From positions 1-37,663 of the IMG/VR virus record IMGVR_UViG_3300045988_100846: 37,663 nucleotides of DNA. One strand, written 5' to 3'. The notes beneath the pieces are model-generated. The model was not told the origin of the DNA. It ran no database searches and saw nothing but the letters and a program-made list of their open reading frames with translations. The DNA comes from a virus. The translations under genes were made by a program, and so were the position numbers. Positions 1-37,663 of the stretch are shown in pieces; within the stretch, counting starts at the first letter, position 1; the number at the start of each line of letters is the position of its first letter.

Positions 1-119
1 ATTATATTGTACAAGCTGCACGGATTAACGCTTACTCAAAATACGGGATTGAGTTTAAAGTTCCAAAATCAGAATCTTTCTTTGTCTCGCAGCTTGATAC
101 CCAAAAAGAAAAAAAAAAG
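1..119. repeat. Terminal direct repeat, exact copy of 37545..37663 (circular or circularly permuted genome assembly overlap)
   Basis: Base-by-base comparison of the first 119 nt with the last 119 nt shows identity. Both copies end in the same A10 run. Confidence 0.95.
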
Positions 120-251
120 AGGATATTTGGCGGTGGATTTTTAATTTCCGAGCAGTGTGCCGCAGAACGAGAGCGTGCAGAACGAGAGCGTGCAGAACAT
201 TTTGAACTCAGCGACCGAGAAAAAGAAATTATAAAAGAATTATCAAAATAA
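1..251 (+). CDS. C-terminal part of the DNA methyltransferase that starts at 37028 (reads across the genome junction)
   Basis: The frame from ATG 37028 continues through the repeat (codons start at window position 3). It reads ...QKEKKKRIFGGGFLISEQCAAERERAERERAEHFELSDREKEIIKELSK and stops at TAA 249..251. Confidence 0.85.
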   Translation, partial: YIVQAARINAYSKYGIEFKVPKSESFFVSQLDTQKEKKKRIFGGGFLISEQCAAERERAERERAEHFELSDREKEIIKELSK

Positions 252-256
252 AAAAA

Positions 257-285
257 CGCCCAGCAGTTTAAATTACTGCTGGGCG
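257..285 (-). terminator. Intrinsic terminator for the minus-strand operon, at the convergence point with the methyltransferase gene
   Basis: Perfect 11-bp stem cgcccagcagt / actgctgggcg with a 7-nt loop. On the minus strand it is followed by T7 (complement of 250..256). There is no T-run in the plus orientation. Confidence 0.8.
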
Positions 286-310
286 AACCGTCCAATTTAA
301 GTATTAGTTT

Positions 311-535
311 TTAATCTCCCCACGGGTTATTTAAAAGACCAAGGGCATTAAGTCGAATGGCTTGTAAATCACCCTCTTCTTTTAAGTACACCTTATGGTA
401 TGGCTTGTCGTAAAAGTCACGGTCTGCAAATTTTTCTGCGTCCTCTTTGTGGTCAAACCACATATATGATTCTCCGTCCGCACCCCATAGCCGATACCTT
501 ACAATCCAAAACACTCTTGTTGGTTTTTTACTCAT
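311..535 (-). CDS. Hypothetical protein, 74 aa
   Basis: ORF with AGGAGGG ribosome binding site 6 nt upstream of the ATG (reverse complement of 541..548). No family recognised. Confidence 0.75.
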   Translation of the reverse strand: MSKKPTRVFWIVRYRLWGADGESYMWFDHKEDAEKFADRDFYDKPYHKVYLKEEGDLQAIRLNALGLLNNPWGD

Positions 536-714
536 GTTTAGCCCTCCTGTATTGTTGGTTTAAAAAGACACGCTCCCCTGCAACGGGGAGCGACACGCCA
601 TTTGCTTGTAGCGACATAACGGCTACTTACCTATAGCACATACTAAAAATAATGATTTAAATCCAACACTCCTTTTGCAAGGAGGACATAAGCAAGTTGT
701 CTTGCTATGCCTTT
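536..714 (-). promoter_or_regulatory. Long structured 5' leader or short transcript with a terminator-like hairpin upstream of the 74-aa gene
   Basis: Minus strand: hairpins agcaag/cttgct, ctcctt/aaggag and the 8-bp GC stem cgctcccc/ggggagcg (571..592). The last is followed by tgtcttttt, then the ribosome binding site. No convincing ORF. Confidence 0.5.
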
Positions 715-742
715 ATTATACCGCTTATATGCACTTTGTCAA
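715..742 (-). promoter_or_regulatory. Sigma-A type promoter (TTGACA-N16-TATAAT) on the minus strand
   Basis: Reverse complement of 737..742 is TTGACA and of 715..720 is TATAAT. The inverted repeat ttgtgta-tt-tgcacaa at 759..774 lies just upstream. Confidence 0.7.
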
Positions 743-779
743 TACTTTTCGGCGGTTTTTGTGTATTTGCACAAATCTG

Positions 780-1799
780 TTACCCGATAATTGTAACATA
801 TGCCATCATCGTCAACAGGTATTCCGGCGGTGTCGCTTTTCCCGCCCCCCACTTTTGGACGGTGCTGTACGGTATATTAAACTTGTCAGACAGCTCTCTA
901 AGGGACTTGTATTTTTTAGCAATCTCGTTAAATCCGTTTTTGCTTACGTTGTATATATATGACAGCAAATCAACAACTGACGCACGTGTTGCGGCAGGAT
1001 TCATCCAGTCTTCCCACGGTCTTATAATAAATTTGTCGCTATTATCACAGCTTTTTGCGGCGTTGTACTGCTGTGCAAATACATCAAAGTCAATGTAAAT
1101 TTTAACCTCTTCTTCTGCGACGGCTCCGAAATCCGACGATGGAATATCAAAAATGTCAAGTGCATCCCATTCTTCTGGCTCTGCACCAAGGGATTTTAAC
1201 TTTGCTTTAATCATGGCAATTTCTTCTTCCCCTTTTGTGAGGTCAGCCTCAATTTCAGCTTGTTTTGCTTTTGATGTTGAGCCGTGAAAGACATAGCGGT
1301 CTCGCTGGCTGTATGCAATTCTTAACCGCAATTGCAGATTTTTGATTCTCTTGCCTAAATCTTTTTCTTCTTCATCATCGGCTTCTGATTTTTCTGCACA
1401 TTCGATTGCAAATTCTGCACACCGGAGAGCGTTTAATTCAGAATGCATCTCGTTGACGCTTGATTCTATTTCTGCGATTTTGCCGTCGACCTCTGCTGTG
1501 TCCTTGCTGTTGAGCCAAAGGCGAGCTTGCTCGCGGAGCAGCGGCTGCTTAGCTTCAAATTTCTGTTTAATTTTTGCCTGCAACTCTTTTTCTTCTGCAG
1601 ATTCGGCGTCCAGCAAGGCTCTGAGTTCTTCACGCATTGCCTTAATGTTGGCTCTTGTTTCCGCAAGTTCTGCTTCAACCTCTGTTGTGTCAGCATCCTT
1701 AAATTCCAAGTATTCTCTGCTATCAATCAAAGCTTCCTTGTTGGTGAGTTCCTGTCTGATTTTTGCATGCAGCTCGCTGATTCTTTCCATGTTGTTCAT
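780..1799 (-). CDS. Hypothetical protein, 339 aa: long acidic coiled-coil N-terminal region plus C-terminal helix-turn-helix-like segment
   Basis: ORF with GGAGGA ribosome binding site. The N-terminal roughly 220 aa are E/K/A/L-rich heptad-like. The C-terminus reads LRELSDKFNIPYSTVQKWGAGKATPPEYLL, which is XRE/Cro-like. Confidence 0.85.
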   Translation of the reverse strand: MNNMERISELHAKIRQELTNKEALIDSREYLEFKDADTTEVEAELAETRANIKAMREELRALLDAESAEEKELQAKIKQKFEAKQPLLREQARLWLNSKDTAEVDGKIAEIESSVNEMHSELNALRCAEFAIECAEKSEADDEEEKDLGKRIKNLQLRLRIAYSQRDRYVFHGSTSKAKQAEIEADLTKGEEEIAMIKAKLKSLGAEPEEWDALDIFDIPSSDFGAVAEEEVKIYIDFDVFAQQYNAAKSCDNSDKFIIRPWEDWMNPAATRASVVDLLSYIYNVSKNGFNEIAKKYKSLRELSDKFNIPYSTVQKWGAGKATPPEYLLTMMAYVTIIG

Positions 1800-1857
1800 T
1801 TTGATTTCCTCCGTTTTTTTATTTTGTTTGGTTCGGTTTTATCCTTACCATGATTAC

Positions 1858-1886
1858 ATTATACACCATGTCGGCGTATTTGTCAA
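1858..1886 (-). promoter_or_regulatory. Consensus sigma-A promoter (TTGACA-N17-TATAAT) for the 339-aa gene
   Basis: Reverse complement of 1881..1886 is TTGACA and of 1858..1863 is TATAAT, with a 17-nt spacer. Confidence 0.75.
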
Positions 1887-1928
1887 TAGGTTTATGCCAA
1901 TTTGGCGTATATTTTCTTGAATTTGTAT

Positions 1929-1964
1929 AGATACACAAAAATAATATATTTATTTTGTGTATCT
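1929..1964. promoter_or_regulatory. 36-bp inverted repeat (operator candidate) in the divergent promoter region
   Basis: Perfect 12-bp arms agatacacaaaa / ttttgtgtatct separated by 12 AT-only bases. It overlaps the putative -10 region of a plus-strand promoter (TTGAAT at 1917..1922). Confidence 0.65.
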
Positions 1965-1998
1965 TAACCAATATCGAACAAAAAGGAGTGTGTTAACC

Positions 1999-3246
1999 AT
2001 GTCAACGTATCAATTTGACGACAAAACCCAGCTGTCAGCACATTTTAACGTGCAAGAGTTTAAGTGCCAGTGCGGTAAATCGCACGATATTTTAATAGAC
2101 AGCGGTCTAATAGACAAGTTAGAGCGGCTTTACACCGCCCTGAACTGTAGCAAAATCATTGTGACAAGCGGCTACCGCTGCCCAGAACACGATAAGGCTG
2201 TAGGCGGCACGAGCAGCGGTCAGCATACCAAAGGCACTGCTGCAGATGTCTGCTGTTACGGGCAGGACGGGCAGCCCATCAGCAGCAAGACGGTGTGTTG
2301 CAAGGCTCAAGATTTGGGTTTTGGCGGCATTGCTAACATCACGACATCTTACCAGTACACGCATCTGGACGTGCGGACAGGATACCGCTGGTTAGGCGAC
2401 GAGGTCAAAGGCAATGGTACTGTTACAAAGGATTTTTACAAGTATTTTGGCATCAAAAAGACAACCGAAACAACAAGCGTTTTAAAAGGGATTGATGTGT
2501 CATACTGTCAAAACGAGGTTGACTGGGACGCTGCAAAAGCATCCGGACTGGTTGACTTTGCGATTTTACGGGCAGGCTATGGCAGGGAAACATCTCAGGT
2601 AGACACGCAATTTGAACGAAACTATGCAGCTTGTAAGCGTCTGGGCATCCCCTGCGGTGCGTACTGGTTTAGCTATGCGATGTCGGCAGACGAGGCAAAA
2701 CGTGAGGCTCAGGTATTTTTGCAGACCATTAAAGGTAAATCGTTTGAGTATCCGGTTTATATGGATTTGGAACTTGAAAAACAATTTGCATTAGGCAAAG
2801 CTGCTTGCTCTGCAATAGTAGATGCATTTTTGAACACGTTAGAACAGGCTGGATATTTTGCCGGTCTGTATTGCAGCACGTACTACTTAGATAATTACTT
2901 GTCAGATAGCATTAAAAGCCGTTATACGGTCTGGTGTGCCCAGTACGCAAGTAAATGTACCTATCAAAATCCATACGGCATTTGGCAGTATAACGTAGCT
3001 GGTAACGCAGAGTATGACATTATTGGGCAAAAAAGTATCCCTGGTATTATTGGCGAGTGTGATATGGATTACTGTTATACCGATTACCCAGCAATTATTA
3101 AAGCTGCTGGACTAAATGGCTTCACGAAAACAACGCAACCGAACGAACCAGAACCAGAGCCAACACCAACACCTGAACCAGATAGCGAGGAATCCACATT
3201 GCAGCAGATTTTAAAGCATGTTGCGTCATTGGATGCAAAATTGTAA
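1999..3246 (+). CDS. Endolysin with two catalytic domains: N-terminal peptidase M15-like and C-terminal GH25 muramidase, with a PEPEPEPTPTPEP tail
   Basis: ATG 1999 has AAGGAG 10 nt upstream; the track start 1957 is a GTG with no ribosome binding site. SGYRCPEHDKAVGGTSSGQHTKGTAADV...YTHLDV matches the zinc D-Ala-D-Ala peptidase M15 pattern. GIDVSYCQNEVDWDAAKASGLVDFAILRAGYG...GAYWFSY matches GH25 lysozyme. Confidence 0.88.
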   Translation: MSTYQFDDKTQLSAHFNVQEFKCQCGKSHDILIDSGLIDKLERLYTALNCSKIIVTSGYRCPEHDKAVGGTSSGQHTKGTAADVCCYGQDGQPISSKTVCCKAQDLGFGGIANITTSYQYTHLDVRTGYRWLGDEVKGNGTVTKDFYKYFGIKKTTETTSVLKGIDVSYCQNEVDWDAAKASGLVDFAILRAGYGRETSQVDTQFERNYAACKRLGIPCGAYWFSYAMSADEAKREAQVFLQTIKGKSFEYPVYMDLELEKQFALGKAACSAIVDAFLNTLEQAGYFAGLYCSTYYLDNYLSDSIKSRYTVWCAQYASKCTYQNPYGIWQYNVAGNAEYDIIGQKSIPGIIGECDMDYCYTDYPAIIKAAGLNGFTKTTQPNEPEPEPTPTPEPDSEESTLQQILKHVASLDAKL

Positions 3247-3284
3247 TTTTTTTGTTTTTTTGTGCACATCAATCAATCAATCAT

Positions 3285-3327
3285 CTTGATTATAACTTGA
3301 TTATAACTTGATTATATACTTGATTAC
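3285..3327. repeat. Four tandem 11-12 bp repeats (cttgattataa) in the origin region
   Basis: Read directly. They are preceded by an AT-rich T-tract (3245..3262) and (atca)n at 3269..3283. Confidence 0.85.
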
Positions 3328-3369
3328 GGGGTGTAAAAAAGTCCGGATTTTCGGGGCGGTTTGATGTTT

Positions 3370-3470
3370 AGGGACATACTCTTTTCCGTAAAGGGACGTA
3401 TCCTTTTCCGTGAAGGGACATACTCTTTTCCGTAAAGGGACATACTTTTTTCCATAAAGGGACGTATTGC
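3370..3470. repeat. Iterons: four complete 22-bp direct repeats plus a partial fifth (plasmid-type oriV)
   Basis: agggacatactcttttccgtaa at 3370 and 3414 (identical). Variants at 3392 and 3436, and a partial copy at 3458 that runs into the -35 of the rep promoter. Confidence 0.9.
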
Positions 3471-3472
3471 TA

Positions 3473-3501
3473 TTGACAAAGCCACGTCTTTATGTTAAAA
3501 T
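3473..3501 (+). promoter_or_regulatory. rep promoter (TTGACA-N17-TAAAAT with TG extension)
   Basis: TTGACA at 3473..3478 and tgtTAAAAT at 3493..3501. It abuts the last iteron, as expected for autoregulated rep genes. Confidence 0.75.
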
Positions 3502-3519
3502 AAGCATGAGGTGATAATC

Positions 3520-4578
3520 ATGCCAAAAAGGACAACACTACCACAAATTTATGGCAATTGCAATTTTTTAGTACAAAAGTCAAACCCTCTCCAGTCGCTA
3601 TCAGAGACCAAAATGACGCTTGCAGAGTTTAAAATACTGGATGCGTACTTGTCAAAAATCAATAGTCACAACCCAGAGGAGCGGTGTGTGACGTTTGATA
3701 AGGGTGAGTTGGAGTCGCTGCTGGGCGTTACGCAAATAAAAAACAAGGATTTATCTGACCGGATTGACAATCTTTTTAAGGTTGTTACTATCCAAGACCC
3801 TGACAAACCAAACAAATTTACTAAAATAGCCCTTTTTTCGTGTGCTGAGTGTACGCAGGGGGACGATGGGCTTTGGACAATCAAACTTGCATGCTCGCCA
3901 GAGGCGATGCAATACATTTTTAACATTGAGAGTATCGGCTATTTGAGATACCGTCTAAAAAATGTAGTCAATTTGACATCAAGATACAGTTATATTTTGT
4001 ATTTGTATCTGGAGAGCAACCGCTTTCGGGGGTCGTGGACAATACCACTTGACGACCTTAAAAAAATGCTTTGCTGCACAGCGGACACGTATAGCGAGTA
4101 CAAGCGTTTTAGTACAATGGTGCTTAAAAAATGTCAAAAAGAGTTATCCCAAAAAACCGACATTGATTTTGATTATGTAGCCCTGCGACGTGGTCGCAAA
4201 GTAACAAGCATACAGTTTATACTCAAAACGCCCCAGAACGCCACTGACAGCCCCGTAGAGCCGCTTTTTGAAGAGCGTGATGAATTTGATTGGACAATCA
4301 CTTATGGCTCAGAGAGGCTTGCTACGCTTGCTGAGGGGTGCAATTATGAGTTTAACAAAGCTGAGATGGAGCAAATCGCCCGTGTGCTTGTCCGGATAAA
4401 CATCCCGTGCGACCGGGCAACAAAAAGCGAGTTGTATGGTAAGCAGTTTTATCTCCGTGAAAAATACGCCGTTCTTAATGTTGCAGCGGAAAACAAGCCT
4501 ATAAAAAACAGATTTGTTTATTTTCTGAAAATGCTTGAAAACGATACGTACCAGCCTGCAGCATACAACGTAATATAA
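3520..4578 (+). CDS. Plasmid-type replication initiator (Rep_3 / RepB-like)
   Basis: ATG 3520 has GAGGTG 6 nt upstream. The N-terminus FLVQKSNPLQSLSETKMTLAEFKILDAYLSKIN resembles the Rep_3 initiator signature. Iterons lie immediately upstream. Confidence 0.75.
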   Translation: MPKRTTLPQIYGNCNFLVQKSNPLQSLSETKMTLAEFKILDAYLSKINSHNPEERCVTFDKGELESLLGVTQIKNKDLSDRIDNLFKVVTIQDPDKPNKFTKIALFSCAECTQGDDGLWTIKLACSPEAMQYIFNIESIGYLRYRLKNVVNLTSRYSYILYLYLESNRFRGSWTIPLDDLKKMLCCTADTYSEYKRFSTMVLKKCQKELSQKTDIDFDYVALRRGRKVTSIQFILKTPQNATDSPVEPLFEERDEFDWTITYGSERLATLAEGCNYEFNKAEMEQIARVLVRINIPCDRATKSELYGKQFYLREKYAVLNVAAENKPIKNRFVYFLKMLENDTYQPAAYNVI

Positions 4579-4622
4579 AAACCGCCTCTCAGAGATTTTT
4601 ATCTCCGAGGGGCGGTTTTTTG
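4579..4622. terminator. Strong bidirectional intrinsic terminator after rep
   Basis: Stem accgcctctc/gaggggcggt (one G-U pair) extended by gagat/atctc. It is flanked by an A-run upstream and T6 downstream. Confidence 0.85.
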
Positions 4623-4632
4623 ACTATTTTTA

Positions 4633-4662
4633 TTGACAAAAGCAGTCTGTTTGTGGTATAAT
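4633..4662 (+). promoter_or_regulatory. Consensus sigma-A promoter (TTGACA-N18-TGgTATAAT) with no ORF downstream
   Basis: TTGACA at 4633..4638 and tggTATAAT at 4654..4662. Confidence 0.75.
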
Positions 4663-4668
4663 ATTATT

Positions 4669-4738
4669 GTTGTAAATAATTCAATTCCCTTCGTTCTTTT
4701 TTCTTTCACCGTCTGCCTCTGGCAGGCGGTCTTTTTTT
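4669..4738 (+). ncRNA. Candidate small RNA of about 70 nt (promoter-to-terminator unit)
   Basis: No ATG-initiated ORF between the promoter and a 10-bp-stem terminator (4708..4730) followed by T7 (4732..4738). The T-tract overlaps the stop codon of the convergent gene 4737..5195. Confidence 0.55.
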
Positions 4739-5195
4739 AGTCATCAATGTTATAACTGTAGCTATAACTATCATACAGGCTTGACAACTCATCAGCAGCT
4801 TGCTTTTTGCGGCTGCTGGAGATTGCAGACACGACAATTACATACAGTATAAACGACACAATGGAGGTGATAATCAGCTTTTTACCTCCAGATTTGTCGT
4901 TTTTGCCGACTTGGATGCATCCGAGGACAAGCCCCACAATCGGGATTAAAAACGCAATGACATACATCCACATATCAACATTGCCGGTGTTATGTATCTG
5001 CGACATTGTAGCAGGGTTGTACACAATTGTAGGCATACCACAGTTAGGGCACTCTTTTGTCCGTGGTGAGTAAATCTCTTTGCAATACTCGCAATATCGC
5101 TTTTCACCGGAAATCTGTGACAAATCCGCACCACACTTATAGCACTTGTCGTTCGCTTCTCCATTCATTTCGCCGCAATTTGGGCAAGTTTTCAT
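4737..5195 (-). CDS. Double zinc-ribbon membrane protein, 152 aa, two predicted transmembrane helices
   Basis: ATG 5195 has AGGAG 8 nt upstream. Motifs CPNCG...CYKCG and CEYC...CPNCG are followed by the hydrophobic segments WMYVIAFLIPIVGLVLGCI and LIITSIVSFILYVIVVSAI. Confidence 0.85.
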   Translation of the reverse strand: MKTCPNCGEMNGEANDKCYKCGADLSQISGEKRYCEYCKEIYSPRTKECPNCGMPTIVYNPATMSQIHNTGNVDMWMYVIAFLIPIVGLVLGCIQVGKNDKSGGKKLIITSIVSFILYVIVVSAISSSRKKQAADELSSLYDSYSYSYNIDD

Positions 5196-5245
5196 TTCAA
5201 TCACTCCTGTTTGTTAGGTAAAATTGTTTTACCCTCTTTTACTTT

Positions 5246-5274
5246 ATTATAGCAAGTATCGGATGCAAGAGCAA
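5246..5274 (-). promoter_or_regulatory. Putative promoter (TTGCTC-N17-TATAAT) for the zinc-ribbon membrane gene
   Basis: Reverse complement of 5269..5274 is TTGCTC and of 5246..5251 is TATAAT. Confidence 0.5.
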
Positions 5275-5369
5275 GTTATAACTGATTTTGTAACCGATAT
5301 GTAACTATATTTGGATAAGCTGACAAAATAGCAGCTATAGATTTGCATAAAATAGATAAAAATAGTTAC

Positions 5370-5413
5370 AAAAAACCACCTGTGGAGTGACACGCTTCTG
5401 CAGGTGGTTTTTG
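5370..5413 (-). terminator. Intrinsic terminator after the repressor gene
   Basis: Stem ccacctg / caggtgg (5376..5382 with 5401..5407), with an A-run and a T-run on either side. T6 follows in the minus orientation. Confidence 0.7.
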
Positions 5414-5472
5414 TTTCGGTGATTTTTTAGTGCTGTCCGGACACACTCATTTTTTTAAGGCTTTTGTAAGCA

Positions 5473-5919
5473 TTATGCTCCGCCTTTTGACATAGCCATC
5501 TTTTCTATTTCGTCCTCAATTGTTCCGAGGGCGGTCGATACGGACAATTTACTGCCCTGCGTGCCGTCCGGCTGTTCGTTTTGTCGCCGCTTTGCTGCAT
5601 CACCAAGCTGGACTAAAACATCCATCAAACAAGCACGGATGTTCGGCGGCAGGCTCATGTACTTGTCAATGACATCATCTTCTGATTCCTTGTTGAGATT
5701 CCGTTCTGCAAACGGGTCAGGTGCTGGTTCTCTGCCGAGTAAGTAGTCCGTTGTTACGCCGTAAAAGTCAGCGAGTTTTTGCAACGTATCTGTGCTTACG
5801 TCTCGTTGCCCATACTCATATGTGATATAGGCACGTTCCGTGACCCCGATTGCATCCGCTACTTGTTTTTTTGTAAGCTTTTTTGATTCTCTTAAAAACT
5901 TCATTGTATCTTTAAGCAT
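5473..5919 (-). CDS. cI-type repressor (XRE-family helix-turn-helix), 148 aa
   Basis: ATG 5919 has GGAAGGAGGTGA upstream. LTKKQVADAIGVTERAYITYEYGQRDVSTDTLQKLADFYGVTTDYLLG is a classic HTH_3 motif. It is divergent from the early operon. Confidence 0.9.
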   Translation of the reverse strand: MLKDTMKFLRESKKLTKKQVADAIGVTERAYITYEYGQRDVSTDTLQKLADFYGVTTDYLLGREPAPDPFAERNLNKESEDDVIDKYMSLPPNIRACLMDVLVQLGDAAKRRQNEQPDGTQGSKLSVSTALGTIEDEIEKMAMSKGGA

Positions 5920-5948
5920 TTTATGGTCACCTCCTTCCCACAATCTAT

Positions 5949-5977
5949 ATTATACACAAAATGCGTCTATATGTCAA
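5949..5977 (-). promoter_or_regulatory. Repressor promoter (TTGACA-N17-TATAAT)
   Basis: Reverse complement of 5972..5977 is TTGACA and of 5949..5954 is TATAAT. Confidence 0.8.
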
Positions 5978-6068
5978 TAGGCAATAAGCAAAAAAATCGC
6001 AAATTGTGCGTTTTGCATAATTGATATAAGCACTTTTTGTGCAAATCGTAGAAAGCGTTTGTTTTCTA

Positions 6069-6097
6069 TTGACAAAAGCACAAAATGAGCTTATAAT
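6069..6097 (+). promoter_or_regulatory. Early rightward promoter (TTGACA-N17-TATAAT)
   Basis: TTGACA at 6069..6074 and TATAAT at 6092..6097. A cacaaaatg motif lies in the spacer and again at 6112..6120. Confidence 0.8.
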
Positions 6098-6222
6098 ATA
6101 ACCATAGCAAGCACAAAATGCGTAAGCTAAAAATCAGCCGAGGACAGGCAGCGGAAAACCGAAAGCCACGAGCCAGCGGAAAACCGAAACGCTTGACTGA
6201 AATTAAATAAGGTGGTGAAATA

Positions 6223-6411
6223 ATGAAAAACGATGAAAAAAAGGACACCCTGTATCTGTGCGACCCACAGAAAAACACAGAGTGCCCAAAAGGAAATTGT
6301 CAGATTCCTGACGGCTGTTTTCTTACGATAAAGAAAGAATTTGCAGAAACGTTTGCATCGCTGAAAGATGCACAGCAGCGAATGGAAGACATCAAAAAGT
6401 TGCTTAAATAA
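6223..6411 (+). CDS. Hypothetical small Cys-containing protein, 62 aa, first gene of the early operon
   Basis: ORF with AAGGTGGTGA ribosome binding site. No helix-turn-helix is recognisable, so it is not called Cro. Confidence 0.7.
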   Translation: MKNDEKKDTLYLCDPQKNTECPKGNCQIPDGCFLTIKKEFAETFASLKDAQQRMEDIKKLLK

Positions 6412-6870
6412 CGATGTGGCAGCATCGTAGGCAATTACCTCCTAACTTTGCCTTTATACTACGCTTTGCGGTGAGCGAATCACCGCATAATGGGGTGCGT
6501 CTTAGTTGTCCAGCTGAGATATGAAACCTCTGGACAATGCACGGTGCAACTCCGTGACAGCTGTCTCCGACAGGGAGCATTGTCTATTTCGTTTCCGCTG
6601 TCTTGCTGTGCGGTGCAATTCCGCAGCATTCATCAACGCCCATCGGGAGCGTATCCCGACCCAAGCCTGTCAGTAATCCGTAGACCGTGGATATAAAACA
6701 ACGGTATCGGCTGACTTTAAAACCTTGCAATAGTGGCTTGCATGTTTCCACGACTAGATAAATCGTGCTTCCTGTTGCAGATGGCGATTGCAACACGCTT
6801 CTGAGTCGTTGAGCGTATCAGCGGCATCCCAGCCCGTAAGGGTAAATTGCAATGGCGAAAGCCGGAAAGG
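6412..6870 (+). ncRNA. Candidate large structured non-coding RNA or structured DNA element (class unknown)
   Basis: About 460 nt with only short, overlapping, Cys/Arg-rich ORFs on both strands. At least 12 local helices, including two hairpins with near-identical loops, GNRA-like loops and mutually exclusive 8-bp pairings. Strand is assumed from the surrounding operon. Confidence 0.5.
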
Positions 6871-6880
6871 AGGTGATTTT

Positions 6881-7051
6881 ATGAGCAACGCAAACAGAGC
6901 AACGGAACAGCAGCAGATTACGCAGGTATACCGGAATCTCAGTCCGAGTGACAAAGTGATTTTTGAAACCGTCTTAAATCTGGCTTTTGTTTTACTCAAG
7001 AGCCTACAGCAGACGCAGGACATCGCAGCAACCCAGAAAGAGGAGGGATAA
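6881..7051 (+). CDS. Hypothetical protein, 56 aa
   Basis: ATG 6881 is preceded by GGAAAGGAGGTGA. The longer track ORF from 6788 has no ribosome binding site. Confidence 0.7.
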   Translation: MSNANRATEQQQITQVYRNLSPSDKVIFETVLNLAFVLLKSLQQTQDIAATQKEEG

Positions 7052-7057
7052 CGGCAG

Positions 7058-7288
7058 ATGGGCACGACCCAAAAGCGTGCCCTTTGCACAGACACAAGGG
7101 CATATGCAAAAGGCAGTATTTACATCAAAGACGGGTACAAATACGCCATCTGCGAGCAATGCGGGCTGGATTGGAACGTATCCTGGCAGTTTTCCGGATG
7201 GTATACATGCCCGGTCTGCCGAAACAAAAACAGAAAGGAAAATCAGAAAGATGGGAAAAATCGTTATCAAGACAAACCCGAAGGGTGA
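7058..7288 (+). CDS. Hypothetical zinc-ribbon-like protein, 76 aa
   Basis: GAGGAGGG ribosome binding site. Motifs CEQCG...CPVC. Confidence 0.65.
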   Translation: MGTTQKRALCTDTRAYAKGSIYIKDGYKYAICEQCGLDWNVSWQFSGWYTCPVCRNKNRKENQKDGKNRYQDKPEG

Positions 7289-7487
7289 TACAGCCAGCAT
7301 TGAGGTGAGAGATTTTAAAGAAATTGATGCCGCTGCAATGACCATTTGTGCATTTGTCAAAATCATAAGCGGGCTCAATCGAGAGGATAAAAAGAGTGCC
7401 TTTTATGCAGCTGGCATCATTCTTAAAAGCATTGTAGACAAGGTGGACGACTCTGAGCCAGAGGAGGAGCAATCATGCAAACGATGA
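7251..7487 (+). CDS. Hypothetical protein, 78 aa
   Basis: ATG 7251 lies within the 6987..7487 frame (MGKIVIKTNPKGD...). The ribosome binding site is weak and the ORF overlaps the previous one by 38 nt, so the start is uncertain. Confidence 0.5.
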   Translation: MGKIVIKTNPKGDTASIEVRDFKEIDAAAMTICAFVKIISGLNREDKKSAFYAAGIILKSIVDKVDDSEPEEEQSCKR

Positions 7488-7873
7488 TTTTAGGTGGCAT
7501 TGCTGCTGTTATCTGCTGGGTTGCATGGCAACGGCACAATCACCTACTGGACAAGCAAGCGGCGGATTCCGGCAGAGCATTGAAACCCGTTCCGGTCGGG
7601 TTTGATTATCAGGCAGCACGGGAACAGACTGACCGCATGGAGAGCAATCTCAAGCAGTACGAGCAGTGCAATCAGCTAATCAATGACAGCGTTGTTGCAA
7701 TCAAGACGGGTGAGGGTATGCCTATCGAGATTACTCATTTTGACAACGGCGGAAAACGAGTACATACCACACTGACCGACATTCCGCCGGAGATTGTCAA
7801 TGACTTTGCACATCGACTACTGGACGTTTGTGCAGAGCGATGCAGCAGCACTTCCCCACCGCCAGAAACCTGA
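7475..7873 (+). CDS. Hypothetical protein with N-terminal transmembrane helix, 132 aa
   Basis: ORF overlaps the upstream stop. The N-terminus ILGGIAAVICWVAW is hydrophobic. Confidence 0.7.
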   Translation: MQTMILGGIAAVICWVAWQRHNHLLDKQAADSGRALKPVPVGFDYQAAREQTDRMESNLKQYEQCNQLINDSVVAIKTGEGMPIEITHFDNGGKRVHTTLTDIPPEIVNDFAHRLLDVCAERCSSTSPPPET

Positions 7874-7890
7874 CTTTTTCGGAAGCAGTG

Positions 7891-7933
7891 AGGAAAAGCG
7901 GTAGGAAAAGCAGTCGGAAAAGCCGGCTTTTCC
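7891..7933. repeat. Three 12-bp-spaced GGAAAAGC repeats ending in the palindrome ggaaaagccggcttttcc
   Basis: Read directly at 7891, 7903 and 7915. The palindrome is at 7916..7933. Confidence 0.8.
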
Positions 7934-7960
7934 TCCCGTTTGGGGAGGGGGTGAGAAAAA

Positions 7961-8293
7961 ATGGTCAAGCATTGTCTATTCTGCGGTATTGAGATTGCTG
8001 ACACCAGCTATGATACGCAGGGACGGTTTAACGCAGTCAAATACTGCCAGGAATGTGCAGCGGAGCAAAAGAAGCAAGCAAACAAGAGAAGCCGCCAAAA
8101 ACGCAAAATGGAAAACGCTATCAAGGAAACAACAGAGGTACACGAACTAACCGAAACGGCGAAAGCGTGCCGGACGTTGCGACGGTTGGCGAACCGGGAG
8201 AGCGGATTGCTAAAGCAAAAGATTAACATCTTAACCGTAGAACTGATGCAAGAGCGGGCAAAAAAAGACCCTCGCACTGGCGGCAACCAGTGA
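7961..8293 (+). CDS. Hypothetical zinc-ribbon protein with basic coiled C-terminus, 110 aa
   Basis: GGGGAGGGGGTGA ribosome binding site. Motifs CLFCG...CQEC. Confidence 0.75.
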   Translation: MVKHCLFCGIEIADTSYDTQGRFNAVKYCQECAAEQKKQANKRSRQKRKMENAIKETTEVHELTETAKACRTLRRLANRESGLLKQKINILTVELMQERAKKDPRTGGNQ

Positions 8294-8350
8294 CGAGGGG
8301 ATAAAAACATAACCATTATATAATATAACACAAAAAAGGAGTGTTTGTCA

Positions 8351-8896
8351 ATGAGTAAATTATACGAGATTTCCGGCGATTTTGCCGTACTGTTTGACCA
8401 GCTGGACGACCTGACGGAGCAGGCAGAAGCTGCAGGAGCGTCCGCAGAAGACGCAGAAGCAGCGTGGTTTGACACGCTGGACGCTCTGGAAACAGAGTTT
8501 AACGACAAGGCCGAGAATGTTGCCTTGTACATCAAGGACTTACTTGCAAGAGCAGATGCAATGCACACAGAAGAGCGGCGATTGTCTGACCGCCGGAAAG
8601 CGTGTGAACATCGGGCTGCACACCTGAAAGACTATTTGCAGAACAGCATGACGCAAATGCGACTGAAAAAAGTCGATGGTGTGCGTGCTTGCATCTCCAT
8701 CCGCAACAATCCGCAGTCACTGCAGATTGCGGACGAGGCAGCACTTGTAAAGCAGCTGCAAGCGTCTGACCATGACGACCTGTTGCGGTACAAGCTGCCA
8801 GAGCTGCAAAAGACCAAAATCAAGGCATATTTGCAGGACGGCGGTCAGCTGGATGGATGCCAGCTGGTGCAGACGCAATCCTTGCAAATCCGATAA
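8351..8896 (+). CDS. Siphovirus Gp157-family protein
   Basis: ATG 8351 has AAGGAG 10 nt upstream. The MSKLYEISGDFAVLFDQLDD... N-terminus and its position before a Sak4-like ATPase are typical of Gp157. Confidence 0.75.
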   Translation: MSKLYEISGDFAVLFDQLDDLTEQAEAAGASAEDAEAAWFDTLDALETEFNDKAENVALYIKDLLARADAMHTEERRLSDRRKACEHRAAHLKDYLQNSMTQMRLKKVDGVRACISIRNNPQSLQIADEAALVKQLQASDHDDLLRYKLPELQKTKIKAYLQDGGQLDGCQLVQTQSLQIR

Positions 8897-8909
8897 AGGA
8901 GGTGATGAT

Positions 8910-9533
8910 ATGGGTATCCCTGTTTTAATCATTGGAGAATCCGGCAGCGGCAAGTCTACCAGCCTCCGAAACTTTGAGCCGGGCGAGATTGGTATTTTTA
9001 ATGTTGCAAGCAAGCCGCTCCCGTTTCGCAAAAAGCTGCCGTGTGCCAATGCGGCAGATTATCCGCTGATTGTCCGGACACTGGCACAGCACAACAAGAC
9101 AAAGTACGCGATTGACGACAGTCAGTACTTGCTTGCATTTGAGTTTTTTAACCATGCAAGCGAGAAGGGCTATGAAAAGTTTACCAACATGGCATTAAAT
9201 TTTTACAGCCTTATCCGGTTTATCCAGTTCAAAACGCCTGACAACTGCATTGTGTACTTTTTGCACCACACCGAAACCTCGTATGATGCCGCCGGAAATC
9301 GGCGGCTGAAAGCGAAAACCATTGGAAAAATGCTGGATGAAAAGTTGACGGTTGAGGGCCTATTTTCCATTGTTCTGCTGTGCCAGGCAGATGCGGCAGG
9401 GCGGCACTACTTTCAGACGCAGAGCAACGGCAACAGCACGGCAAAATCTCCTATGGAGCTGTTCCCGGAGGAGATTGACAACGACCTAAAAGCCGTGGAC
9501 AAGGCTATCCGAGAGTACTATCAGCTGGAGTAA
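8910..9533 (+). CDS. Sak4-like / AAA_24 RecA-fold ATPase
   Basis: ATG 8910 has AAAGGAGGTGA upstream. Walker A motif VLIIGESGSGKST near the N-terminus. Confidence 0.8.
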   Translation: MGIPVLIIGESGSGKSTSLRNFEPGEIGIFNVASKPLPFRKKLPCANAADYPLIVRTLAQHNKTKYAIDDSQYLLAFEFFNHASEKGYEKFTNMALNFYSLIRFIQFKTPDNCIVYFLHHTETSYDAAGNRRLKAKTIGKMLDEKLTVEGLFSIVLLCQADAAGRHYFQTQSNGNSTAKSPMELFPEEIDNDLKAVDKAIREYYQLE

Positions 9534-9587
9534 ATCGGCTGTATGTATCATAACTAAATCAAATAAAATATTATGGAGGTATTTATT

Positions 9588-10256
9588 ATGGCAATGTTAG
9601 CAGGTATTCAGGGTGCAAGTGGTGTGCAGGAAACCACGTTTGGCAACAAGTTCGGCAAGCTTCCGGCGGGCGGTTACGTCTGCAAAATCCTTAATGTTAA
9701 GGTGGACAAGACCAGCGGCGGCAGCTTATACATCAAGCTGCAAATTGACGTGTCTGAGGGCGAGTATGCCGGACACTTCCAGCGGCGGTATTTGGACGAC
9801 GCCGGCAGTCAGTACGGGCAAAAGTGGAAGGGCATCTATAAAATCTTCCTTCCGGTCATGACGAGTGATAATGACAAGTACATGCATGATATTGCGATTT
9901 ACAAGGGGCAAATCAACACCATCGCACGGGCAAATGGCAAACCAGAGCCAAACATTGAGGTAGGATATGACCCAGACATTTTTAAAGGTTGTACCGTGGG
10001 TGTGCTGTTCCGTGAGGCAGAGTATAACGGCAATCACTTTACCGAGGCTGCATTTCTCTGCGACCCTGCAAAGATTCGCACGGGTGATTTTGAGATTCCA
10101 GAGCCGAGAAAGCCCAAGCAGACTGGAAATAACGGCTTTACATCCGGTGGCATCTTTGCCGCAGCAGCACAGCAACAGCAGCCAGCAGCTGTTCCAAACA
10201 TCGGCGACCTGAGCGACTTTGAGGAGATTCTACCAACGGGAGAGGTTCCGTTCTAA
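9588..10256 (+). CDS. DUF669-type protein (ssDNA-binding-like partner of Sak4)
   Basis: ATG 9588 has GGAGGT upstream. The Gp157 / AAA_24 / DUF669 gene order is a recurrent phage recombination module. The acidic C-terminal tail DFEEILPTGEVPF is SSB-like. Confidence 0.6.
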   Translation: MAMLAGIQGASGVQETTFGNKFGKLPAGGYVCKILNVKVDKTSGGSLYIKLQIDVSEGEYAGHFQRRYLDDAGSQYGQKWKGIYKIFLPVMTSDNDKYMHDIAIYKGQINTIARANGKPEPNIEVGYDPDIFKGCTVGVLFREAEYNGNHFTEAAFLCDPAKIRTGDFEIPEPRKPKQTGNNGFTSGGIFAAAAQQQQPAAVPNIGDLSDFEEILPTGEVPF

Positions 10257-10271
10257 TGAGGTGATAAGCGG

Positions 10272-10784
10272 ATGGCAACCAAAAAATCATTCGTTCTGTT
10301 CACCGACCGCAAAAAAGAGGTTGACATGCTATCCGATGCACAGTGTGGTGTCCTATTCAAGGCGATTCTCCGGTATGCAGATGCCGGAGAGCGTTTAGAA
10401 TCTGAAGACTTGGTGGTGCAGGTGCTGTTTAGTGTCTTTGCATCTCAGATTGATAGCTGCAACGAGAAGTGGGAAGTAATCAAGAAAAAGCGTTCAGAAG
10501 CTGGTAAAAAAGGCATGAAAAGCAGATGGGGCACAAAGCCAAAGCAAGAGATAACAAATGATAACAATGTTATCGGTGTTATAACAAGTGATAACAAGTC
10601 AAAACAAACGATAACAAAAATAACTGTTACTGATACTGCTACTGCTACTGTTACTGGTACTGTTACAGTACCAGTAACAAATAAGCCGCCGGACGGCACT
10701 GCCCCCAACGGGGCAGCACCACCGGCTAAACAAGAAGTGGGCGATGTTGTGCCGTGGGATGAGGTCGATTTTGATTTAGTATAA
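10272..10784 (+). CDS. Hypothetical protein (DUF6291-like N-terminus) containing a DNA repeat cluster
   Basis: GAGGTGA ribosome binding site. The N-terminus FVLFTDRKKEVDMLSDAQCGVLFKAILRYADAGE is followed by a low-complexity T/V/N-rich middle encoded by the repeats. Confidence 0.75.
   Translation: MATKKSFVLFTDRKKEVDMLSDAQCGVLFKAILRYADAGERLESEDLVVQVLFSVFASQIDSCNEKWEVIKKKRSEAGKKGMKSRWGTKPKQEITNDNNVIGVITSDNKSKQTITKITVTDTATATVTGTVTVPVTNKPPDGTAPNGAAPPAKQEVGDVVPWDEVDFDLV
10550..10680. repeat. GATAACAA box cluster plus palindromes (candidate lytic replication origin inside a gene)
   Basis: gataacaa at 10550, 10560, 10590 and 10610, with a variant at 10580. Palindrome gataaca-a-tgttatc at 10560..10574. 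Perfect 15-bp-arm palindrome at 10649..10679. Confidence 0.6.
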
Positions 10785-10799
10785 GAGGGAGTGAGAACG

Positions 10800-12611
10800 A
10801 TGCGGTATCAATTACAACAATCTGACCTGCTTGCCTTTGCCGAGCGGCAAGGCATCGAAACCAGAGTACACGGCAAAGAATTACAGTTTAAAGAGTGCCC
10901 TTATTGCCATTCCAGCCGGAATGACCAATGGTCATTCAGCATCAGCATGGAATCTGGTGCTTATCGCTGCCCACGGGCGTCCTGCGGTCGTCAGGGGCAT
11001 TTTGTAGAGCTGGCAAGGGACTTTGACTTTCAACTGCAAGCGGACGACACAGGGGCATTTAAGAGCCTGCCACAGGTGCGGTTGATTACGAGCACACCTG
11101 CGGAAAAATACTTATCCCGCCGGGGCATCAAAAAAGAGGTTACGCAGGCTTACGGCATCACAACCACCAAGGACGACCCCAACCAGCTGATTTTCCCGTT
11201 TTACCGTCCGGTCACAGACACGAGCGGCAACCGCTACAATAAACTGGAGTTTGTCAAATATCGCCTGATTGACTACGACAAGGCAAAACACAAGTCCAAA
11301 GAGTGGTGCGAGAGTGGATGCAGACCAATTTTATTCGGGATGGATCACTGCGACCCGACCAAAAACAAAACACTGGTGATTACAGAGGGGCAGATTGACA
11401 GCTTATCCCTTGCAAGTGCAGGGATTCCCAACGCTGTCAGCGTGCCGACTGGAGCAAGAGGGTTTACCTGGGTTGAGCACTGCAGGGACTTTGTGGAGCA
11501 GTTTGACACCATCGTGGTATTTGGTGACCACGAGCGGGGCGGAATCACGCTTGTAAAAGAGATTCGGGAGTTATTTCCAAAATGCAAGGTGCGTTCCGTC
11601 CGTCCGGGAGATTATCTGCTTGAAAAAGACGCAAACGACATCCTGCAGGCTTATGGAGAGCAAGCGTTACACCATGCGGTTGAGCAAGCAGAGGTATTCC
11701 AACCACCGACCATCAAGGACATGGCAAATGTGCAGGGAATCGCTCTCAACGATGTGCCGCACTTTAAAACCATGCTGCCAAAGCTTGACCAGACCATTGG
11801 CGGATTTTACGAGGGACAGCTGATTGCCCTGACTGGCAAATGCGGCACGGGAAAGAGCACACTTGCCAGTATGTTTGCAGTCGCTGCCCTCTGGCAGGAC
11901 TGGAACGTGCTGGTTTATTCTGGCGAGTTGGCAGATTACGAGGTCAAACGCTGGATGGATTTTCAGATTGCCGGCGAAAAGGCAATCAAAGAACGTGTTT
12001 ATACCGATTCTGCCGGGTTTTACCTCGACACGGAGCAGGAGCAACAGCTTGCGGACTGGTATCGCCACCGCCTGTTTATCATGGACAATCTTGCACTGGC
12101 AGAGAAAGACAACATGGACATCGTTTCAGAAATCGAAGCGGCTGTCAGAGTGTATGACGTGCGGTTTGTGCTGGTGGATAACCTCATGACGGCAATTGCC
12201 GAGGGGACGGACATGTACATAGAGCAGAGCAAATTTGTAAAAAAACTAAAACTGCTGGCAAGCAAGCTGCAAATTGTCATTTTACTGGTTGCCCACCCCA
12301 AAAAAACCAAATCTAAGGAGTTAGACGTTGACGAGATATCTGGCTCTGGCAACATCGGCAACCTGTCAGATACCGTTATCATGTTGGATAGAGATACCAC
12401 CACCAAAGACGACGGCGAAAAAATTACACGGACGCTGCTTGCGGTGAAAAAAAACCGTGCAACGGGTATTTTATTGCAAGAGGACGACCGCATCCAGCTG
12501 CGACATAGCCGTAAATCCAAGCGATTGTATCAGGTTGGAGATAAAGGTATTTGTCAATTCCCGTTTAATCTGGATACGGCTAAAAAAGAGGTTACAAAAC
12601 TACCGTTTTAA
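10800..12611 (+). CDS. Bifunctional primase-helicase (zinc finger, Toprim, DnaB-like helicase; T7 gp4-like architecture)
   Basis: ATG 10800 has GAGGGAG upstream. Motifs CPYCHS...CPRASCG, Toprim-like LVITEGQIDSLSL / VVFGDHE, Walker A LTGKCGTGKST and Walker B FVLVDNL. Confidence 0.88.
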   Translation: MRYQLQQSDLLAFAERQGIETRVHGKELQFKECPYCHSSRNDQWSFSISMESGAYRCPRASCGRQGHFVELARDFDFQLQADDTGAFKSLPQVRLITSTPAEKYLSRRGIKKEVTQAYGITTTKDDPNQLIFPFYRPVTDTSGNRYNKLEFVKYRLIDYDKAKHKSKEWCESGCRPILFGMDHCDPTKNKTLVITEGQIDSLSLASAGIPNAVSVPTGARGFTWVEHCRDFVEQFDTIVVFGDHERGGITLVKEIRELFPKCKVRSVRPGDYLLEKDANDILQAYGEQALHHAVEQAEVFQPPTIKDMANVQGIALNDVPHFKTMLPKLDQTIGGFYEGQLIALTGKCGTGKSTLASMFAVAALWQDWNVLVYSGELADYEVKRWMDFQIAGEKAIKERVYTDSAGFYLDTEQEQQLADWYRHRLFIMDNLALAEKDNMDIVSEIEAAVRVYDVRFVLVDNLMTAIAEGTDMYIEQSKFVKKLKLLASKLQIVILLVAHPKKTKSKELDVDEISGSGNIGNLSDTVIMLDRDTTTKDDGEKITRTLLAVKKNRATGILLQEDDRIQLRHSRKSKRLYQVGDKGICQFPFNLDTAKKEVTKLPF

Positions 12612-12623
12612 GGAGGCGATTGC

Positions 12624-13004
12624 GTGACACTGGAGGATTTAGATAAGATGGCGTACGAGTTGCAGCCGCTGCCAGAGGGGTTGCAACTGCCGGAAACTTA
12701 TTACTTTTTGACGATGCGGACGCTATACACCTTGTATGCGTTCCGGAAATTGTCTGCAGAGCAAGCAAAACAGGAAAAAAAGCAGGTTTTGCATCAGTAT
12801 CGGGATTTTGAGTTGCTTCAAAAAATCGGAATGCAGGAGCGGCAGATACTGGACAACATCCGCAAAAGTGGAGCGTATTACAGTAAAAATGGCTGTCCGA
12901 CCTGCAAGCAGCTTGCAAATCAGCTGTGTGGGCTGGCAATCAGAGAGGAGGGGCACCAATGGGAGAGCTGCGACCCTATCAAACCGACCTTGTCAACCGA
13001 TTGA
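12624..13004 (+). CDS. Hypothetical protein, 126 aa
   Basis: GTG 12624 has AAGGAGG 7 nt upstream. No family recognised. Confidence 0.65.
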   Translation: MTLEDLDKMAYELQPLPEGLQLPETYYFLTMRTLYTLYAFRKLSAEQAKQEKKQVLHQYRDFELLQKIGMQERQILDNIRKSGAYYSKNGCPTCKQLANQLCGLAIREEGHQWESCDPIKPTLSTD

Positions 13005-14347
13005 GCCAATCATGGCGAGCCGGACACAAAGCCCCGTGCATCGTGCTGCCGTGTGGCGGTGGTAAATCGGTGATTGTGGCAGAGATTGCGAAACGTACCA
13101 CGGAAAACGGCGGAAATGTGCTGTTTTTGGTGCATCGAAAAGAGTTGTGCGACCAAATCCGCAACACCTTCCGGTGGTGGGGCGTGGAGATGGATTTGTG
13201 CAACGTCATGATGGTGCAGACGGCGTCCAGACGGGTGCAAAAGCTCACCTATCCGACGCTGATTATCACCGATGAAAACCACCACAGCAAAGCGGCAACC
13301 TATCGCAAAATATATGACGCATTTCCGGCAGCGTATCGGGTGGGCGTGACAGCAACGCCAATCCGGCTGGATGGGTCTGGTCTGGGTGATGTCAACGATG
13401 ATTTGATTGTCGGAGTGACAGCAAAATGGCTGATTCAAAATAATTGTCTTGCACCGTATGACTACTACGCACCAAAAATACTGGATACGGCGGACTTGCA
13501 CACAAAGCGTGGCGAGTACGACATGGCAGAGGCAGAGCAGATGATGATGTCCAACAAATATATTTTTGGGGACGTCATCGCACACTATCAGACCTATGCA
13601 AAAGGGAAAAAAGCCGTCTGCTATTGCGTATCCATCCGATACTCACAGATGATGGCAAAGATGTTTTGCGATGTTGGTATCCCAGCACAGCACCTGGATG
13701 CAAAAACTCCAAAACAAGAGAGAGATGCAATCATTGCGGACTTTCGGAGCGGCAAAATCCAGATTCTTTGCAACGTGGATTTGATTTCGGAGGGGTTCGA
13801 TGTGCCGGATTGCGGCTGTGCAATCCTACTCCGTCCGACACAATCCCTAACGCTCTACATCCAGCAGTCAATGCGATGCATGCGGTATCAGCCAGACAAA
13901 CGAGCAGTGATTCTCGACCATGTCGGCAATGTCAAACGGTTTGGTATGCCCGATGCAGATAGAGAGTGGTCGCTGGATGGACGCAAAAAAGACGATAAAG
14001 AATTTCAAATTGAAACCTGTGCGTACTGTTATTATAGCTTTCCCAAACGTGACAAAAACGGCAAGTTGGTCAAAAACTGCCCAAATTGTGGCGAGCCAAT
14101 CCGGGCGGAAGAAGAGCGACCGCCAGCAGAGCCAACGGAGCCAACGGAGCAAGAAGTACATACGGAAATCAAACTGGAAAAAGTCACAGATGTGCCCGTT
14201 ATCCCAGCAATGCCGTCGCAGTGCAAGACGTTTGCAGACCTTGCAACATACGGCAAGGCAAAGGGATACAAGCCCGGATGGGCGTATTATATGGCAAAAC
14301 GGATGGGCTTGCCAGTTGGGAGGATAAAGCATGACGCAGGAGCATAA
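12959..14347 (+). CDS. Superfamily-2 DEAD/DEAH-box helicase with C-terminal zinc ribbon
   Basis: ATG 12959 has GAGGAGGGG upstream. Motifs LRPYQ, PCGGGKS (motif I), ITDENHH (motif II), GVTATP and a C-terminal CAYC...CPNCG. Confidence 0.88.
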   Translation: MGELRPYQTDLVNRLSQSWRAGHKAPCIVLPCGGGKSVIVAEIAKRTTENGGNVLFLVHRKELCDQIRNTFRWWGVEMDLCNVMMVQTASRRVQKLTYPTLIITDENHHSKAATYRKIYDAFPAAYRVGVTATPIRLDGSGLGDVNDDLIVGVTAKWLIQNNCLAPYDYYAPKILDTADLHTKRGEYDMAEAEQMMMSNKYIFGDVIAHYQTYAKGKKAVCYCVSIRYSQMMAKMFCDVGIPAQHLDAKTPKQERDAIIADFRSGKIQILCNVDLISEGFDVPDCGCAILLRPTQSLTLYIQQSMRCMRYQPDKRAVILDHVGNVKRFGMPDADREWSLDGRKKDDKEFQIETCAYCYYSFPKRDKNGKLVKNCPNCGEPIRAEEERPPAEPTEPTEQEVHTEIKLEKVTDVPVIPAMPSQCKTFADLATYGKAKGYKPGWAYYMAKRMGLPVGRIKHDAGA

Positions 14348-14669
14348 CATCCAAAATCAGATTCGGGCTGCCGTGTCAGAGTATTGCGTGATTTTTCGTG
14401 TCAACGTGTGCAGTGGCCGCACGTTGGACGGAAGATGGATTACGTCAGGTGTTCCGGCAGGGTTTTCCGACTTGTTTGGTGTCCGCAAATCGGACGGCAA
14501 AGCAGTCTTTATTGAGGTAAAAACGCCAAAAGGCAGAGCATCCAAAGCACAGTTGCATTTTATAGAGATGATGCAAAAAAACGGTGCAATCGCTGGAATT
14601 TGCAGGAGTGCGGAGGATGCAACGCGGTTGGTGACAGAAGGGGAGCGGGAAAATGAAGCACAATCTTAA
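14331..14669 (+). CDS. VRR-NUC domain nuclease
   Basis: GFSDLFGVRKSDGKAVFIEVKTPKGRASKAQLHFIEMMQKNGAIAGICRS matches the VRR-NUC D...E-V-K core. It follows an SF2 helicase, as in many phages. Confidence 0.85.
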   Translation: MTQEHNIQNQIRAAVSEYCVIFRVNVCSGRTLDGRWITSGVPAGFSDLFGVRKSDGKAVFIEVKTPKGRASKAQLHFIEMMQKNGAIAGICRSAEDATRLVTEGERENEAQS

Positions 14670-14949
14670 AGAGCTTGACGAGGGGCAGCTGCAAACAATG
14701 TGGTCTTTTTTAAAGCTGCAACCAAAAAACACCTGCACCAAAGAGGATGTCAGGATATTAAAAGAGCATCTGGACATCATCCGGCAAGCAATGGTACAGA
14801 AAACAGCTGGTCAGAGAGATACAGACCCAGATACATATGTTGATTTTGTCGACATCGGCACATATATCAACTTTGTTGTGATTGAGGCGTTGCAGTTGCG
14901 TATATATGGTGGCTTAGATGTGCTGGAAGAGGTGTTGCCGGGTGAGTAA
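14653..14949 (+). CDS. Hypothetical protein, 98 aa
   Basis: ORF overlapping the VRR-NUC stop. No family recognised. Confidence 0.65.
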   Translation: MKHNLKELDEGQLQTMWSFLKLQPKNTCTKEDVRILKEHLDIIRQAMVQKTAGQRDTDPDTYVDFVDIGTYINFVVIEALQLRIYGGLDVLEEVLPGE

Positions 14950-15466
14950 AGAATTGAGAGATTGGTATGCCCAGCATGGGATTTGTGCGGAGTGTGGGCG
15001 AGAAAGTGCGGCTCCGCACAGAAAATATTGCTGGGAGTGTTTATACAAACGCAATGAAAGACACCACAAATACATTGCAAACATGTCGGAAGAGCGGAAG
15101 CAAGCGGAAAGAAAAAAAGCTTGTGAAAGAACTAAAAAGAAATATGCTGAGCGAAAAGCTGCTGGAAAGTGCGTCTATTGTGGGAAGAAACCGGCGGCAT
15201 CTGGTAAAGTTGCATGCGTGATGTGCGCAAAAAAGGACGCAAAAAGGCACACAGAAAAGAACCGGAAAATGGGAATTTTGCCAAAGTATATGTTTGGCGA
15301 TGGATACCACTGTGTAACCTGTGGCAAGGATATTGACAATGGTAAAAAGCAGTGTGATGAGTGCTATCGTAACTCCGTACATGCAATGGAGATTGCGAGA
15401 GAAAAAGTAAAAGACGGCTTTAGAAGCCATAAGCTTGTTCTTGGTAAAACGGGAAGGAAGACATGA
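14918..15466 (+). CDS. Hypothetical multi-CxxC zinc-finger protein, lysine/arginine-rich
   Basis: At least four CxxC pairs (CAEC, CWEC, CVYCG, CVMC, CVTCG, CDEC). The start is uncertain (ATG 14918 or GTG 14942). Confidence 0.7.
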   Translation: MCWKRCCRVSKELRDWYAQHGICAECGRESAAPHRKYCWECLYKRNERHHKYIANMSEERKQAERKKACERTKKKYAERKAAGKCVYCGKKPAASGKVACVMCAKKDAKRHTEKNRKMGILPKYMFGDGYHCVTCGKDIDNGKKQCDECYRNSVHAMEIAREKVKDGFRSHKLVLGKTGRKT

Positions 15467-15618
15467 ACATGAGCAAAATCAACGCCACGCAAATCCTACC
15501 AATTGCCATGATACTGCTGGATGTTGGTGCAGCAGCGGTTTGTTTGTGGCATAAAGACCACAGACGGGCGGTTTATTGGTTGGCTGCGGCGGTTTTAAAT
15601 GTCACCGTTACGTTTTAA
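15463..15618 (+). CDS. Small two-transmembrane-helix membrane protein, 51 aa (below the ORF-track cutoff)
   Basis: ATGA overlap with the upstream stop. Translation: MNMSKINATQILPIAMILLDVGAAAVCLWHKDHRRAVYWLAAAVLNVTVTF. Confidence 0.55.
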   Translation: MNMSKINATQILPIAMILLDVGAAAVCLWHKDHRRAVYWLAAAVLNVTVTF

Positions 15619-15777
15619 TCACAGCGAGCTGTATTTATCGAGGTAAAGACGCCAAAAGGAAAACCAACCAAGGAGCAAACACATTTTCTGGAGCAGATGC
15701 GGAACGCCGGTGCAGTCGCCGGTGTTTGTAGGAGTGCGGACGAGGCGGTTAGATTGGTGAAGGAGGAAACGACATGA
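15619..15777 (+). pseudogene. 5'-truncated relic of a second VRR-NUC gene (C-terminal 52 codons, no start codon)
   Basis: The frame after TAA 15616..15618 reads SQRAVFIEVKTPKGKPTKEQTHFLEQMRNAGAVAGVCRSADEAVRLVKEETT. This parallels residues about 58..105 of the intact VRR-NUC, and the DNA atcgaggtaaagacgccaaaagg parallels attgaggtaaaaacgccaaaagg at 14509. Confidence 0.8.
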
Positions 15778-16082
15778 ACATGGAACAGCAGCAAAAGCTG
15801 CACGAAATTATAGCAGGACACAGTCTCGAAGAGCAGTTGGAACAAACTATCGAAGAAGCGTCTGAGTTTATCCTTGCGGCACAGAAGCTGAAGCGGTTTC
15901 CACAGGATCAGAAGCGTTTTGATGACCTGTTGGAAGAAACGGCGGACATGCTGATTATGGCAGAGCAGATGTGCTGCTATCTCGGCGAGGAGTATATGGG
16001 GAAGATGATAGACAACAAGCTGGACAGAGAGCTGAAGCGGATGCAAGGGAAAAAAAGAGTGCCGAAAAATGGCGAGTATTAA
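15774..16082 (+). CDS. MazG-like nucleotide pyrophosphohydrolase (copy 1)
   Basis: Small all-helical protein with EExxE and EExAD motifs (TIEEASEF, LEETADMLIM) and a KLDRELKR tail. Confidence 0.6.
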   Translation: MNMEQQQKLHEIIAGHSLEEQLEQTIEEASEFILAAQKLKRFPQDQKRFDDLLEETADMLIMAEQMCCYLGEEYMGKMIDNKLDRELKRMQGKKRVPKNGEY

Positions 16083-16383
16083 GGATTTGAAGAGAATGTG
16101 CAAGACATATAAACATTGTGGTGACGGTTGTCCATTTTGTGGAAGCATGTCTTGCACTCCAAATGAACTATCGGACGATGCAGACGAAATCGTGGGCAAG
16201 TTGGTTGCAAAACACCCTGCAAAGACATATGCTATGGACTTTTTTGAAAAGTTCCCGAATGCACGCAAAGACCCTATTGATGAACCAACTGTGTGTGTGG
16301 CAGATATGTATGGCGTAGATTTTGACTGTCACGATGGCTGTCACGCCTGCTGGAATGAGGTGCTGCCGGATGAACAGCGATAG
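16069..16383 (+). CDS. Hypothetical Cys-rich protein, 104 aa
   Basis: ORF overlaps the upstream gene. Motifs CGDGCPFCG...CHDGCHAC. Confidence 0.65.
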   Translation: MASIKDLKRMCKTYKHCGDGCPFCGSMSCTPNELSDDADEIVGKLVAKHPAKTYAMDFFEKFPNARKDPIDEPTVCVADMYGVDFDCHDGCHACWNEVLPDEQR

Positions 16384-16423
16384 AAGCGAAAGAAACTGAA
16401 TGAAAGAGAAAGGAAGAAAACCT

Positions 16424-16609
16424 ATGAAAGCCAAATCAAAATTGAAGCCATGCCCTTTCTGCGGTAGCAAAAATGTAAAGCAGGCGGTAACATACTTAAA
16501 GCCTGTGCCAGAGATTTTTTGTAATGAATGTGGTGTAGAAGTTCGCTGTGTGTATGATGATATAAGAATTGCATGGAATCGGAGAAGTGAAACGGAGGAA
16601 TCAAAATGA
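16424..16609 (+). CDS. lar: Lar-family restriction alleviation protein
   Basis: LKPCPFCGS...FCNECG...RIAWNRR matches the Lar family pattern (CPFCG, second CxxC, AWNRR). An alternative start is at 16400. Confidence 0.7.
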   Translation: MKAKSKLKPCPFCGSKNVKQAVTYLKPVPEIFCNECGVEVRCVYDDIRIAWNRRSETEESK

Positions 16610-17010
16610 ACGACATTGAAAAGAAGTGGAAGCCGAAATATGGGGAAGCGTACTTCACAATCGAAAACGCTGTTGATGTTGTCCGGTATATTTATATTGG
16701 AGATGATATTGACGAATCTTGTATCTTATCCGGCGACTACTTTCCAACAAGAGAACGTGCTGAGCAAGTTGCAAAGAAAATACGGTTACTGTTGCAGCTT
16801 GAACAGCTGCACGACCAGCTTTGTCCGGACTATGAGCCGGATTGGGATGGTACAGCAAAATTCCTTGTTGCGTTTGATCATACTGATGGGGAAATGCAAG
16901 CATTTTTCGACAGAAGCAGTGGAGAAAGCACATTGGTTTATTTTAGAGACGTTGTAACTGCTATGGAAGCAGCCGACATACTCAATGCGGAACTGGAGGA
17001 ATCAAAATGA
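16606..17010 (+). CDS. Hypothetical protein, tandem paralog A (134 aa)
   Basis: Shares the start MNDIEKK and the block FPTRERAEQVAKKIRLLLQLEQLHDQLCPDYEPDW with the next gene. Confidence 0.75.
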   Translation: MNDIEKKWKPKYGEAYFTIENAVDVVRYIYIGDDIDESCILSGDYFPTRERAEQVAKKIRLLLQLEQLHDQLCPDYEPDWDGTAKFLVAFDHTDGEMQAFFDRSSGESTLVYFRDVVTAMEAADILNAELEESK

Positions 17011-17507
17011 ACGACATCGAAAAGAAACTGGAAGCCCTGAAAGCGGAATTTTTTGGGAAACTGGAAGCGTTGCGAAAAGAAGCAGAGGCACAGAAGAAAC
17101 AGGAAGAGCCGAAGCCGTGGAAGCCGGAGGATGGAGAAGACTACTTTTATATTGGTATCGATTTTACAATTAATAGCTGGGAAAACGTAGATGACGACAC
17201 GGACAAACGCAATTTTAGAATCGGCAACTGTTTCCCAACGGAAGCCCGTGCCGAACAAGTTGCAGAGAAAATGCGGTTATTGTTACGATTGGAGCAGCTG
17301 CATGATATGCTCTGCCCGGACTATGTGCCGGATTTTGGAAGCGGAGAAGCAACGTATTGCCTTTATTATGATTACAGTAGCAGCCACTGGGCTGCTGAAG
17401 GTTGGTATGATTGCAATTGTCGCGTTAATGGTCCTTATTTCGACACCCTCGAAAACGCCGAAAAAGCGGCGGAAATCCTAAACAAAGAGATGAGGAAATC
17501 CAAATGA
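17007..17507 (+). CDS. Hypothetical protein, tandem paralog B (166 aa)
   Basis: MNDIEKK start and FPTEARAEQVAEKMRLLLRLEQLHDMLCPDYVPDF block. The junction DNA is near-identical to that at 16594. Confidence 0.75.
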   Translation: MNDIEKKLEALKAEFFGKLEALRKEAEAQKKQEEPKPWKPEDGEDYFYIGIDFTINSWENVDDDTDKRNFRIGNCFPTEARAEQVAEKMRLLLRLEQLHDMLCPDYVPDFGSGEATYCLYYDYSSSHWAAEGWYDCNCRVNGPYFDTLENAEKAAEILNKEMRKSK

Positions 17508-17797
17508 AGAACCCAGCTTTACAGCGGAAAAACCTGTACAACAAGCACGAGGTCGAGTATAGTCACAAAATGGCTATCTATCAGGGCATGGCGATGGTAT
17601 TCGTTGCGTTGGAGTGGCACTATGGCTGGAAAGAGAAACGGCTGCAGCGGCTGTTTGACAACGTGCAGTCCATTGCAGAGATACCACCAATTTTCGGGAA
17701 ATTGCCCGATGCACTGGAACAGATGCAGCATTTTAAACAGGATTACCAGATTGATTTTACAAAAATCCAATTACAAGTAAAGGAGCGGTTAAAATGA
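17504..17797 (+). CDS. Hypothetical protein, 97 aa
   Basis: ORF translationally coupled on both sides (ATGA overlaps). Confidence 0.65.
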   Translation: MKNPALQRKNLYNKHEVEYSHKMAIYQGMAMVFVALEWHYGWKEKRLQRLFDNVQSIAEIPPIFGKLPDALEQMQHFKQDYQIDFTKIQLQVKERLK

Positions 17798-18081
17798 GTA
17801 GTCAATTTACAATCAACGAGATTGCAATCCATTACGGGTTGCAGAATCAGCTTGTCAAAACGATGGAGGAGACCGGAGAGCTGCAAACAGCCATTGCAAA
17901 GTTCCTGCTTGCATCCACACCGGAGCAAGCAGAAGAGTTGAAATCTCACGTTATCGAGGAGGCAGCGGATTGCTACATCATGGTGATGCAGCTGCGAAAA
18001 TTGTTGCCCACGTATGAGTTTGACAAAATGGTCACATTTAAACTTGACCGTCAAAAAAAGCGGATGGAGCAAGAGCGATGA
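17794..18081 (+). CDS. MazG-like nucleotide pyrophosphohydrolase (copy 2)
   Basis: TMEETGELQTAIAK, VIEEAADCYIMVMQL and KLDRQKKR have the same layout as 15774..16082. Confidence 0.6.
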   Translation: MSSQFTINEIAIHYGLQNQLVKTMEETGELQTAIAKFLLASTPEQAEELKSHVIEEAADCYIMVMQLRKLLPTYEFDKMVTFKLDRQKKRMEQER

Positions 18082-18548
18082 GCAAGGTATGCAAGCGATG
18101 CGGACAACCACTTCCAGACAATGGGCTTGTGACTTATGTAAACAAGCATACCGGACGCACCACCAAAAAGCGTGATAGCTACTGCAAAGCGTGCAAAAAG
18201 GTTGTGCGGTCTGAGTACTACAAAGCACATAAATCCAATCTACAGGACAAGACAGGAGCAGCACGCAAGCAGCTAACGCCAAGCGTCCGGCACAGCAACG
18301 TCAACGACTGCTATGTAAATCTCGCTGCATACATCGTGCGGTCAACGATGGTAGAGTATGAGCACGCGTTGCAGGGGGATGACGGCACACCGGAATCTCT
18401 GCACCGCATTGAAACGATAGAGGACGACTTACTCAGTCCTTACTACAGCTTTTTGACGTTACAAGTGTTAGATTTGCGGCAATATTGTATAAATAAACGC
18501 AGGGCGTACAGGGTCAGCATTTGCACAAAACCACAAGATATGGTATAA
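18078..18548 (+). CDS. Hypothetical zinc-ribbon protein, 156 aa
   Basis: N-terminal CKRCG...CKAC. A promoter is embedded in its 3' end. Confidence 0.7.
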   Translation: MSKVCKRCGQPLPDNGLVTYVNKHTGRTTKKRDSYCKACKKVVRSEYYKAHKSNLQDKTGAARKQLTPSVRHSNVNDCYVNLAAYIVRSTMVEYEHALQGDDGTPESLHRIETIEDDLLSPYYSFLTLQVLDLRQYCINKRRAYRVSICTKPQDMV

Positions 18549-18549
18549 T
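18521..18549 (+). promoter_or_regulatory. Promoter (TTGCAC-N17-TATAAT with TG extension) for the late-regulator gene
   Basis: TTGCAC at 18521..18526 and tggTATAAT at 18541..18549. Confidence 0.65.
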
Positions 18550-18594
18550 TAGAATGCAATTTATCAACATTTTGTAGAAAGGATTGTTGAAAGC

Positions 18595-18999
18595 ATGACG
18601 AAGGAAGAACTTATGCAGTGCCGCTCGAAACAAAAAGAATTGATGCAGATTGATGACCGGATTGACAAGCTGCGAGCGGATGCACGTAGCACCAAAGCAA
18701 TCTGTTACGGCGATGAGCCTAAGCACCACGGCGAACCGATACCAGCCGTGCAGACCTACATAGAACGGTTGGAGGAGCTGTCAGCCCTTTACGAGGCAAA
18801 AAAAGCAGAGTTGCAAACCAGTATTATCCGTGTAGAGCGTGCAATTTTGTTTTTACCGTCTGATCACGCAGTGCTGATGCGACTACGGTATATTGACGGC
18901 ATGCGGTGGGAGGATGTCAACGACAAACTATTTATTTCAGAAACAAAATCCAAACGCCTGCACCGTGAGGCGTTAAAAATGCTGGAAGATAAAAAATAA
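18595..18999 (+). CDS. Sigma-70 region-4-like late transcriptional regulator (ArpU / RinA / DUF1492-type position)
   Basis: C-terminal LMRLRYIDGMRWEDVNDKLFISETKSKRLHREALKML is a sigma region 4 helix-turn-helix. It is the last early gene before the terminase. Confidence 0.7.
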   Translation: MTKEELMQCRSKQKELMQIDDRIDKLRADARSTKAICYGDEPKHHGEPIPAVQTYIERLEELSALYEAKKAELQTSIIRVERAILFLPSDHAVLMRLRYIDGMRWEDVNDKLFISETKSKRLHREALKMLEDKK

Positions 19000-19001
19000 G
19001 T

Positions 19002-19051
19002 CCAAAAAAGCCCAAAAAAGCCTTTTAATGCCCTTTTTGTTGTGCTATAAT
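19002..19051 (+). promoter_or_regulatory. Late-operon promoter candidate with phased A-tracts (UP-like) and an extended -10
   Basis: Tandem ccaaaaaagc at 19002 and 19012. tgcTATAAT at 19043..19051. The -35 (tttaat region) is weak. Confidence 0.55.
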
Positions 19052-19068
19052 AGTAGCATAGAAAAATG

Positions 19069-19101
19069 AAATCCGGTAGGCGTTCCCTGCCGGATTTTTT
19101 T
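19069..19101 (+). terminator. Strong intrinsic terminator between the late promoter and terS
   Basis: 12-bp stem aaatccggtagg / cctgccggattt (one G-U pair), 5-nt loop, followed by a T-run to 19101. Confidence 0.8.
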
Positions 19102-19125
19102 ATTTACAGTAACGGAGTGGAGGAA

Positions 19126-19491
19126 ATGGCGAATGAGAAGAACTTAATTCCGATGAATGAACGTACAGAGGAAGAACAAAGAGAAATTGCAAGGAAAGGC
19201 GGCATTGCGTCAGGAGCGTCCAGACGGGCGTATAGAAGCTTGAAACAAGCCGCGAAGGCATTTTTTAAGGAAAACGATGACGCTGCTATGCGGATGATTC
19301 AAGCCCTTTACGAAGAGGCTGAAAAAGGCAATGTGAAAGCAATTGACAAGTTGCAAGACCTCATTGGTGAAACCGTACAGCGAGAAGAACTTGCCCTCAA
19401 GAAAAAACAGTTTGCCCAGCAGAACGGACAAAAAAGCGTTGCAGAACTGCCACAACTCTTGCAGGCGTTGCAGGAGGATGATGCAGAGTGA
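19126..19491 (+). CDS. Probable terminase small subunit, 121 aa
   Basis: ATG 19126 has GGAGTGGAGGAA upstream. It is basic and helical (REIARKGGIASGASRR) and overlaps the terL start. The call rests mainly on position. Confidence 0.55.
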   Translation: MANEKNLIPMNERTEEEQREIARKGGIASGASRRAYRSLKQAAKAFFKENDDAAMRMIQALYEEAEKGNVKAIDKLQDLIGETVQREELALKKKQFAQQNGQKSVAELPQLLQALQEDDAE

Positions 19492-20741
19492 CGTTTACAA
19501 AGCTATCCAAAAAGCAAAAAACAGTCTTTCGATGGGCATACAAGCCGGATGTGTACGCCTTAATTTGTGACGGCTCTGTGCGGTCTGGCAAGACGGCATC
19601 CATGGCATGTGCGTTTATCCTGTGGGCAATGGCAACATTTGACCGTGCCAGATTTGGCATCTGCGGCAACACGGTACAATCTGCAGAGCGTAACATCATC
19701 ATGGAGCTGTTGCAGATGGCAGACATCACGCACTATTTTAACGTGTCATATATCGGCGGCAGTAAGCACATCTTAACCGTCAAAGGCAACGGCAAGCAAA
19801 ACCAATTTCACGTTTTTGGCGGCAAGGATGAGGCGTCTTATAAGCTTGTGCAAGGCATCACGCTGAGTGGTGTTCTTTTCGACGAGGTTGCCTTAATGCC
19901 GGAATCGTTTGTCAATCAGGCGATCGCTCGTACACTGTCCGTTGGAGATGCAAGACTGTGGTTTAACTGCAATCCAGACAATCCGCAGCACTGGTTTTAT
20001 CAGCAATGGATTTTAAAGGCGGACAGCGGTGAGCGTAACGATGTTTTACATCTGCATTTCACGATGCAGGATAACCCCATCATGACACCACAAAAAATCC
20101 AGCGTGCAGCGTCTGTATACCCTGCTGGAGCGTTTTATGACCGATATGTATTGGGCTTGTGGCGAGTGGCAGAGGGGCTTGTCTATCCGGATTTTGACCC
20201 AGCTGTTAGCGTTGTCCATAATTACAAGCCGTCCGAGAGGGCGGTTTTTTACTTATCCATTGACTATGGTACGCTTAACCCTACATCTATTGGATTGTGG
20301 GCGGTCGAGGATGATTTTGCAGTACGCATAAAAGAGTCATATTATGATGCACGCAAAGAGGACAAGCAAAAGGATGACGAGCAGCATTATCAGGAGATTG
20401 CAAGGCTTGCAGAGGGCTACGACATCCAGCAGATTGTAGTAGACCCGTCTGCCGCAAGTCTGATTGCCTGCATCCAGCACCACGCTGTCTACAGCGTCCG
20501 CAAAGCAAATAACAGCGTAATTGATGGTATCCGGTACACGATGACCTTGTTAAAACAAAAGCGGATTCTGATTGCAGATACTTGCACGGACGCTATCCGG
20601 GAGTTTGGCTTGTATCGGTGGGACGATAAAAAGCAGCAAGATACCGTCATTAAAGAAAACGACCATGCGATGGACGACATCCGGTATTTTTGCTATACCA
20701 TTCTGCGACATTTTGGATGGCGAACAGATGATTGGGGGTGA
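19488..20741 (+). CDS. terL: Terminase large subunit
   Basis: Walker A CDGSVRSGKT, Walker B-like VLFDEV and a C-terminal nuclease region with DHAMDDIRY. Confidence 0.92.
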   Translation: MTFTKLSKKQKTVFRWAYKPDVYALICDGSVRSGKTASMACAFILWAMATFDRARFGICGNTVQSAERNIIMELLQMADITHYFNVSYIGGSKHILTVKGNGKQNQFHVFGGKDEASYKLVQGITLSGVLFDEVALMPESFVNQAIARTLSVGDARLWFNCNPDNPQHWFYQQWILKADSGERNDVLHLHFTMQDNPIMTPQKIQRAASVYPAGAFYDRYVLGLWRVAEGLVYPDFDPAVSVVHNYKPSERAVFYLSIDYGTLNPTSIGLWAVEDDFAVRIKESYYDARKEDKQKDDEQHYQEIARLAEGYDIQQIVVDPSAASLIACIQHHAVYSVRKANNSVIDGIRYTMTLLKQKRILIADTCTDAIREFGLYRWDDKKQQDTVIKENDHAMDDIRYFCYTILRHFGWRTDDWG

Positions 20742-20745
20742 TTTT

Positions 20746-22098
20746 ATGATTAGTTACGCAGATATTGAGGCCGCACTTAATATCAAAACAGCAATATCCC
20801 CACTAATGAGGGGATACATTGAGCAGTGGGAAACGCTGTTTTCCGGCAATTCTGAAAACCGTGAGCAAAAAGACGGCTTACATCTTGCAGCAGCAATCTG
20901 CACCGAGTTTGCACGGTTGATTTTTGCAGAGTCAAAAATAGAGATTACCGGCAACAGCAAGACGGCGGGCTATTTGCAAGCCATGATAGACAACCACCTG
21001 TCAGCATTGCAAACCGGCTTTTCAGCAGGGCTTGCCAGCGGTGGCATGGTAATAAAGCCATATTTTGCAAACGGCGGTGTATCGTTGGAGTGGGTGCCAG
21101 TGCAGCGTGTGTTTCCGATTGCATTTACATCTGATCAGTCTATGCAATCCGCCGTGTTTGCGGATACGTTTCGGAGCGGTGCGGACTGGTACACAAGGCT
21201 AGAGTGTCACGGCTATGACAGCGACAAAAAGCAGTGCATCATTCAAAATTACACGTATCATGCATACGATGCAGACGCGTTGGGCAGCCCCTGCGAGTTA
21301 TCAGAAACACCGTGGGCTGGATTAGAGCCGCTAGTCAACGTGCAGTCAGAAACGCCGCTGTTCGGTTTTTTCCGTGTGCCAAAGCCCAACAGCAAAGACC
21401 CGACCTCTGCTTTGGGCGTGTCCGTGTTTGCGGATGCACTGCCGCAGATTGTTCAGGCGGATCAATTATGGTCGGAAATTTTGTGGGAATACGAATCAAA
21501 AGAAACCGCAGTCTTTGCGACACAGGACATTTTCAACAGATTTGACCGGCTTTCCGCACATGATAAGCGGTTATACAAAAAGATGCTGTCCATCGGGGAT
21601 GATGATTCTGACAAAATCATGCCGTATTCGCCGGAGATTCGGGATGCATCATTTTTTAACGGCTTAAATAAGATTTTGCAGCGAATTGAATTTTCTTGTC
21701 AACTTGCCTATGGCACGCTGTCAGAGCCTGCAGAGGTCGCAAAAACAGCAACCGAGATTGAGTCGTCCAAGCAACGCAGCTATGTATTTGTGTCTGCCCT
21801 GCAAAAACAGACGGAAAACGCTCTGCGGCGAGCAATTACAGCAGCTGCAACACTGGCGTTTTATCATGGTGTTATCCCGTCAACAGAGTTTGAGATTGCT
21901 TTTGATTGGGGTGACAGTGTGCTGGAGGACGTAAATGCAAAGACGCAGCGAGAGTTGCAGTTTGTACAAGCGGGCATCTTAAAACCGGAAATTTTTCTGA
22001 GCAGCTATTACGGCTGCTCGGAAGAAGAAGCAAAAAAGATGATTCCGGAGGCTGGCAGCCCTGAGGATTACAGCCTGTTTGGCGTAGGTGACCGCTGA
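20746..22098 (+). CDS. Portal protein
   Basis: ATG 20746 has GGGGGTGA upstream. It is 450 aa, lies directly after terL, and its sequence is SPP1 gp6-like in style. Confidence 0.85.
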   Translation: MISYADIEAALNIKTAISPLMRGYIEQWETLFSGNSENREQKDGLHLAAAICTEFARLIFAESKIEITGNSKTAGYLQAMIDNHLSALQTGFSAGLASGGMVIKPYFANGGVSLEWVPVQRVFPIAFTSDQSMQSAVFADTFRSGADWYTRLECHGYDSDKKQCIIQNYTYHAYDADALGSPCELSETPWAGLEPLVNVQSETPLFGFFRVPKPNSKDPTSALGVSVFADALPQIVQADQLWSEILWEYESKETAVFATQDIFNRFDRLSAHDKRLYKKMLSIGDDDSDKIMPYSPEIRDASFFNGLNKILQRIEFSCQLAYGTLSEPAEVAKTATEIESSKQRSYVFVSALQKQTENALRRAITAAATLAFYHGVIPSTEFEIAFDWGDSVLEDVNAKTQRELQFVQAGILKPEIFLSSYYGCSEEEAKKMIPEAGSPEDYSLFGVGDR

Positions 22099-23351
22099 TG
22101 CTGCCGCCAATTTACTATGAGACATGCACGGACGCTGTACTTGCAGTATACGCACGCTTGGAAGACGCGATTTTGTCAGCGATGGTGAAACGCATCCTGC
22201 GAATGGGCTTTGTATCCGAGGCAACCAAACATCAAGCAGAGATGTTACAAGAGGCGGGCTTACTGTACGAGGACATCTTGCAGCTGATTGCACAACGCAC
22301 AGACGCATGCACGGCACAGGTTCGGGCGTTATTTGAGGATGCAGGAGCGACAGCCGTAGAGATTGACGATCAGGCTTACAGACAAGCCGGAATTGCAACG
22401 GTTGACATCCGGCAGTCTGACAGCCTGCGGCAGGTGTTGGAGGCTGGTTTTAAAAAGACCATGGGCGTGATGGACAACCTAACAAAGACAACGGCATTGA
22501 CCACGCAGCGTACGTTTTATCAGGCTTGTAATGACGCATATATGCAAATTACAAGCGGAGCGTTTAGCTATCAAGAGGCAATCCGTAACACGATAAAACA
22601 AGCTGCAAAGGGCGGCTTGTCAGTCACATATCCATCCGGACACGTTGACAAGTTGGACGTTGCTATCCGCCGTGCAGCGTTGACGGGTGTCGGGCAGACA
22701 GCTGCAGAGGTCAGCAAGACCAACGCAGAGGACAATGGCTGCTATTTGATGGAGATTACAGCCCACAGCGGTGCAAGACCAGAGCATGCAAAGTGGCAAG
22801 GGCAGCTGGTCAGCCTGACCGGGAAAGACGTTGGAAAGATCATAGACGGCTTGAAAGTCTGGTCGCTGCGTGGTATTGGCTATGGTGACGGCGATGGTTT
22901 CCGCGGATGGAATTGCCGTCACGATTGGTTTCCGTATTTTTCGGGGCTATCTACGCCAAACTATACCAAAAAAGAATTGGAACAGCTGGACGAAAAGCGG
23001 ATTGCATGGAACGGTGAGAAATACACTGAATACGAAATCAGCCAGATGCAGCGCGCTGGAGAGCGAAAGATTCGGGAACTGAAACGGCAGACAATGAGCA
23101 TGCAGCAAGCTGCAAAACTGACAGACAATCCAGAACTGAAAGAAGCTGCCACGGCAGATTATCAGGCAACCGCCGCAAAGCTGAAAGCAGCCGAAAAAGA
23201 TTTGCAAGCATTTTGCAATCAGACCGGACAAGACCGTGACAGGTTTAGAGAGCAAGTGCTGGGATTTGGCCGGAGCGAGGCACAAAAGGCGGTACATGCA
23301 GCAAAAAGAGTGCAAAAAGAGAGCAAAAAGAGTGTAAAAGCGTCTCAGTGA
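22098..23351 (+). CDS. MuF / SPP1 gp7-like minor head protein
   Basis: GWNCRHDWFPY motif of the Phage_Mu_F domain, located after the portal gene. The C-terminal roughly 100 aa form a coiled coil. Confidence 0.85.
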   Translation: MLPPIYYETCTDAVLAVYARLEDAILSAMVKRILRMGFVSEATKHQAEMLQEAGLLYEDILQLIAQRTDACTAQVRALFEDAGATAVEIDDQAYRQAGIATVDIRQSDSLRQVLEAGFKKTMGVMDNLTKTTALTTQRTFYQACNDAYMQITSGAFSYQEAIRNTIKQAAKGGLSVTYPSGHVDKLDVAIRRAALTGVGQTAAEVSKTNAEDNGCYLMEITAHSGARPEHAKWQGQLVSLTGKDVGKIIDGLKVWSLRGIGYGDGDGFRGWNCRHDWFPYFSGLSTPNYTKKELEQLDEKRIAWNGEKYTEYEISQMQRAGERKIRELKRQTMSMQQAAKLTDNPELKEAATADYQATAAKLKAAEKDLQAFCNQTGQDRDRFREQVLGFGRSEAQKAVHAAKRVQKESKKSVKASQ

Positions 23352-23383
23352 GGTGCTTTTACATGCTTTGAGGAGGAATTACA

Positions 23384-23647
23384 ATGGAAGGAACAAAAAA
23401 TAGTTTGACGTTTGGCGAGGCTTTAGAAGAGATGAAAGCTGGAAAGAAAGTTGCAAGAAAAGGGTGGAACGGAAAAGGAATGTATCTTTACCTCGCAGAT
23501 GGAAAGCTTTTAACGGAAGAAATCGGGGATGGAAGCTATCCGTTTACTGATACTGTTGTTATGAAAACGGCAGATAATAAGTATTGTATTGGTTGGCTTG
23601 CAAGTCAGACCGATATGCTGGCAGATGACTGGCACATTGTAGAGTAA
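23384..23647 (+). CDS. DUF2829-family protein (the family that includes the anti-Thoeris protein Tad2)
   Basis: LTFGEALEEMKAGKKVARKGWNGKGMYLYL ... GWLASQTDMLADDWHIVE matches the DUF2829 N- and C-terminal signatures. Confidence 0.7.
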   Translation: MEGTKNSLTFGEALEEMKAGKKVARKGWNGKGMYLYLADGKLLTEEIGDGSYPFTDTVVMKTADNKYCIGWLASQTDMLADDWHIVE

Positions 23648-23739
23648 TCACCGCCCCGACCATGGGCAAAAACTGGCGGAGGGACGGAAACCAAGAACAA
23701 ACAAGCCTGTGGGTACGGCGTTCTTTTTATCAACAAATC

Positions 23740-23766
23740 AGCATCGGGAAATCGGTGCTTTTTTGA
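23740..23766 (+). terminator. Weak terminator-like hairpin after the DUF2829 gene
   Basis: 7-bp stem agcatcg / cggtgct (one G-U pair) followed by a T-run. Confidence 0.35.
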
Positions 23767-23793
23767 TACCCAAAACAGAAAGGAGTTGCGAAA

Positions 23794-24312
23794 ATGGCAG
23801 AAGAAATCAAACAGCAGGAGGCAGAACAGCCGGAAAAGACCTATTCCGCAGCGGAATACACCGCCCTGCAGGAACAGTTGGACGCAGCAAGAACCAGTCT
23901 GAAAGAAACAGCGGAAAAGCTGTCGTCCTTTGAAAAGATGGATATTGACGGCATTAAGCAGTCCGCTGCAGAGTGGCAACAGAAGTATGAACAGGCAGAG
24001 GCTGACCGCAAAGCAAAGGAATATCGGGACAATGTAGCAGCGTTTGTGCGAAAGCAAGGTATGAAAAATGATGTCTATGCGGAATACCTAACCAACCAGA
24101 TTATCAGTAAGCAGCTGCAGTTTGACGACAAGGGCAACCTGACAGGCGGTACAGAAACCGTGCAGGAATTAAAAAAGACCTGTCCGGATGCGTTTGCAGC
24201 AGAAGAACCGCCGAAGCCATTTCTGGGCAGTACGCCAGGATTTACAAGCACAGGCGATGCGTTTGACAAGCGTCTGCGAAAGATTATGGGCTTGCCGACC
24301 GACAACAAATAA
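23794..24312 (+). CDS. Scaffolding protein
   Basis: Acidic helical protein (EEIKQQEAEQPEK...) immediately upstream of the capsid gene. Confidence 0.75.
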   Translation: MAEEIKQQEAEQPEKTYSAAEYTALQEQLDAARTSLKETAEKLSSFEKMDIDGIKQSAAEWQQKYEQAEADRKAKEYRDNVAAFVRKQGMKNDVYAEYLTNQIISKQLQFDDKGNLTGGTETVQELKKTCPDAFAAEEPPKPFLGSTPGFTSTGDAFDKRLRKIMGLPTDNK

Positions 24313-24331
24313 TGAAAGGATGATATAATAA

Positions 24332-25204
24332 ATGGCAAATGCAATCGAATTGGCAAAAAAATGCGTCACCATGCTGGATGAGGTCTATAAGCAGTCCTCT
24401 AAGACCATGGTGTTGGACAGCGGTAGTGATATTGTCACAATGACAAAGGACACCGGAGAATTTAAGATTCCGAAGTATGACATGGACGGGCTGGGCGATT
24501 ACAGCCGCACAGAGGGCTATGCTGCTGGAGATGTCAAGTTGGAATGGGAAACCAAAAAGCCGAACTACGACCGTGGCAGAAAGTTTGCAGTCGATGCGAT
24601 GGACGATGAAGAATCTATTGCACTGGCGTTTGGTCTGCTGTCTGCCGAATTTATGCGAACAAAGGTTGTACCGGAAATGGACGCAATGCGGTTTGCACAG
24701 TACGCAGGGACAACCGGCATCCAGAAAAAAGCGGAAACCTTTGCAACCGTGACGGACATCACCGAAGCTATCATGACCGCAAACATCGCCCTTGATGAAG
24801 CGGAAGTCACCGAAACGGGTCGGTATTTGTTTGTAACACCAACCTTGTTACAGATGATTAACGCCATGGACACATACAAGTCCAAGGCAATGATGGAACG
24901 ATTTGCAAGCATCGTGACAGTACCGCAGAGCCGCTTTTATACAGCAATTGATACACTGGACGGCAAATCCGCCAGCGAAAAGGCAGGTGGATTCAAGAAA
25001 GCGACCGGTGCAAGCGATATCAACTTTATGATTGTTGACAAGGCAGCAGTCTTGCAGGTACAAAAGCACGTTGTATCTAAGATTATTGCTCCGGAAGTCA
25101 ACCAGTCTATGGATGCATGGGCGTTTTATTACCGCACATATGGCTTGACTGATGTGCTGGATAACCATGCAAAGGGCATTTATTGCTCCTATAAGACCGC
25201 CTGA
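24332..25204 (+). CDS. Major capsid protein
   Basis: 290 aa, following the scaffold gene. The call rests on sequence style and position. Confidence 0.8.
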   Translation: MANAIELAKKCVTMLDEVYKQSSKTMVLDSGSDIVTMTKDTGEFKIPKYDMDGLGDYSRTEGYAAGDVKLEWETKKPNYDRGRKFAVDAMDDEESIALAFGLLSAEFMRTKVVPEMDAMRFAQYAGTTGIQKKAETFATVTDITEAIMTANIALDEAEVTETGRYLFVTPTLLQMINAMDTYKSKAMMERFASIVTVPQSRFYTAIDTLDGKSASEKAGGFKKATGASDINFMIVDKAAVLQVQKHVVSKIIAPEVNQSMDAWAFYYRTYGLTDVLDNHAKGIYCSYKTA

Positions 25205-25217
25205 GGGAGTGGATGAA

Positions 25218-25301
25218 ATGAAGACCATCGGCATGAAACCACAGAAAAAGCAAAAACCAAAGCCGGGGAAAAAGCCGGAAACGGAGCGAGAAAAGGCATG
25301 A
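25218..25301 (+). CDS. Possible very small lysine-rich protein, 27 aa
   Basis: GAGGGAGTGG ribosome binding site and ATGA coupling to the next gene. Translation: MKTIGMKPQKKQKPKPGKKPETEREKA. Confidence 0.3.
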   Translation: MKTIGMKPQKKQKPKPGKKPETEREKA

Positions 25302-25723
25302 TTTATGCAGATTTTCCGTATTATCAAGATTTTTACTGTGGTACATTCATCACGGATGCGGCAGCATTTCGCACGGCTGCCGCCCGTGCATCGGAGTACA
25401 TAGACAGTATCACGTTTGGACGGCTGCAAAACGGTATCCCAGATGCGTACACCGAGCAAGTTAAGAATTGCTGCTGTGCCTTATCTGAGGCGTGGACGTT
25501 ATTTCTGGACGCAAAAAACGGAATGCTTGCAGGCAGCAAGGGTGCAAAAACTGCCGAAACCATTGGAAAATACAGCGTCAGCTATAGCACACCAGCAGAC
25601 GTTGTAGCCGCTCTTCTGGACGGCAGCACGGCAGGCTTGCAAAGTTATCAATACCGTATTTGTATGCAGTATCTGGGGCGTACAGGGCTACTATACAGGG
25701 GGTGCAACGAGGATTGTATGTAA
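25298..25723 (+). CDS. Head-tail connector (gp6-like DNA packaging protein)
   Basis: The N-terminus YADFPYYQDFYCGTFITDAAAFRTAAARASEYIDSITFGRL is typical of gp6-like connectors. Confidence 0.7.
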   Translation: MIYADFPYYQDFYCGTFITDAAAFRTAAARASEYIDSITFGRLQNGIPDAYTEQVKNCCCALSEAWTLFLDAKNGMLAGSKGAKTAETIGKYSVSYSTPADVVAALLDGSTAGLQSYQYRICMQYLGRTGLLYRGCNEDCM

Positions 25724-26046
25724 ATAAAATTGGTTGTACCGTCTACGAGCGGACAGCCGGAGCAAACCGCATGGAAACCTACATCCGGCATTTTATCCCG
25801 TCAATCTATTGGGAAGATGCAGCCGGGCAAACACAATCCGGCGTGGCAATGCAGCAGCAAAACACGGCATTTTGCGTAATTCCTGCCGTTTCCTTGTCTG
25901 ACTATCTGCCAAAACGAGATGATTTGCTTGTATGCGGTCGCTGCGAGGATGTAACACCGCCCGAAACTGCAAAAAGAGTGATGATGGTAGAAGATTACCG
26001 CTACGGCTCTGTGGACGTGCAGCACATCGAGGTGACTGCAGGATGA
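25702..26046 (+). CDS. Head closure / minor capsid-type protein
   Basis: Called by position. The start is uncertain (ATG 25660, GTG 25702 or TTG 25714). Confidence 0.55.
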   Translation: MQRGLYVNKIGCTVYERTAGANRMETYIRHFIPSIYWEDAAGQTQSGVAMQQQNTAFCVIPAVSLSDYLPKRDDLLVCGRCEDVTPPETAKRVMMVEDYRYGSVDVQHIEVTAG

Positions 26047-26372
26047 GTTTGACGTTTAAAATCACTATGCCGCAGGTGCAGCAGCTACAAAAGCGGTTGC
26101 AGCCTGTGCAAAAGTACGTGGATAGCGAGATTTTGCGGAAATGTGACCCGTATATCCCGTTTAAAACGGGGATGTTGCGTGATTCTGGCATTTTAGGGAC
26201 AAAGGTTGGCAGCGGTCGCATCCGCTGGCTTGCACCATACGCACGCAAACAGTACTACAAAGGGCTGTCGACCGGCAAGCGTGGCAGATACTGGGTAAAG
26301 CGGGCAATGACCGCCCACGGGCAGAGTATCATGAGAGGGGCACAAAAAAAGCTAAATGGTGGAGGTGGATAA
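26043..26372 (+). CDS. Head-tail joining / minor capsid-type protein
   Basis: ATGA-coupled ATG 26043. The motif YIPFKTGMLRDSG is typical of this gene slot. Confidence 0.6.
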   Translation: MSLTFKITMPQVQQLQKRLQPVQKYVDSEILRKCDPYIPFKTGMLRDSGILGTKVGSGRIRWLAPYARKQYYKGLSTGKRGRYWVKRAMTAHGQSIMRGAQKKLNGGGG

Positions 26373-26823
26373 TTTGTCAATCATTGAGGCGGTACGAAAT
26401 TACATTGCATCCTGTCCTTTGCTAAAAGACGGTCGGATTTTAGGCGTTGACCGCATCGGAGCGGATGCAATTGAGTACAGCATTGACGTGCTCCCCTGCG
26501 AGCCGGTGCTGAAAACATACGTGGACGGCTCGAAAATCAAACAATTCCAGTTTGCGTTCAGCAGTCGGGAAGCGTACGGACGGGATGTGGTGCAGGGCAT
26601 TCAAAATTCTGCGTTTTACGAAGATTTTGCGGACTGGATTGGACGCAATGACGATGCAGGGATTTATCCGGATTTGGGCGAGTTTCGCCCCGTCCGGTCG
26701 ATTGAATTGACATCGGGCGGTTATGCCATTGATGTCACAGAAACAACCGCACGCTATCAAATCGAACTGCGGTTGACATATTTGGAATCATGGAGGTATT
26801 TAAAAAATGGGCGTAGGAATTGA
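26356..26823 (+). CDS. Tail completion / tail terminator-type protein
   Basis: Called by its position before the major tail gene. An alternative start is TTG 26374, after GGAGGTGG. Confidence 0.55.
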   Translation: MVEVDNLSIIEAVRNYIASCPLLKDGRILGVDRIGADAIEYSIDVLPCEPVLKTYVDGSKIKQFQFAFSSREAYGRDVVQGIQNSAFYEDFADWIGRNDDAGIYPDLGEFRPVRSIELTSGGYAIDVTETTARYQIELRLTYLESWRYLKNGRRN

Positions 26824-27322
26824 CGCACTTAAACTTAAAAAGCGGTCAGAAAAGCTGGCATTTTTGGAAGTCAAGCTTGGTGACAAGGCAACCGGCTATT
26901 GCCGTTTGGAAGGCTTTACAACACAGACATTTAACGCCAATGCGAAAGAATTCACCCGTCAGTATGTAGACGAAGATACAGAGCGAACCGATGTTACAGG
27001 CTATTCCGAAAGCGTCAACTACAATTTTGACCAGTATATCGGGCAGCCGGCATTGAGCGAAATTGTGAAAATCACGGAAAACGAACTGACCGGAACGGAT
27101 GCAGTCCGCAACATCTTGCTTGTGGATATGACGTCCAACACATCCGGCGGACAGTATGAAGCAACATTGAGAGCCTATGCGATTGTGCCGTCCAGCAACG
27201 GCGACACGACCGACTGCATGACCTATTCAGGCGACTTTAAGTCCAGAGGGGCAAAGAAAGCGGTCAAGGTCACTCTGGACAAAGACTTTGAAAACGCAAC
27301 CATTGTAAACGCTGAAAAGTAA
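26807..27322 (+). CDS. Major tail protein
   Basis: 171 aa, followed by chaperone genes and the tape measure gene. Confidence 0.75.
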   Translation: MGVGIDALKLKKRSEKLAFLEVKLGDKATGYCRLEGFTTQTFNANAKEFTRQYVDEDTERTDVTGYSESVNYNFDQYIGQPALSEIVKITENELTGTDAVRNILLVDMTSNTSGGQYEATLRAYAIVPSSNGDTTDCMTYSGDFKSRGAKKAVKVTLDKDFENATIVNAEK

Positions 27323-27336
27323 AAGGAGCGTAACCG

Positions 27337-27684
27337 ATGCAAGACATGTATACAGTAGCTATAAACGGGGTTGCTTTACACGTGGATGCAGAGGATGCAG
27401 CATTTATGCAGCGGTATGCCACCGCTGCTGCTGCTATCCCTGACCATCCAATCAAAGACGATGCGGATGGCATCCGGCAGTATTGCAAAGCGTTCAGGGT
27501 ATTTTTTGACACATTATTCGGTGATGGGACAGCAGCTGCCGTTTTTGCAGATGTCCCCGACAATCGCCGGGAGTACGAAAAAACATTTATGCAGTTACTA
27601 AAAGCGATGTTCGAGCAGCGAATTGCTGCAAAATTAAGACTGGTTGAGGCGGTGAAACAATATGCCCCCGGAGAAATGGTATAA
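27337..27684 (+). CDS. Tail assembly chaperone
   Basis: Small acidic protein between the major tail gene and the tape measure gene. Confidence 0.65.
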   Translation: MQDMYTVAINGVALHVDAEDAAFMQRYATAAAAIPDHPIKDDADGIRQYCKAFRVFFDTLFGDGTAAAVFADVPDNRREYEKTFMQLLKAMFEQRIAAKLRLVEAVKQYAPGEMV

Positions 27685-28222
27685 CATTTTAACGGATACT
27701 CTGCCGGACAGCGTGGAGGTGGACGGCGAACGCTACCACATCCATACCAATTTTCGGGATTGGATTTCATTTTTTTTGCTGCACGAAGACAAGGAATTAA
27801 CGGATGTTGAAAAAATCCATATTTCCATGAACTGGTATATAGAAACGCCGGATAATCGGCTTGCAGCCTATCAGGCGTTGCAAGAATTTGCGGCGTGTCA
27901 ATCACTGCCAAAGCCAAAAGGGACAGGTACATCCGCACCTGTTTTTTCTTATTTGCACGATAGTCCATACTTATTTGCAGATTTTTTGAGGTTTTATCAA
28001 ATCAATTTGCAGACCACACAGCTGCATTGGTTTGCGTTTAATGCTCTATTTGAGGGCATGCCAGAGGACAGCAGTACAAAGCAGCGAATCGCATACAGGA
28101 GTGTGAATCTGGGAGCAATCAAAGACAAAAAAGAGCGGGCAAGGCTTGCAAAAATCCAGCGGTCAGTTGCAATCCCACGACCGCCAATGACGGCGGCAGA
28201 AGTAGGAAATTTATTCGGATAA
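27662..28222 (+). CDS. Gp15-family tail assembly protein
   Basis: WYNILTDTLPDSVEVDGERYHIHTNFRDWISF resembles the Bacteriophage Gp15 family. It has its own ATG. Confidence 0.65.
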   Translation: MPPEKWYNILTDTLPDSVEVDGERYHIHTNFRDWISFFLLHEDKELTDVEKIHISMNWYIETPDNRLAAYQALQEFAACQSLPKPKGTGTSAPVFSYLHDSPYLFADFLRFYQINLQTTQLHWFAFNALFEGMPEDSSTKQRIAYRSVNLGAIKDKKERARLAKIQRSVAIPRPPMTAAEVGNLFG

Positions 28223-28237
28223 AAGGAGGTGGGGCAA

Positions 28238-31200
28238 ATGGCAAATGACGGCACGATTGCATTTGATTCTCGGATAAACACCGATAATTTGAACAGAGAT
28301 TTGTCGGAAATGGAGGAGGCAATCTCAGACGCTGCCACTGCAGCAGAAAAAGAAACCGAACAATCATTTAGCAGCATAAAGTCTCAGGTTGCAAAGTTAG
28401 CAGCAACATACAAAGAAGCCGGAATGACTGCTTCAGATGCGATGAAAAAAGCATGGGCGGAAGTAAAAGAAAGTTCCACATCTTTCCAAACAGCAGAAAG
28501 AACTGTTTCCGACTTTGCAGACAAGGCGGAAGCGGAACTGCAAAATGTGAGAGAAATTGCAACACAATCTTTCGATGGGATTCCACAGAACGTGGAAAAA
28601 AGCCTTGAAGCAGCCAATACTTCTGTAGATCAATTTTCTGGAAAACTGCAAAACGCCCTTGCTGCCGCCGGCTTGGCATACGGGGCAAAAGAAATCACAG
28701 AAGTGGGCACCTCCTATGAAAAAGCCATGAATCAGGTGGCAATCTCTACAGGTACGGCAGGGCAGGAACTGGAGAACCTGCAGGGCATTGCGTCCAACGT
28801 GTATGCAGACAATTTTGGAGAATCTATGGAAGATGCAGCCGCCAGCGTGGCAGAGGTGTACAAGCGGACTGGATTGGTCGGCGAGGAGCTGCAAAAGGCA
28901 ACCGAAGACGCATACACCTTGCAAAATGCGTTTGGATATGAGGTCAACGACAGCCTGCAGGCTGTCACGCAGCTGATGAGCACGTTTGGTATTACTGCAG
29001 ATGAGGCTTACACGTTGATTGCACAGGGTGCACAAAAGGGCCTTGACCAAAATGGTGACATGCTGGACACGTTAAACGAGTATTCCGTGCAGTTTGCCAA
29101 TCTGGGTTACTCTGCAGAGGATATGTTTAATATGCTTGCAAATGGCGTACAAAACGGTACATGGTCAGTGGATAAGCTGGGCGATGCGGTCAAAGAAATG
29201 AACATCCGATTAAATGATGGCACAGCGAACGAAGCCTTACAAACATTAGGGTTTAACCTTGACGACATAAAATCAAAGCTCGCTGCCGGCGGCTCTGATG
29301 CGCAGGAAGCAATTCAGAAAATCATGGCGGCATTGTCACAGGTGGAGAACGAGCAAGACCGCTATGTGTTGGGTCAGACGCTGATGGGAACGCAGTGGGA
29401 AGACATCGGCGAAAGTGCCGTGCAAGCCCTGATGAACACGCAGGGCGAAATCTCCACCACATCTGATGCAATGGACAAGCTATCCGACATGCAATTTGAC
29501 GACCTAGGCAGCCAGTTTGAAAAGCTGAAGCGTCAGGTTGAAACAGAAGTTGTGCTCCCGATTGCACAAAAATACATGCCAAAAATTGAAAAAGCAATTG
29601 ACTACGTATCGGAGCACCTTGATGAGATTGTAGCACATGCAAAGCCGATTGCAACAGCGATTGCGGCAGCGTTTGCAGTTAAAAAAATCACGGATTTTGG
29701 TAGCTCTGCGATTACGACCGCAAAAACAATCAAAACAGCGTTTAAGATGTTAAACGCATCTAATCCGCTTGGCTGGATTGCAATTGGAGTGAGTGCCCTT
29801 GTGGGGCTGGAAACGGCACTGCGGAGCATGTCCAGCAAACATCAGGCATACTTACAAGGTATCACCGACAAAGCCGCCGAAATCCCTACAGAGCTGCAAA
29901 AATCTATTGATGCAACCAACGAGTTTGCCGACTCTTGGGACAACATCAAAAAAAACATGGGCAGCAATTTTACAACGGAGTCATTTGACTATGAGAGTGT
30001 TGTAAAACTCAAAGACTCTTTAGGCGAGTTAATCAATGCGGACGGTACAATCAAAGCTGGAGCAGAGCAAAAAGTATCTGACATCATCGGTCAGCTTAAC
30101 CAGTACGCAGATACAGGGTTGATGGTGTCTGACGGCGTTATCCAAAAAAATGGCGAGGTTGTCACATCTTATGACCAAATCTCAGATAGCATCGATAAGG
30201 TCATAGAAAAGCAGCATGCACAAAACTTGTTAAGTGTTGCGGAGCAAGGCTATCAAGAGGCATTAGGCAGCCAGCAACAGCTTTTGGACAACGAGACGGA
30301 GTATGCAAACGTGCTGGAAGAAACACGAGCAAAAGCCTCTGCACTGCAAAAAGAAATTGACTCACTTTATAAAACTCATGCACTCGGGACGGATATAAAT
30401 GGGAATATTTACGTGGACGCAGAAGCAGGAAACCGCATCGCAGAATTAAAAGCAGAATTAGACGGATATAACCAAAAAATTGACGAAACCACCGAAGCAC
30501 GGGCAAAAAACAACGCAGAGTTGGAAGCGTCTCTTGCATATATCTCCCGATATAAAGGGATGCAAGAAGACTTGTTAAACGAAGATTTTGACAAGGTTGG
30601 CGAGGGATTTGCAAAGTTATCCTCTGATTTTATCACCGCATCCACAGGGACACGGGAGGAATTAAAACAGCAGGTATCTGACTTTAAAAGCCAGTATGAA
30701 ACGCTCCTCGAAACACAGAAAAAAAGTCCGGAATTGGTATCAGATGAGCAACTACAAAACGCACTCTATTTGTGGGAGCAATCCATGGTTGAGTTGGAGG
30801 CAGCAACCGGAGAGCATGCGGTCAACATCGGTGCAAATTTTGTTGACACATTGGCAATGTCTGGTATGAGTCAGGATGCACAAATCGTAGCGTTAAATAC
30901 ATATATCCAAAACCGTCTAAACGACGGAGAGAGTTTGAAAGAGATTGCGGACTCATTAGGTGTAAATTTTACATCGAGCATGGCAGAAGGGGCAGAGAAA
31001 GGCGGAGCAGCCCTCGAAGAAGCTGAGAAATACATCGTAAACTCTGCCGTTGAAAACGTGAAAAACGACGCTTATAACGGTATGTATGACCTTGGCGATT
31101 ATATGGGCAGAGGCACAATTGCTGGATTAGAAGCGACGCAAGCAGCCCTGGAAGCAGTGGCACAGCACCACGTTTGGTCTGCTATCGGTGCAGCACAAGC

Positions 31201-31636
31201 AGCTGCGGACATCCACTCGCCGTCCCGTGTTATGCGTGATAAAGTCGGTTATATGTTAGGCCTAGGCACAGCAGCAGGCTTGCAAAAGAGTACGCCAGCG
31301 GTGCAAGACGCATCTAAAAACAGCGTTACAGCTGCCGTTAATGCAGCAACTGACGTTTTCCCGAATGTTGGCGTTACCGCTGAGATTGCACAGGCTCTTG
31401 TGCCACAAACGCTGGGCATTATGTCAAATCAAGGCAGCTCTGCAGTGTCTGCATATAATCCGGCATATCAACAGATACAAACGGCAGATATGCAGCAGCA
31501 GCCAACTCCAACGCAAAGCAATCAGGGTATCCGTGACATTATTATCCCCGTTAATATTGGCGATGAAACGCTTGAAACGGTCGTTGTAAACGCCATTACA
31601 AGAGCAAATGCAAGCAGTGGGGGGTGGAGCGTGTGA
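28238..31636 (+). CDS. Tape measure protein
   Basis: ATG 28238 has AAAGGAGGTGG upstream. 1132 aa, helical, with a central hydrophobic segment and the ADIHSPSRVMRDKVGYMLG motif. Confidence 0.92.
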   Translation: MANDGTIAFDSRINTDNLNRDLSEMEEAISDAATAAEKETEQSFSSIKSQVAKLAATYKEAGMTASDAMKKAWAEVKESSTSFQTAERTVSDFADKAEAELQNVREIATQSFDGIPQNVEKSLEAANTSVDQFSGKLQNALAAAGLAYGAKEITEVGTSYEKAMNQVAISTGTAGQELENLQGIASNVYADNFGESMEDAAASVAEVYKRTGLVGEELQKATEDAYTLQNAFGYEVNDSLQAVTQLMSTFGITADEAYTLIAQGAQKGLDQNGDMLDTLNEYSVQFANLGYSAEDMFNMLANGVQNGTWSVDKLGDAVKEMNIRLNDGTANEALQTLGFNLDDIKSKLAAGGSDAQEAIQKIMAALSQVENEQDRYVLGQTLMGTQWEDIGESAVQALMNTQGEISTTSDAMDKLSDMQFDDLGSQFEKLKRQVETEVVLPIAQKYMPKIEKAIDYVSEHLDEIVAHAKPIATAIAAAFAVKKITDFGSSAITTAKTIKTAFKMLNASNPLGWIAIGVSALVGLETALRSMSSKHQAYLQGITDKAAEIPTELQKSIDATNEFADSWDNIKKNMGSNFTTESFDYESVVKLKDSLGELINADGTIKAGAEQKVSDIIGQLNQYADTGLMVSDGVIQKNGEVVTSYDQISDSIDKVIEKQHAQNLLSVAEQGYQEALGSQQQLLDNETEYANVLEETRAKASALQKEIDSLYKTHALGTDINGNIYVDAEAGNRIAELKAELDGYNQKIDETTEARAKNNAELEASLAYISRYKGMQEDLLNEDFDKVGEGFAKLSSDFITASTGTREELKQQVSDFKSQYETLLETQKKSPELVSDEQLQNALYLWEQSMVELEAATGEHAVNIGANFVDTLAMSGMSQDAQIVALNTYIQNRLNDGESLKEIADSLGVNFTSSMAEGAEKGGAALEEAEKYIVNSAVENVKNDAYNGMYDLGDYMGRGTIAGLEATQAALEAVAQHHVWSAIGAAQAAADIHSPSRVMRDKVGYMLGLGTAAGLQKSTPAVQDASKNSVTAAVNAATDVFPNVGVTAEIAQALVPQTLGIMSNQGSSAVSAYNPAYQQIQTADMQQQPTPTQSNQGIRDIIIPVNIGDETLETVVVNAITRANASSGGWSV

Positions 31637-32508
31637 TACAAATTAATCACAAAAGCTATAACTATACTGAGCAAATAAGCCCGGTTTACATCCAGCTGAT
31701 TGCTGGCGGGTCTTATGGTATTGCAACAAATTTTAACTGGCAAATGGCAACGACCTTACAAGGCACAACAATAGAGCGAGTATCAAACGGGATTGTTTTT
31801 AAGAGCGGAGATGTTGACGTCCTGGCACTGGATGAGGATGCACGCATCCGGCTTACAGACATTGGGCTTCCGGCAGACCACAAAAACGGTAATGCAATCA
31901 TAACAAAAAATACAGAAGTTTTTACTAAAGTGGATGGTACTGTCAGCAACTATCAAAGCAGTGACGGACGCACCGTCGATTTGAGAACGCCAGATTTTTG
32001 CTATGATTTAAGTACTGGTAGGATGTACCGTGCAAACAGGGACAGTGACACAGAGCTCCGTGTCTGGACAACAGAGTACCATAACTATTTGATTCGTCAA
32101 TTTACAAAATTTGACGTATCTTATTCGGAAATCACAAACACCTATGAAAACGAAACCGGACACACTATCCAATATCCGGTCCGAGTCGGCAAGCGAAAAA
32201 TCGACTTGGAATTAGAGTGCAACCTCGACGCGCTGAACATCTTAACGGAATTTTTCCAGCAATCGGAAATTTTGATGCTCTACCAATCCCCAACGGATGC
32301 AGCAGAGCAGTTTGGCACATTTCGCAAAACATCTGACATCCAAGTGCAAACGGTCTCAAAAAATCCGCATTATTACAATAATCCATTTTTATATCAAAAG
32401 CTGGAGGATGGTACAAACAACGGATATTTTTATGAGTTGCAAGAGTTGTATGCAGGCAAAAGTCAAACCGGTATCTATTACATTTCTGTCAGCCTGGAGG
32501 AGGTGTAA
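31633..32508 (+). CDS. Distal tail protein (Dit)
   Basis: GTG 31633 overlaps the tape measure stop and is preceded by GGGGGGTGGAG. Called by position and size. Confidence 0.75.
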   Translation: MIQINHKSYNYTEQISPVYIQLIAGGSYGIATNFNWQMATTLQGTTIERVSNGIVFKSGDVDVLALDEDARIRLTDIGLPADHKNGNAIITKNTEVFTKVDGTVSNYQSSDGRTVDLRTPDFCYDLSTGRMYRANRDSDTELRVWTTEYHNYLIRQFTKFDVSYSEITNTYENETGHTIQYPVRVGKRKIDLELECNLDALNILTEFFQQSEILMLYQSPTDAAEQFGTFRKTSDIQVQTVSKNPHYYNNPFLYQKLEDGTNNGYFYELQELYAGKSQTGIYYISVSLEEV

Positions 32509-32511
32509 ACC

Positions 32512-34038
32512 ATGGTGATTTACGAGCATGTAAAGGGCATTCTCTCTGTTCCCTGCTATCTGGATAATGGTGATTATGCCGAATATACAACGGACATTGC
32601 TTTTACCGATTCTGATATTATCCGGAATAGCTGTTCCATCAAATCCTCTGCCTGTGACAGCAGCACCTTTTCCCTTGGCAGTGTCCGCCCGGCGGAACTG
32701 TCCATTCAGCTGCACTTAGAGCAAGACGGCATCAATGCATATAACTTGTATGGTGCAAAAATCATTCTGTACAGCTGCTATCAAAAAGAGCCGTCAGATT
32801 GGATTTTTCGTGGAATGTTCTGGGTGACATCGGTATCCCGTAAAAAAACGCTGTACACGCTTCGGGCATCGGATGCCTTGGTATGGCTAAATAACAATTC
32901 CATTTCGTCCGGTTCTGGAAAAGTTGATGACGATGAAAGCGAAGTATCCAAAAAACTGAGGGATAAACTGGAAGGTTATGAGGGCGGCGGTGACGGTGGT
33001 GTTTATCCTCTGCATGAAATTGTAACGGATATTGTCACATGGACGAATGACATTCTGCAAAATATGATTGCAGAAAAGCCACTTGCTTATGAACATATCA
33101 ATTCTATCCCGAATGATAATCCAAAACTGGGAAATTCCTACAGCGGTTATACACTGATGCGAAAATCAGAAGAGGGAGAATCCAGAAATACCCGATACAG
33201 TGCTATCGATTATATCTCTGCCCTTGCAAAACCGGCTTGTTCCTTTGTATGTATGCGAAATGACCAATATCAGAACAATGATTCACAAGTGCCTTTTTCT
33301 CTTGTTCCATTTGGCTTTTTTAAAGACAAAATACGTGTTCCGTTTTCTTCTATTGCAAGAGATAGCTGTGATGTGGCATCGTATAACATCTATATTCAAA
33401 AGGTCTATTTTAAAACCTATGATGATACTGGATGGACAAATGCAAGGGAATACAAGCCAATGCTGGGAAATGCAGAAATCGACCTGTCCAGCAATTGCTT
33501 TTTTGATGGAAGAAGAATGGAAACGGTTTTGAATTATCAAGAAGACTTTCCGGACACAAACGACAAAAACGAATATCCGATTGTGGAAGCAGCAGCAAAT
33601 TATCTGTTTCACAATGTGCTGCTGAAACCATTTCAGCTAAAATGCTATCTGAAATTTGATGACATGGAACACTTTCCTAAGTTGGGGCAGCGAATTGAAA
33701 TCGAATATCAGCCTGGGAAATGGGCAGAAAGTACCATTACAAACATGACCTGGAAGTTCCGTGGTGGATGGGAGTTTTCCTGCACCGGGAAGGACACCAG
33801 AGTGCTGGCACAGGCTGCAAAGCGGTCGCTGGCGTTCAATGCAGAAAACGCATCGAAACGTCATGCGGACATTGTGGCAGCAAGTGCTAAAAAAATTGCT
33901 TTAGCGAAAGCAGACGAAGCTTGGAATTATGCTGACAAGAATGTATCAGATATACAAAATTTAGAAGATAACAAAGTTGAAAACGAAGAATTTAAAAACG
34001 CAATCAATGCCCTCTGGGATGCTATCAATAACTTGTAA
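32512..34038 (+). CDS. Tail-associated protein (Tal / baseplate hub-like)
   Basis: 508 aa, following Dit, with a C-terminal coiled coil. Confidence 0.75.
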   Translation: MVIYEHVKGILSVPCYLDNGDYAEYTTDIAFTDSDIIRNSCSIKSSACDSSTFSLGSVRPAELSIQLHLEQDGINAYNLYGAKIILYSCYQKEPSDWIFRGMFWVTSVSRKKTLYTLRASDALVWLNNNSISSGSGKVDDDESEVSKKLRDKLEGYEGGGDGGVYPLHEIVTDIVTWTNDILQNMIAEKPLAYEHINSIPNDNPKLGNSYSGYTLMRKSEEGESRNTRYSAIDYISALAKPACSFVCMRNDQYQNNDSQVPFSLVPFGFFKDKIRVPFSSIARDSCDVASYNIYIQKVYFKTYDDTGWTNAREYKPMLGNAEIDLSSNCFFDGRRMETVLNYQEDFPDTNDKNEYPIVEAAANYLFHNVLLKPFQLKCYLKFDDMEHFPKLGQRIEIEYQPGKWAESTITNMTWKFRGGWEFSCTGKDTRVLAQAAKRSLAFNAENASKRHADIVAASAKKIALAKADEAWNYADKNVSDIQNLEDNKVENEEFKNAINALWDAINNL

Positions 34039-34051
34039 GGGAGATGATACC

Positions 34052-36430
34052 ATGCTAACAGCAAATCAAAAATACATCGACACCGCAAACATCAAGCACC
34101 TGCTGGGTGCCGGCGAAAAGAATGCAGATAAAATCCAAATCGCCGTTGACCGATACTATCACCAAACGGATTTATCTGATTGCCTGTTTACGCTGCGAGC
34201 TGTCAACAGCGGCGGTGGGCTTGTCATGCAGGACCTCGAAAAAGAGGTCACAGAAAGCCAAATTATCTTAACATGGACGATTACAGAGGACTTTACAGCG
34301 GTGTCCGGTCAGCTACTGCCGGAAATTGTCGGCCAAAAAGATGATACTGTCGTTATAAAATACGAAATGACCCCGATGATTGTCCGCAACTCTATTTTAG
34401 AGCAGTATAATGGCGGTATTGATGCGATTGACAAAGCCCTGCGTGAGATGCAGTCCATCCTCGCACAGGCGGAACAGTTGATTGCAAAAGCTCCGATTAT
34501 CCAGAACGGCACATGGTGGTTGTACGACGCTGCAACGGGTGCTTATCAGGATTCTGGACAGCCTGCAAAGGGCGACAAGGGAGAAACGGGGGAGAAAGGC
34601 GACCCTGGAAAGCAAGGAAAGACCGGAGCGAAAGGCGAAAAAGGTGAAAAAGGTGACGCTGGAACACCCGGCAAGAACGGCGTAAACGGAAAAAACGGTG
34701 CGGACGGTTATTCTCCAACGGCAACCGTCACTGAAACAGATACCGGGGCAACAATCACAATCACTGACAAAAATGGCACAACGACAGCAACCATCAAAAA
34801 TGGAACAAGCGGAGAGACCGCCTCTTGGGGCGATTACACACCGGGATGTGAAGAGGGTGAATCAGCGAAATACTGCACCGCAAAGCTGGTAACTGTATAT
34901 GGCAAGCAAACGTGGCAGATATTGCCGTCTATCAGCACCGTATCTCACAATGCACTGGGTATTGTAACGGATGGGCTGTTTGTGCTGGATTTGTCGCCGG
35001 ATGTGGATACACTCAAAGCGTCTGCACATACGCATGACAATAAAGAAGCGTTAGACAGCATTACCAGCGATAAGATTACAACATGGGATGGTTATTCCGA
35101 GGAAATCCAGACTGTGAAAAATGGGTTAGTCGGAAAGAAAGACCAAAATTCATCATATATTACTGGCGAAATTTTTAATGAATATAAGAAAAATAAAGCC
35201 ACAGGTTATGCTTCTCATTCAGAAGGTTCCACGACTACAGCATCCGGCAATTGCTCCCATTCAGAAGGTTGCGATACTACAGCATCTGGCAGAACTTCTC
35301 ATGCAGAAGGTTATTTTACTATAGCATCCGGCGATTACTCTCATTCAGAAGGTTTCAATACTACAGCGTCTGGCATAACTTCTCATGCAGAAGGTAACGT
35401 TACTACAGCATCCGGCAATCACTCTCATTCAGAAGGTAATTATACTATAGCATCCAGTTCTTATCAGCACGTACAAGGGCAGTTCAACGTTGAAGATTCT
35501 GATTCCAAATATTCTTTTATAATTGGTAATGGCAAAGATAACAACAATCGTTCCAATGCCTTTGCAATTGACTGGAATGGAAAAATCTATATTGGCAATG
35601 ATACAGATGGCGTGGATGTTTCTGCATTGGCTATTACGATAGCTGAATTACAATCACAACTAAACCGGAAAACCATCCAATTCCGGCACGGGAAAGGAAC
35701 GCTTACCGCAACAGCAAATGGTACAAATGTTGTGTGGCAGTACGGCGGACAACAGGTGCAAGGGGGTAGCTGCACGTTTGATGTAAAATCAGACAATGGG
35801 CTGATTACGCTGGAATGTGATACCATCGAAAGCCTTACAATCAAAAATGATACTACAAACAAGATGGATTTATCAGACTTAGGCGGTAAGATTGCAAGCG
35901 TGCTCAGTCTAGAAAGCTGCCCAAACATCACAGGAGATTTGTCTGATTTAGGTGGTAAGATTGCAAGCTCGCTAAACTTAAGCAGCTGCCCAAACATCAC
36001 AGGAGATTTGTCTGATTTAGGTGGTAAGATTACAAATTGGTTAAGTTTAGACAACTGCCCAAACATCACAGGAGATTTGTCTGATTTAGGCGGTAAGATT
36101 ACAAATTGGTTAAGTTTAAAAGGCTGCCGAAACATTACAGGAGATTTATCTGATTTAGGCAGTAAGATTGCAAGCATGCTTAACTTAGGCTACTGCTCAA
36201 ATATTACAGGTGTTTACTCTGGGACAAAATACCCAAAAACATTTGCTGTATCAAAAACAGCTATCACGTCAGCCAATATGGACGCAAATTTGATAAATTT
36301 TGCAGCAAGTGGCGTCAAATCAGGCACGTTTACAGCAACCGGAATGAAAAGAACGGCTGCATCCGATAATGCTGTTGCAACATTGGTTACAAACGGTTGG
36401 ACAGTATCGGGTCTTACAAAGGAGGGATAA
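34052..36430 (+). CDS. Chimeric tail fibre / receptor-binding protein: BppU-like N-terminus, collagen-like Gly-X-Y run, adhesin-head-like 14-aa repeats, C-terminal leucine-rich repeats
   Basis: ATG 34052 has AAGGGAG upstream. About 16 X-Y-G triplets (34556..34708). SHSEGxxTTASGxx repeated about 6.5 times (35207..35478). A 23-aa repeat DLSDLGGKIxxxLxLxxCPNITG occurs five times. Confidence 0.85.
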   Translation: MLTANQKYIDTANIKHLLGAGEKNADKIQIAVDRYYHQTDLSDCLFTLRAVNSGGGLVMQDLEKEVTESQIILTWTITEDFTAVSGQLLPEIVGQKDDTVVIKYEMTPMIVRNSILEQYNGGIDAIDKALREMQSILAQAEQLIAKAPIIQNGTWWLYDAATGAYQDSGQPAKGDKGETGEKGDPGKQGKTGAKGEKGEKGDAGTPGKNGVNGKNGADGYSPTATVTETDTGATITITDKNGTTTATIKNGTSGETASWGDYTPGCEEGESAKYCTAKLVTVYGKQTWQILPSISTVSHNALGIVTDGLFVLDLSPDVDTLKASAHTHDNKEALDSITSDKITTWDGYSEEIQTVKNGLVGKKDQNSSYITGEIFNEYKKNKATGYASHSEGSTTTASGNCSHSEGCDTTASGRTSHAEGYFTIASGDYSHSEGFNTTASGITSHAEGNVTTASGNHSHSEGNYTIASSSYQHVQGQFNVEDSDSKYSFIIGNGKDNNNRSNAFAIDWNGKIYIGNDTDGVDVSALAITIAELQSQLNRKTIQFRHGKGTLTATANGTNVVWQYGGQQVQGGSCTFDVKSDNGLITLECDTIESLTIKNDTTNKMDLSDLGGKIASVLSLESCPNITGDLSDLGGKIASSLNLSSCPNITGDLSDLGGKITNWLSLDNCPNITGDLSDLGGKITNWLSLKGCRNITGDLSDLGSKIASMLNLGYCSNITGVYSGTKYPKTFAVSKTAITSANMDANLINFAASGVKSGTFTATGMKRTAASDNAVATLVTNGWTVSGLTKEG
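35867..36211 (+). repeat. Five in-frame tandem 69-bp repeats encoding the leucine-rich repeat units
   Basis: Units start at 35867, 35936, 36005, 36074 and 36143. The framework DNA is near-identical, with a variable patch in the middle of each unit. Confidence 0.9.
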
Positions 36431-36432
36431 AT

Positions 36433-36618
36433 ATGTACATAAAATATGCGGATTATCAGCCTAACATGAAACTTGGCGATGATGATAGCGTTTTGATGTC
36501 GTTGCAGGAGTTTTTAGATGGCGGCAAAGATTTGGAGGACGTGCCGGTTACGATTACGCCGGACGGAGAACCACCTGCGGAAAGCACAGAAGACATATGC
36601 GAGGGGGAATTTGAATGA
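36433..36618 (+). CDS. Hypothetical acidic protein, 61 aa
   Basis: ATG 36433 has AAGGAGGG upstream. Confidence 0.65.
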   Translation: MYIKYADYQPNMKLGDDDSVLMSLQEFLDGGKDLEDVPVTITPDGEPPAESTEDICEGEFE

Positions 36619-37031
36619 AAGAATGGATTTGTGCAGCAGCCGGAACGGTCGGCGGTCTGATTGCCGGGCTGTTTGGCGGCTGGGATGCAGCAATTAGAGC
36701 CTTACTGATTTTTATGGCGATTGATTACCTGATGGGGTTAGCTTGTGCAGGGATTTTCAAAAAGTCCCCGAAAACAGAATCAGGCGGCTTACAATCTAAA
36801 GTCGGCTGGAAAGGTTTGTGCCGTAAGGTTGCAACGCTTGCACTTGTTGTGGTTGCCGTGCAGGTGGACGCTGTCCTGCATACGTCATATGTAAGAGATG
36901 GCGTATGCATTGCATTTATGGTAAATGAATTGATTTCAATGGTCGAAAACGTGGGTTTGATGGGTGTGCAGTTCCCTGAACCGCTCCGAAAAGCAATTGA
37001 TTTGCTGCAAAAAAAAGAGGAAAAGAAATGA
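36615..37031 (+). CDS. Holin (phage_holin_4_1 / TcdE-like family)
   Basis: Multiple transmembrane segments. The pattern WDAAIRALLIFMAIDYLMG...NELISMVENVGLMG is typical of this holin family. Confidence 0.85.
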   Translation: MKEWICAAAGTVGGLIAGLFGGWDAAIRALLIFMAIDYLMGLACAGIFKKSPKTESGGLQSKVGWKGLCRKVATLALVVVAVQVDAVLHTSYVRDGVCIAFMVNELISMVENVGLMGVQFPEPLRKAIDLLQKKEEKK

Positions 37032-37663
37032 AAAGCAAAACATACGAAGAGTTTGTAGAAAAATTCAAGCCAAAAAAAACAACAGACGATTGCTATACGC
37101 CGCCTGTTGTTTATGATGCTGTTGCAGGTTGGGTTGCAAGTGAGTACGGGGTTAATCGGGACAATTTCGTTCGCCCTTTTTACCCCGGCGGCGATTATGA
37201 AAACTATGACTACGGCAAAACTGCGATAGTTGTGGACAATCCACCATTTAGCATATTGTCAAAAATTGTAGATTTTTACATTTCAAAAAATGTTCCGTTT
37301 TTCTTGTTTGCTCCCAATTTAACCCTTTTTAATTGTCTCAGAAACAGGGAATGCACAGCGTTGGTTACGGATGTAAATATTATTTATGATAATGGTGCTA
37401 ATGTAAAAACGTCATTTTTGACCAATTTAGAGCCGCAAAATTTGCGAATCAGAACCGCTCCGGGATTGTATCAGGTTGTAAAAAAAGCGACCGAAACGAT
37501 ACGGAAAGAGGTAAAAAAGCAACTGCCAAAATACACATACCCAAATTATATTGTACAAGCTGCACGGATTAACGCTTACTCAAAATACGGGATTGAGTTT
37601 AAAGTTCCAAAATCAGAATCTTTCTTTGTCTCGCAGCTTGATACCCAAAAAGAAAAAAAAAAG
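37028..37663 (+). CDS. DNA methyltransferase, N-terminal part (probable N6-adenine type; continues at 1..251)
   Basis: ATGA overlap with the holin stop. TDDCYTPP near the N-terminus and VVDNPPFS (an NPPF/DPPY-type catalytic motif IV). Confidence 0.75.
   Translation, partial: MKSKTYEEFVEKFKPKKTTDDCYTPPVVYDAVAGWVASEYGVNRDNFVRPFYPGGDYENYDYGKTAIVVDNPPFSILSKIVDFYISKNVPFFLFAPNLTLFNCLRNRECTALVTDVNIIYDNGANVKTSFLTNLEPQNLRIRTAPGLYQVVKKATETIRKEVKKQLPKYTYPNYIVQAARINAYSKYGIEFKVPKSESFFVSQLDTQKEKKK
37545..37663. repeat. Terminal direct repeat, exact copy of 1..119
   Basis: See the first feature. Confidence 0.95.

Follow-up and report, generated by a model that had tools for sequence, protein, structure and literature searches.

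Phage P1 is a temperate phage that persists as a circular plasmid through the iteron-binding initiator RepA and its origin oriR, and it uses a distinct replicon for lytic growth. It is a myovirus of Enterobacteria and roughly 2.5 times larger than the phage described here. P1 also carries the ParAB partition system, the Phd/Doc toxin-antitoxin system and Cre for dimer resolution (PMC7969092). Phage-plasmids, which typically lack an integrase, are frequent in Firmicutes and the gut (PMC7969092; 10.1101/2025.02.07.636470), and partition systems are expected in the model members (PMC7969092). The putative phage-plasmids of Clostridia have been described as tailed phages of Firmicutes without an integrase and with plasmid replication genes. 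On the basis of their genomes, phiSM101 and vB_CpeS-CP51 of Clostridium perfringens and gut vOTUs that cluster with them have been put forward as phage-plasmids (10.1101/2025.02.07.636470). Among plasmids, the pCI305-type replicons consist of an AT-rich region, 3.5 iterons of 22 bp, an inverted repeat over the last half-iteron and then repB, with an extended -10 element that a second inverted repeat separates from the ribosome-binding site (RBS) (PMC3138775).

The DNA analysed here, referred to as the window, is the whole of a 37,663-nt viral record (IMG/VR IMGVR_UViG_3300045988_100846). Its ends are an identical 119-bp direct repeat (1..119 = 37545-37663), showing that the genome, 37,544 bp long and without host flanks, is circularly closed or permuted, and two independent contigs (L003 and L005) cross the window end into the window start. 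As a whole, the window represents a complete and circularly closed phage genome of 37.5 kb. The phage is siphovirus-like and probably temperate, and it has a full set of phage functions for packaging, virion, lysis and lysogeny control, including TerL, portal, capsid proteins, tape measure, fibre, holin, endolysin and an XRE repressor (Table 1). The likely host is a cellulolytic Ruminococcus of the gut or some other Oscillospirales bacterium. Megablast of positions 1-25000 against 50,697 phage records returned no matches, so the phage represents a distinct lineage. No tRNA genes were found in the window, and hence there is no hint of a tRNA-type att site. Rfam gave nothing above gathering cutoffs in the whole window and only two weak, chance-level matches at a relaxed E-value in 1-7000; GC skew tracks the coding strand and is uninformative on the origin.

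Judged from its sequence, the window combines phage functions and a plasmid-type initiator with the lack of an integrase, as phage-plasmids do, and no partition system was recognised in it. It resembles phiSM101 and vB_CpeS-CP51, by their descriptions, in being integrase-less and in carrying plasmid replication genes. The phage is probably a phage-plasmid whose prophage is kept as a plasmid by a Rep_3/iteron replicon and whose lytic growth depends on a separate module. Phage-plasmids are an already known kind of element, to which the window adds a further, well-supported but unproven member.

Table 1. Positions of the replicon, the neighbouring lysogeny-side features and the phage modules in the window.
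Feature	Position	Strand	Description
Endolysin	1999..3246	+	Last late gene, left border of swapped slot; Peptidase_M15_3 + Glyco_hydro_25
T-rich/AT-rich tract	3247..3283	+	(TTTTTTTG)x2 then (ATCA)x4
Four CTTGATT repeats	3285..3326	+	11-12 bp spacing; starts 3285, 3296, 3307, 3319
Iteron array	3370..3467	+	Four full 22-bp units + half unit AGGGACGTAT
rep promoter	3473..3501	+	-35 TTGACA at 3473, 17-nt spacer, TG-n-TAAAAT ending 3501
Inverted repeat AGCATGA...TCATGC	3503..3524	+	Spans RBS GAGGTGA and start codon; IRb position of pCI305-type replicons
rep	3520..4578	+	352-aa Rep_3-family initiator; WH1 ~aa 30-135, WH2 ~aa 155-236
rep intrinsic terminator	4577..4620	+	Hairpin + U-run, -29.1 kcal/mol, z = -7.7
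Orphan transcription unit	4633..4737	+	Perfect extended promoter 4633-4662, ~40 nt C/U-rich unstructured RNA, terminator 4708-4730
Zinc-ribbon protein, 152 aa	4737..5195	-	Transmembrane segments; DZR, DUF4064-like
XRE/HTH_3 repressor candidate	5473..5928	-	HTH_3 5e-14
Divergent switch	5949..6097		Perfect 12/12 promoters: 5977-5949(-) repressor, 6069-6097(+) early genes
Separate phage replication module	8345..14669	+	Sipho_Gp157, AAA_24, DUF6291, Toprim+DnaB_C primase-helicase, SNF2 helicase, VRR-NUC
DUF6291 gene	10272-10784	+	Internal GATAACAA and ACTGNT repeats 10550-10666
Virion and lysis genes	19488..37031	+	TerL, SPP1-type portal, minor capsid protein 2, scaffold, Gp15, tape measure, collagen-repeat fibre, holin

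The genome has no integration module, and the slot between the endolysin and the repressor holds instead a self-contained iteron-type theta replicon with its own promoter and terminator. The T-rich/AT-rich tract at its left end is conserved among phage relatives. It is followed by an 11-bp repeat, CTTGATTATAA, present in 3.7 copies at 3285-3326; four of the five plus-strand copies of CTTGATT in the 37.6 kb fall within this interval. In 22 of 38 distinct relatives, CTTGATT precedes the iterons in three to five copies and stays constant while the iterons diverge. These repeats are candidates for a DNA-unwinding element or for conserved factor-binding repeats. The iteron unit of 22 bp, AGGGACATACTCTTTTCCGTAA, occurs in 4.3 copies at 3370-3463 (TRF score 146), with the half unit extending to 3467. 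The array was matched in none of 100 shuffles and has no copies elsewhere in the genome. By analogy with characterised initiators, the iterons are predicted to be the binding sites of Rep monomers. Homologous arrays of 2.5-10 units with lineage-specific cores were found in 27 of the 38 relatives; the units are uniform inside each array and differ between lineages, and phages with an identical Rep protein have either 2.5 or 3.5 of them.

The rep promoter, described as consensus in the earlier note, is present with TTGACA and a TG-extended -10 but scores 11/12 and is thus near-consensus and imperfect. Within its spacer, a partial iteron in inverted orientation, ACGTCTTT (~3483-3492), forms a pair with the last half iteron and matches at 7/9 in the window. 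Over 23 lineages, whose kinship is uncontrolled, the inverted half-iteron matches the iteron of its own lineage at 7.43/9 and those of other lineages at 6.66/9 (0 of 2000 permutations). This element is a putative operator for autorepression of rep. No DnaA boxes were found near the origin, a point against plasmid maintenance, and their genome-wide count is at chance level.

The RBS of rep, GAGGTGA, fits the ATG at 3520; the ORF list opens the frame at a GTG at 3511. The protein was matched by Pfam Rep3_N (PF01051 + PF21205 family; 3e-20, 73.5 bits vs a cutoff of 22.4, aa 18-164) and Rep3_C (2e-16, 60.3 bits vs a cutoff of 21.1, aa 177-233), and aa 149-246 match the PDB sequences of pi (2nra) and RepE (1rep) at ~1e-4. 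An AlphaFold2 model (mean pLDDT 72.7) was aligned by Foldseek to RepE54 entries with probability 1.0 and a target TM of 0.61-0.69 over ~215 columns. Sequence, predicted fold and context make the Rep_3 assignment solid; iteron binding and replication initiation by Rep are predicted from the characterised members of the family. The conserved helical C-terminal domain (aa 258-344) has no structural match. With a dN/dS of 0.06-0.15 among phage copies at dS 0.23-1.0, rep is under purifying selection. The AT-rich tract with four 11-bp repeats, the 4.5 iterons of 22 bp ahead of the -35, the Rep_3-like initiator and the strong terminator that had been read from the letters alone were all borne out by these searches (Table 1).

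The replicon resembles the pCI305-type lactococcal theta replicons (RepB, Rep_3) in its 22-bp period and in the order of its elements, with 4.5 iterons in the window. An IRb-type inverted repeat (3503-3524) and the TG before the -10 are shared as well, whereas the inverted copy of the IRa type is imperfect in the window (7/9). By tblastn, 152 Lactococcus plasmid records match Rep, with protein identity below 60%. The window differs from the pCI305 type in lying inside a phage genome, in its upstream CTTGATT repeats and in the helical C-terminal domain of Rep. The closest Reps outside the phage lineage (39-62% identity) are found on the gut plasmids pRGF00037 (HG796793, 3.9 kb, MOBV) and pRGI00460 (HG796324) and on plasmid contigs of Ruminococcus/Oscillospiraceae MAGs. 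The origin design of these small gut plasmids is identical to that of the window (five CTTGATT copies, a spacer, five 22-bp iterons and the promoter). The iteron core of pRGF00037, AAGGACATAGACTTTTCC, is also that of the phage relatives L001 and L007 but differs from that of the window, GGGACATACTC. Unlike the window, the small gut plasmids are 2-10 kb long, with rep, with or without a mob gene, and no phage genes.

More broadly, Rep matches 1369 plasmid records vs 5 phage records. The best plasmid matches are on plasmids of 3.6-4.5 kb (39-50% identity) with an origin layout like that of the window, and a 54%-identical Rep is encoded by a conjugative plasmid that also has a T4SS and ParAB. Among 185,579 species genomes, only Rep relatives with 43-57% identity were found, 40 of 41 of them on contigs of at most 20 kb, and there was no close or integrated copy. 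The replicon is of plasmid ancestry. The Rep lineage is widespread in gut metagenome assemblies, with at least 69 Rep protein clusters (>=83% identity). Next to the lysogeny genes the cassette has stayed unchanged, in contrast to the early replication module, which varies among relatives: L008, L009 and L171-L174 have the same Rep cassette, and their early module is replaced by RecT/DUF3799/ERCC4/SSB.

The lack of an integrase was assessed with all 185 ORFs of at least 60 aa in six frames, including the ORF across the circular junction, searched against Pfam at E <= 1e-3. No integrase, resolvase or transposase was found among them, and phmmer with eight integrases of relatives as queries found nothing in the window. 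The same Pfam search applied to related phages, as a positive control, detected Resolvase/Recombinase (4e-28) and Phage_integrase (1e-12). In relatives, a serine or tyrosine recombinase is encoded directly 3' of the endolysin stop, where the window has the Rep cassette. The integrative sister phages L071, L073, L077 and L089 of IMG/VR have a fibre, holin and endolysin 82-91% identical to those of the window, and an XRE repressor in an equal arrangement. In these sisters the slot is taken by a recombinase, either a large serine recombinase of 498 aa or a tyrosine integrase of 340 aa. DNA homology to the integrase-bearing L071 stops at window position 3250, and the cassette begins at the endolysin stop. 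Over 134 phage-type loci, Rep without integrase was found in 29 and integrase without Rep in 41, and none has both.

A temperate lifestyle is suggested by two features only, the XRE repressor and the divergent promoter pair. The repressor had been called cI-type; its XRE/HTH_3 domain was confirmed, but no Peptidase_S24 domain is present. It matches an RstR-like subfamily at 3.6e-13, under the curated cutoff. The divergent switch and the lack of a recombinase noted earlier both held. The zinc-ribbon gene adjoins rep in L003, L007-L012 and L171-L175 and is part of the lysogeny-side module. The proposal that the prophage is kept as an episome gains support from the missing recombinase, the family of the Rep protein, the occupied integrase slot, the linkage to lysogeny genes and the plasmid relatives, and it stands as a prediction.

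The replicon would work as follows. On the model of RepE, pi and pCI305-type replicons, binding of Rep monomers to the 4.5 tandem iterons would open the adjacent CTTGATT/AT-rich region, and the host helicase and primosome would be recruited for theta replication. Rep dimers may occupy the last half-iteron together with its inverted counterpart in the promoter spacer, and since these two sites bracket the -35, rep would repress itself. Pairing of iterons (handcuffing) would cap the copy number. The XRE repressor would silence the early genes while the prophage persists as a plasmid, and upon induction the early module with its primase-helicase would run lytic replication; the origin probably lies within the DUF6291 gene, where the repeats at 10550-10666 are the candidate lytic origin. 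Under this model the window would work as P1 does, with an iteron initiator for the plasmid state and a separate lytic system. ParAB, Phd/Doc and Cre of P1 were not found in the window, and no sequence relationship to P1 was seen.

The lengths of contigs bear on whether the prophage is free or integrated. In 25 Rep clusters (>=83% identity) with a longest contig of at least 20 kb, 23 peak at 20-46 kb, two extend beyond ~46 kb and none exceeds 65 kb; contigs with a likely-host chromosomal gene from the same data sources are 100-416 kb long. The contig of L009, at 64.7 kb, exceeds unit length and counts against the plasmid reading. It is very unlikely, given these lengths and given that neither a dif-like site matching two consensus patterns nor a close Rep copy in the species genomes was found, that the prophage integrates without a phage site-specific recombinase (by RecA-dependent homology, host Xer or an unrecognised recombinase) and that Rep is of transient use. 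What speaks for such integration, besides the many genes of the genome without an assigned function, is the L171 contig (51.3 kb), in which one unit of a related phage is joined to host genes (a GH9 dockerin cellulase and a HAD hydrolase). The join lies inside a ~630-bp segment common to a host beta-helix gene and the phage tail-fibre gene, away from the lysogeny module. This repeat is 94-99% identical, and the contig stops exactly one unit further, at the same repeat. Because the join falls within a repeat shared with a resident host gene, L171 was rejected as proof of integration. A chimeric assembly via the repeat explains it equally well, and the segment is absent from the window's own fibre.

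Virion DNA and DNA in lytic replication would likewise yield contigs of unit length. Free phage DNA would explain them equally if the cassette were the origin and initiator for vegetative replication, either in an early theta phase or as the sole initiator, of a phage that is virulent or in an unstable carrier state. Precedents exist in the Rep_3-like initiators of phage families (phrog_4402, 'replication initiation protein', 2e-28) and in N15, which is said to use a single RepA for both replication modes, and the failure to find partition and toxin-antitoxin systems fits as well. However, the genome already has a complete early module for replication, including a candidate origin, and the cassette is constant among relatives with unrelated early modules. 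It is found beyond the early operon, by the repressor, where it fills the integrase slot and has a constitutive-type promoter and a terminator of its own; the nearest Rep relatives replicate 4-kb plasmids, and the leftward XRE repressor and divergent switch favour lysogeny. A purely vegetative role is on this evidence unlikely. The cassette could finally be a passenger, a cointegrated small plasmid or an assembly chimera, with no role in the life cycle, as its compactness (1.4 kb), the terminators on both flanks and its clear plasmid derivation might suggest. Against this, the shared location in 29 loci, drawn from many samples and assemblers, the strong purifying selection on rep at substantial divergence, the maintained and co-evolving iterons and operator, and the observation that Rep and integrase never occur together make a passenger extremely improbable. 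An assembly chimera of plasmid and phage in particular was rejected because the same junctions are found in 29 independent loci.

Several points bear on the study of gut phages. Lifestyle predictors routinely call phage-plasmids virulent because integrases are missing. The integrative and plasmid forms, otherwise similar, differ at one slot and offer a natural comparison of prophage strategies, whose costs and benefits could be tested in a strictly anaerobic gut commensal. The 1.4-kb cassette is also a candidate replicon on which to build genetic tools for Ruminococcus and other Oscillospirales, for which few vectors exist. The current understanding of how such elements work stays unchanged.

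The maintenance of a phage-plasmid also raises the matter of stability. As noted earlier for ParA/ParB and toxin-antitoxin pairs, no ParA/ParB/ParM/TubZ-type partition system was found by Pfam, NCBIfam or PADLOC, and no toxin-antitoxin pair was found among the 185 ORFs by Pfam. No multimer- or dimer-resolution function was recognised in the window, and a search for dif/cer-like Xer sites with two consensus patterns and up to 3 mismatches gave 0 matches. The joint lack of partition, toxin-antitoxin and resolution functions is unusual for a 37-kb plasmid. Stability may come from maintenance at moderate copy number, as for the 4-kb plasmids with the closest Reps, or from an unrecognised function. 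A broader proposal, tentative and rather doubtful, is that a widespread lineage of gut Ruminococcus phages switches between a chromosomal and a plasmid prophage by swapping the cassette in one slot, the plasmid form being stable without known partition, toxin-antitoxin and resolution systems. The stability function would then lie in conserved, independently promoted neighbours, of which the gene for a 339-aa protein (780-1799) and the orphan transcription unit (4633-4737) are candidates.

The 339-aa protein is a coiled-coil protein with an HTH-like C-terminus, and its 36 homologues are confined to this phage lineage. NCBIfam and PADLOC gave no match for the 339-aa, 74-aa and zinc-ribbon proteins. 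The orphan unit, a candidate small RNA, has no Rfam match; it is absent from L003, L171 and L175 and is 95% conserved in L007-L012. The holin was considered as its target: it ranked top in RNAduplex among all RBSs (-24.8 kcal/mol), and it was rejected as not significant, with 47 of 200 shuffles equalling this value.

The Rep_3/iteron cassette, which lies between the endolysin gene and the lysogeny genes, is probably a functional plasmid-type replicon that would be used for episomal maintenance. Every cassette feature listed in an earlier note on this DNA is present in the region 3247-4622, and no copy of the iteron was found elsewhere in the genome. The Rep_3-like initiator proposed there has been upheld: in the 352-aa protein, Pfam detects Rep3_N (3e-20) and Rep3_C (2e-16) with scores far beyond the cutoffs. 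Two proteins of known structure, pi and RepE, are matched weakly but significantly in sequence, and an AlphaFold2 model of Rep aligns with RepE54 (probability 1.0, target TM 0.61-0.69). Amino acids 258-344 form an extra helical domain, confidently predicted and conserved, for which no structural match was found. In seven phage copies, rep shows a dN/dS of 0.06-0.15 at a dS of 0.23-1.0; the cassette is kept by selection.

Features of the replicon, its neighbours and the remaining phage genome (window positions, except where another contig is named)
Feature	Position	Strand	Description
T-rich region	3247-3283		
CTTGATT x4	3285-3326		11-12 bp spacing; 4 of only 5 plus-strand copies genome-wide
22-bp iteron	3370-3463		4.3 copies, then half unit; 0 matches in 100 shuffles
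rep promoter	starts five bases past half unit		TTGACA / 17 nt / TG-n-TAAAAT; scores 11/12
rep start	3520		ATG, preceded by RBS
rep terminator			hairpin of -29.1 kcal/mol, then U-run; closes cassette
Orphan unit	4633-4737	+	perfect extended promoter, ~40 nt C/U-rich unstructured RNA, strong terminator
339-aa protein	780-1799	-	long coiled-coil and ~100-aa C-terminal domain (phrog_25567, HTH-like by eye)
Promoter of 339-aa gene	1886-1858	-	perfect
Leader before 74-aa ORF	565-742	-	perfect promoter 742-715, ~140 nt structured, terminator-like hairpin 592-571
74-aa ORF	535-311	-	
255-aa junction ORF	37028-37663, continuing 120-250	+	
Virion genes (Pfam)			TerL (terminase large subunit), SPP1-type portal, minor capsid protein 2, scaffold, Gp15, tape measure, collagen-repeat fibre
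Lysis genes (Pfam)			holin, M15+GH25 endolysin
Early module (Pfam)	8345-14669	+	Sipho_Gp157, AAA_24, DUF6291, Toprim+DnaB_C primase-helicase, SNF2 helicase, VRR-NUC
Repeat cluster in DUF6291 gene	10550-10666	+	
Lar-like protein	16400-16609	+	
Tad2-like protein	23384-23647	+	
Fibre C-terminal repeats	35867-36210	+	
Shared fibre/beta-helix segment (~630 bp)	L171 4381-5007; L180 11162-11788; L172 4237-4863		

An origin layout is common to the phage and plasmid members of the Rep family: three to five copies of CTTGATT, a spacer, and 2.5-10 tandem 22-bp iterons ending at the rep -35. Much the same arrangement is described for pCI305-type lactococcal theta replicons, which have an AT-rich region, 3.5 copies of a 22-bp iteron and an extended -10, with one inverted repeat on the last half-iteron and a second before the RBS (PMC3138775). 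It also resembles that of the RepE dimer operator. The CTTGATT motif is invariant across the family, which suggests a conserved reader: a host factor, or some part of Rep that is itself conserved. Iteron cores are uniform inside each array and differ between lineages; the core of pRGF00037 is that of some phage relatives. The rep promoter spacer holds an inverted copy of the iteron 5' half, which fits the iteron of its own lineage at 7.43/9 vs 6.66/9 for those of other lineages (0/2000 permutations; 23 lineages, with kinship ignored). The window's own inverted copy is imperfect (7/9). Phages with an identical Rep protein can carry unequal iteron numbers, 2.5 vs 3.5 (contigs L007-L009 and L011 / L010 and L012; L168, L172 and L173). 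Runs of N occur inside the iteron array in several scaffolds; together with the varying iteron number, they mark the array as both an assembly problem and a fast-changing locus.

When Rep was searched by tblastn, 1369 plasmid records were matched but only 5 phage records. The best matches were circular plasmids of 3.6-4.5 kb from an uncultured-bacterium plasmid set (39-50% identity over >92% of the protein), followed by a Ruminococcus albus megaplasmid. Relatives at 50-62% identity in a large protein collection lie mostly on 1-10 kb contigs, and some are named plasmid replication proteins or assigned to Ruminococcus flavefaciens. A conjugative plasmid of ~40 kb, which also encodes a T4SS, a relaxase and ParA/ParB, carries one Rep with 54% identity. 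Among 185,579 species genomes scanned, none gave a close copy of Rep; 41 relatives at 43-57% identity were found, mostly from Ruminococcus, Oscillospiraceae or Acutalibacteraceae MAGs and all but one on contigs of <=20 kb. Judged by these relatives, the cassette derives from plasmids.

The lack of an integrase and of recognisable stability genes, both claimed in the earlier note, was borne out. All ORFs of at least 60 aa in six frames, including a 255-aa ORF that spans the circular junction, were scanned against Pfam, and the window gave no hit to Phage_integrase, Resolvase or Recombinase, to transposases, to ParA/ParB or to toxin-antitoxin families (E <= 1e-3). The same search on ORFs of related phages returned Resolvase, Recombinase and Zn_ribbon_recom at 4e-28 and Phage_integrase at ~1e-12, and the negative result for recombinases in the window therefore has power. 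Eight recombinases from related phages, used as phmmer queries, likewise had no match in the window. The comparison loci were the IMG/VR surroundings of endolysin and repressor homologues. They include related phages with a fibre, holin and endolysin 82-91% identical (nucleotide or protein) and an XRE repressor in the same arrangement, in which a recombinase lies directly downstream of the endolysin: a 498-aa large serine recombinase or a 340-347-aa tyrosine integrase. In one such recombinase-bearing locus (L071), DNA homology to the window ends at 3250, four bases past the endolysin stop, coinciding with the start of the reported cassette region. The 134 phage-type loci, in which some contigs are represented by more than one overlapping locus, comprise 29 with Rep only, 41 with an integrase only and 0 with both, the remainder being truncated. 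By this comparison, the Rep cassette sits in the integrase slot.

The 119 bases at the window start are identical to those at its end, and two independent IMG/VR contigs (L003 and L005) run unbroken from the end into the start. The window is thus a genome of 37,544 bp, either closed into a circle or circularly permuted, without flanking host DNA on either side. It holds a complete tailed-phage gene set, and megablast of window 1-25000 gave no close relative among 50,697 deposited phage genomes. The junction ORF matches phrog_21498 (4e-88), a family without assigned function, and its DNPPF motif recalls N6-adenine methyltransferases; in some relatives a MethyltransfD12 gene stands instead between endolysin and rep.

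Integration into the chromosome and episomal maintenance can be weighed indirectly, on the contigs that carry Rep. Clustering of Rep proteins at >=83% identity gave 25 clusters with a longest contig of at least 20 kb. In 23 of these the longest contigs measure 20-46 kb, many of them 38.0-38.9 kb, and in an NCBI Ruminococcus sp. MAG the element is present as a 38,127-bp contig. The other two clusters reach 51.3 kb and 64.7 kb. No Rep-bearing contig exceeds 65 kb, whereas chromosomal contigs of 100-400 kb were obtained for the likely host, a cellulosomal Ruminococcus, in these assemblies. In the 51.3 kb contig (L171), phage sequence abuts host-like genes that code for a GH9/CBM30/dockerin cellulase and a HAD hydrolase. 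The gene where the two meet, which codes for a 611-aa beta-helix protein, is a chromosomal resident: contigs without phage sequence, up to 416 kb long, show it between the HAD gene and the pair pnp and rpsO. Its last ~630 bp are 77-94% identical to the fibre C-terminus of the L171 phage subtype, a segment absent from the window's own fibre. The switch from host-like to phage-like sequence falls inside this shared segment and not at the lysogeny module, and the contig ends about one unit length later, where the segment would recur. Such a join is what either chimeric assembly through the repeat or a RecA-type single crossover would produce. The longest contig (L009; ENA ERZ27294497 k141_138034; 64,754 bp) extends ~26 kb beyond one genome unit and has one end in the fibre/holin region; possibly it runs through two variants that co-occur, or it may include host DNA.

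The similarity of the shared segment indicates that host and phage have exchanged what is probably a receptor-binding or surface domain. It is also a clue to the host. The beta-helix protein (~610 aa) is conserved, its genome is cellulosomal Ruminococcus-like, and a cellulosomal Ruminococcus is pointed to as the host.

The Rep cassette belongs to the lysogeny side of the genome and is separate from the lytic replication module. With a promoter and a terminator of its own, it adjoins the leftward XRE repressor and a Zn-ribbon membrane protein, beyond which two perfect divergent promoters form the divergent switch that had been described. In relatives that share the structural genes and the cassette's neighbours and whose Rep is 89-91% identical, the early module is entirely different: RecT, DUF3799, ERCC4 and SSB replace Gp157, AAA_24, DUF6291 and the primase-helicase. 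The DUF6291 gene, which is replisome-organiser-like, contains GATAACAA six times, with five copies direct and one inverted, and after these (ACTGNT)x7; from this cluster we infer a candidate lytic origin.

As to stability, the 4-kb plasmids of the closest Rep relatives are maintained without partition genes, and a moderate copy number may likewise suffice here. The 339-aa coiled-coil, 74-aa and Zn-ribbon proteins had no match in NCBIfam or PADLOC, and no dif-like site was found in the window. The 339-aa protein is confined to this phage lineage (36 homologues), with only its C-terminal domain in some relatives, and its gene is transcribed from its own promoter against the late genes. The orphan unit follows the rep terminator and precedes the 3' end of the Zn-ribbon gene, which is convergent; it behaves as a discrete 113-bp indel, 95% conserved in contigs L007-L012 and absent in L003, L171 and L175. 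It has no Rfam match, and target prediction for its RNA was not significant. The structured leader, whose terminator-like hairpin ends just before the 74-aa ORF, has a fold z-score of -2.9 and may represent a small RNA or act as an attenuator.

The mechanism reads like that of a P1-type phage-plasmid, in which an iteron replicon serves the prophage and a second, distinct replicon serves lytic growth. The window phage is built from a gut-Clostridia siphovirus and a small-plasmid Rep_3 cassette. Phage-plasmids account for ~5-7% of sequenced phages and plasmids, typically lack an integrase and are often found in Bacillus and Clostridia (PMC7969092). In the gut, >6% of viral OTUs cluster with phage-plasmids, and authors in the field hold that replication genes suggest, but do not prove, this lifestyle (10.1101/2025.02.07.636470). 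No literature was found that ties Ruminococcus phages of this kind to it. The finding is real and well supported, and the window phage, as a probable phage-plasmid, belongs to a class already known and does not represent a new type of system.

Two further proteins are counter-defence cargo: a Tad2-like (anti-Thoeris) protein amid the head genes and a Lar-like restriction-alleviation protein amid the early genes. The fibre C-terminus contains a stretch of five 69-bp tandem repeats coding a DLSDLGGKI...CPNITG repeat. It differs from the beta-helix C-terminus of the sister subtype, and the receptor-binding end is therefore modular.

Follow-up and report, generated by a model that had tools for sequence, protein, structure and literature searches.

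In phage lambda, nutL and a large leader hairpin also control the translation of the next gene, N. The element put is reported as an RNA-only element in phage early operons (PMC9378689). In Firmicutes mobile elements the conAn systems place a small first gene and then a structured, poorly conserved cis-acting RNA of 260-600 nt in a very long operon (PMC8191782), and canT is a multi-stem-loop RNA of 341-452 nt that overlaps a spurious ORF and acts in a single orientation (PMC11658703). Here we describe a gap of ~470 nt (6412-6880) in the early operon of a phage, within a stretch of 37,663 nt that was analysed as a whole and is called the window below. Comparison of sequences shows the gap to be a non-coding, sense-strand structured RNA leader that is built from interchangeable hairpin modules and that Clostridia phages of the human gut have in common as a group. 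The leader very probably represents a genuine structured leader RNA family, whose function is most likely the control of the early genes directly downstream.

With conAn (pLS20-type plasmids) and canT (Tn916) the locus shares a long, multi-stem-loop, cis-acting and orientation-specific non-coding RNA near the start of a very long operon of a Firmicutes mobile element, poor conservation between systems and overlapping spurious ORFs, and with conAn also a position directly after a small first gene; promoter (6069-6097), 62-aa gene (6223-6411), structured gap of 469 nt and packed operon follow one another as in the conAn layout. It differs from them in lacking PF17362 (ConAn1) and intrinsic terminators downstream, in its phage context, in its modular head and body units with an invariant loop, and in its fusion to the SD that belongs to the following gene. 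Lambda nut and HK022 put are likewise promoter-proximal RNA sites in temperate phage early operons; two hairpins of ~70 nt in all are a feature in common with put, and nut further shares a G-N-R-N-A pentaloop hairpin with a covarying stem after a partly boxA-like strand. In contrast to lambda nut, no N-like arginine-rich protein was found here and the boxA match is partial; in contrast to both, the heads stand three or four in tandem and also before later cistrons, no terminators are visible, and the host is a Clostridia-type Firmicute, with no sequence relation between the elements.

ROOL and GOLLD are also phage-associated, hundreds of nt long and rich in GNRA and T-loop-like hairpins, but neither Rfam model matches at any threshold, and instead of the single large ornate RNA of this kind that a preliminary description had considered we find independently folding modules, present or absent in relatives, much smaller (45-170 nt each) and embedded as an mRNA leader. 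SD-sequestering leaders and riboswitch platforms resemble the locus in having an upstream anti-SD strand, alternative local hairpins and structured domains between. In contrast to these, no known aptamer class is present (Rfam negative), the intervening domains are optional modules where riboswitches have one conserved ligand pocket, and anti-SD and SD do not covary, their pairing being unpredicted for most family members.

Modules of the array and their genomic setting

The promoter at 6069-6097 should drive a transcript containing the array. The host context appears to be that of a Clostridia-type Firmicute, and the phage encodes a plasmid-type Rep3 replicon whose initiator gene lies 1.8 kb from the array. 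The features of the region are as follows.

5473-5943, - strand: XRE repressor gene
5949-5977, - strand: repressor promoter, divergent from the early one, 12/12 consensus
6069-6097, + strand: early rightward promoter, TTGACA-17-TATAAT, 12/12 consensus
6223-6411, + strand: first early gene, 62-aa Cys-rich protein, its stop codon overlapping the H0 hairpin
6411-6428, + strand: H0 hairpin, ACGAUG-UGGCAG-CAUCGU, the 3' half of the H0 module
6430-6461, + strand: LEAD, with hairpin GGCAA/UUGCC (6430-6434/6448-6452)
6433-6443, + strand: anti-SD AAUUACCUCCU, like the 16S 3' end, in the LEAD hairpin loop
6448-6461, + strand: conserved LEAD 3' strand UUGCCUUUAUACUA
6462-6633, + strand: unit A, a head hairpin and the A body
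6467-6487, + strand: head A hairpin, loop GCGAA within GAGCGAAUC (6473-6481)
6483-6633, + strand: A body, a long irregular stem with a junction on top and two T-loop-like hairpins
6540-6556, + strand: first T-loop-like hairpin of the A body, loop UGCAACU
6609-6625, + strand: second T-loop-like hairpin of the A body, loop UGCAAUU
6634-6791, + strand: unit B, a head hairpin and the B body
6643-6659, + strand: head B hairpin, loop GCGUA within GAGCGUAUC (6647-6655), then CCCA
6664-6791, + strand: B body, four hairpins including 6749-6767 and 6774-6794
6792-6831, + strand: head C, CAACACGC, then hairpin 6805-6825 (GUCGUUGA-GCGUA-UCAGCGGC), then AUCCCA
6832-6880, + strand: tail and expression platform, with GNRA hairpins and SD
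6832-6843, + strand: tail GNRA hairpin GCCC-GUAA-GGGU, then AAAUUGCAAU
6854-6863, + strand: second GNRA hairpin, GGC-GAAA-GCC
6867-6875, + strand: SD AAGGAGGUG, overlapping the LEAD-complementary stretch AGGAGGUGAUU (6868-6878)
6881-7051, + strand: gene directly downstream of the array, 56 aa, without family

The architecture is one of collinear modules, running from the H0 hairpin through the LEAD hairpin, units A and B, head C, the GNRA tail hairpin and the SD to the gene at 6881. Between one and four of these modules are found in each of about 150 related gut contigs; their order never varies, they lie in the sense direction of the early operon throughout, and the arrays, 245-590 nt long, always end 20-45 nt ahead of a start codon. 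Individual modules come and go. The 5' half of the H0 module (CUGCUGACCUAYCGGCAACACGGGG) is present in relatives and absent from the window; unit A is missing from many relatives, in which 6461 joins 6634, and the B body is likewise missing from many; mini-A versions occur, and one relative (L243) has an IS inserted in the LEAD loop. Heads, with which module boundaries coincide, stand three to four in tandem in some arrays, and in sister phages the whole array is replaced by an unrelated module, D. What nearly every relative retains is a core of the LEAD 3' strand CUUUGCCUUUAUACUAAC, one head hairpin whose stem varies beneath a constant top (G-A/GCGWA/U-C), CCCA, and a GNRA hairpin just before the RBS of an early gene that differs between phages.

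In four of these relatives (L070, L112, L099 and L186) nothing but the array resembles positions 4500-9500 of the window at the DNA level (92-94% identity). The gene position after it is occupied in relatives by unrelated genes, among them XRE/Cro-like regulators, Ant antirepressors and small unknown proteins. Array or head units recur ahead of a second cistron of the same operon in three relatives (L086, L150, L213); only the first one to three junctions carry array elements, and the later genes of the early operon are tightly packed without them. In L225, L177 and L020 the array begins directly after the promoter region and is therefore a 5' leader there. The 62-aa first gene is not always adjacent to the array in relatives, and its protein has no match in Pfam, PHROG, NCBIfam or PDB; as an obligatory partner we rejected it, since arrays follow promoters or other genes directly and distant homologues of the protein occur without an array. 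A promoter inside LEAD (TATACT) was rejected on inspection because its -35 element is inconsistent across variants.

Conserved pairing, strand and coding status

In order to assess the structure of the array we compared its modules among relatives, and across the module alignments 97-99.6% of cells remain paired under substitution versus 27-48% in shifted controls. The A-body alignment (43 pairs) is 99.6% paired versus 37-48% when slid, with 12 one-sided changes and one double change that keep pairs, and the alignment of unit B is 97.7% paired with compensatory (double) changes at pairs 113/127 (CG 8, UA 6, UG 1) and 140/152. Two pairs of the H0 hairpin covary, 43/60 (AU 24, GU 3, GC 2) and 46/57 (AU 24, GU 6, GC 2). 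Two loop motifs recur on differing, covarying stems, GA-GCGWA-UC in the heads and GG-UGCAAYU-CC in the T-loop-like hairpins. The head loop sits on GCGGU/ACCGC, GUCGG/CCGAC, GCCGUU/AGCGGC and GUCGUU/AGCGAC, and head C on its own passes among relatives from GCCGUU/AGCGGC through GUCGUU/AGCGGC (G·U) to GUCGUU/AGCGAC. The T-loop hairpins were found on four different stems, and three to four hairpins have T-arm geometry, with a 5-bp stem, a 7-nt loop U-G-C-A-A-Y-U and a G-C closing pair; the T-loop consensus is U-G/U-N-R-A. Relatives have either GUAA or GAAA as their tail loop, and GNRA is thereby preserved.

Most of the helices picked out by eye in the preliminary description reappear in these alignments. 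Its 6411-6428 helix is the covarying H0 hairpin, those at 6469-6487 and 6644-6658 are heads A and B, 6533-6540 with 6577-6584 is helix 5 of the A-body consensus, the helix at 6774-6794 changes in a compensatory manner in one relative (L240, GUUGCA/UGCAAC to GUUGUA/UACAAC), and both the ggc-GAAA-gcc hairpin at 6854-6863 and the two near-identical 7-nt loops (6545-6551 and 6614-6620) are backed by relatives. To the repeat GAGCGTATC that it had seen at 6647 and 6811 a third copy, GAGCGAATC at 6473, can be added, making three matches against 0.39 expected. Relatives also support its hairpin around 6678-6710 and part of the enclosing 6669-6673/6711-6715 helix. Three others were not sustained. The helix 6506-6513/6530-6537 belongs to a window minimum free energy (MFE) model that fits the family worse (93.0% versus 99.6% paired), for which reason the single-sequence MFE fold was rejected as the A-body structure in favour of the alignment consensus; 6662-6667/6735-6740 is removed by a 1-nt deletion in half the variants; and in place of 6795-6816 the covarying homologous hairpin is 6805-6825.

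The alignments contain many G·U pairs on the + strand only, which would be A·C on the opposite strand and fix the strand of the element as +. Covariance models likewise match the + strand only. The model R1 scores unit A at 183 bits there versus 19.9 bits, and R2 recovers all three heads on the + strand (head A, E=6e-4; head B, E=7e-7; head C, E=0.025). Folding energies set against shuffled controls, as the preliminary description had envisaged, gave z=-3.4 for the + strand and z=-2.5 for the - strand of the whole region, with -1.1 to -2.0 for single modules, all of them only modestly better than shuffles; the support for structure comes from comparison with relatives rather than from thermodynamics.

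The gap had been described as ORF-poor and non-coding, and this was borne out: its ORFs are all short and overlapping. A candidate for a small protein is a 68-aa ORF at 6490-6696, which is open in many variants with units A and B, but its ATG has no SD ahead of it, it is interrupted by stops in seven variants (L109, L186, L177, L179, L197, L239 and L245), and 1-nt indels occur in both units (7+3 indel columns in the two alignments). Substitutions fall evenly on the three codon positions of this ORF in the A-body alignment (8/11/13), as they do in a second set (3/2/2) and in every frame among relatives, so the conserved coding signal that would have spoken against an RNA was looked for and is absent. 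On these comparisons the coding reading is essentially refuted.

That this is a new structured RNA, as had been suggested, agrees with the absence of the + strand element from Rfam. Rfam 15, which includes ROOL, GOLLD, riboswitches, T-box, ribozymes, EAR, tRNA-like and CRISPR-DR families, gave no matches at gathering threshold in the window or in six relatives. At E<=10 positions 5900-7100 yielded noise (at most 18.8 bits versus gathering scores of 48-100), and at E<=5 there was no match in L070, which has the fullest array, and noise only in module D. ARAGORN found no tRNA or tmRNA, searches of cultured-phage (INPHARED) and plasmid (PLSDB) DNA found no match, a GTDB genome pattern scan found only chance matches in atpD and other genes, and literature searches found no match to the motif strings and no comparable phage leader. 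Hammerhead and other small ribozymes were rejected from the sequence and the Rfam search. A CRISPR or ToxI-type array was also rejected, as the repeat is only 9 nt with 164-174 nt spacing, the flanks differ and no cas or toxN-type gene was found.

Possible gating of the downstream gene and competing readings

Our tentative preference, which we hold as possible though short of probable, is for a leader that acts in cis and gates expression of the early gene behind it post-transcriptionally. In such a leader of the immediate-early transcript (6411-6880), whose independently folding RNA modules stand in the order given above, the pyrimidine-rich LEAD, composed of the anti-SD and the tail-complementary strand, would pair with the tail and the SD. 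This closure would make the whole array one domain and hide the RBS; in the alternative state the SD would be exposed, with LEAD and tail each folded into a local hairpin. At the constant loops (those of the GCGWA heads, the UGCAAYU T-loops and the GNRA hairpins) a protein may dock, or tertiary contacts may form, and so decide between the states, with bodies A and B as accessory domains.

In the window the predicted helix between LEAD 6433-6443 and the SD region 6868-6878 has 11 bp, appears in both the MFE and centroid folds, and has P=1.0 in the partition function. The riboswitch-like leader for the gene at 6881 that had been envisaged is plausible on this account, but the competing helices named for it are not the conserved ones. 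Across 56 distinct arrays the LEAD-SD pairing reaches P>=0.6 in 15, and in none of the 75 controls, for which 25 genes of the window were each measured at three upstream lengths; its median P is 0.04, and it is not universal, failing for the common AAAGGAUG-type SDs. Nor is it rare for ordinary genes to show their SD paired with some distant upstream partner (3-7 of 25). We found no anti-SD/SD covariation across relatives, where types of LEAD loop and of SD assort freely. The LEAD 3' strand is complementary to the tail, with 96.8% of cells paired over 32 variants versus 34-52% when slid; no double compensatory changes were found in this predicted helix, and in GAAA variants of the tail loop it is disrupted but the local GNRA hairpin persists. 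In sister phages the unrelated module-D leader likewise runs from a hairpin through ACCUCC and two hairpins to the SD. RNAalifold predicts the same closure for it, and the predicted pairing reaches P=0.81-0.99 in L015 and L020. The gating reading accounts for neither bodies A and B nor the invariant head loop, and searches of Pfam, PHROG, NCBIfam and PDB revealed no partner protein among the early proteins.

A cis-acting processive antitermination RNA, of the kind of HK022 put, Bacillus EAR, conAn2 or canT, is in our view unlikely. Here the nascent RNA, possibly with the small first-gene protein, would bind elongating RNA polymerase and resist pausing or termination along the early operon of ~9-13 kb; in a nut-like version the LEAD 3' strand would be boxA and the GNRNA-loop heads boxB. 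Published systems have a matching anatomy, in which a very long operon opens with a small first gene and a long structured cis RNA, and the array is promoter-proximal, sense-oriented, strongly conserved and 245-590 nt long, in a phage that carries a plasmid-type replicon. Compared with the boxB consensus, the heads are short hairpins with a G-N-R-N-A pentaloop (GCGUA/GCGAA), G-C and A-U closing pairs and four different stems that covary. Before the first head of an array, and only there, lies GCCUUUAUACUAACAA, a partial match to boxA GCUCUUUAACAA that needs a 5-nt insertion. Against this stands the scarcity of intrinsic terminators to be read through: a scan for these gave 7 sense versus 28 antisense candidates in 261 kb downstream of 80 distinct arrays, and in the window 17 versus 16.6 expected, the sole strong one at 19068-19098. 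A search for the ConAn1 domain (PF17362) was negative even at E<=10 for the 62-aa protein, for two proteins related to it and for a further five early proteins, and no family, antiterminator, N-like protein or arginine-rich N-terminal candidate was found among the early proteins. Moreover head units recur ahead of the second cistron in one operon, sister phages carry module D in place of the whole array, and antitermination leaves the fixed junction with the SD unexplained.

Intercistronic punctuation, in which the A/U-rich CUUUAUACUAAC followed by a stable hairpin would be an endonuclease site (RNase Y-type, or RNase III on the A-body stem), strikes us as quite unlikely. Cleavage would split segments of the early mRNA and leave a 5'-proximal hairpin shielding the downstream message. 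T7 and SP82 early mRNAs carry hairpins between their first cistrons that are RNase III sites, and 5' stabilisers are known on Firmicutes mRNAs; the likeness lies in conserved hairpins between first cistrons and immediately upstream of the RBS. CUUUAUACUAAC, head and GNRA hairpin stand directly before single cistrons, always within 20-45 nt of the start codon, recur after an intervening gene in five relatives (L086, L150, L213, L192 and L228), and the heads flank the bodies like punctuation; in L225, L177 and L179 a 5' SD-like AGGAGGUG ahead of the A body resembles the STAB-SD element. In contrast to the T7/SP82 sites the heads, with 7-8 bp, fall short of the length that RNase III needs, their loop is invariant and extra bodies are present; for a simple stabiliser the invariant 9-nt loop motif, the T-loops, the H0 hairpin and the 130-nt bodies would all be superfluous. 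It also counts against processing that junctions beyond the first one to three are packed without the element.

Bodies A, B and D may instead be trans-acting cargo, that is, autonomous structured small RNAs, or protein sponges, that an infecting phage would make before anything else, for example mimics of the tRNA T-arm or of other host RNAs titrating a host RNA-binding protein or defence nuclease, with the heads as processing or bracketing sites. We consider this improbable, and no less so its elaboration as an RNA cassette system, in which T-arm-like bodies bracketed by the GNRNA-loop hairpin (a processing, docking or recombination mark) would be shuffled between unrelated gut phages and released early to titrate a host factor. 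Protein-sponge RNAs of the CsrB/RsmZ type likewise combine constant loops with stems and copy numbers that vary, the T-loop hairpins have exact T-arm geometry, and the modules lie at the promoter-proximal end, which is often home to anti-defence functions. The modules also behave as accessory cargo, being present or absent and shuffled between otherwise unrelated phages as an island of 92-94% identity, with mini-A versions and a tolerated IS insertion. Yet they have no promoter or terminator of their own and are always fused to the downstream SD and gene, and they resemble no tRNA (ARAGORN), CRISPR repeat or Rfam family.

A DNA element, whether operators, a replication origin or Rep3 iterons, or linker recombination points between gene modules, is very unlikely indeed, as is the structured DNA site that had been proposed: the heads are inverted repeats, module boundaries fall at them and the Rep3 gene is near, but the stems (half-sites) vary around a constant centre, opposite to what a dimeric operator shows, G·U positions on the + strand and compensatory changes preserve pairing, orientation is always that of the operon with covariance models matching the + strand only, the 164-174 nt spacing is not iteron-like, and head homology of ~7-15 nt is too short for a recombination linker to explain conserved 130-nt bodies.

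Implications for the biology of gut phages

Gut Clostridia have abundant temperate phages that have hardly been studied, and to our knowledge nothing is known of how their immediate-early transcripts are controlled. The array places a strongly conserved RNA exactly at the lysis-lysogeny switch, brings two new recurrent hairpin motifs, GA-GCGWA-UC and the T-loop GG-UGCAAYU-CC, and offers a rare natural case of structured RNA domains that are gained, lost and exchanged as units. Released RNAs, if that is what the modules are, would add a new class to the RNA cargo of phages, and the cassette system, if true, would be to RNA what an anti-defence island is to proteins. If the array gates translation or transcription of the antirepressor or Cro-like genes behind it, it would be part of the induction decision in a widespread group of gut phages.

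Genome setting of the leader

The window is a temperate phage-like genome in which the region of interest, here called the array (6411-6880, + strand), lies near the start of the rightward operon, within the following features.

3511-4575: Rep3-type plasmid initiator (Rep3_N/Rep3_C), between endolysin and repressor
5473-5943: XRE repressor, left of the promoters
5949-5977 (-) and 6069-6097 (+): divergent sigma-70 promoters, both perfect
6223-6411: 62-aa Cys-rich ORF, first gene past the rightward promoter
6881: start of the next credible gene, with a strong SD
Right-hand + strand operon, long and tightly packed: Gp157, Sak4-like annealing protein, SSB, primase/helicase and helicase, then terminase

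The Rep3 initiator, examined in the window and in loci L238-L246, together with no integrase recognised in the window, suggests a phage-plasmid lifestyle. The 62-aa ORF and the gene at 6881 are separated by 469 nt holding only short overlapping ORFs. Comparison with L002 (4001-4192) and L068 (4255-4476) gave a Cys pattern of C-x7-C-x4-C-x5-C for the 62-aa protein, most relatives matching residues 1-43 only; its C-terminus and stop codon occupy the place of the 5' half of H0, the first module of the array, indicating that gene and array were joined through a deletion or by recombination. L002 has a convergent minus-strand gene separating its Cys-rich gene from the array.

The 5' UTR of the operon (6098-6222) carries two copies of the direct repeat AG(G/C)CAGCGGAAAACCGAAA, 25 nt apart at 6146-6189, past the early promoter and ahead of the first gene, flanked by an imperfect inverted repeat, CAGCCGAG...CUUGACUG. 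L002 has one copy and L005 and L007 two, and candidate roles for the repeat are an operator or an RNA site, for instance a 5' stabiliser hairpin. Further downstream, the window has a single strong intrinsic terminator on the + strand (19068-19098, 13-bp stem and T-run), overlapping the beginning of ORF 19066-19491; it comes just after a DUF1492 (ArpU/RinA-like) gene (18595-18996) and before the large terminase, and probably marks the transition from early to late genes. A 217-aa gene with no family match (15615-16268, -) breaks the early/middle operon, which is otherwise on the + strand; near it lies a weak terminator-like hairpin (15538-15569, +).

Relatives and module order

Searches of cultured-phage and plasmid databases returned no similar sequence, and a pattern scan of GTDB genomes gave chance matches only. 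Relatives were obtained from protein-anchored and pattern scans of IMG/VR, one metagenome scan and exact-protein look-ups, and parts of the region are carried by ~150 loci with human gut as the main source. One locus, L240, has dockerin-cellulase, NrdD and SASP genes beside it, pointing towards a host among spore-forming Clostridia; on the side where the window has Rep3 it carries M78 peptidase, XRE and host-like genes. BLAST showed the region to be mosaic, with relatives that fuse 6461 to 6634 or 6485 to 6792. Mapping of eight sub-modules across all loci revealed a single collinear order from which modules may be missing.

H0: first module, CUGCUGACCUAYCGGCAACACGGGGACGRUGUGGCAGCAUCGU
LEAD: hairpin and conserved 3' strand, after H0
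Unit A: optional, 172 nt
Unit B: head (hairpin topped by a 9-nt motif), then an optional 128-nt body
C head: optional
Tail: CCCA..GCCC-GNRA-GGGY
3' end: A-rich linker, SD and start codon

The window array is LEAD-A-B-C-tail with the 5' half of H0 missing. The L070-type arrays are longer (~590 nt), that of L247 measures 244 nt, and the most frequent form is a 135-nt minimal unit; shortened versions of unit A ("mini-A") also occur. Two loci (L158 1200-1991 and L171 1-700, both -) carry two complete units in tandem, the second ending in a mini-A with UUUUUUUAUUUUU set between its closing helix and the adjoining SD, an arrangement resembling an intrinsic terminator or attenuator of branched form. 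Within L243 3190-4508, an IS element of ~850 nt (DUF4096 and DDE_Tnp_1 ORFs) sits exactly within the variable LEAD hairpin loop; the array there, otherwise intact and identical to that of the window, is thereby split from its promoter and first gene.

Before at least five unrelated genes (L008, L017, L018, L072, L001) the stretch from tail to start codon, GGGUAAUAAAUUAUGAAAGGAUGUUGYUUUAUGGCAA, is near-identical. The recombination junction in these loci lies just 3' of the start codon, so that leader, RBS and start codon move as one unit. In four further loci (L070, L112, L099, L186) 6411-6829 is all of the window stretch 4500-9500 that has a DNA match (92-94%), the neighbouring Cys-rich gene having diverged past DNA recognition; judged from these sequences, the array is strongly selected or recently exchanged, and probably both.

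Evidence for a structured RNA

A coding reading is highly improbable, since each of the eight ORF frames tested had its substitutions evenly spread over the three codon positions, the 68-aa ORF at 6490-6696, the longest, has stops in seven variants, and units A and B contain 1-nt indels. Equally little weight falls on a DNA site: numerous conserved pairs are G·U on the + strand, our covariance models match that strand only (R1, of the A body, 183 vs 19.9 bits; R2, of head and tail, three matches, all +), and in every locus the array is oriented as the flanking operon and ends 20-45 nt 5' of a start codon. A weak R2 match inside a coding region (19187-19248, -; 12.7 bits, E ~0.09; ACGCCCGUCUGGA...UCCUGAC) is probably chance.

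The hairpins and repeats listed in the preliminary description are present: GAGCGWATC occurs three times in the window, always on the + strand and within 6412-6880 (0.39 expected), and CGGTGCAAYTCCG twice. Against dinucleotide shuffles the region as a whole folds somewhat better (z=-3.4 on +, -2.5 on -) but its single modules do not (z=-1.1 to -2.0), and thermodynamics alone is insufficient to establish a structured RNA.

The comparative evidence is consistent and moderately strong, falling below the R-scape standard because the alignments are shallow (93-95% identity). The 9-nt motif forms the hairpin top of each head, G-C and A-U pairs closing a GCGUA or GCGAA pentaloop on stems unrelated in sequence (A, GCGGU/ACCGC; B, GUCGG/CCGAC), and the C-head series GCCGUU/AGCGGC, GUCGUU/AGCGGC, GUCGUU/AGCGAC passes from C-G through U·G to U-A with every step represented. 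Trained only on B-type units, a model recovers window heads B (E=7e-7), A (E=6e-4) and C (E=0.025), E-values from our own models being rough, and has no match in 316 kb of sister-phage DNA. For the A body, 18 distinct variants gave an RNAalifold consensus of one long irregular stem with a three-hairpin junction, in which 99.6% of 774 cells are paired vs 37-48% for shifted partners; 12 pairs vary on one side with pairing kept and one on both (C-G to U-A, four sequences). The window MFE performs worse as an A-body structure (93.0%), including pairs that are broken in 9-15 of the 18 sequences. The B unit (15 variants) is 97.7% paired vs 27-41%, with double changes at 113/127 (CG 8, UA 6, UG 1) and 140/152. 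Two pairs of the H0 hairpin covary among 32 minimal-unit variants, in which the LEAD stem appears as GGCAA/UUGCC, GGUAA/UUGCC and GGUAA/UUGUC, and the tail loop is GUAA or GAAA. The GG-UGCAAYU-CC hairpin sits on four different 5-bp stems, two in the A body and one in module D, an unrelated module of sister phages. In geometry and sequence the hairpin resembles a tRNA T-arm or T-loop; ARAGORN found no tRNA.

Possible functions and known analogues

Four readings of function were weighed in ranked order, the first, put forward tentatively, being that the array gates the SD. Within the LEAD loop, AAUUACCUCCU resembles the 16S rRNA 3' end and could form 11 bp with the SD region of the 6881 gene; the partition function, the MFE and the centroid all predict that this LEAD-SD helix encloses the entire array. 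As a prediction, like every pairing probability given here, LEAD-SD pairing reached P>=0.6 in 15 of 56 distinct arrays vs 0 of 75 control measurements on ordinary window genes, with a median of 0.04 over the 56 arrays; LEAD types show no covariation with SD types. Complementarity also links the 3' strand of LEAD to the tail, both of them conserved (96.8% paired, without compensatory change), so that LEAD and tail could alternate between hairpins of their own and a long-range helix that closes the array.

Module D (L015 4433-4625; L020 2895-3100; L179 3290-3490, -; also L016, L019, L021, L023-L029) is a different, sequence-unrelated structured leader of ~190 nt at the same genomic position. Its elements follow one another as in the window array (hairpin, ACCUCC, two hairpins, SD) and are predicted to close in the same way; the only features that the two have in common in sequence are the GG-UGCAACU-CC hairpin and an ACCUCCUUUC anti-SD. 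Module D shows a compensatory change in its GCGGCAG/CUGCCGC hairpin, and its SD is predicted as sequestered (P 0.81-0.99).

Processive antitermination by the array RNA, ranked second, seems unlikely. The anatomy is close to that of conAn (small first gene and 260-600 nt RNA; PMC8191782) and canT (341-452 nt; PMC11658703), both in Firmicutes mobile elements, and the head with its preceding strand looks like boxB and boxA; however, the early proteins searched lack the ConAn1 domain PF17362, an N-like protein was not found, and intrinsic terminators 3' of arrays are depleted on the sense strand (7 vs 28 antisense in 261 kb). Somewhat less probable still are intercistronic processing or stabiliser sites, for which CUUUAUACUAAC, head and tail are repeated before a second cistron in several phages, but which leave the invariant loop and the bodies unexplained. 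Released decoy or sponge RNAs come last and are improbable: loops that stay constant while stems and copy number vary fit this reading, as do modules that behave as accessory parts, but supporting promoters, terminators or known partners are lacking.

No Rfam family matches the array, literature searches turned up nothing with its loop motifs, and the ROOL/GOLLD-type RNA considered in the preliminary description is unsupported. The nearest known systems, conAn2, canT, HK022 put, lambda nut with the N leader, and SD-sequestering leaders, are functional analogues and not relatives. We file the array among the structured leader RNAs that act in cis in mobile-element operons, set apart from such leaders by its modular head/body grammar and two recurrent loop motifs.

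Follow-up and report, generated by a model that had tools for sequence, protein, structure and literature searches.

How phages of strictly anaerobic gut Firmicutes recognise their hosts is, to our knowledge, almost unexplored, and nearly all structures of receptor-binding proteins that we know of stem from phages of E. coli, Klebsiella and Listeria or from lactococcal and staphylococcal phages. In siphoviruses of Firmicutes, the slot directly before the holin, at the end of the tail module, is the usual place of the receptor-binding protein. In phage TP901-1, BppU holds a separate receptor-binding protein, BppL. Leucine-rich repeats (LRRs), on which the innate immune receptors of eukaryotes are classically built, are tandem units of 20-30 residues with the conserved segment LxxLxLxx(N/C)xL; each unit contributes a short beta-strand to one face of a solenoid and a helix or turn to the opposite face. 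In canonical LRRs, the ligand is contacted by the positions of the segment xxxLxLxxCx, and the cysteine-containing (F-box/Skp2-type) class is built of units of approximately 25-27 residues with an alpha-helical convex side.

The closest described systems resemble different parts of the fibre analysed here. FibU and FibL of phage 80alpha and BppU of TP901-1 begin with an Ig-like domain by which a peripheral fibre is anchored on the siphovirus baseplate. This domain is followed by a coiled coil in FibL and BppU and by a collagen-like helix in FibU, which, with its BppU-like N-terminus and its collagen helix, is a precedent for the architecture reported below (PMC7048315). LRR or LRR-like domains on tail or fibre proteins are predicted in BspA-type LRR_5 proteins of gut phages and in the DUF7941-LRR proteins of the Chimalliviridae phage Goslar, for which a role of the LRR in host recognition has been proposed without experiment (bioRxiv 10.64898/2026.04.21.720040). 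This prediction was the nearest result of our literature search, which retrieved no characterised LRR-tipped phage fibre, and neither of two tail-fibre atlases (PMC12143355 and PMC12923769) mentions LRRs.

Here, we analysed a stretch of viral DNA of 37,663 nucleotides (IMG/VR record IMGVR_UViG_3300045988_100846), in the following termed the window. It probably comes from a gut phage of approximately 37 kb, a siphovirus of the temperate type that infects a Ruminococcus-like bacterium, and the protein studied here would be its peripheral host-recognising fibre. A scan of GTDB genomes yielded a single partial match, Ruminococcus sp. CAG:254. A previous sequence-only reading had divided the fibre into a BppU-like N-terminus, collagen-like triplets, repeats reminiscent of trimeric adhesin heads, and distal LRRs of the cysteine-containing kind.

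Results

The features of the fibre gene and its neighbours are compiled in Table 1. We consider the ATG at 34052 to be the right start of the fibre because its homologues open with the residues MLTANQKY and because a Shine-Dalgarno-like GGGAG motif is located approximately 8 nt upstream; a longer reading frame from the TTG at 33977 has no support. The local gene order is tape-measure protein, Dit, Tal, fibre, 61-aa ORF and holin. The order of the tail genes is syntenic in the related loci L001-L003, L005 and L006, in which Pfam recognises Dit and Tal, and divergent relatives place the fibre or its C-terminal module likewise. In all examined loci, the divergent ones too, the LRR module lies at the end of the tail module, immediately ahead of the holin. 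The 61-aa ORF has no match in Pfam or PHROG; its identity is 89% to the ORF that follows a stand-alone LRR gene in L001, but only 30% to the ORF that precedes this gene.

Table 1. Coordinates of the tail fibre gene, its predicted parts and the adjacent genes in the window
Feature	Position	Strand	Basis or remark
Tape-measure protein	28229-31636	+	PF10145
Dit-position gene	31624-32508	+	Synteny; Dit Pfam matches in relatives
Tal-position gene	32512-34038	+	508-aa protein; PHROG 6616 'tail protein'; synteny
Tail fibre gene	34052-36430	+	792 codons + stop; last tail gene, between Tal-position gene and lysis genes
Putative N-terminal baseplate-anchor domain, aa 1-171	34052-34564	+	AlphaFold pLDDT 81.9; Foldseek; predicted BppU-like fold
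Collagen-like triple-helix segment, aa 172-219	34565-34708	+	16 X-Y-G triplets; Pfam PF01391
Post-collagen shaft, aa 220-387	34709-35212	+	Includes CFSR-like segment and SAHTHDNKEALDSIT motif
SAHTHDNKEALDSIT motif in shaft	35021-35065	+	
14-aa repeat region, aa 388-485	35213-35506	+	~6.5 copies of SH(S/A)EGxxT(T/I)ASGxx; resembles YadA-type head
Neck (KYSFIIGNG...RSNAFAIDWNGKIYIG) and short helix (VDVSALAITIAELQSQLNRKT), aa 486-541	35507-35674	+	Junction to C-terminal module
PKD-like beta-sandwich, aa 542-605	35675-35866	+	AlphaFold strands, model residues 10-66; BFVD
Five 23-aa LRR units, aa 606-720	35867-36211	+	DLSDLGGKIxxxLxLxxCxNITG; TRF, AlphaFold, Foldseek, profiles, hhalign
Alpha/beta C-terminal cap, aa 721-792	36212-36427	+	Conserved; AlphaFold model residues 187-260
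61-aa acidic ORF	36433-36618	+	Accompanies LRR module, fused or free
Holin	36615-37031	+	PF05105 E 1.8e-36; PHROG 199; marks tail-module end

The AlphaFold model of the N-terminal domain comprises an Ig-like beta-sandwich (aa 1-111), a long helix (aa 122-145) and a beta-hairpin (aa 149-171). Its best PDB matches in Foldseek are siphovirus baseplate proteins (NF5, 9m8o, 5.7e-5; 80alpha, 6v8i, 3.3e-4), and BppU-length chains (291-299 residues) of TP901-1 (4v96) follow at 2e-3 to 9e-3; the identity of the matched chains and the description of their domains were taken from PMC7048315. At the sequence level, the Pfam profile BppU_N (PF10651) did not match the fibre even at E <= 10 and is carried by none of the 36 N-terminal homologues, the comparison with PDB sequences gave noise only, and the domain matches PHROG 25888, a PHROG of unknown function. 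The proposed BppU likeness thus holds for the predicted fold, but not for the sequence profile. FibU (gp68), FibL (gp62) and BppU (ORF48) have no detectable N-terminal sequence similarity to the window fibre, and their distal parts are unrelated; neither 80alpha nor TP901-1 has a YadA-type head or an LRR module.

The collagen-like segment, in which about 16 uninterrupted X-Y-G triplets had been noticed, contains exactly 16 of them (AKG...ADG) and scores 32.9 bits against the 27.2 cut-off of Pfam Collagen, the sole Pfam or NCBIfam model above its cut-off in searches with the whole fibre and four segments. It is also matched by PDB collagens and by 80alpha FibU gp68, where the alignment covers FibU residues 176-210. 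The shaft that follows begins with a weak CFSR-like beta segment at aa 220-251 (PF19079, E 0.012, below the cut-off).

The likeness of the 14-aa repeats to trimeric adhesin heads was borne out. The previously counted 6.5 copies correspond to six full units and a degenerate seventh (at the DNA level 5.8 copies of a 42-bp period between 35213 and 35455; TRF), and the motif RSNAFAIDWNGKIYIG comes after them, as had been stated. A profile of the region (A2) retrieved BpaC (E 9e-16) and CbpF (6e-5) from the PDB sequences, followed by UspA1, EibD and YadA, although the single sequence remained below the threshold of Pfam YadA_head PF05658 (20.6 bits, cut-off 25). The heads of these trimeric autotransporters (BpaC 7o23, CbpF 9u93, YadA 1p9h, UspA1 and EibD) share the 14-residue repeat of the SxAxGxxxxAxGxx kind and its IGNG-type end. 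In contrast to them, the window protein lacks a signal peptide, a stalk and a membrane anchor, and here the repeat makes up one module of a phage fibre: Pfam and NCBIfam found neither an anchor beta-barrel nor any other autotransporter domain, and the gene lies within a phage tail module. One relative in UniProt already bears the name 'YadA-like protein [Myoviridae sp. ct4tH12]'.

The C-terminal module begins after a junction (...QLNRKTIQFRHGKG) that is also present in stand-alone LRR-module proteins. AlphaFold predicts the module, as a monomer, with high confidence (pLDDT 94.3, pTM 0.89) as a PKD-like sandwich followed by a solenoid of five turns and a cap. The sandwich is matched by PKD-domain proteins of BFVD at E 2e-9 and 4e-8 and, with the broad family profile (A5), weakly by the PKD domain of ColH (E 0.07). 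The solenoid shows a regular strand/strand/4-residue helix per 23 residues, and its units, with the invariant block NITGDLSDLGGKI, form a DNA repeat with a 69-bp period (5.0 copies, 82-85% matches, score approximately 400, 35867-36210; TRF). All five units of the earlier count were found; such regularity far exceeds what chance would give, and the units are kept across hundreds of homologues. The cap has the signature ...MDxNLI...RTAASDxAVATLxxNGWTVSGL, which is conserved in the profiles A1, A3 and A5, and is kept even in distant family members such as P0337.

The view that the C-terminal units are a real LRR domain, its fold being a predicted one, holds. In the PDB, every top structural match of the repeat region is an LRR protein (ribonuclease inhibitor, NLRP3, NLRC4, NOD2 and BRL3), with TM-scores of just 0.3-0.45 and none at E <= 1e-3 for the module, and the BFVD matches are phage proteins named LRR, BspA-LRR or PKD (E 1e-9 to 1e-4). 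While the fibre itself did not match the LRR models of Pfam and NCBIfam even at E <= 10, the matched segments of three relatives (P0318, P0337 and P0417; profile E 1e-16 to 1e-36) pass Pfam LRR_4 with 33.5, 29.7 and 84.7 bits, respectively, against a cut-off of 27. The family profile also links to Pfam LRR_14 proteins, and hhalign against P0417 gave a probability of 95.5% (E 1.4e-8). Among PDB sequences, the A3 profile had zero matches, searches with the module as single sequence or profile yielded at most a single plant NLR LRR (E 2.3), and the broader A5 profile found weak LRR matches (ANP32A LRR, 0.0017; YopM, 0.12). Matches of zf_Rg, YbaB, DUF5465 and SpoVAD to the C-terminus were short, fell on the repeat and were discarded as spurious. 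The predicted fold, the intermediate sequences and hhalign all point to an LRR.

Assignment to the cysteine-containing LRR type is warranted for the LxLxxCxxIT segment, but not for the unit length (23 aa versus 25-27). The cysteine that replaces asparagine at position 9 of the conserved segment and the subsequent xxIT are present, and among 351 distinct units L13, L15 and C18 are invariant or nearly so (conservation of 99% for C18, 94% for I21 and 98% for T22). The units, however, are strictly 23 residues long with a helix of only 4 residues, Pfam LRR_6 matched neither the query nor the scanned relatives, and just one weak F-box-LRR structural match was obtained (E 0.079). The nearest LRR kinds are the cysteine-containing one and the 24-residue kind 'LTGDLxxLxxLxxLxxLxLxxC' (Pfam LRR_4, LRR_14, LRR_Zer-1, RPS2-type). 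The module has in common with canonical LRRs the LxLxxCxxIT segment, a strand/loop/short-helix solenoid and variation at the strand x positions; it differs from known LRRs by its own PKD-like N-terminal domain, a family-specific C-terminal cap and the 4-residue convex helix, its unit being one residue shorter than that of the nearest relatives and 2-4 residues shorter than that of the F-box-type cysteine-containing LRRs.

The variation of the units falls almost only at the canonical ligand-contact positions. Over the 351 distinct units, positions 10-12, 14, 16, 17 and 19 have an entropy of 1.2-2.9 bits, and all others one of at most 0.71 bits. Within the window gene, pairwise comparison of the units revealed 53 nonsynonymous and no synonymous differences in the seven variable codons, in contrast to 4 nonsynonymous and 47 synonymous differences in the 16 framework codons. 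Despite these counts, we do not claim positive selection, since in a set of 71 distinct units taken from 21 loci pN/pS at the variable positions was 0.2-0.98 and never exceeded 1, with saturated synonymous sites. Exposed residues under relaxed constraint would look no different. On inspection, the codon differences do not follow an adenine-specific pattern, and none of the larger annotated ORFs is a reverse transcriptase. The number of units ranges from approximately 1 to 7 among relatives, and differs even between close ones: P0003, a two-unit form with 99% identity, has three units fewer, and P0001, with 96% identity, one fewer.

A profile search assigned 921 clusters at 50% identity to the module family, and fibre architectures are mosaic among the 120 closest homologues. 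In L001-L003, the module occurs in a free form as a separate gene of 319 aa with 95% identity to that of the window, while the fibre of these loci shares aa 1-341 with the window fibre and then continues with a Beta_helix-type C-terminus; the recombination breakpoint with the L001 fibre at approximately aa 341 is inside the shaft. An assembly chimera was ruled out, as many independent contigs carry the module fused to the fibre. In L006, an LRR_5 gene adjoins an LRR-tipped fibre of the window family. A comparison with 50,697 GenBank phage records gave no match for 17.6 kb of the window (megablast) or for the LRR module (tblastn), and the module has no relative in INPHARED, PHROG or PDB. The earlier remark that an LRR fibre tip is uncommon is hence accurate for cultured and characterised phages, but not for metagenomes, in which it is widespread. 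The BspA-type and Goslar LRR proteins belong to other LRR classes and carry other attachment domains, and neither the combination of collagen, YadA-type head and LRR nor comparable unit-number and position-specific variability has been reported for them. New in this study are the variability by unit position, the range of copy numbers, the fused or free occurrence of the module and a large family seen only in metagenomes.

Discussion

From the sequence anatomy, the predicted folds and homologies, the pattern of variability, the differences in copy number and the fused or free occurrence of the module at the end of the tail module, we infer the following arrangement with respect to trimer geometry, receptor binding and receptor identity. 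Most likely, three chains assemble into one fibre. The BppU-like Ig domain and the adjacent helix would attach the fibre to the baseplate in the region of Dit and Tal, because their fold resembles that of TP901-1 BppU and 80alpha FibU/FibL. The 48-residue collagen triple helix and the beta-rich shaft would form a thin, flexible stalk, and farther out the YadA-type left-handed beta-roll head and the neck may hold the trimer together. Past the short helix, every chain would have its own module of PKD-like sandwich, five LRR turns and cap, so that the fibre tip would display three LRR solenoids. We propose that the LRR module is the main determinant of specificity, with seven solvent-exposed varying positions per turn on an otherwise invariant scaffold, and that unequal recombination among the 69-bp units could gain, lose or exchange whole turns and thereby retune binding. 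The arguments that the LRR domain probably recognises the host are positional and evolutionary. Taken as a whole, we favour, with some reserve, an LRR-tipped host-recognising peripheral fibre as the best explanation.

An alternative to which we assign a minor but real share is that the YadA-type head (aa 388-520) is the true receptor binder and the LRR module an accessory, for instance a binder of a secondary or reversible receptor or of extracellular polysaccharide, or else a distal cap. The head region is significantly related to the heads of adhesive trimeric autotransporters, the YadA-type fold is itself adhesive in bacteria, and the number of head repeats varies among homologues, too. Furthermore, the only matches of the whole fibre to GenBank phage records in tblastn lie in the YadA-like segment, namely in Flavobacterium, Verrucomicrobia and crAss-like phages, where they are annotated as tail spike or tail fibre. 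Relatives such as L001 possess two candidate binders, the beta-helix fibre and the free LRR protein, which shows that an LRR can come as an additional, second element. However, the head repeats lack a comparable split into invariant scaffold and hypervariable positions, and nothing in the fibre lies farther out than the LRR module. In addition, 30 of the 120 close homologues consist of N-terminus, shaft and LRR module without any YadA segment, so the head is dispensable while the LRR tip is retained.

It is less probable that the LRR module does not address the bacterial host at all and instead binds something in the gut environment such as mucin or dietary glycans, or serves as a folding or trimerisation cap during assembly. 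Binding within the gut environment, to mucin or glycans, has been proposed for Ig-like decoration domains, and LRRs are all-purpose scaffolds that bind proteins and glycans. The module is predicted to fold autonomously with its own caps (AlphaFold), can be a separate protein, and is always accompanied by the small acidic ORF, which might be an assembly partner. Yet its constant position before the holin argues for a receptor-binding role, no other obvious receptor-binding candidate was seen among the annotated ORFs of the window, and so strong a diversification of exposed positions would be unexpected in an assembly cap. A function as intramolecular chaperone was ruled out, since neither the peptidase S74 signature nor another chaperone signature was found by Pfam and NCBIfam.

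We give very little credence to the idea that the 23-aa units form one shared trimeric beta-helix or spike that mainly acts as a length-adjustable spacer, with a misleading monomer model: all parts upstream are probably trimeric, intertwined fibre tips are frequent in phages, the PDB matches of the module are statistically weak and copy-number variation could merely tune fibre length, but the highly confident monomer model buries both solenoid ends under N- and C-terminal caps, the repeats are homologous to monomeric LRRs known to Pfam, and a spacer would not focus its variation on canonical ligand-contact positions.

Going beyond the LRR-tipped fibre as such, a cassette system of host range is a tentative reading that we consider possible rather than probable. 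The 69-bp units, each with seven hypervariable ligand-contact residues, would be interchangeable on an invariant scaffold, unequal or ectopic recombination within and between phages would add, remove and reshuffle them, and the free gene would act as donor or acceptor. If true, this would be a recombinational counterpart to mutagenesis by diversity-generating retroelements (DGRs) and a formal analogue of the LRR variable receptors of jawless vertebrates and of plant NLR diversification, and LRR tips would constitute a major uncharacterised class of receptor-binding domains in phages of gut Firmicutes.

LRRs would join the repertoire of receptor-binding folds of phages. In the compact, confidently predicted module of approximately 250 aa, the scaffold is invariant, each turn offers seven variable positions, the number of turns can differ, and the whole behaves as a plug-in that occurs fused or free. 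These traits could make it a handle for predicting or engineering the host range of Ruminococcus-type phages, for obtaining strain-specific binders and for asking which surface molecule is recognised. Since so large a family has no member in PHROGs, GenBank phage records or PDB, one solved structure or one study of binding would allow many metagenomic proteins to be annotated.

Proposed organisation of the fibre

We consider it reasonably likely that the product of the last tail gene works as a baseplate-anchored trimeric fibre whose leucine-rich repeat (LRR) tip is a putative host binder. Attachment to the baseplate would fall to the BppU-like domain, and the stalk would consist of collagen helix, shaft and YadA-type head. 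Each chain would end in a module of PKD-like sandwich (aa 542-605), LRR units and cap (aa 721-792), with the variable strand face binding a host surface component. Through its 69-bp units, the array could be resized and reshuffled by recombination.

The position as last tail gene follows from the gene order from tape measure to holin, and no other obvious receptor-binding candidate was seen among the annotated genes of the window. The correct start is the ATG at 34052, since homologues all start with MLTANQKY and a GGGAG motif lies upstream. The window appears to be a complete siphovirus genome (~37.6 kb) in circularly permuted form, with which the splitting of the lysis genes by the window ends (holin near the 3' end, endolysin near the 5' end) is consistent; of the ORFs scanned, none was recognised as an integrase. 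Source names (MAG 'Ruminococcus sp.') and a GTDB match to Ruminococcus sp. CAG:254 point to human-gut Ruminococcus.

Coordinates of annotated features in the window
Feature	Position	Strand	Remark
Endolysin	1957-3243		M15/GH25-type
Replication initiator	3511-4575		syntenic L001 gene is Rep3-type
Primase/helicase	10791-12608		
Large terminase	19488-20738		
Portal	20572-22095		
Major head protein	24332-25201		
Tape measure	28229-31636		
Dit-position gene	31624-32508		
Tal-position gene	32512-34038		
Fibre	34052-36430	+	792 aa by translation
61-aa ORF	36433-36618	+	strongly acidic
Holin	36615-37031		next gene, a PHROG 21498 protein, cut by window end

Proposed anchor and stalk

The BppU-like N-terminus claimed in the sequence-only reading stands at the level of fold and architecture, but not at that of the sequence family. 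Pfam BppU_N did not match the fibre even at E <= 10, a PDB sequence search with the N-terminal part returned noise only, and BppU annotation was absent from the 36 N-terminal homologues. However, the AlphaFold model of this part (pLDDT 81.9) opens with a beta-sandwich (aa 1-111), to which a helix of 24 residues (aa 122-145) and a hairpin are added, and the PDB entries it matches best are proteins of siphovirus baseplates, with phage NF5 (9m8o, 5.7e-5) and 80alpha (6v8i, 3.3e-4) preceding TP901-1 4v96 chains of 291-299 residues (2e-3 and weaker); 4V96 chains of this size are BppU (ORF48) (PMC7048315). BppU-like Ig-like N-terminal domains have been reported for 80alpha FibL and FibU, and in FibU a collagen-like helix follows at residues 178-208 (PMC7048315), which is the layout of the window fibre, whose collagen segment aligns to FibU 176-210. 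The uninterrupted X-Y-G triplets, noted previously as about 16, were confirmed as 16 at aa 172-219 (Pfam Collagen 32.9 bits, cut-off 27.2).

The 14-aa repeats SH(S/A)EGxxT(T/I)ASGxx, counted before as about 6.5 copies, form six full units and a degenerate one at aa 388-485, followed by RSNAFAIDWNGKIYIG; TRF reported a 42-bp period with 5.8 copies. At 35213-35455 an 84-bp, two-unit superperiod is stronger than the 42-bp period (86% vs 76% matches), which suggests that the array grew by duplicating unit pairs. Pfam YadA_head remained sub-threshold on the single sequence (E 5.9e-4, 20.6 bits vs 25). The supposed likeness to adhesin heads was borne out by a profile of nine sequences (aa 372-540), which in the PDB matched the trimeric autotransporter head of BpaC (9e-16), cell-surface protein 9gh4 (5.5e-5) and CbpF (6.3e-5), then UspA1, EibD, a Hep_Hag protein and YadA. 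An assignment of the fibre as an autotransporter was rejected, the head repeat being the sole common part. Relatives in cultured phages (Flavobacterium, Verrucomicrobia and crAss-like phages), annotated as tail spike or tail fibre, cover the 14-aa repeat region only.

Mosaic architecture and free module proteins

Ten different combinations of the four segments were seen in the 120 closest homologues, and only seven proteins have all four in common with the window fibre. It is unlikely, in our estimate, that the YadA-type head is the primary binder. In favour of this reading, its repeats are of adhesin type and differ in number between homologues; against it, 30 of the 120 have N-terminus, shaft and LRR but lack the YadA segment.

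Three loci from related phages or prophages (L001-L003) carry the LRR part as a free protein, in the order TMP, Dit, Tal, 648-aa fibre, 61-aa ORF, 319-aa LRR protein, 65-aa ORF and holin; between this LRR protein and the window fibre C-terminus, identity is 95%. The L001 fibre (5877-7820) shares 82% identity with the window fibre over aa 1-341, followed by a Beta_helix-type (PF13229-like) end, and in the region 35021-35074 (aa 324-341) the similarity stops just past the conserved His-rich SAHTHDNK motif, which appears to mark a module junction and recombination breakpoint. Separate module proteins come in lengths of 273, 296, 319, 342 and 365 aa, each 23 aa longer than the one before, and bear a 65-aa N-terminal adaptor (MSKKPLTRDEQFLAKAAGDD...) that presumably docks the free protein on the virion. 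In the metagenome protein P0125 and its relatives (aa 1-65; L001 8001-8195), this adaptor is internally duplicated (PLTRDEQFLAKAAG ... PLTRVQEFLERI).

The counterpart of the window's 61-aa ORF is the L001 ORF 3' of the free LRR gene (8963-9157, 89% identity) and not the one 5' of it, so module and small acidic ORF move together. Pfam and PHROG searches with this ORF gave no match; it may partner the module during assembly. That the module itself serves assembly or binds something other than the host we hold to be improbable: the joint movement speaks for such a role, the variable strand face of the units against it. More divergent module carriers (L005, L006) likewise lie directly before the holin. 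In L006, a related prophage, a Pfam LRR_5 (BspA-type) gene (5625-7001) directly precedes a 969-aa LRR-tipped fibre, placing two LRR classes side by side in one tail module.

The repeats of the LRR module

Five 23-aa units DLSDLGGKIxxxLxLxxCxNITG were confirmed at aa 606-720 (TRF: 69-bp period, 5.0 copies, 82-85% matches). A 196-aa antisense ORF opposite this array (35587-36177, minus strand), its product likewise repetitive, is almost certainly a repeat by-product and not a gene. AlphaFold, given aa 531-792 with 80 homologues, returned a model (pLDDT 94.3, pTM 0.89) that starts with a beta-sandwich (model residues 10-66) and ends in an alpha/beta cap; in each of the five turns, xLx of LxLxxC forms a short strand, ITGD a second one and LSDL a helix of four residues. 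Against the PDB this model had no match at E <= 1e-3, and for the repeat part every leading match is an LRR protein: ribonuclease inhibitor (TMq 0.39), NLRP3 (0.45), NLRC4, NOD2, BRL3 and RPP1. In BFVD, the top match was a UniProt family member, 'YadA-like protein [Myoviridae sp. ct4tH12]' (64% identity); after it came phage proteins whose names are PKD-domain, leucine-rich repeat or BspA-family LRR (E 2e-9 to 5e-4).

None of the curated LRR models was matched by the query sequence itself, and a module profile matched no PDB sequence, so that no solved structure of a relative was found. A profile search of 1.84 billion representatives yielded 921 clusters at E <= 1e-3, including P0318, a NACHT-LRR protein (Pfam LRR_4 33.5 bits on the matched segment), P0337 (the family's C-terminal cap and LRR_4, 29.7 bits) and P0417 (LRR_4 84.7 bits); five of 63 distant small family members passed LRR_4 at E <= 0.001. 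With hhalign, module profile and P0417 aligned at 95.5% probability (E 1.4e-8); the 23-aa units pair with units of 24 aa, one residue being deleted in each turn. A broader family profile matched weakly the ANP32A LRR (0.0017), YopM (0.12) and, for the leading sandwich, the ColH PKD domain (0.07). On the basis of predicted fold, profile-linked relatives and hhalign, the repeats are genuine but divergent LRRs; beside these links, a trimeric beta-helix shared by the chains, for which the statistically weak PDB matches would leave room, is very improbable. The suggested cysteine-containing type holds for the conserved segment LxLxxCxxIT, but the F-box type does not fit the 23-residue length and minimal helix. 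In P0318 (1991 aa), from the metagenome set, 24-aa 'C..(L/M)TGD(I/L)..L' repeats at aa about 1460-1600 bear a close resemblance to the phage units (profile E 9.6e-36), which hints at a repeat type common to phage fibres and cellular NLR-like proteins.

Across 351 distinct units from 223 distinct C-termini, entropy reaches 1.2-2.9 bits at unit positions 10-12, 14, 16, 17 and 19 and is <= 0.71 bits elsewhere. In LRR numbering these are x2, x3, x5, x7, x8 and x10 of LxxLxLxxCx, the exposed, ligand-contacting positions of the LRR strand face. At the seven variable codons of this gene, all 53 pairwise differences are nonsynonymous; at the 16 framework codons, four are nonsynonymous and 47 synonymous. 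Among 71 distinct nucleotide units from 21 loci, pN/pS is 0-0.2 at most framework positions and 0.75-0.98 at positions 12, 16, 17 and 19, never exceeding 1, with synonymous sites saturated. Purifying selection clearly acts on the scaffold, and the variation is clearly focused; positive selection on the variable positions is not proven. Homologues have between about 1 and 7 units at a strict 23-residue period, and gain and loss must be fast, given that the metagenome protein P0001 (96% identical) has exactly one unit fewer and P0003 (99%) three. A module 100% identical to the window's is present on a 37,274-bp IMG/VR contig.

Relation to known phage fibres

A BppU-like anchor with collagen is already known from 80alpha FibU, YadA-like repeats from a few annotated phage fibres, and BspA-type LRRs as predictions in phage virion proteins; the DUF7941-LRR proteins of phage Goslar are likewise predicted LRR virion proteins (bioRxiv 10.64898/2026.04.21.720040). 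In the searchable literature, we found no account of this LRR module family at the tip of a fibre, with position-specific variability, unit-number variation and both fused and free occurrence. No PHROG family covers the module (no PHROG match beyond aa 517), and no relative was found among GenBank phages. Sequence and model comparisons describe a probable siphovirus tail fibre and putative receptor-binding protein with an unusual tip, every component of the fibre being already known. The LRR-tipped fibre has good computational support and raises a question that can be tackled; for a modular phage fibre it is conceptually unsurprising.
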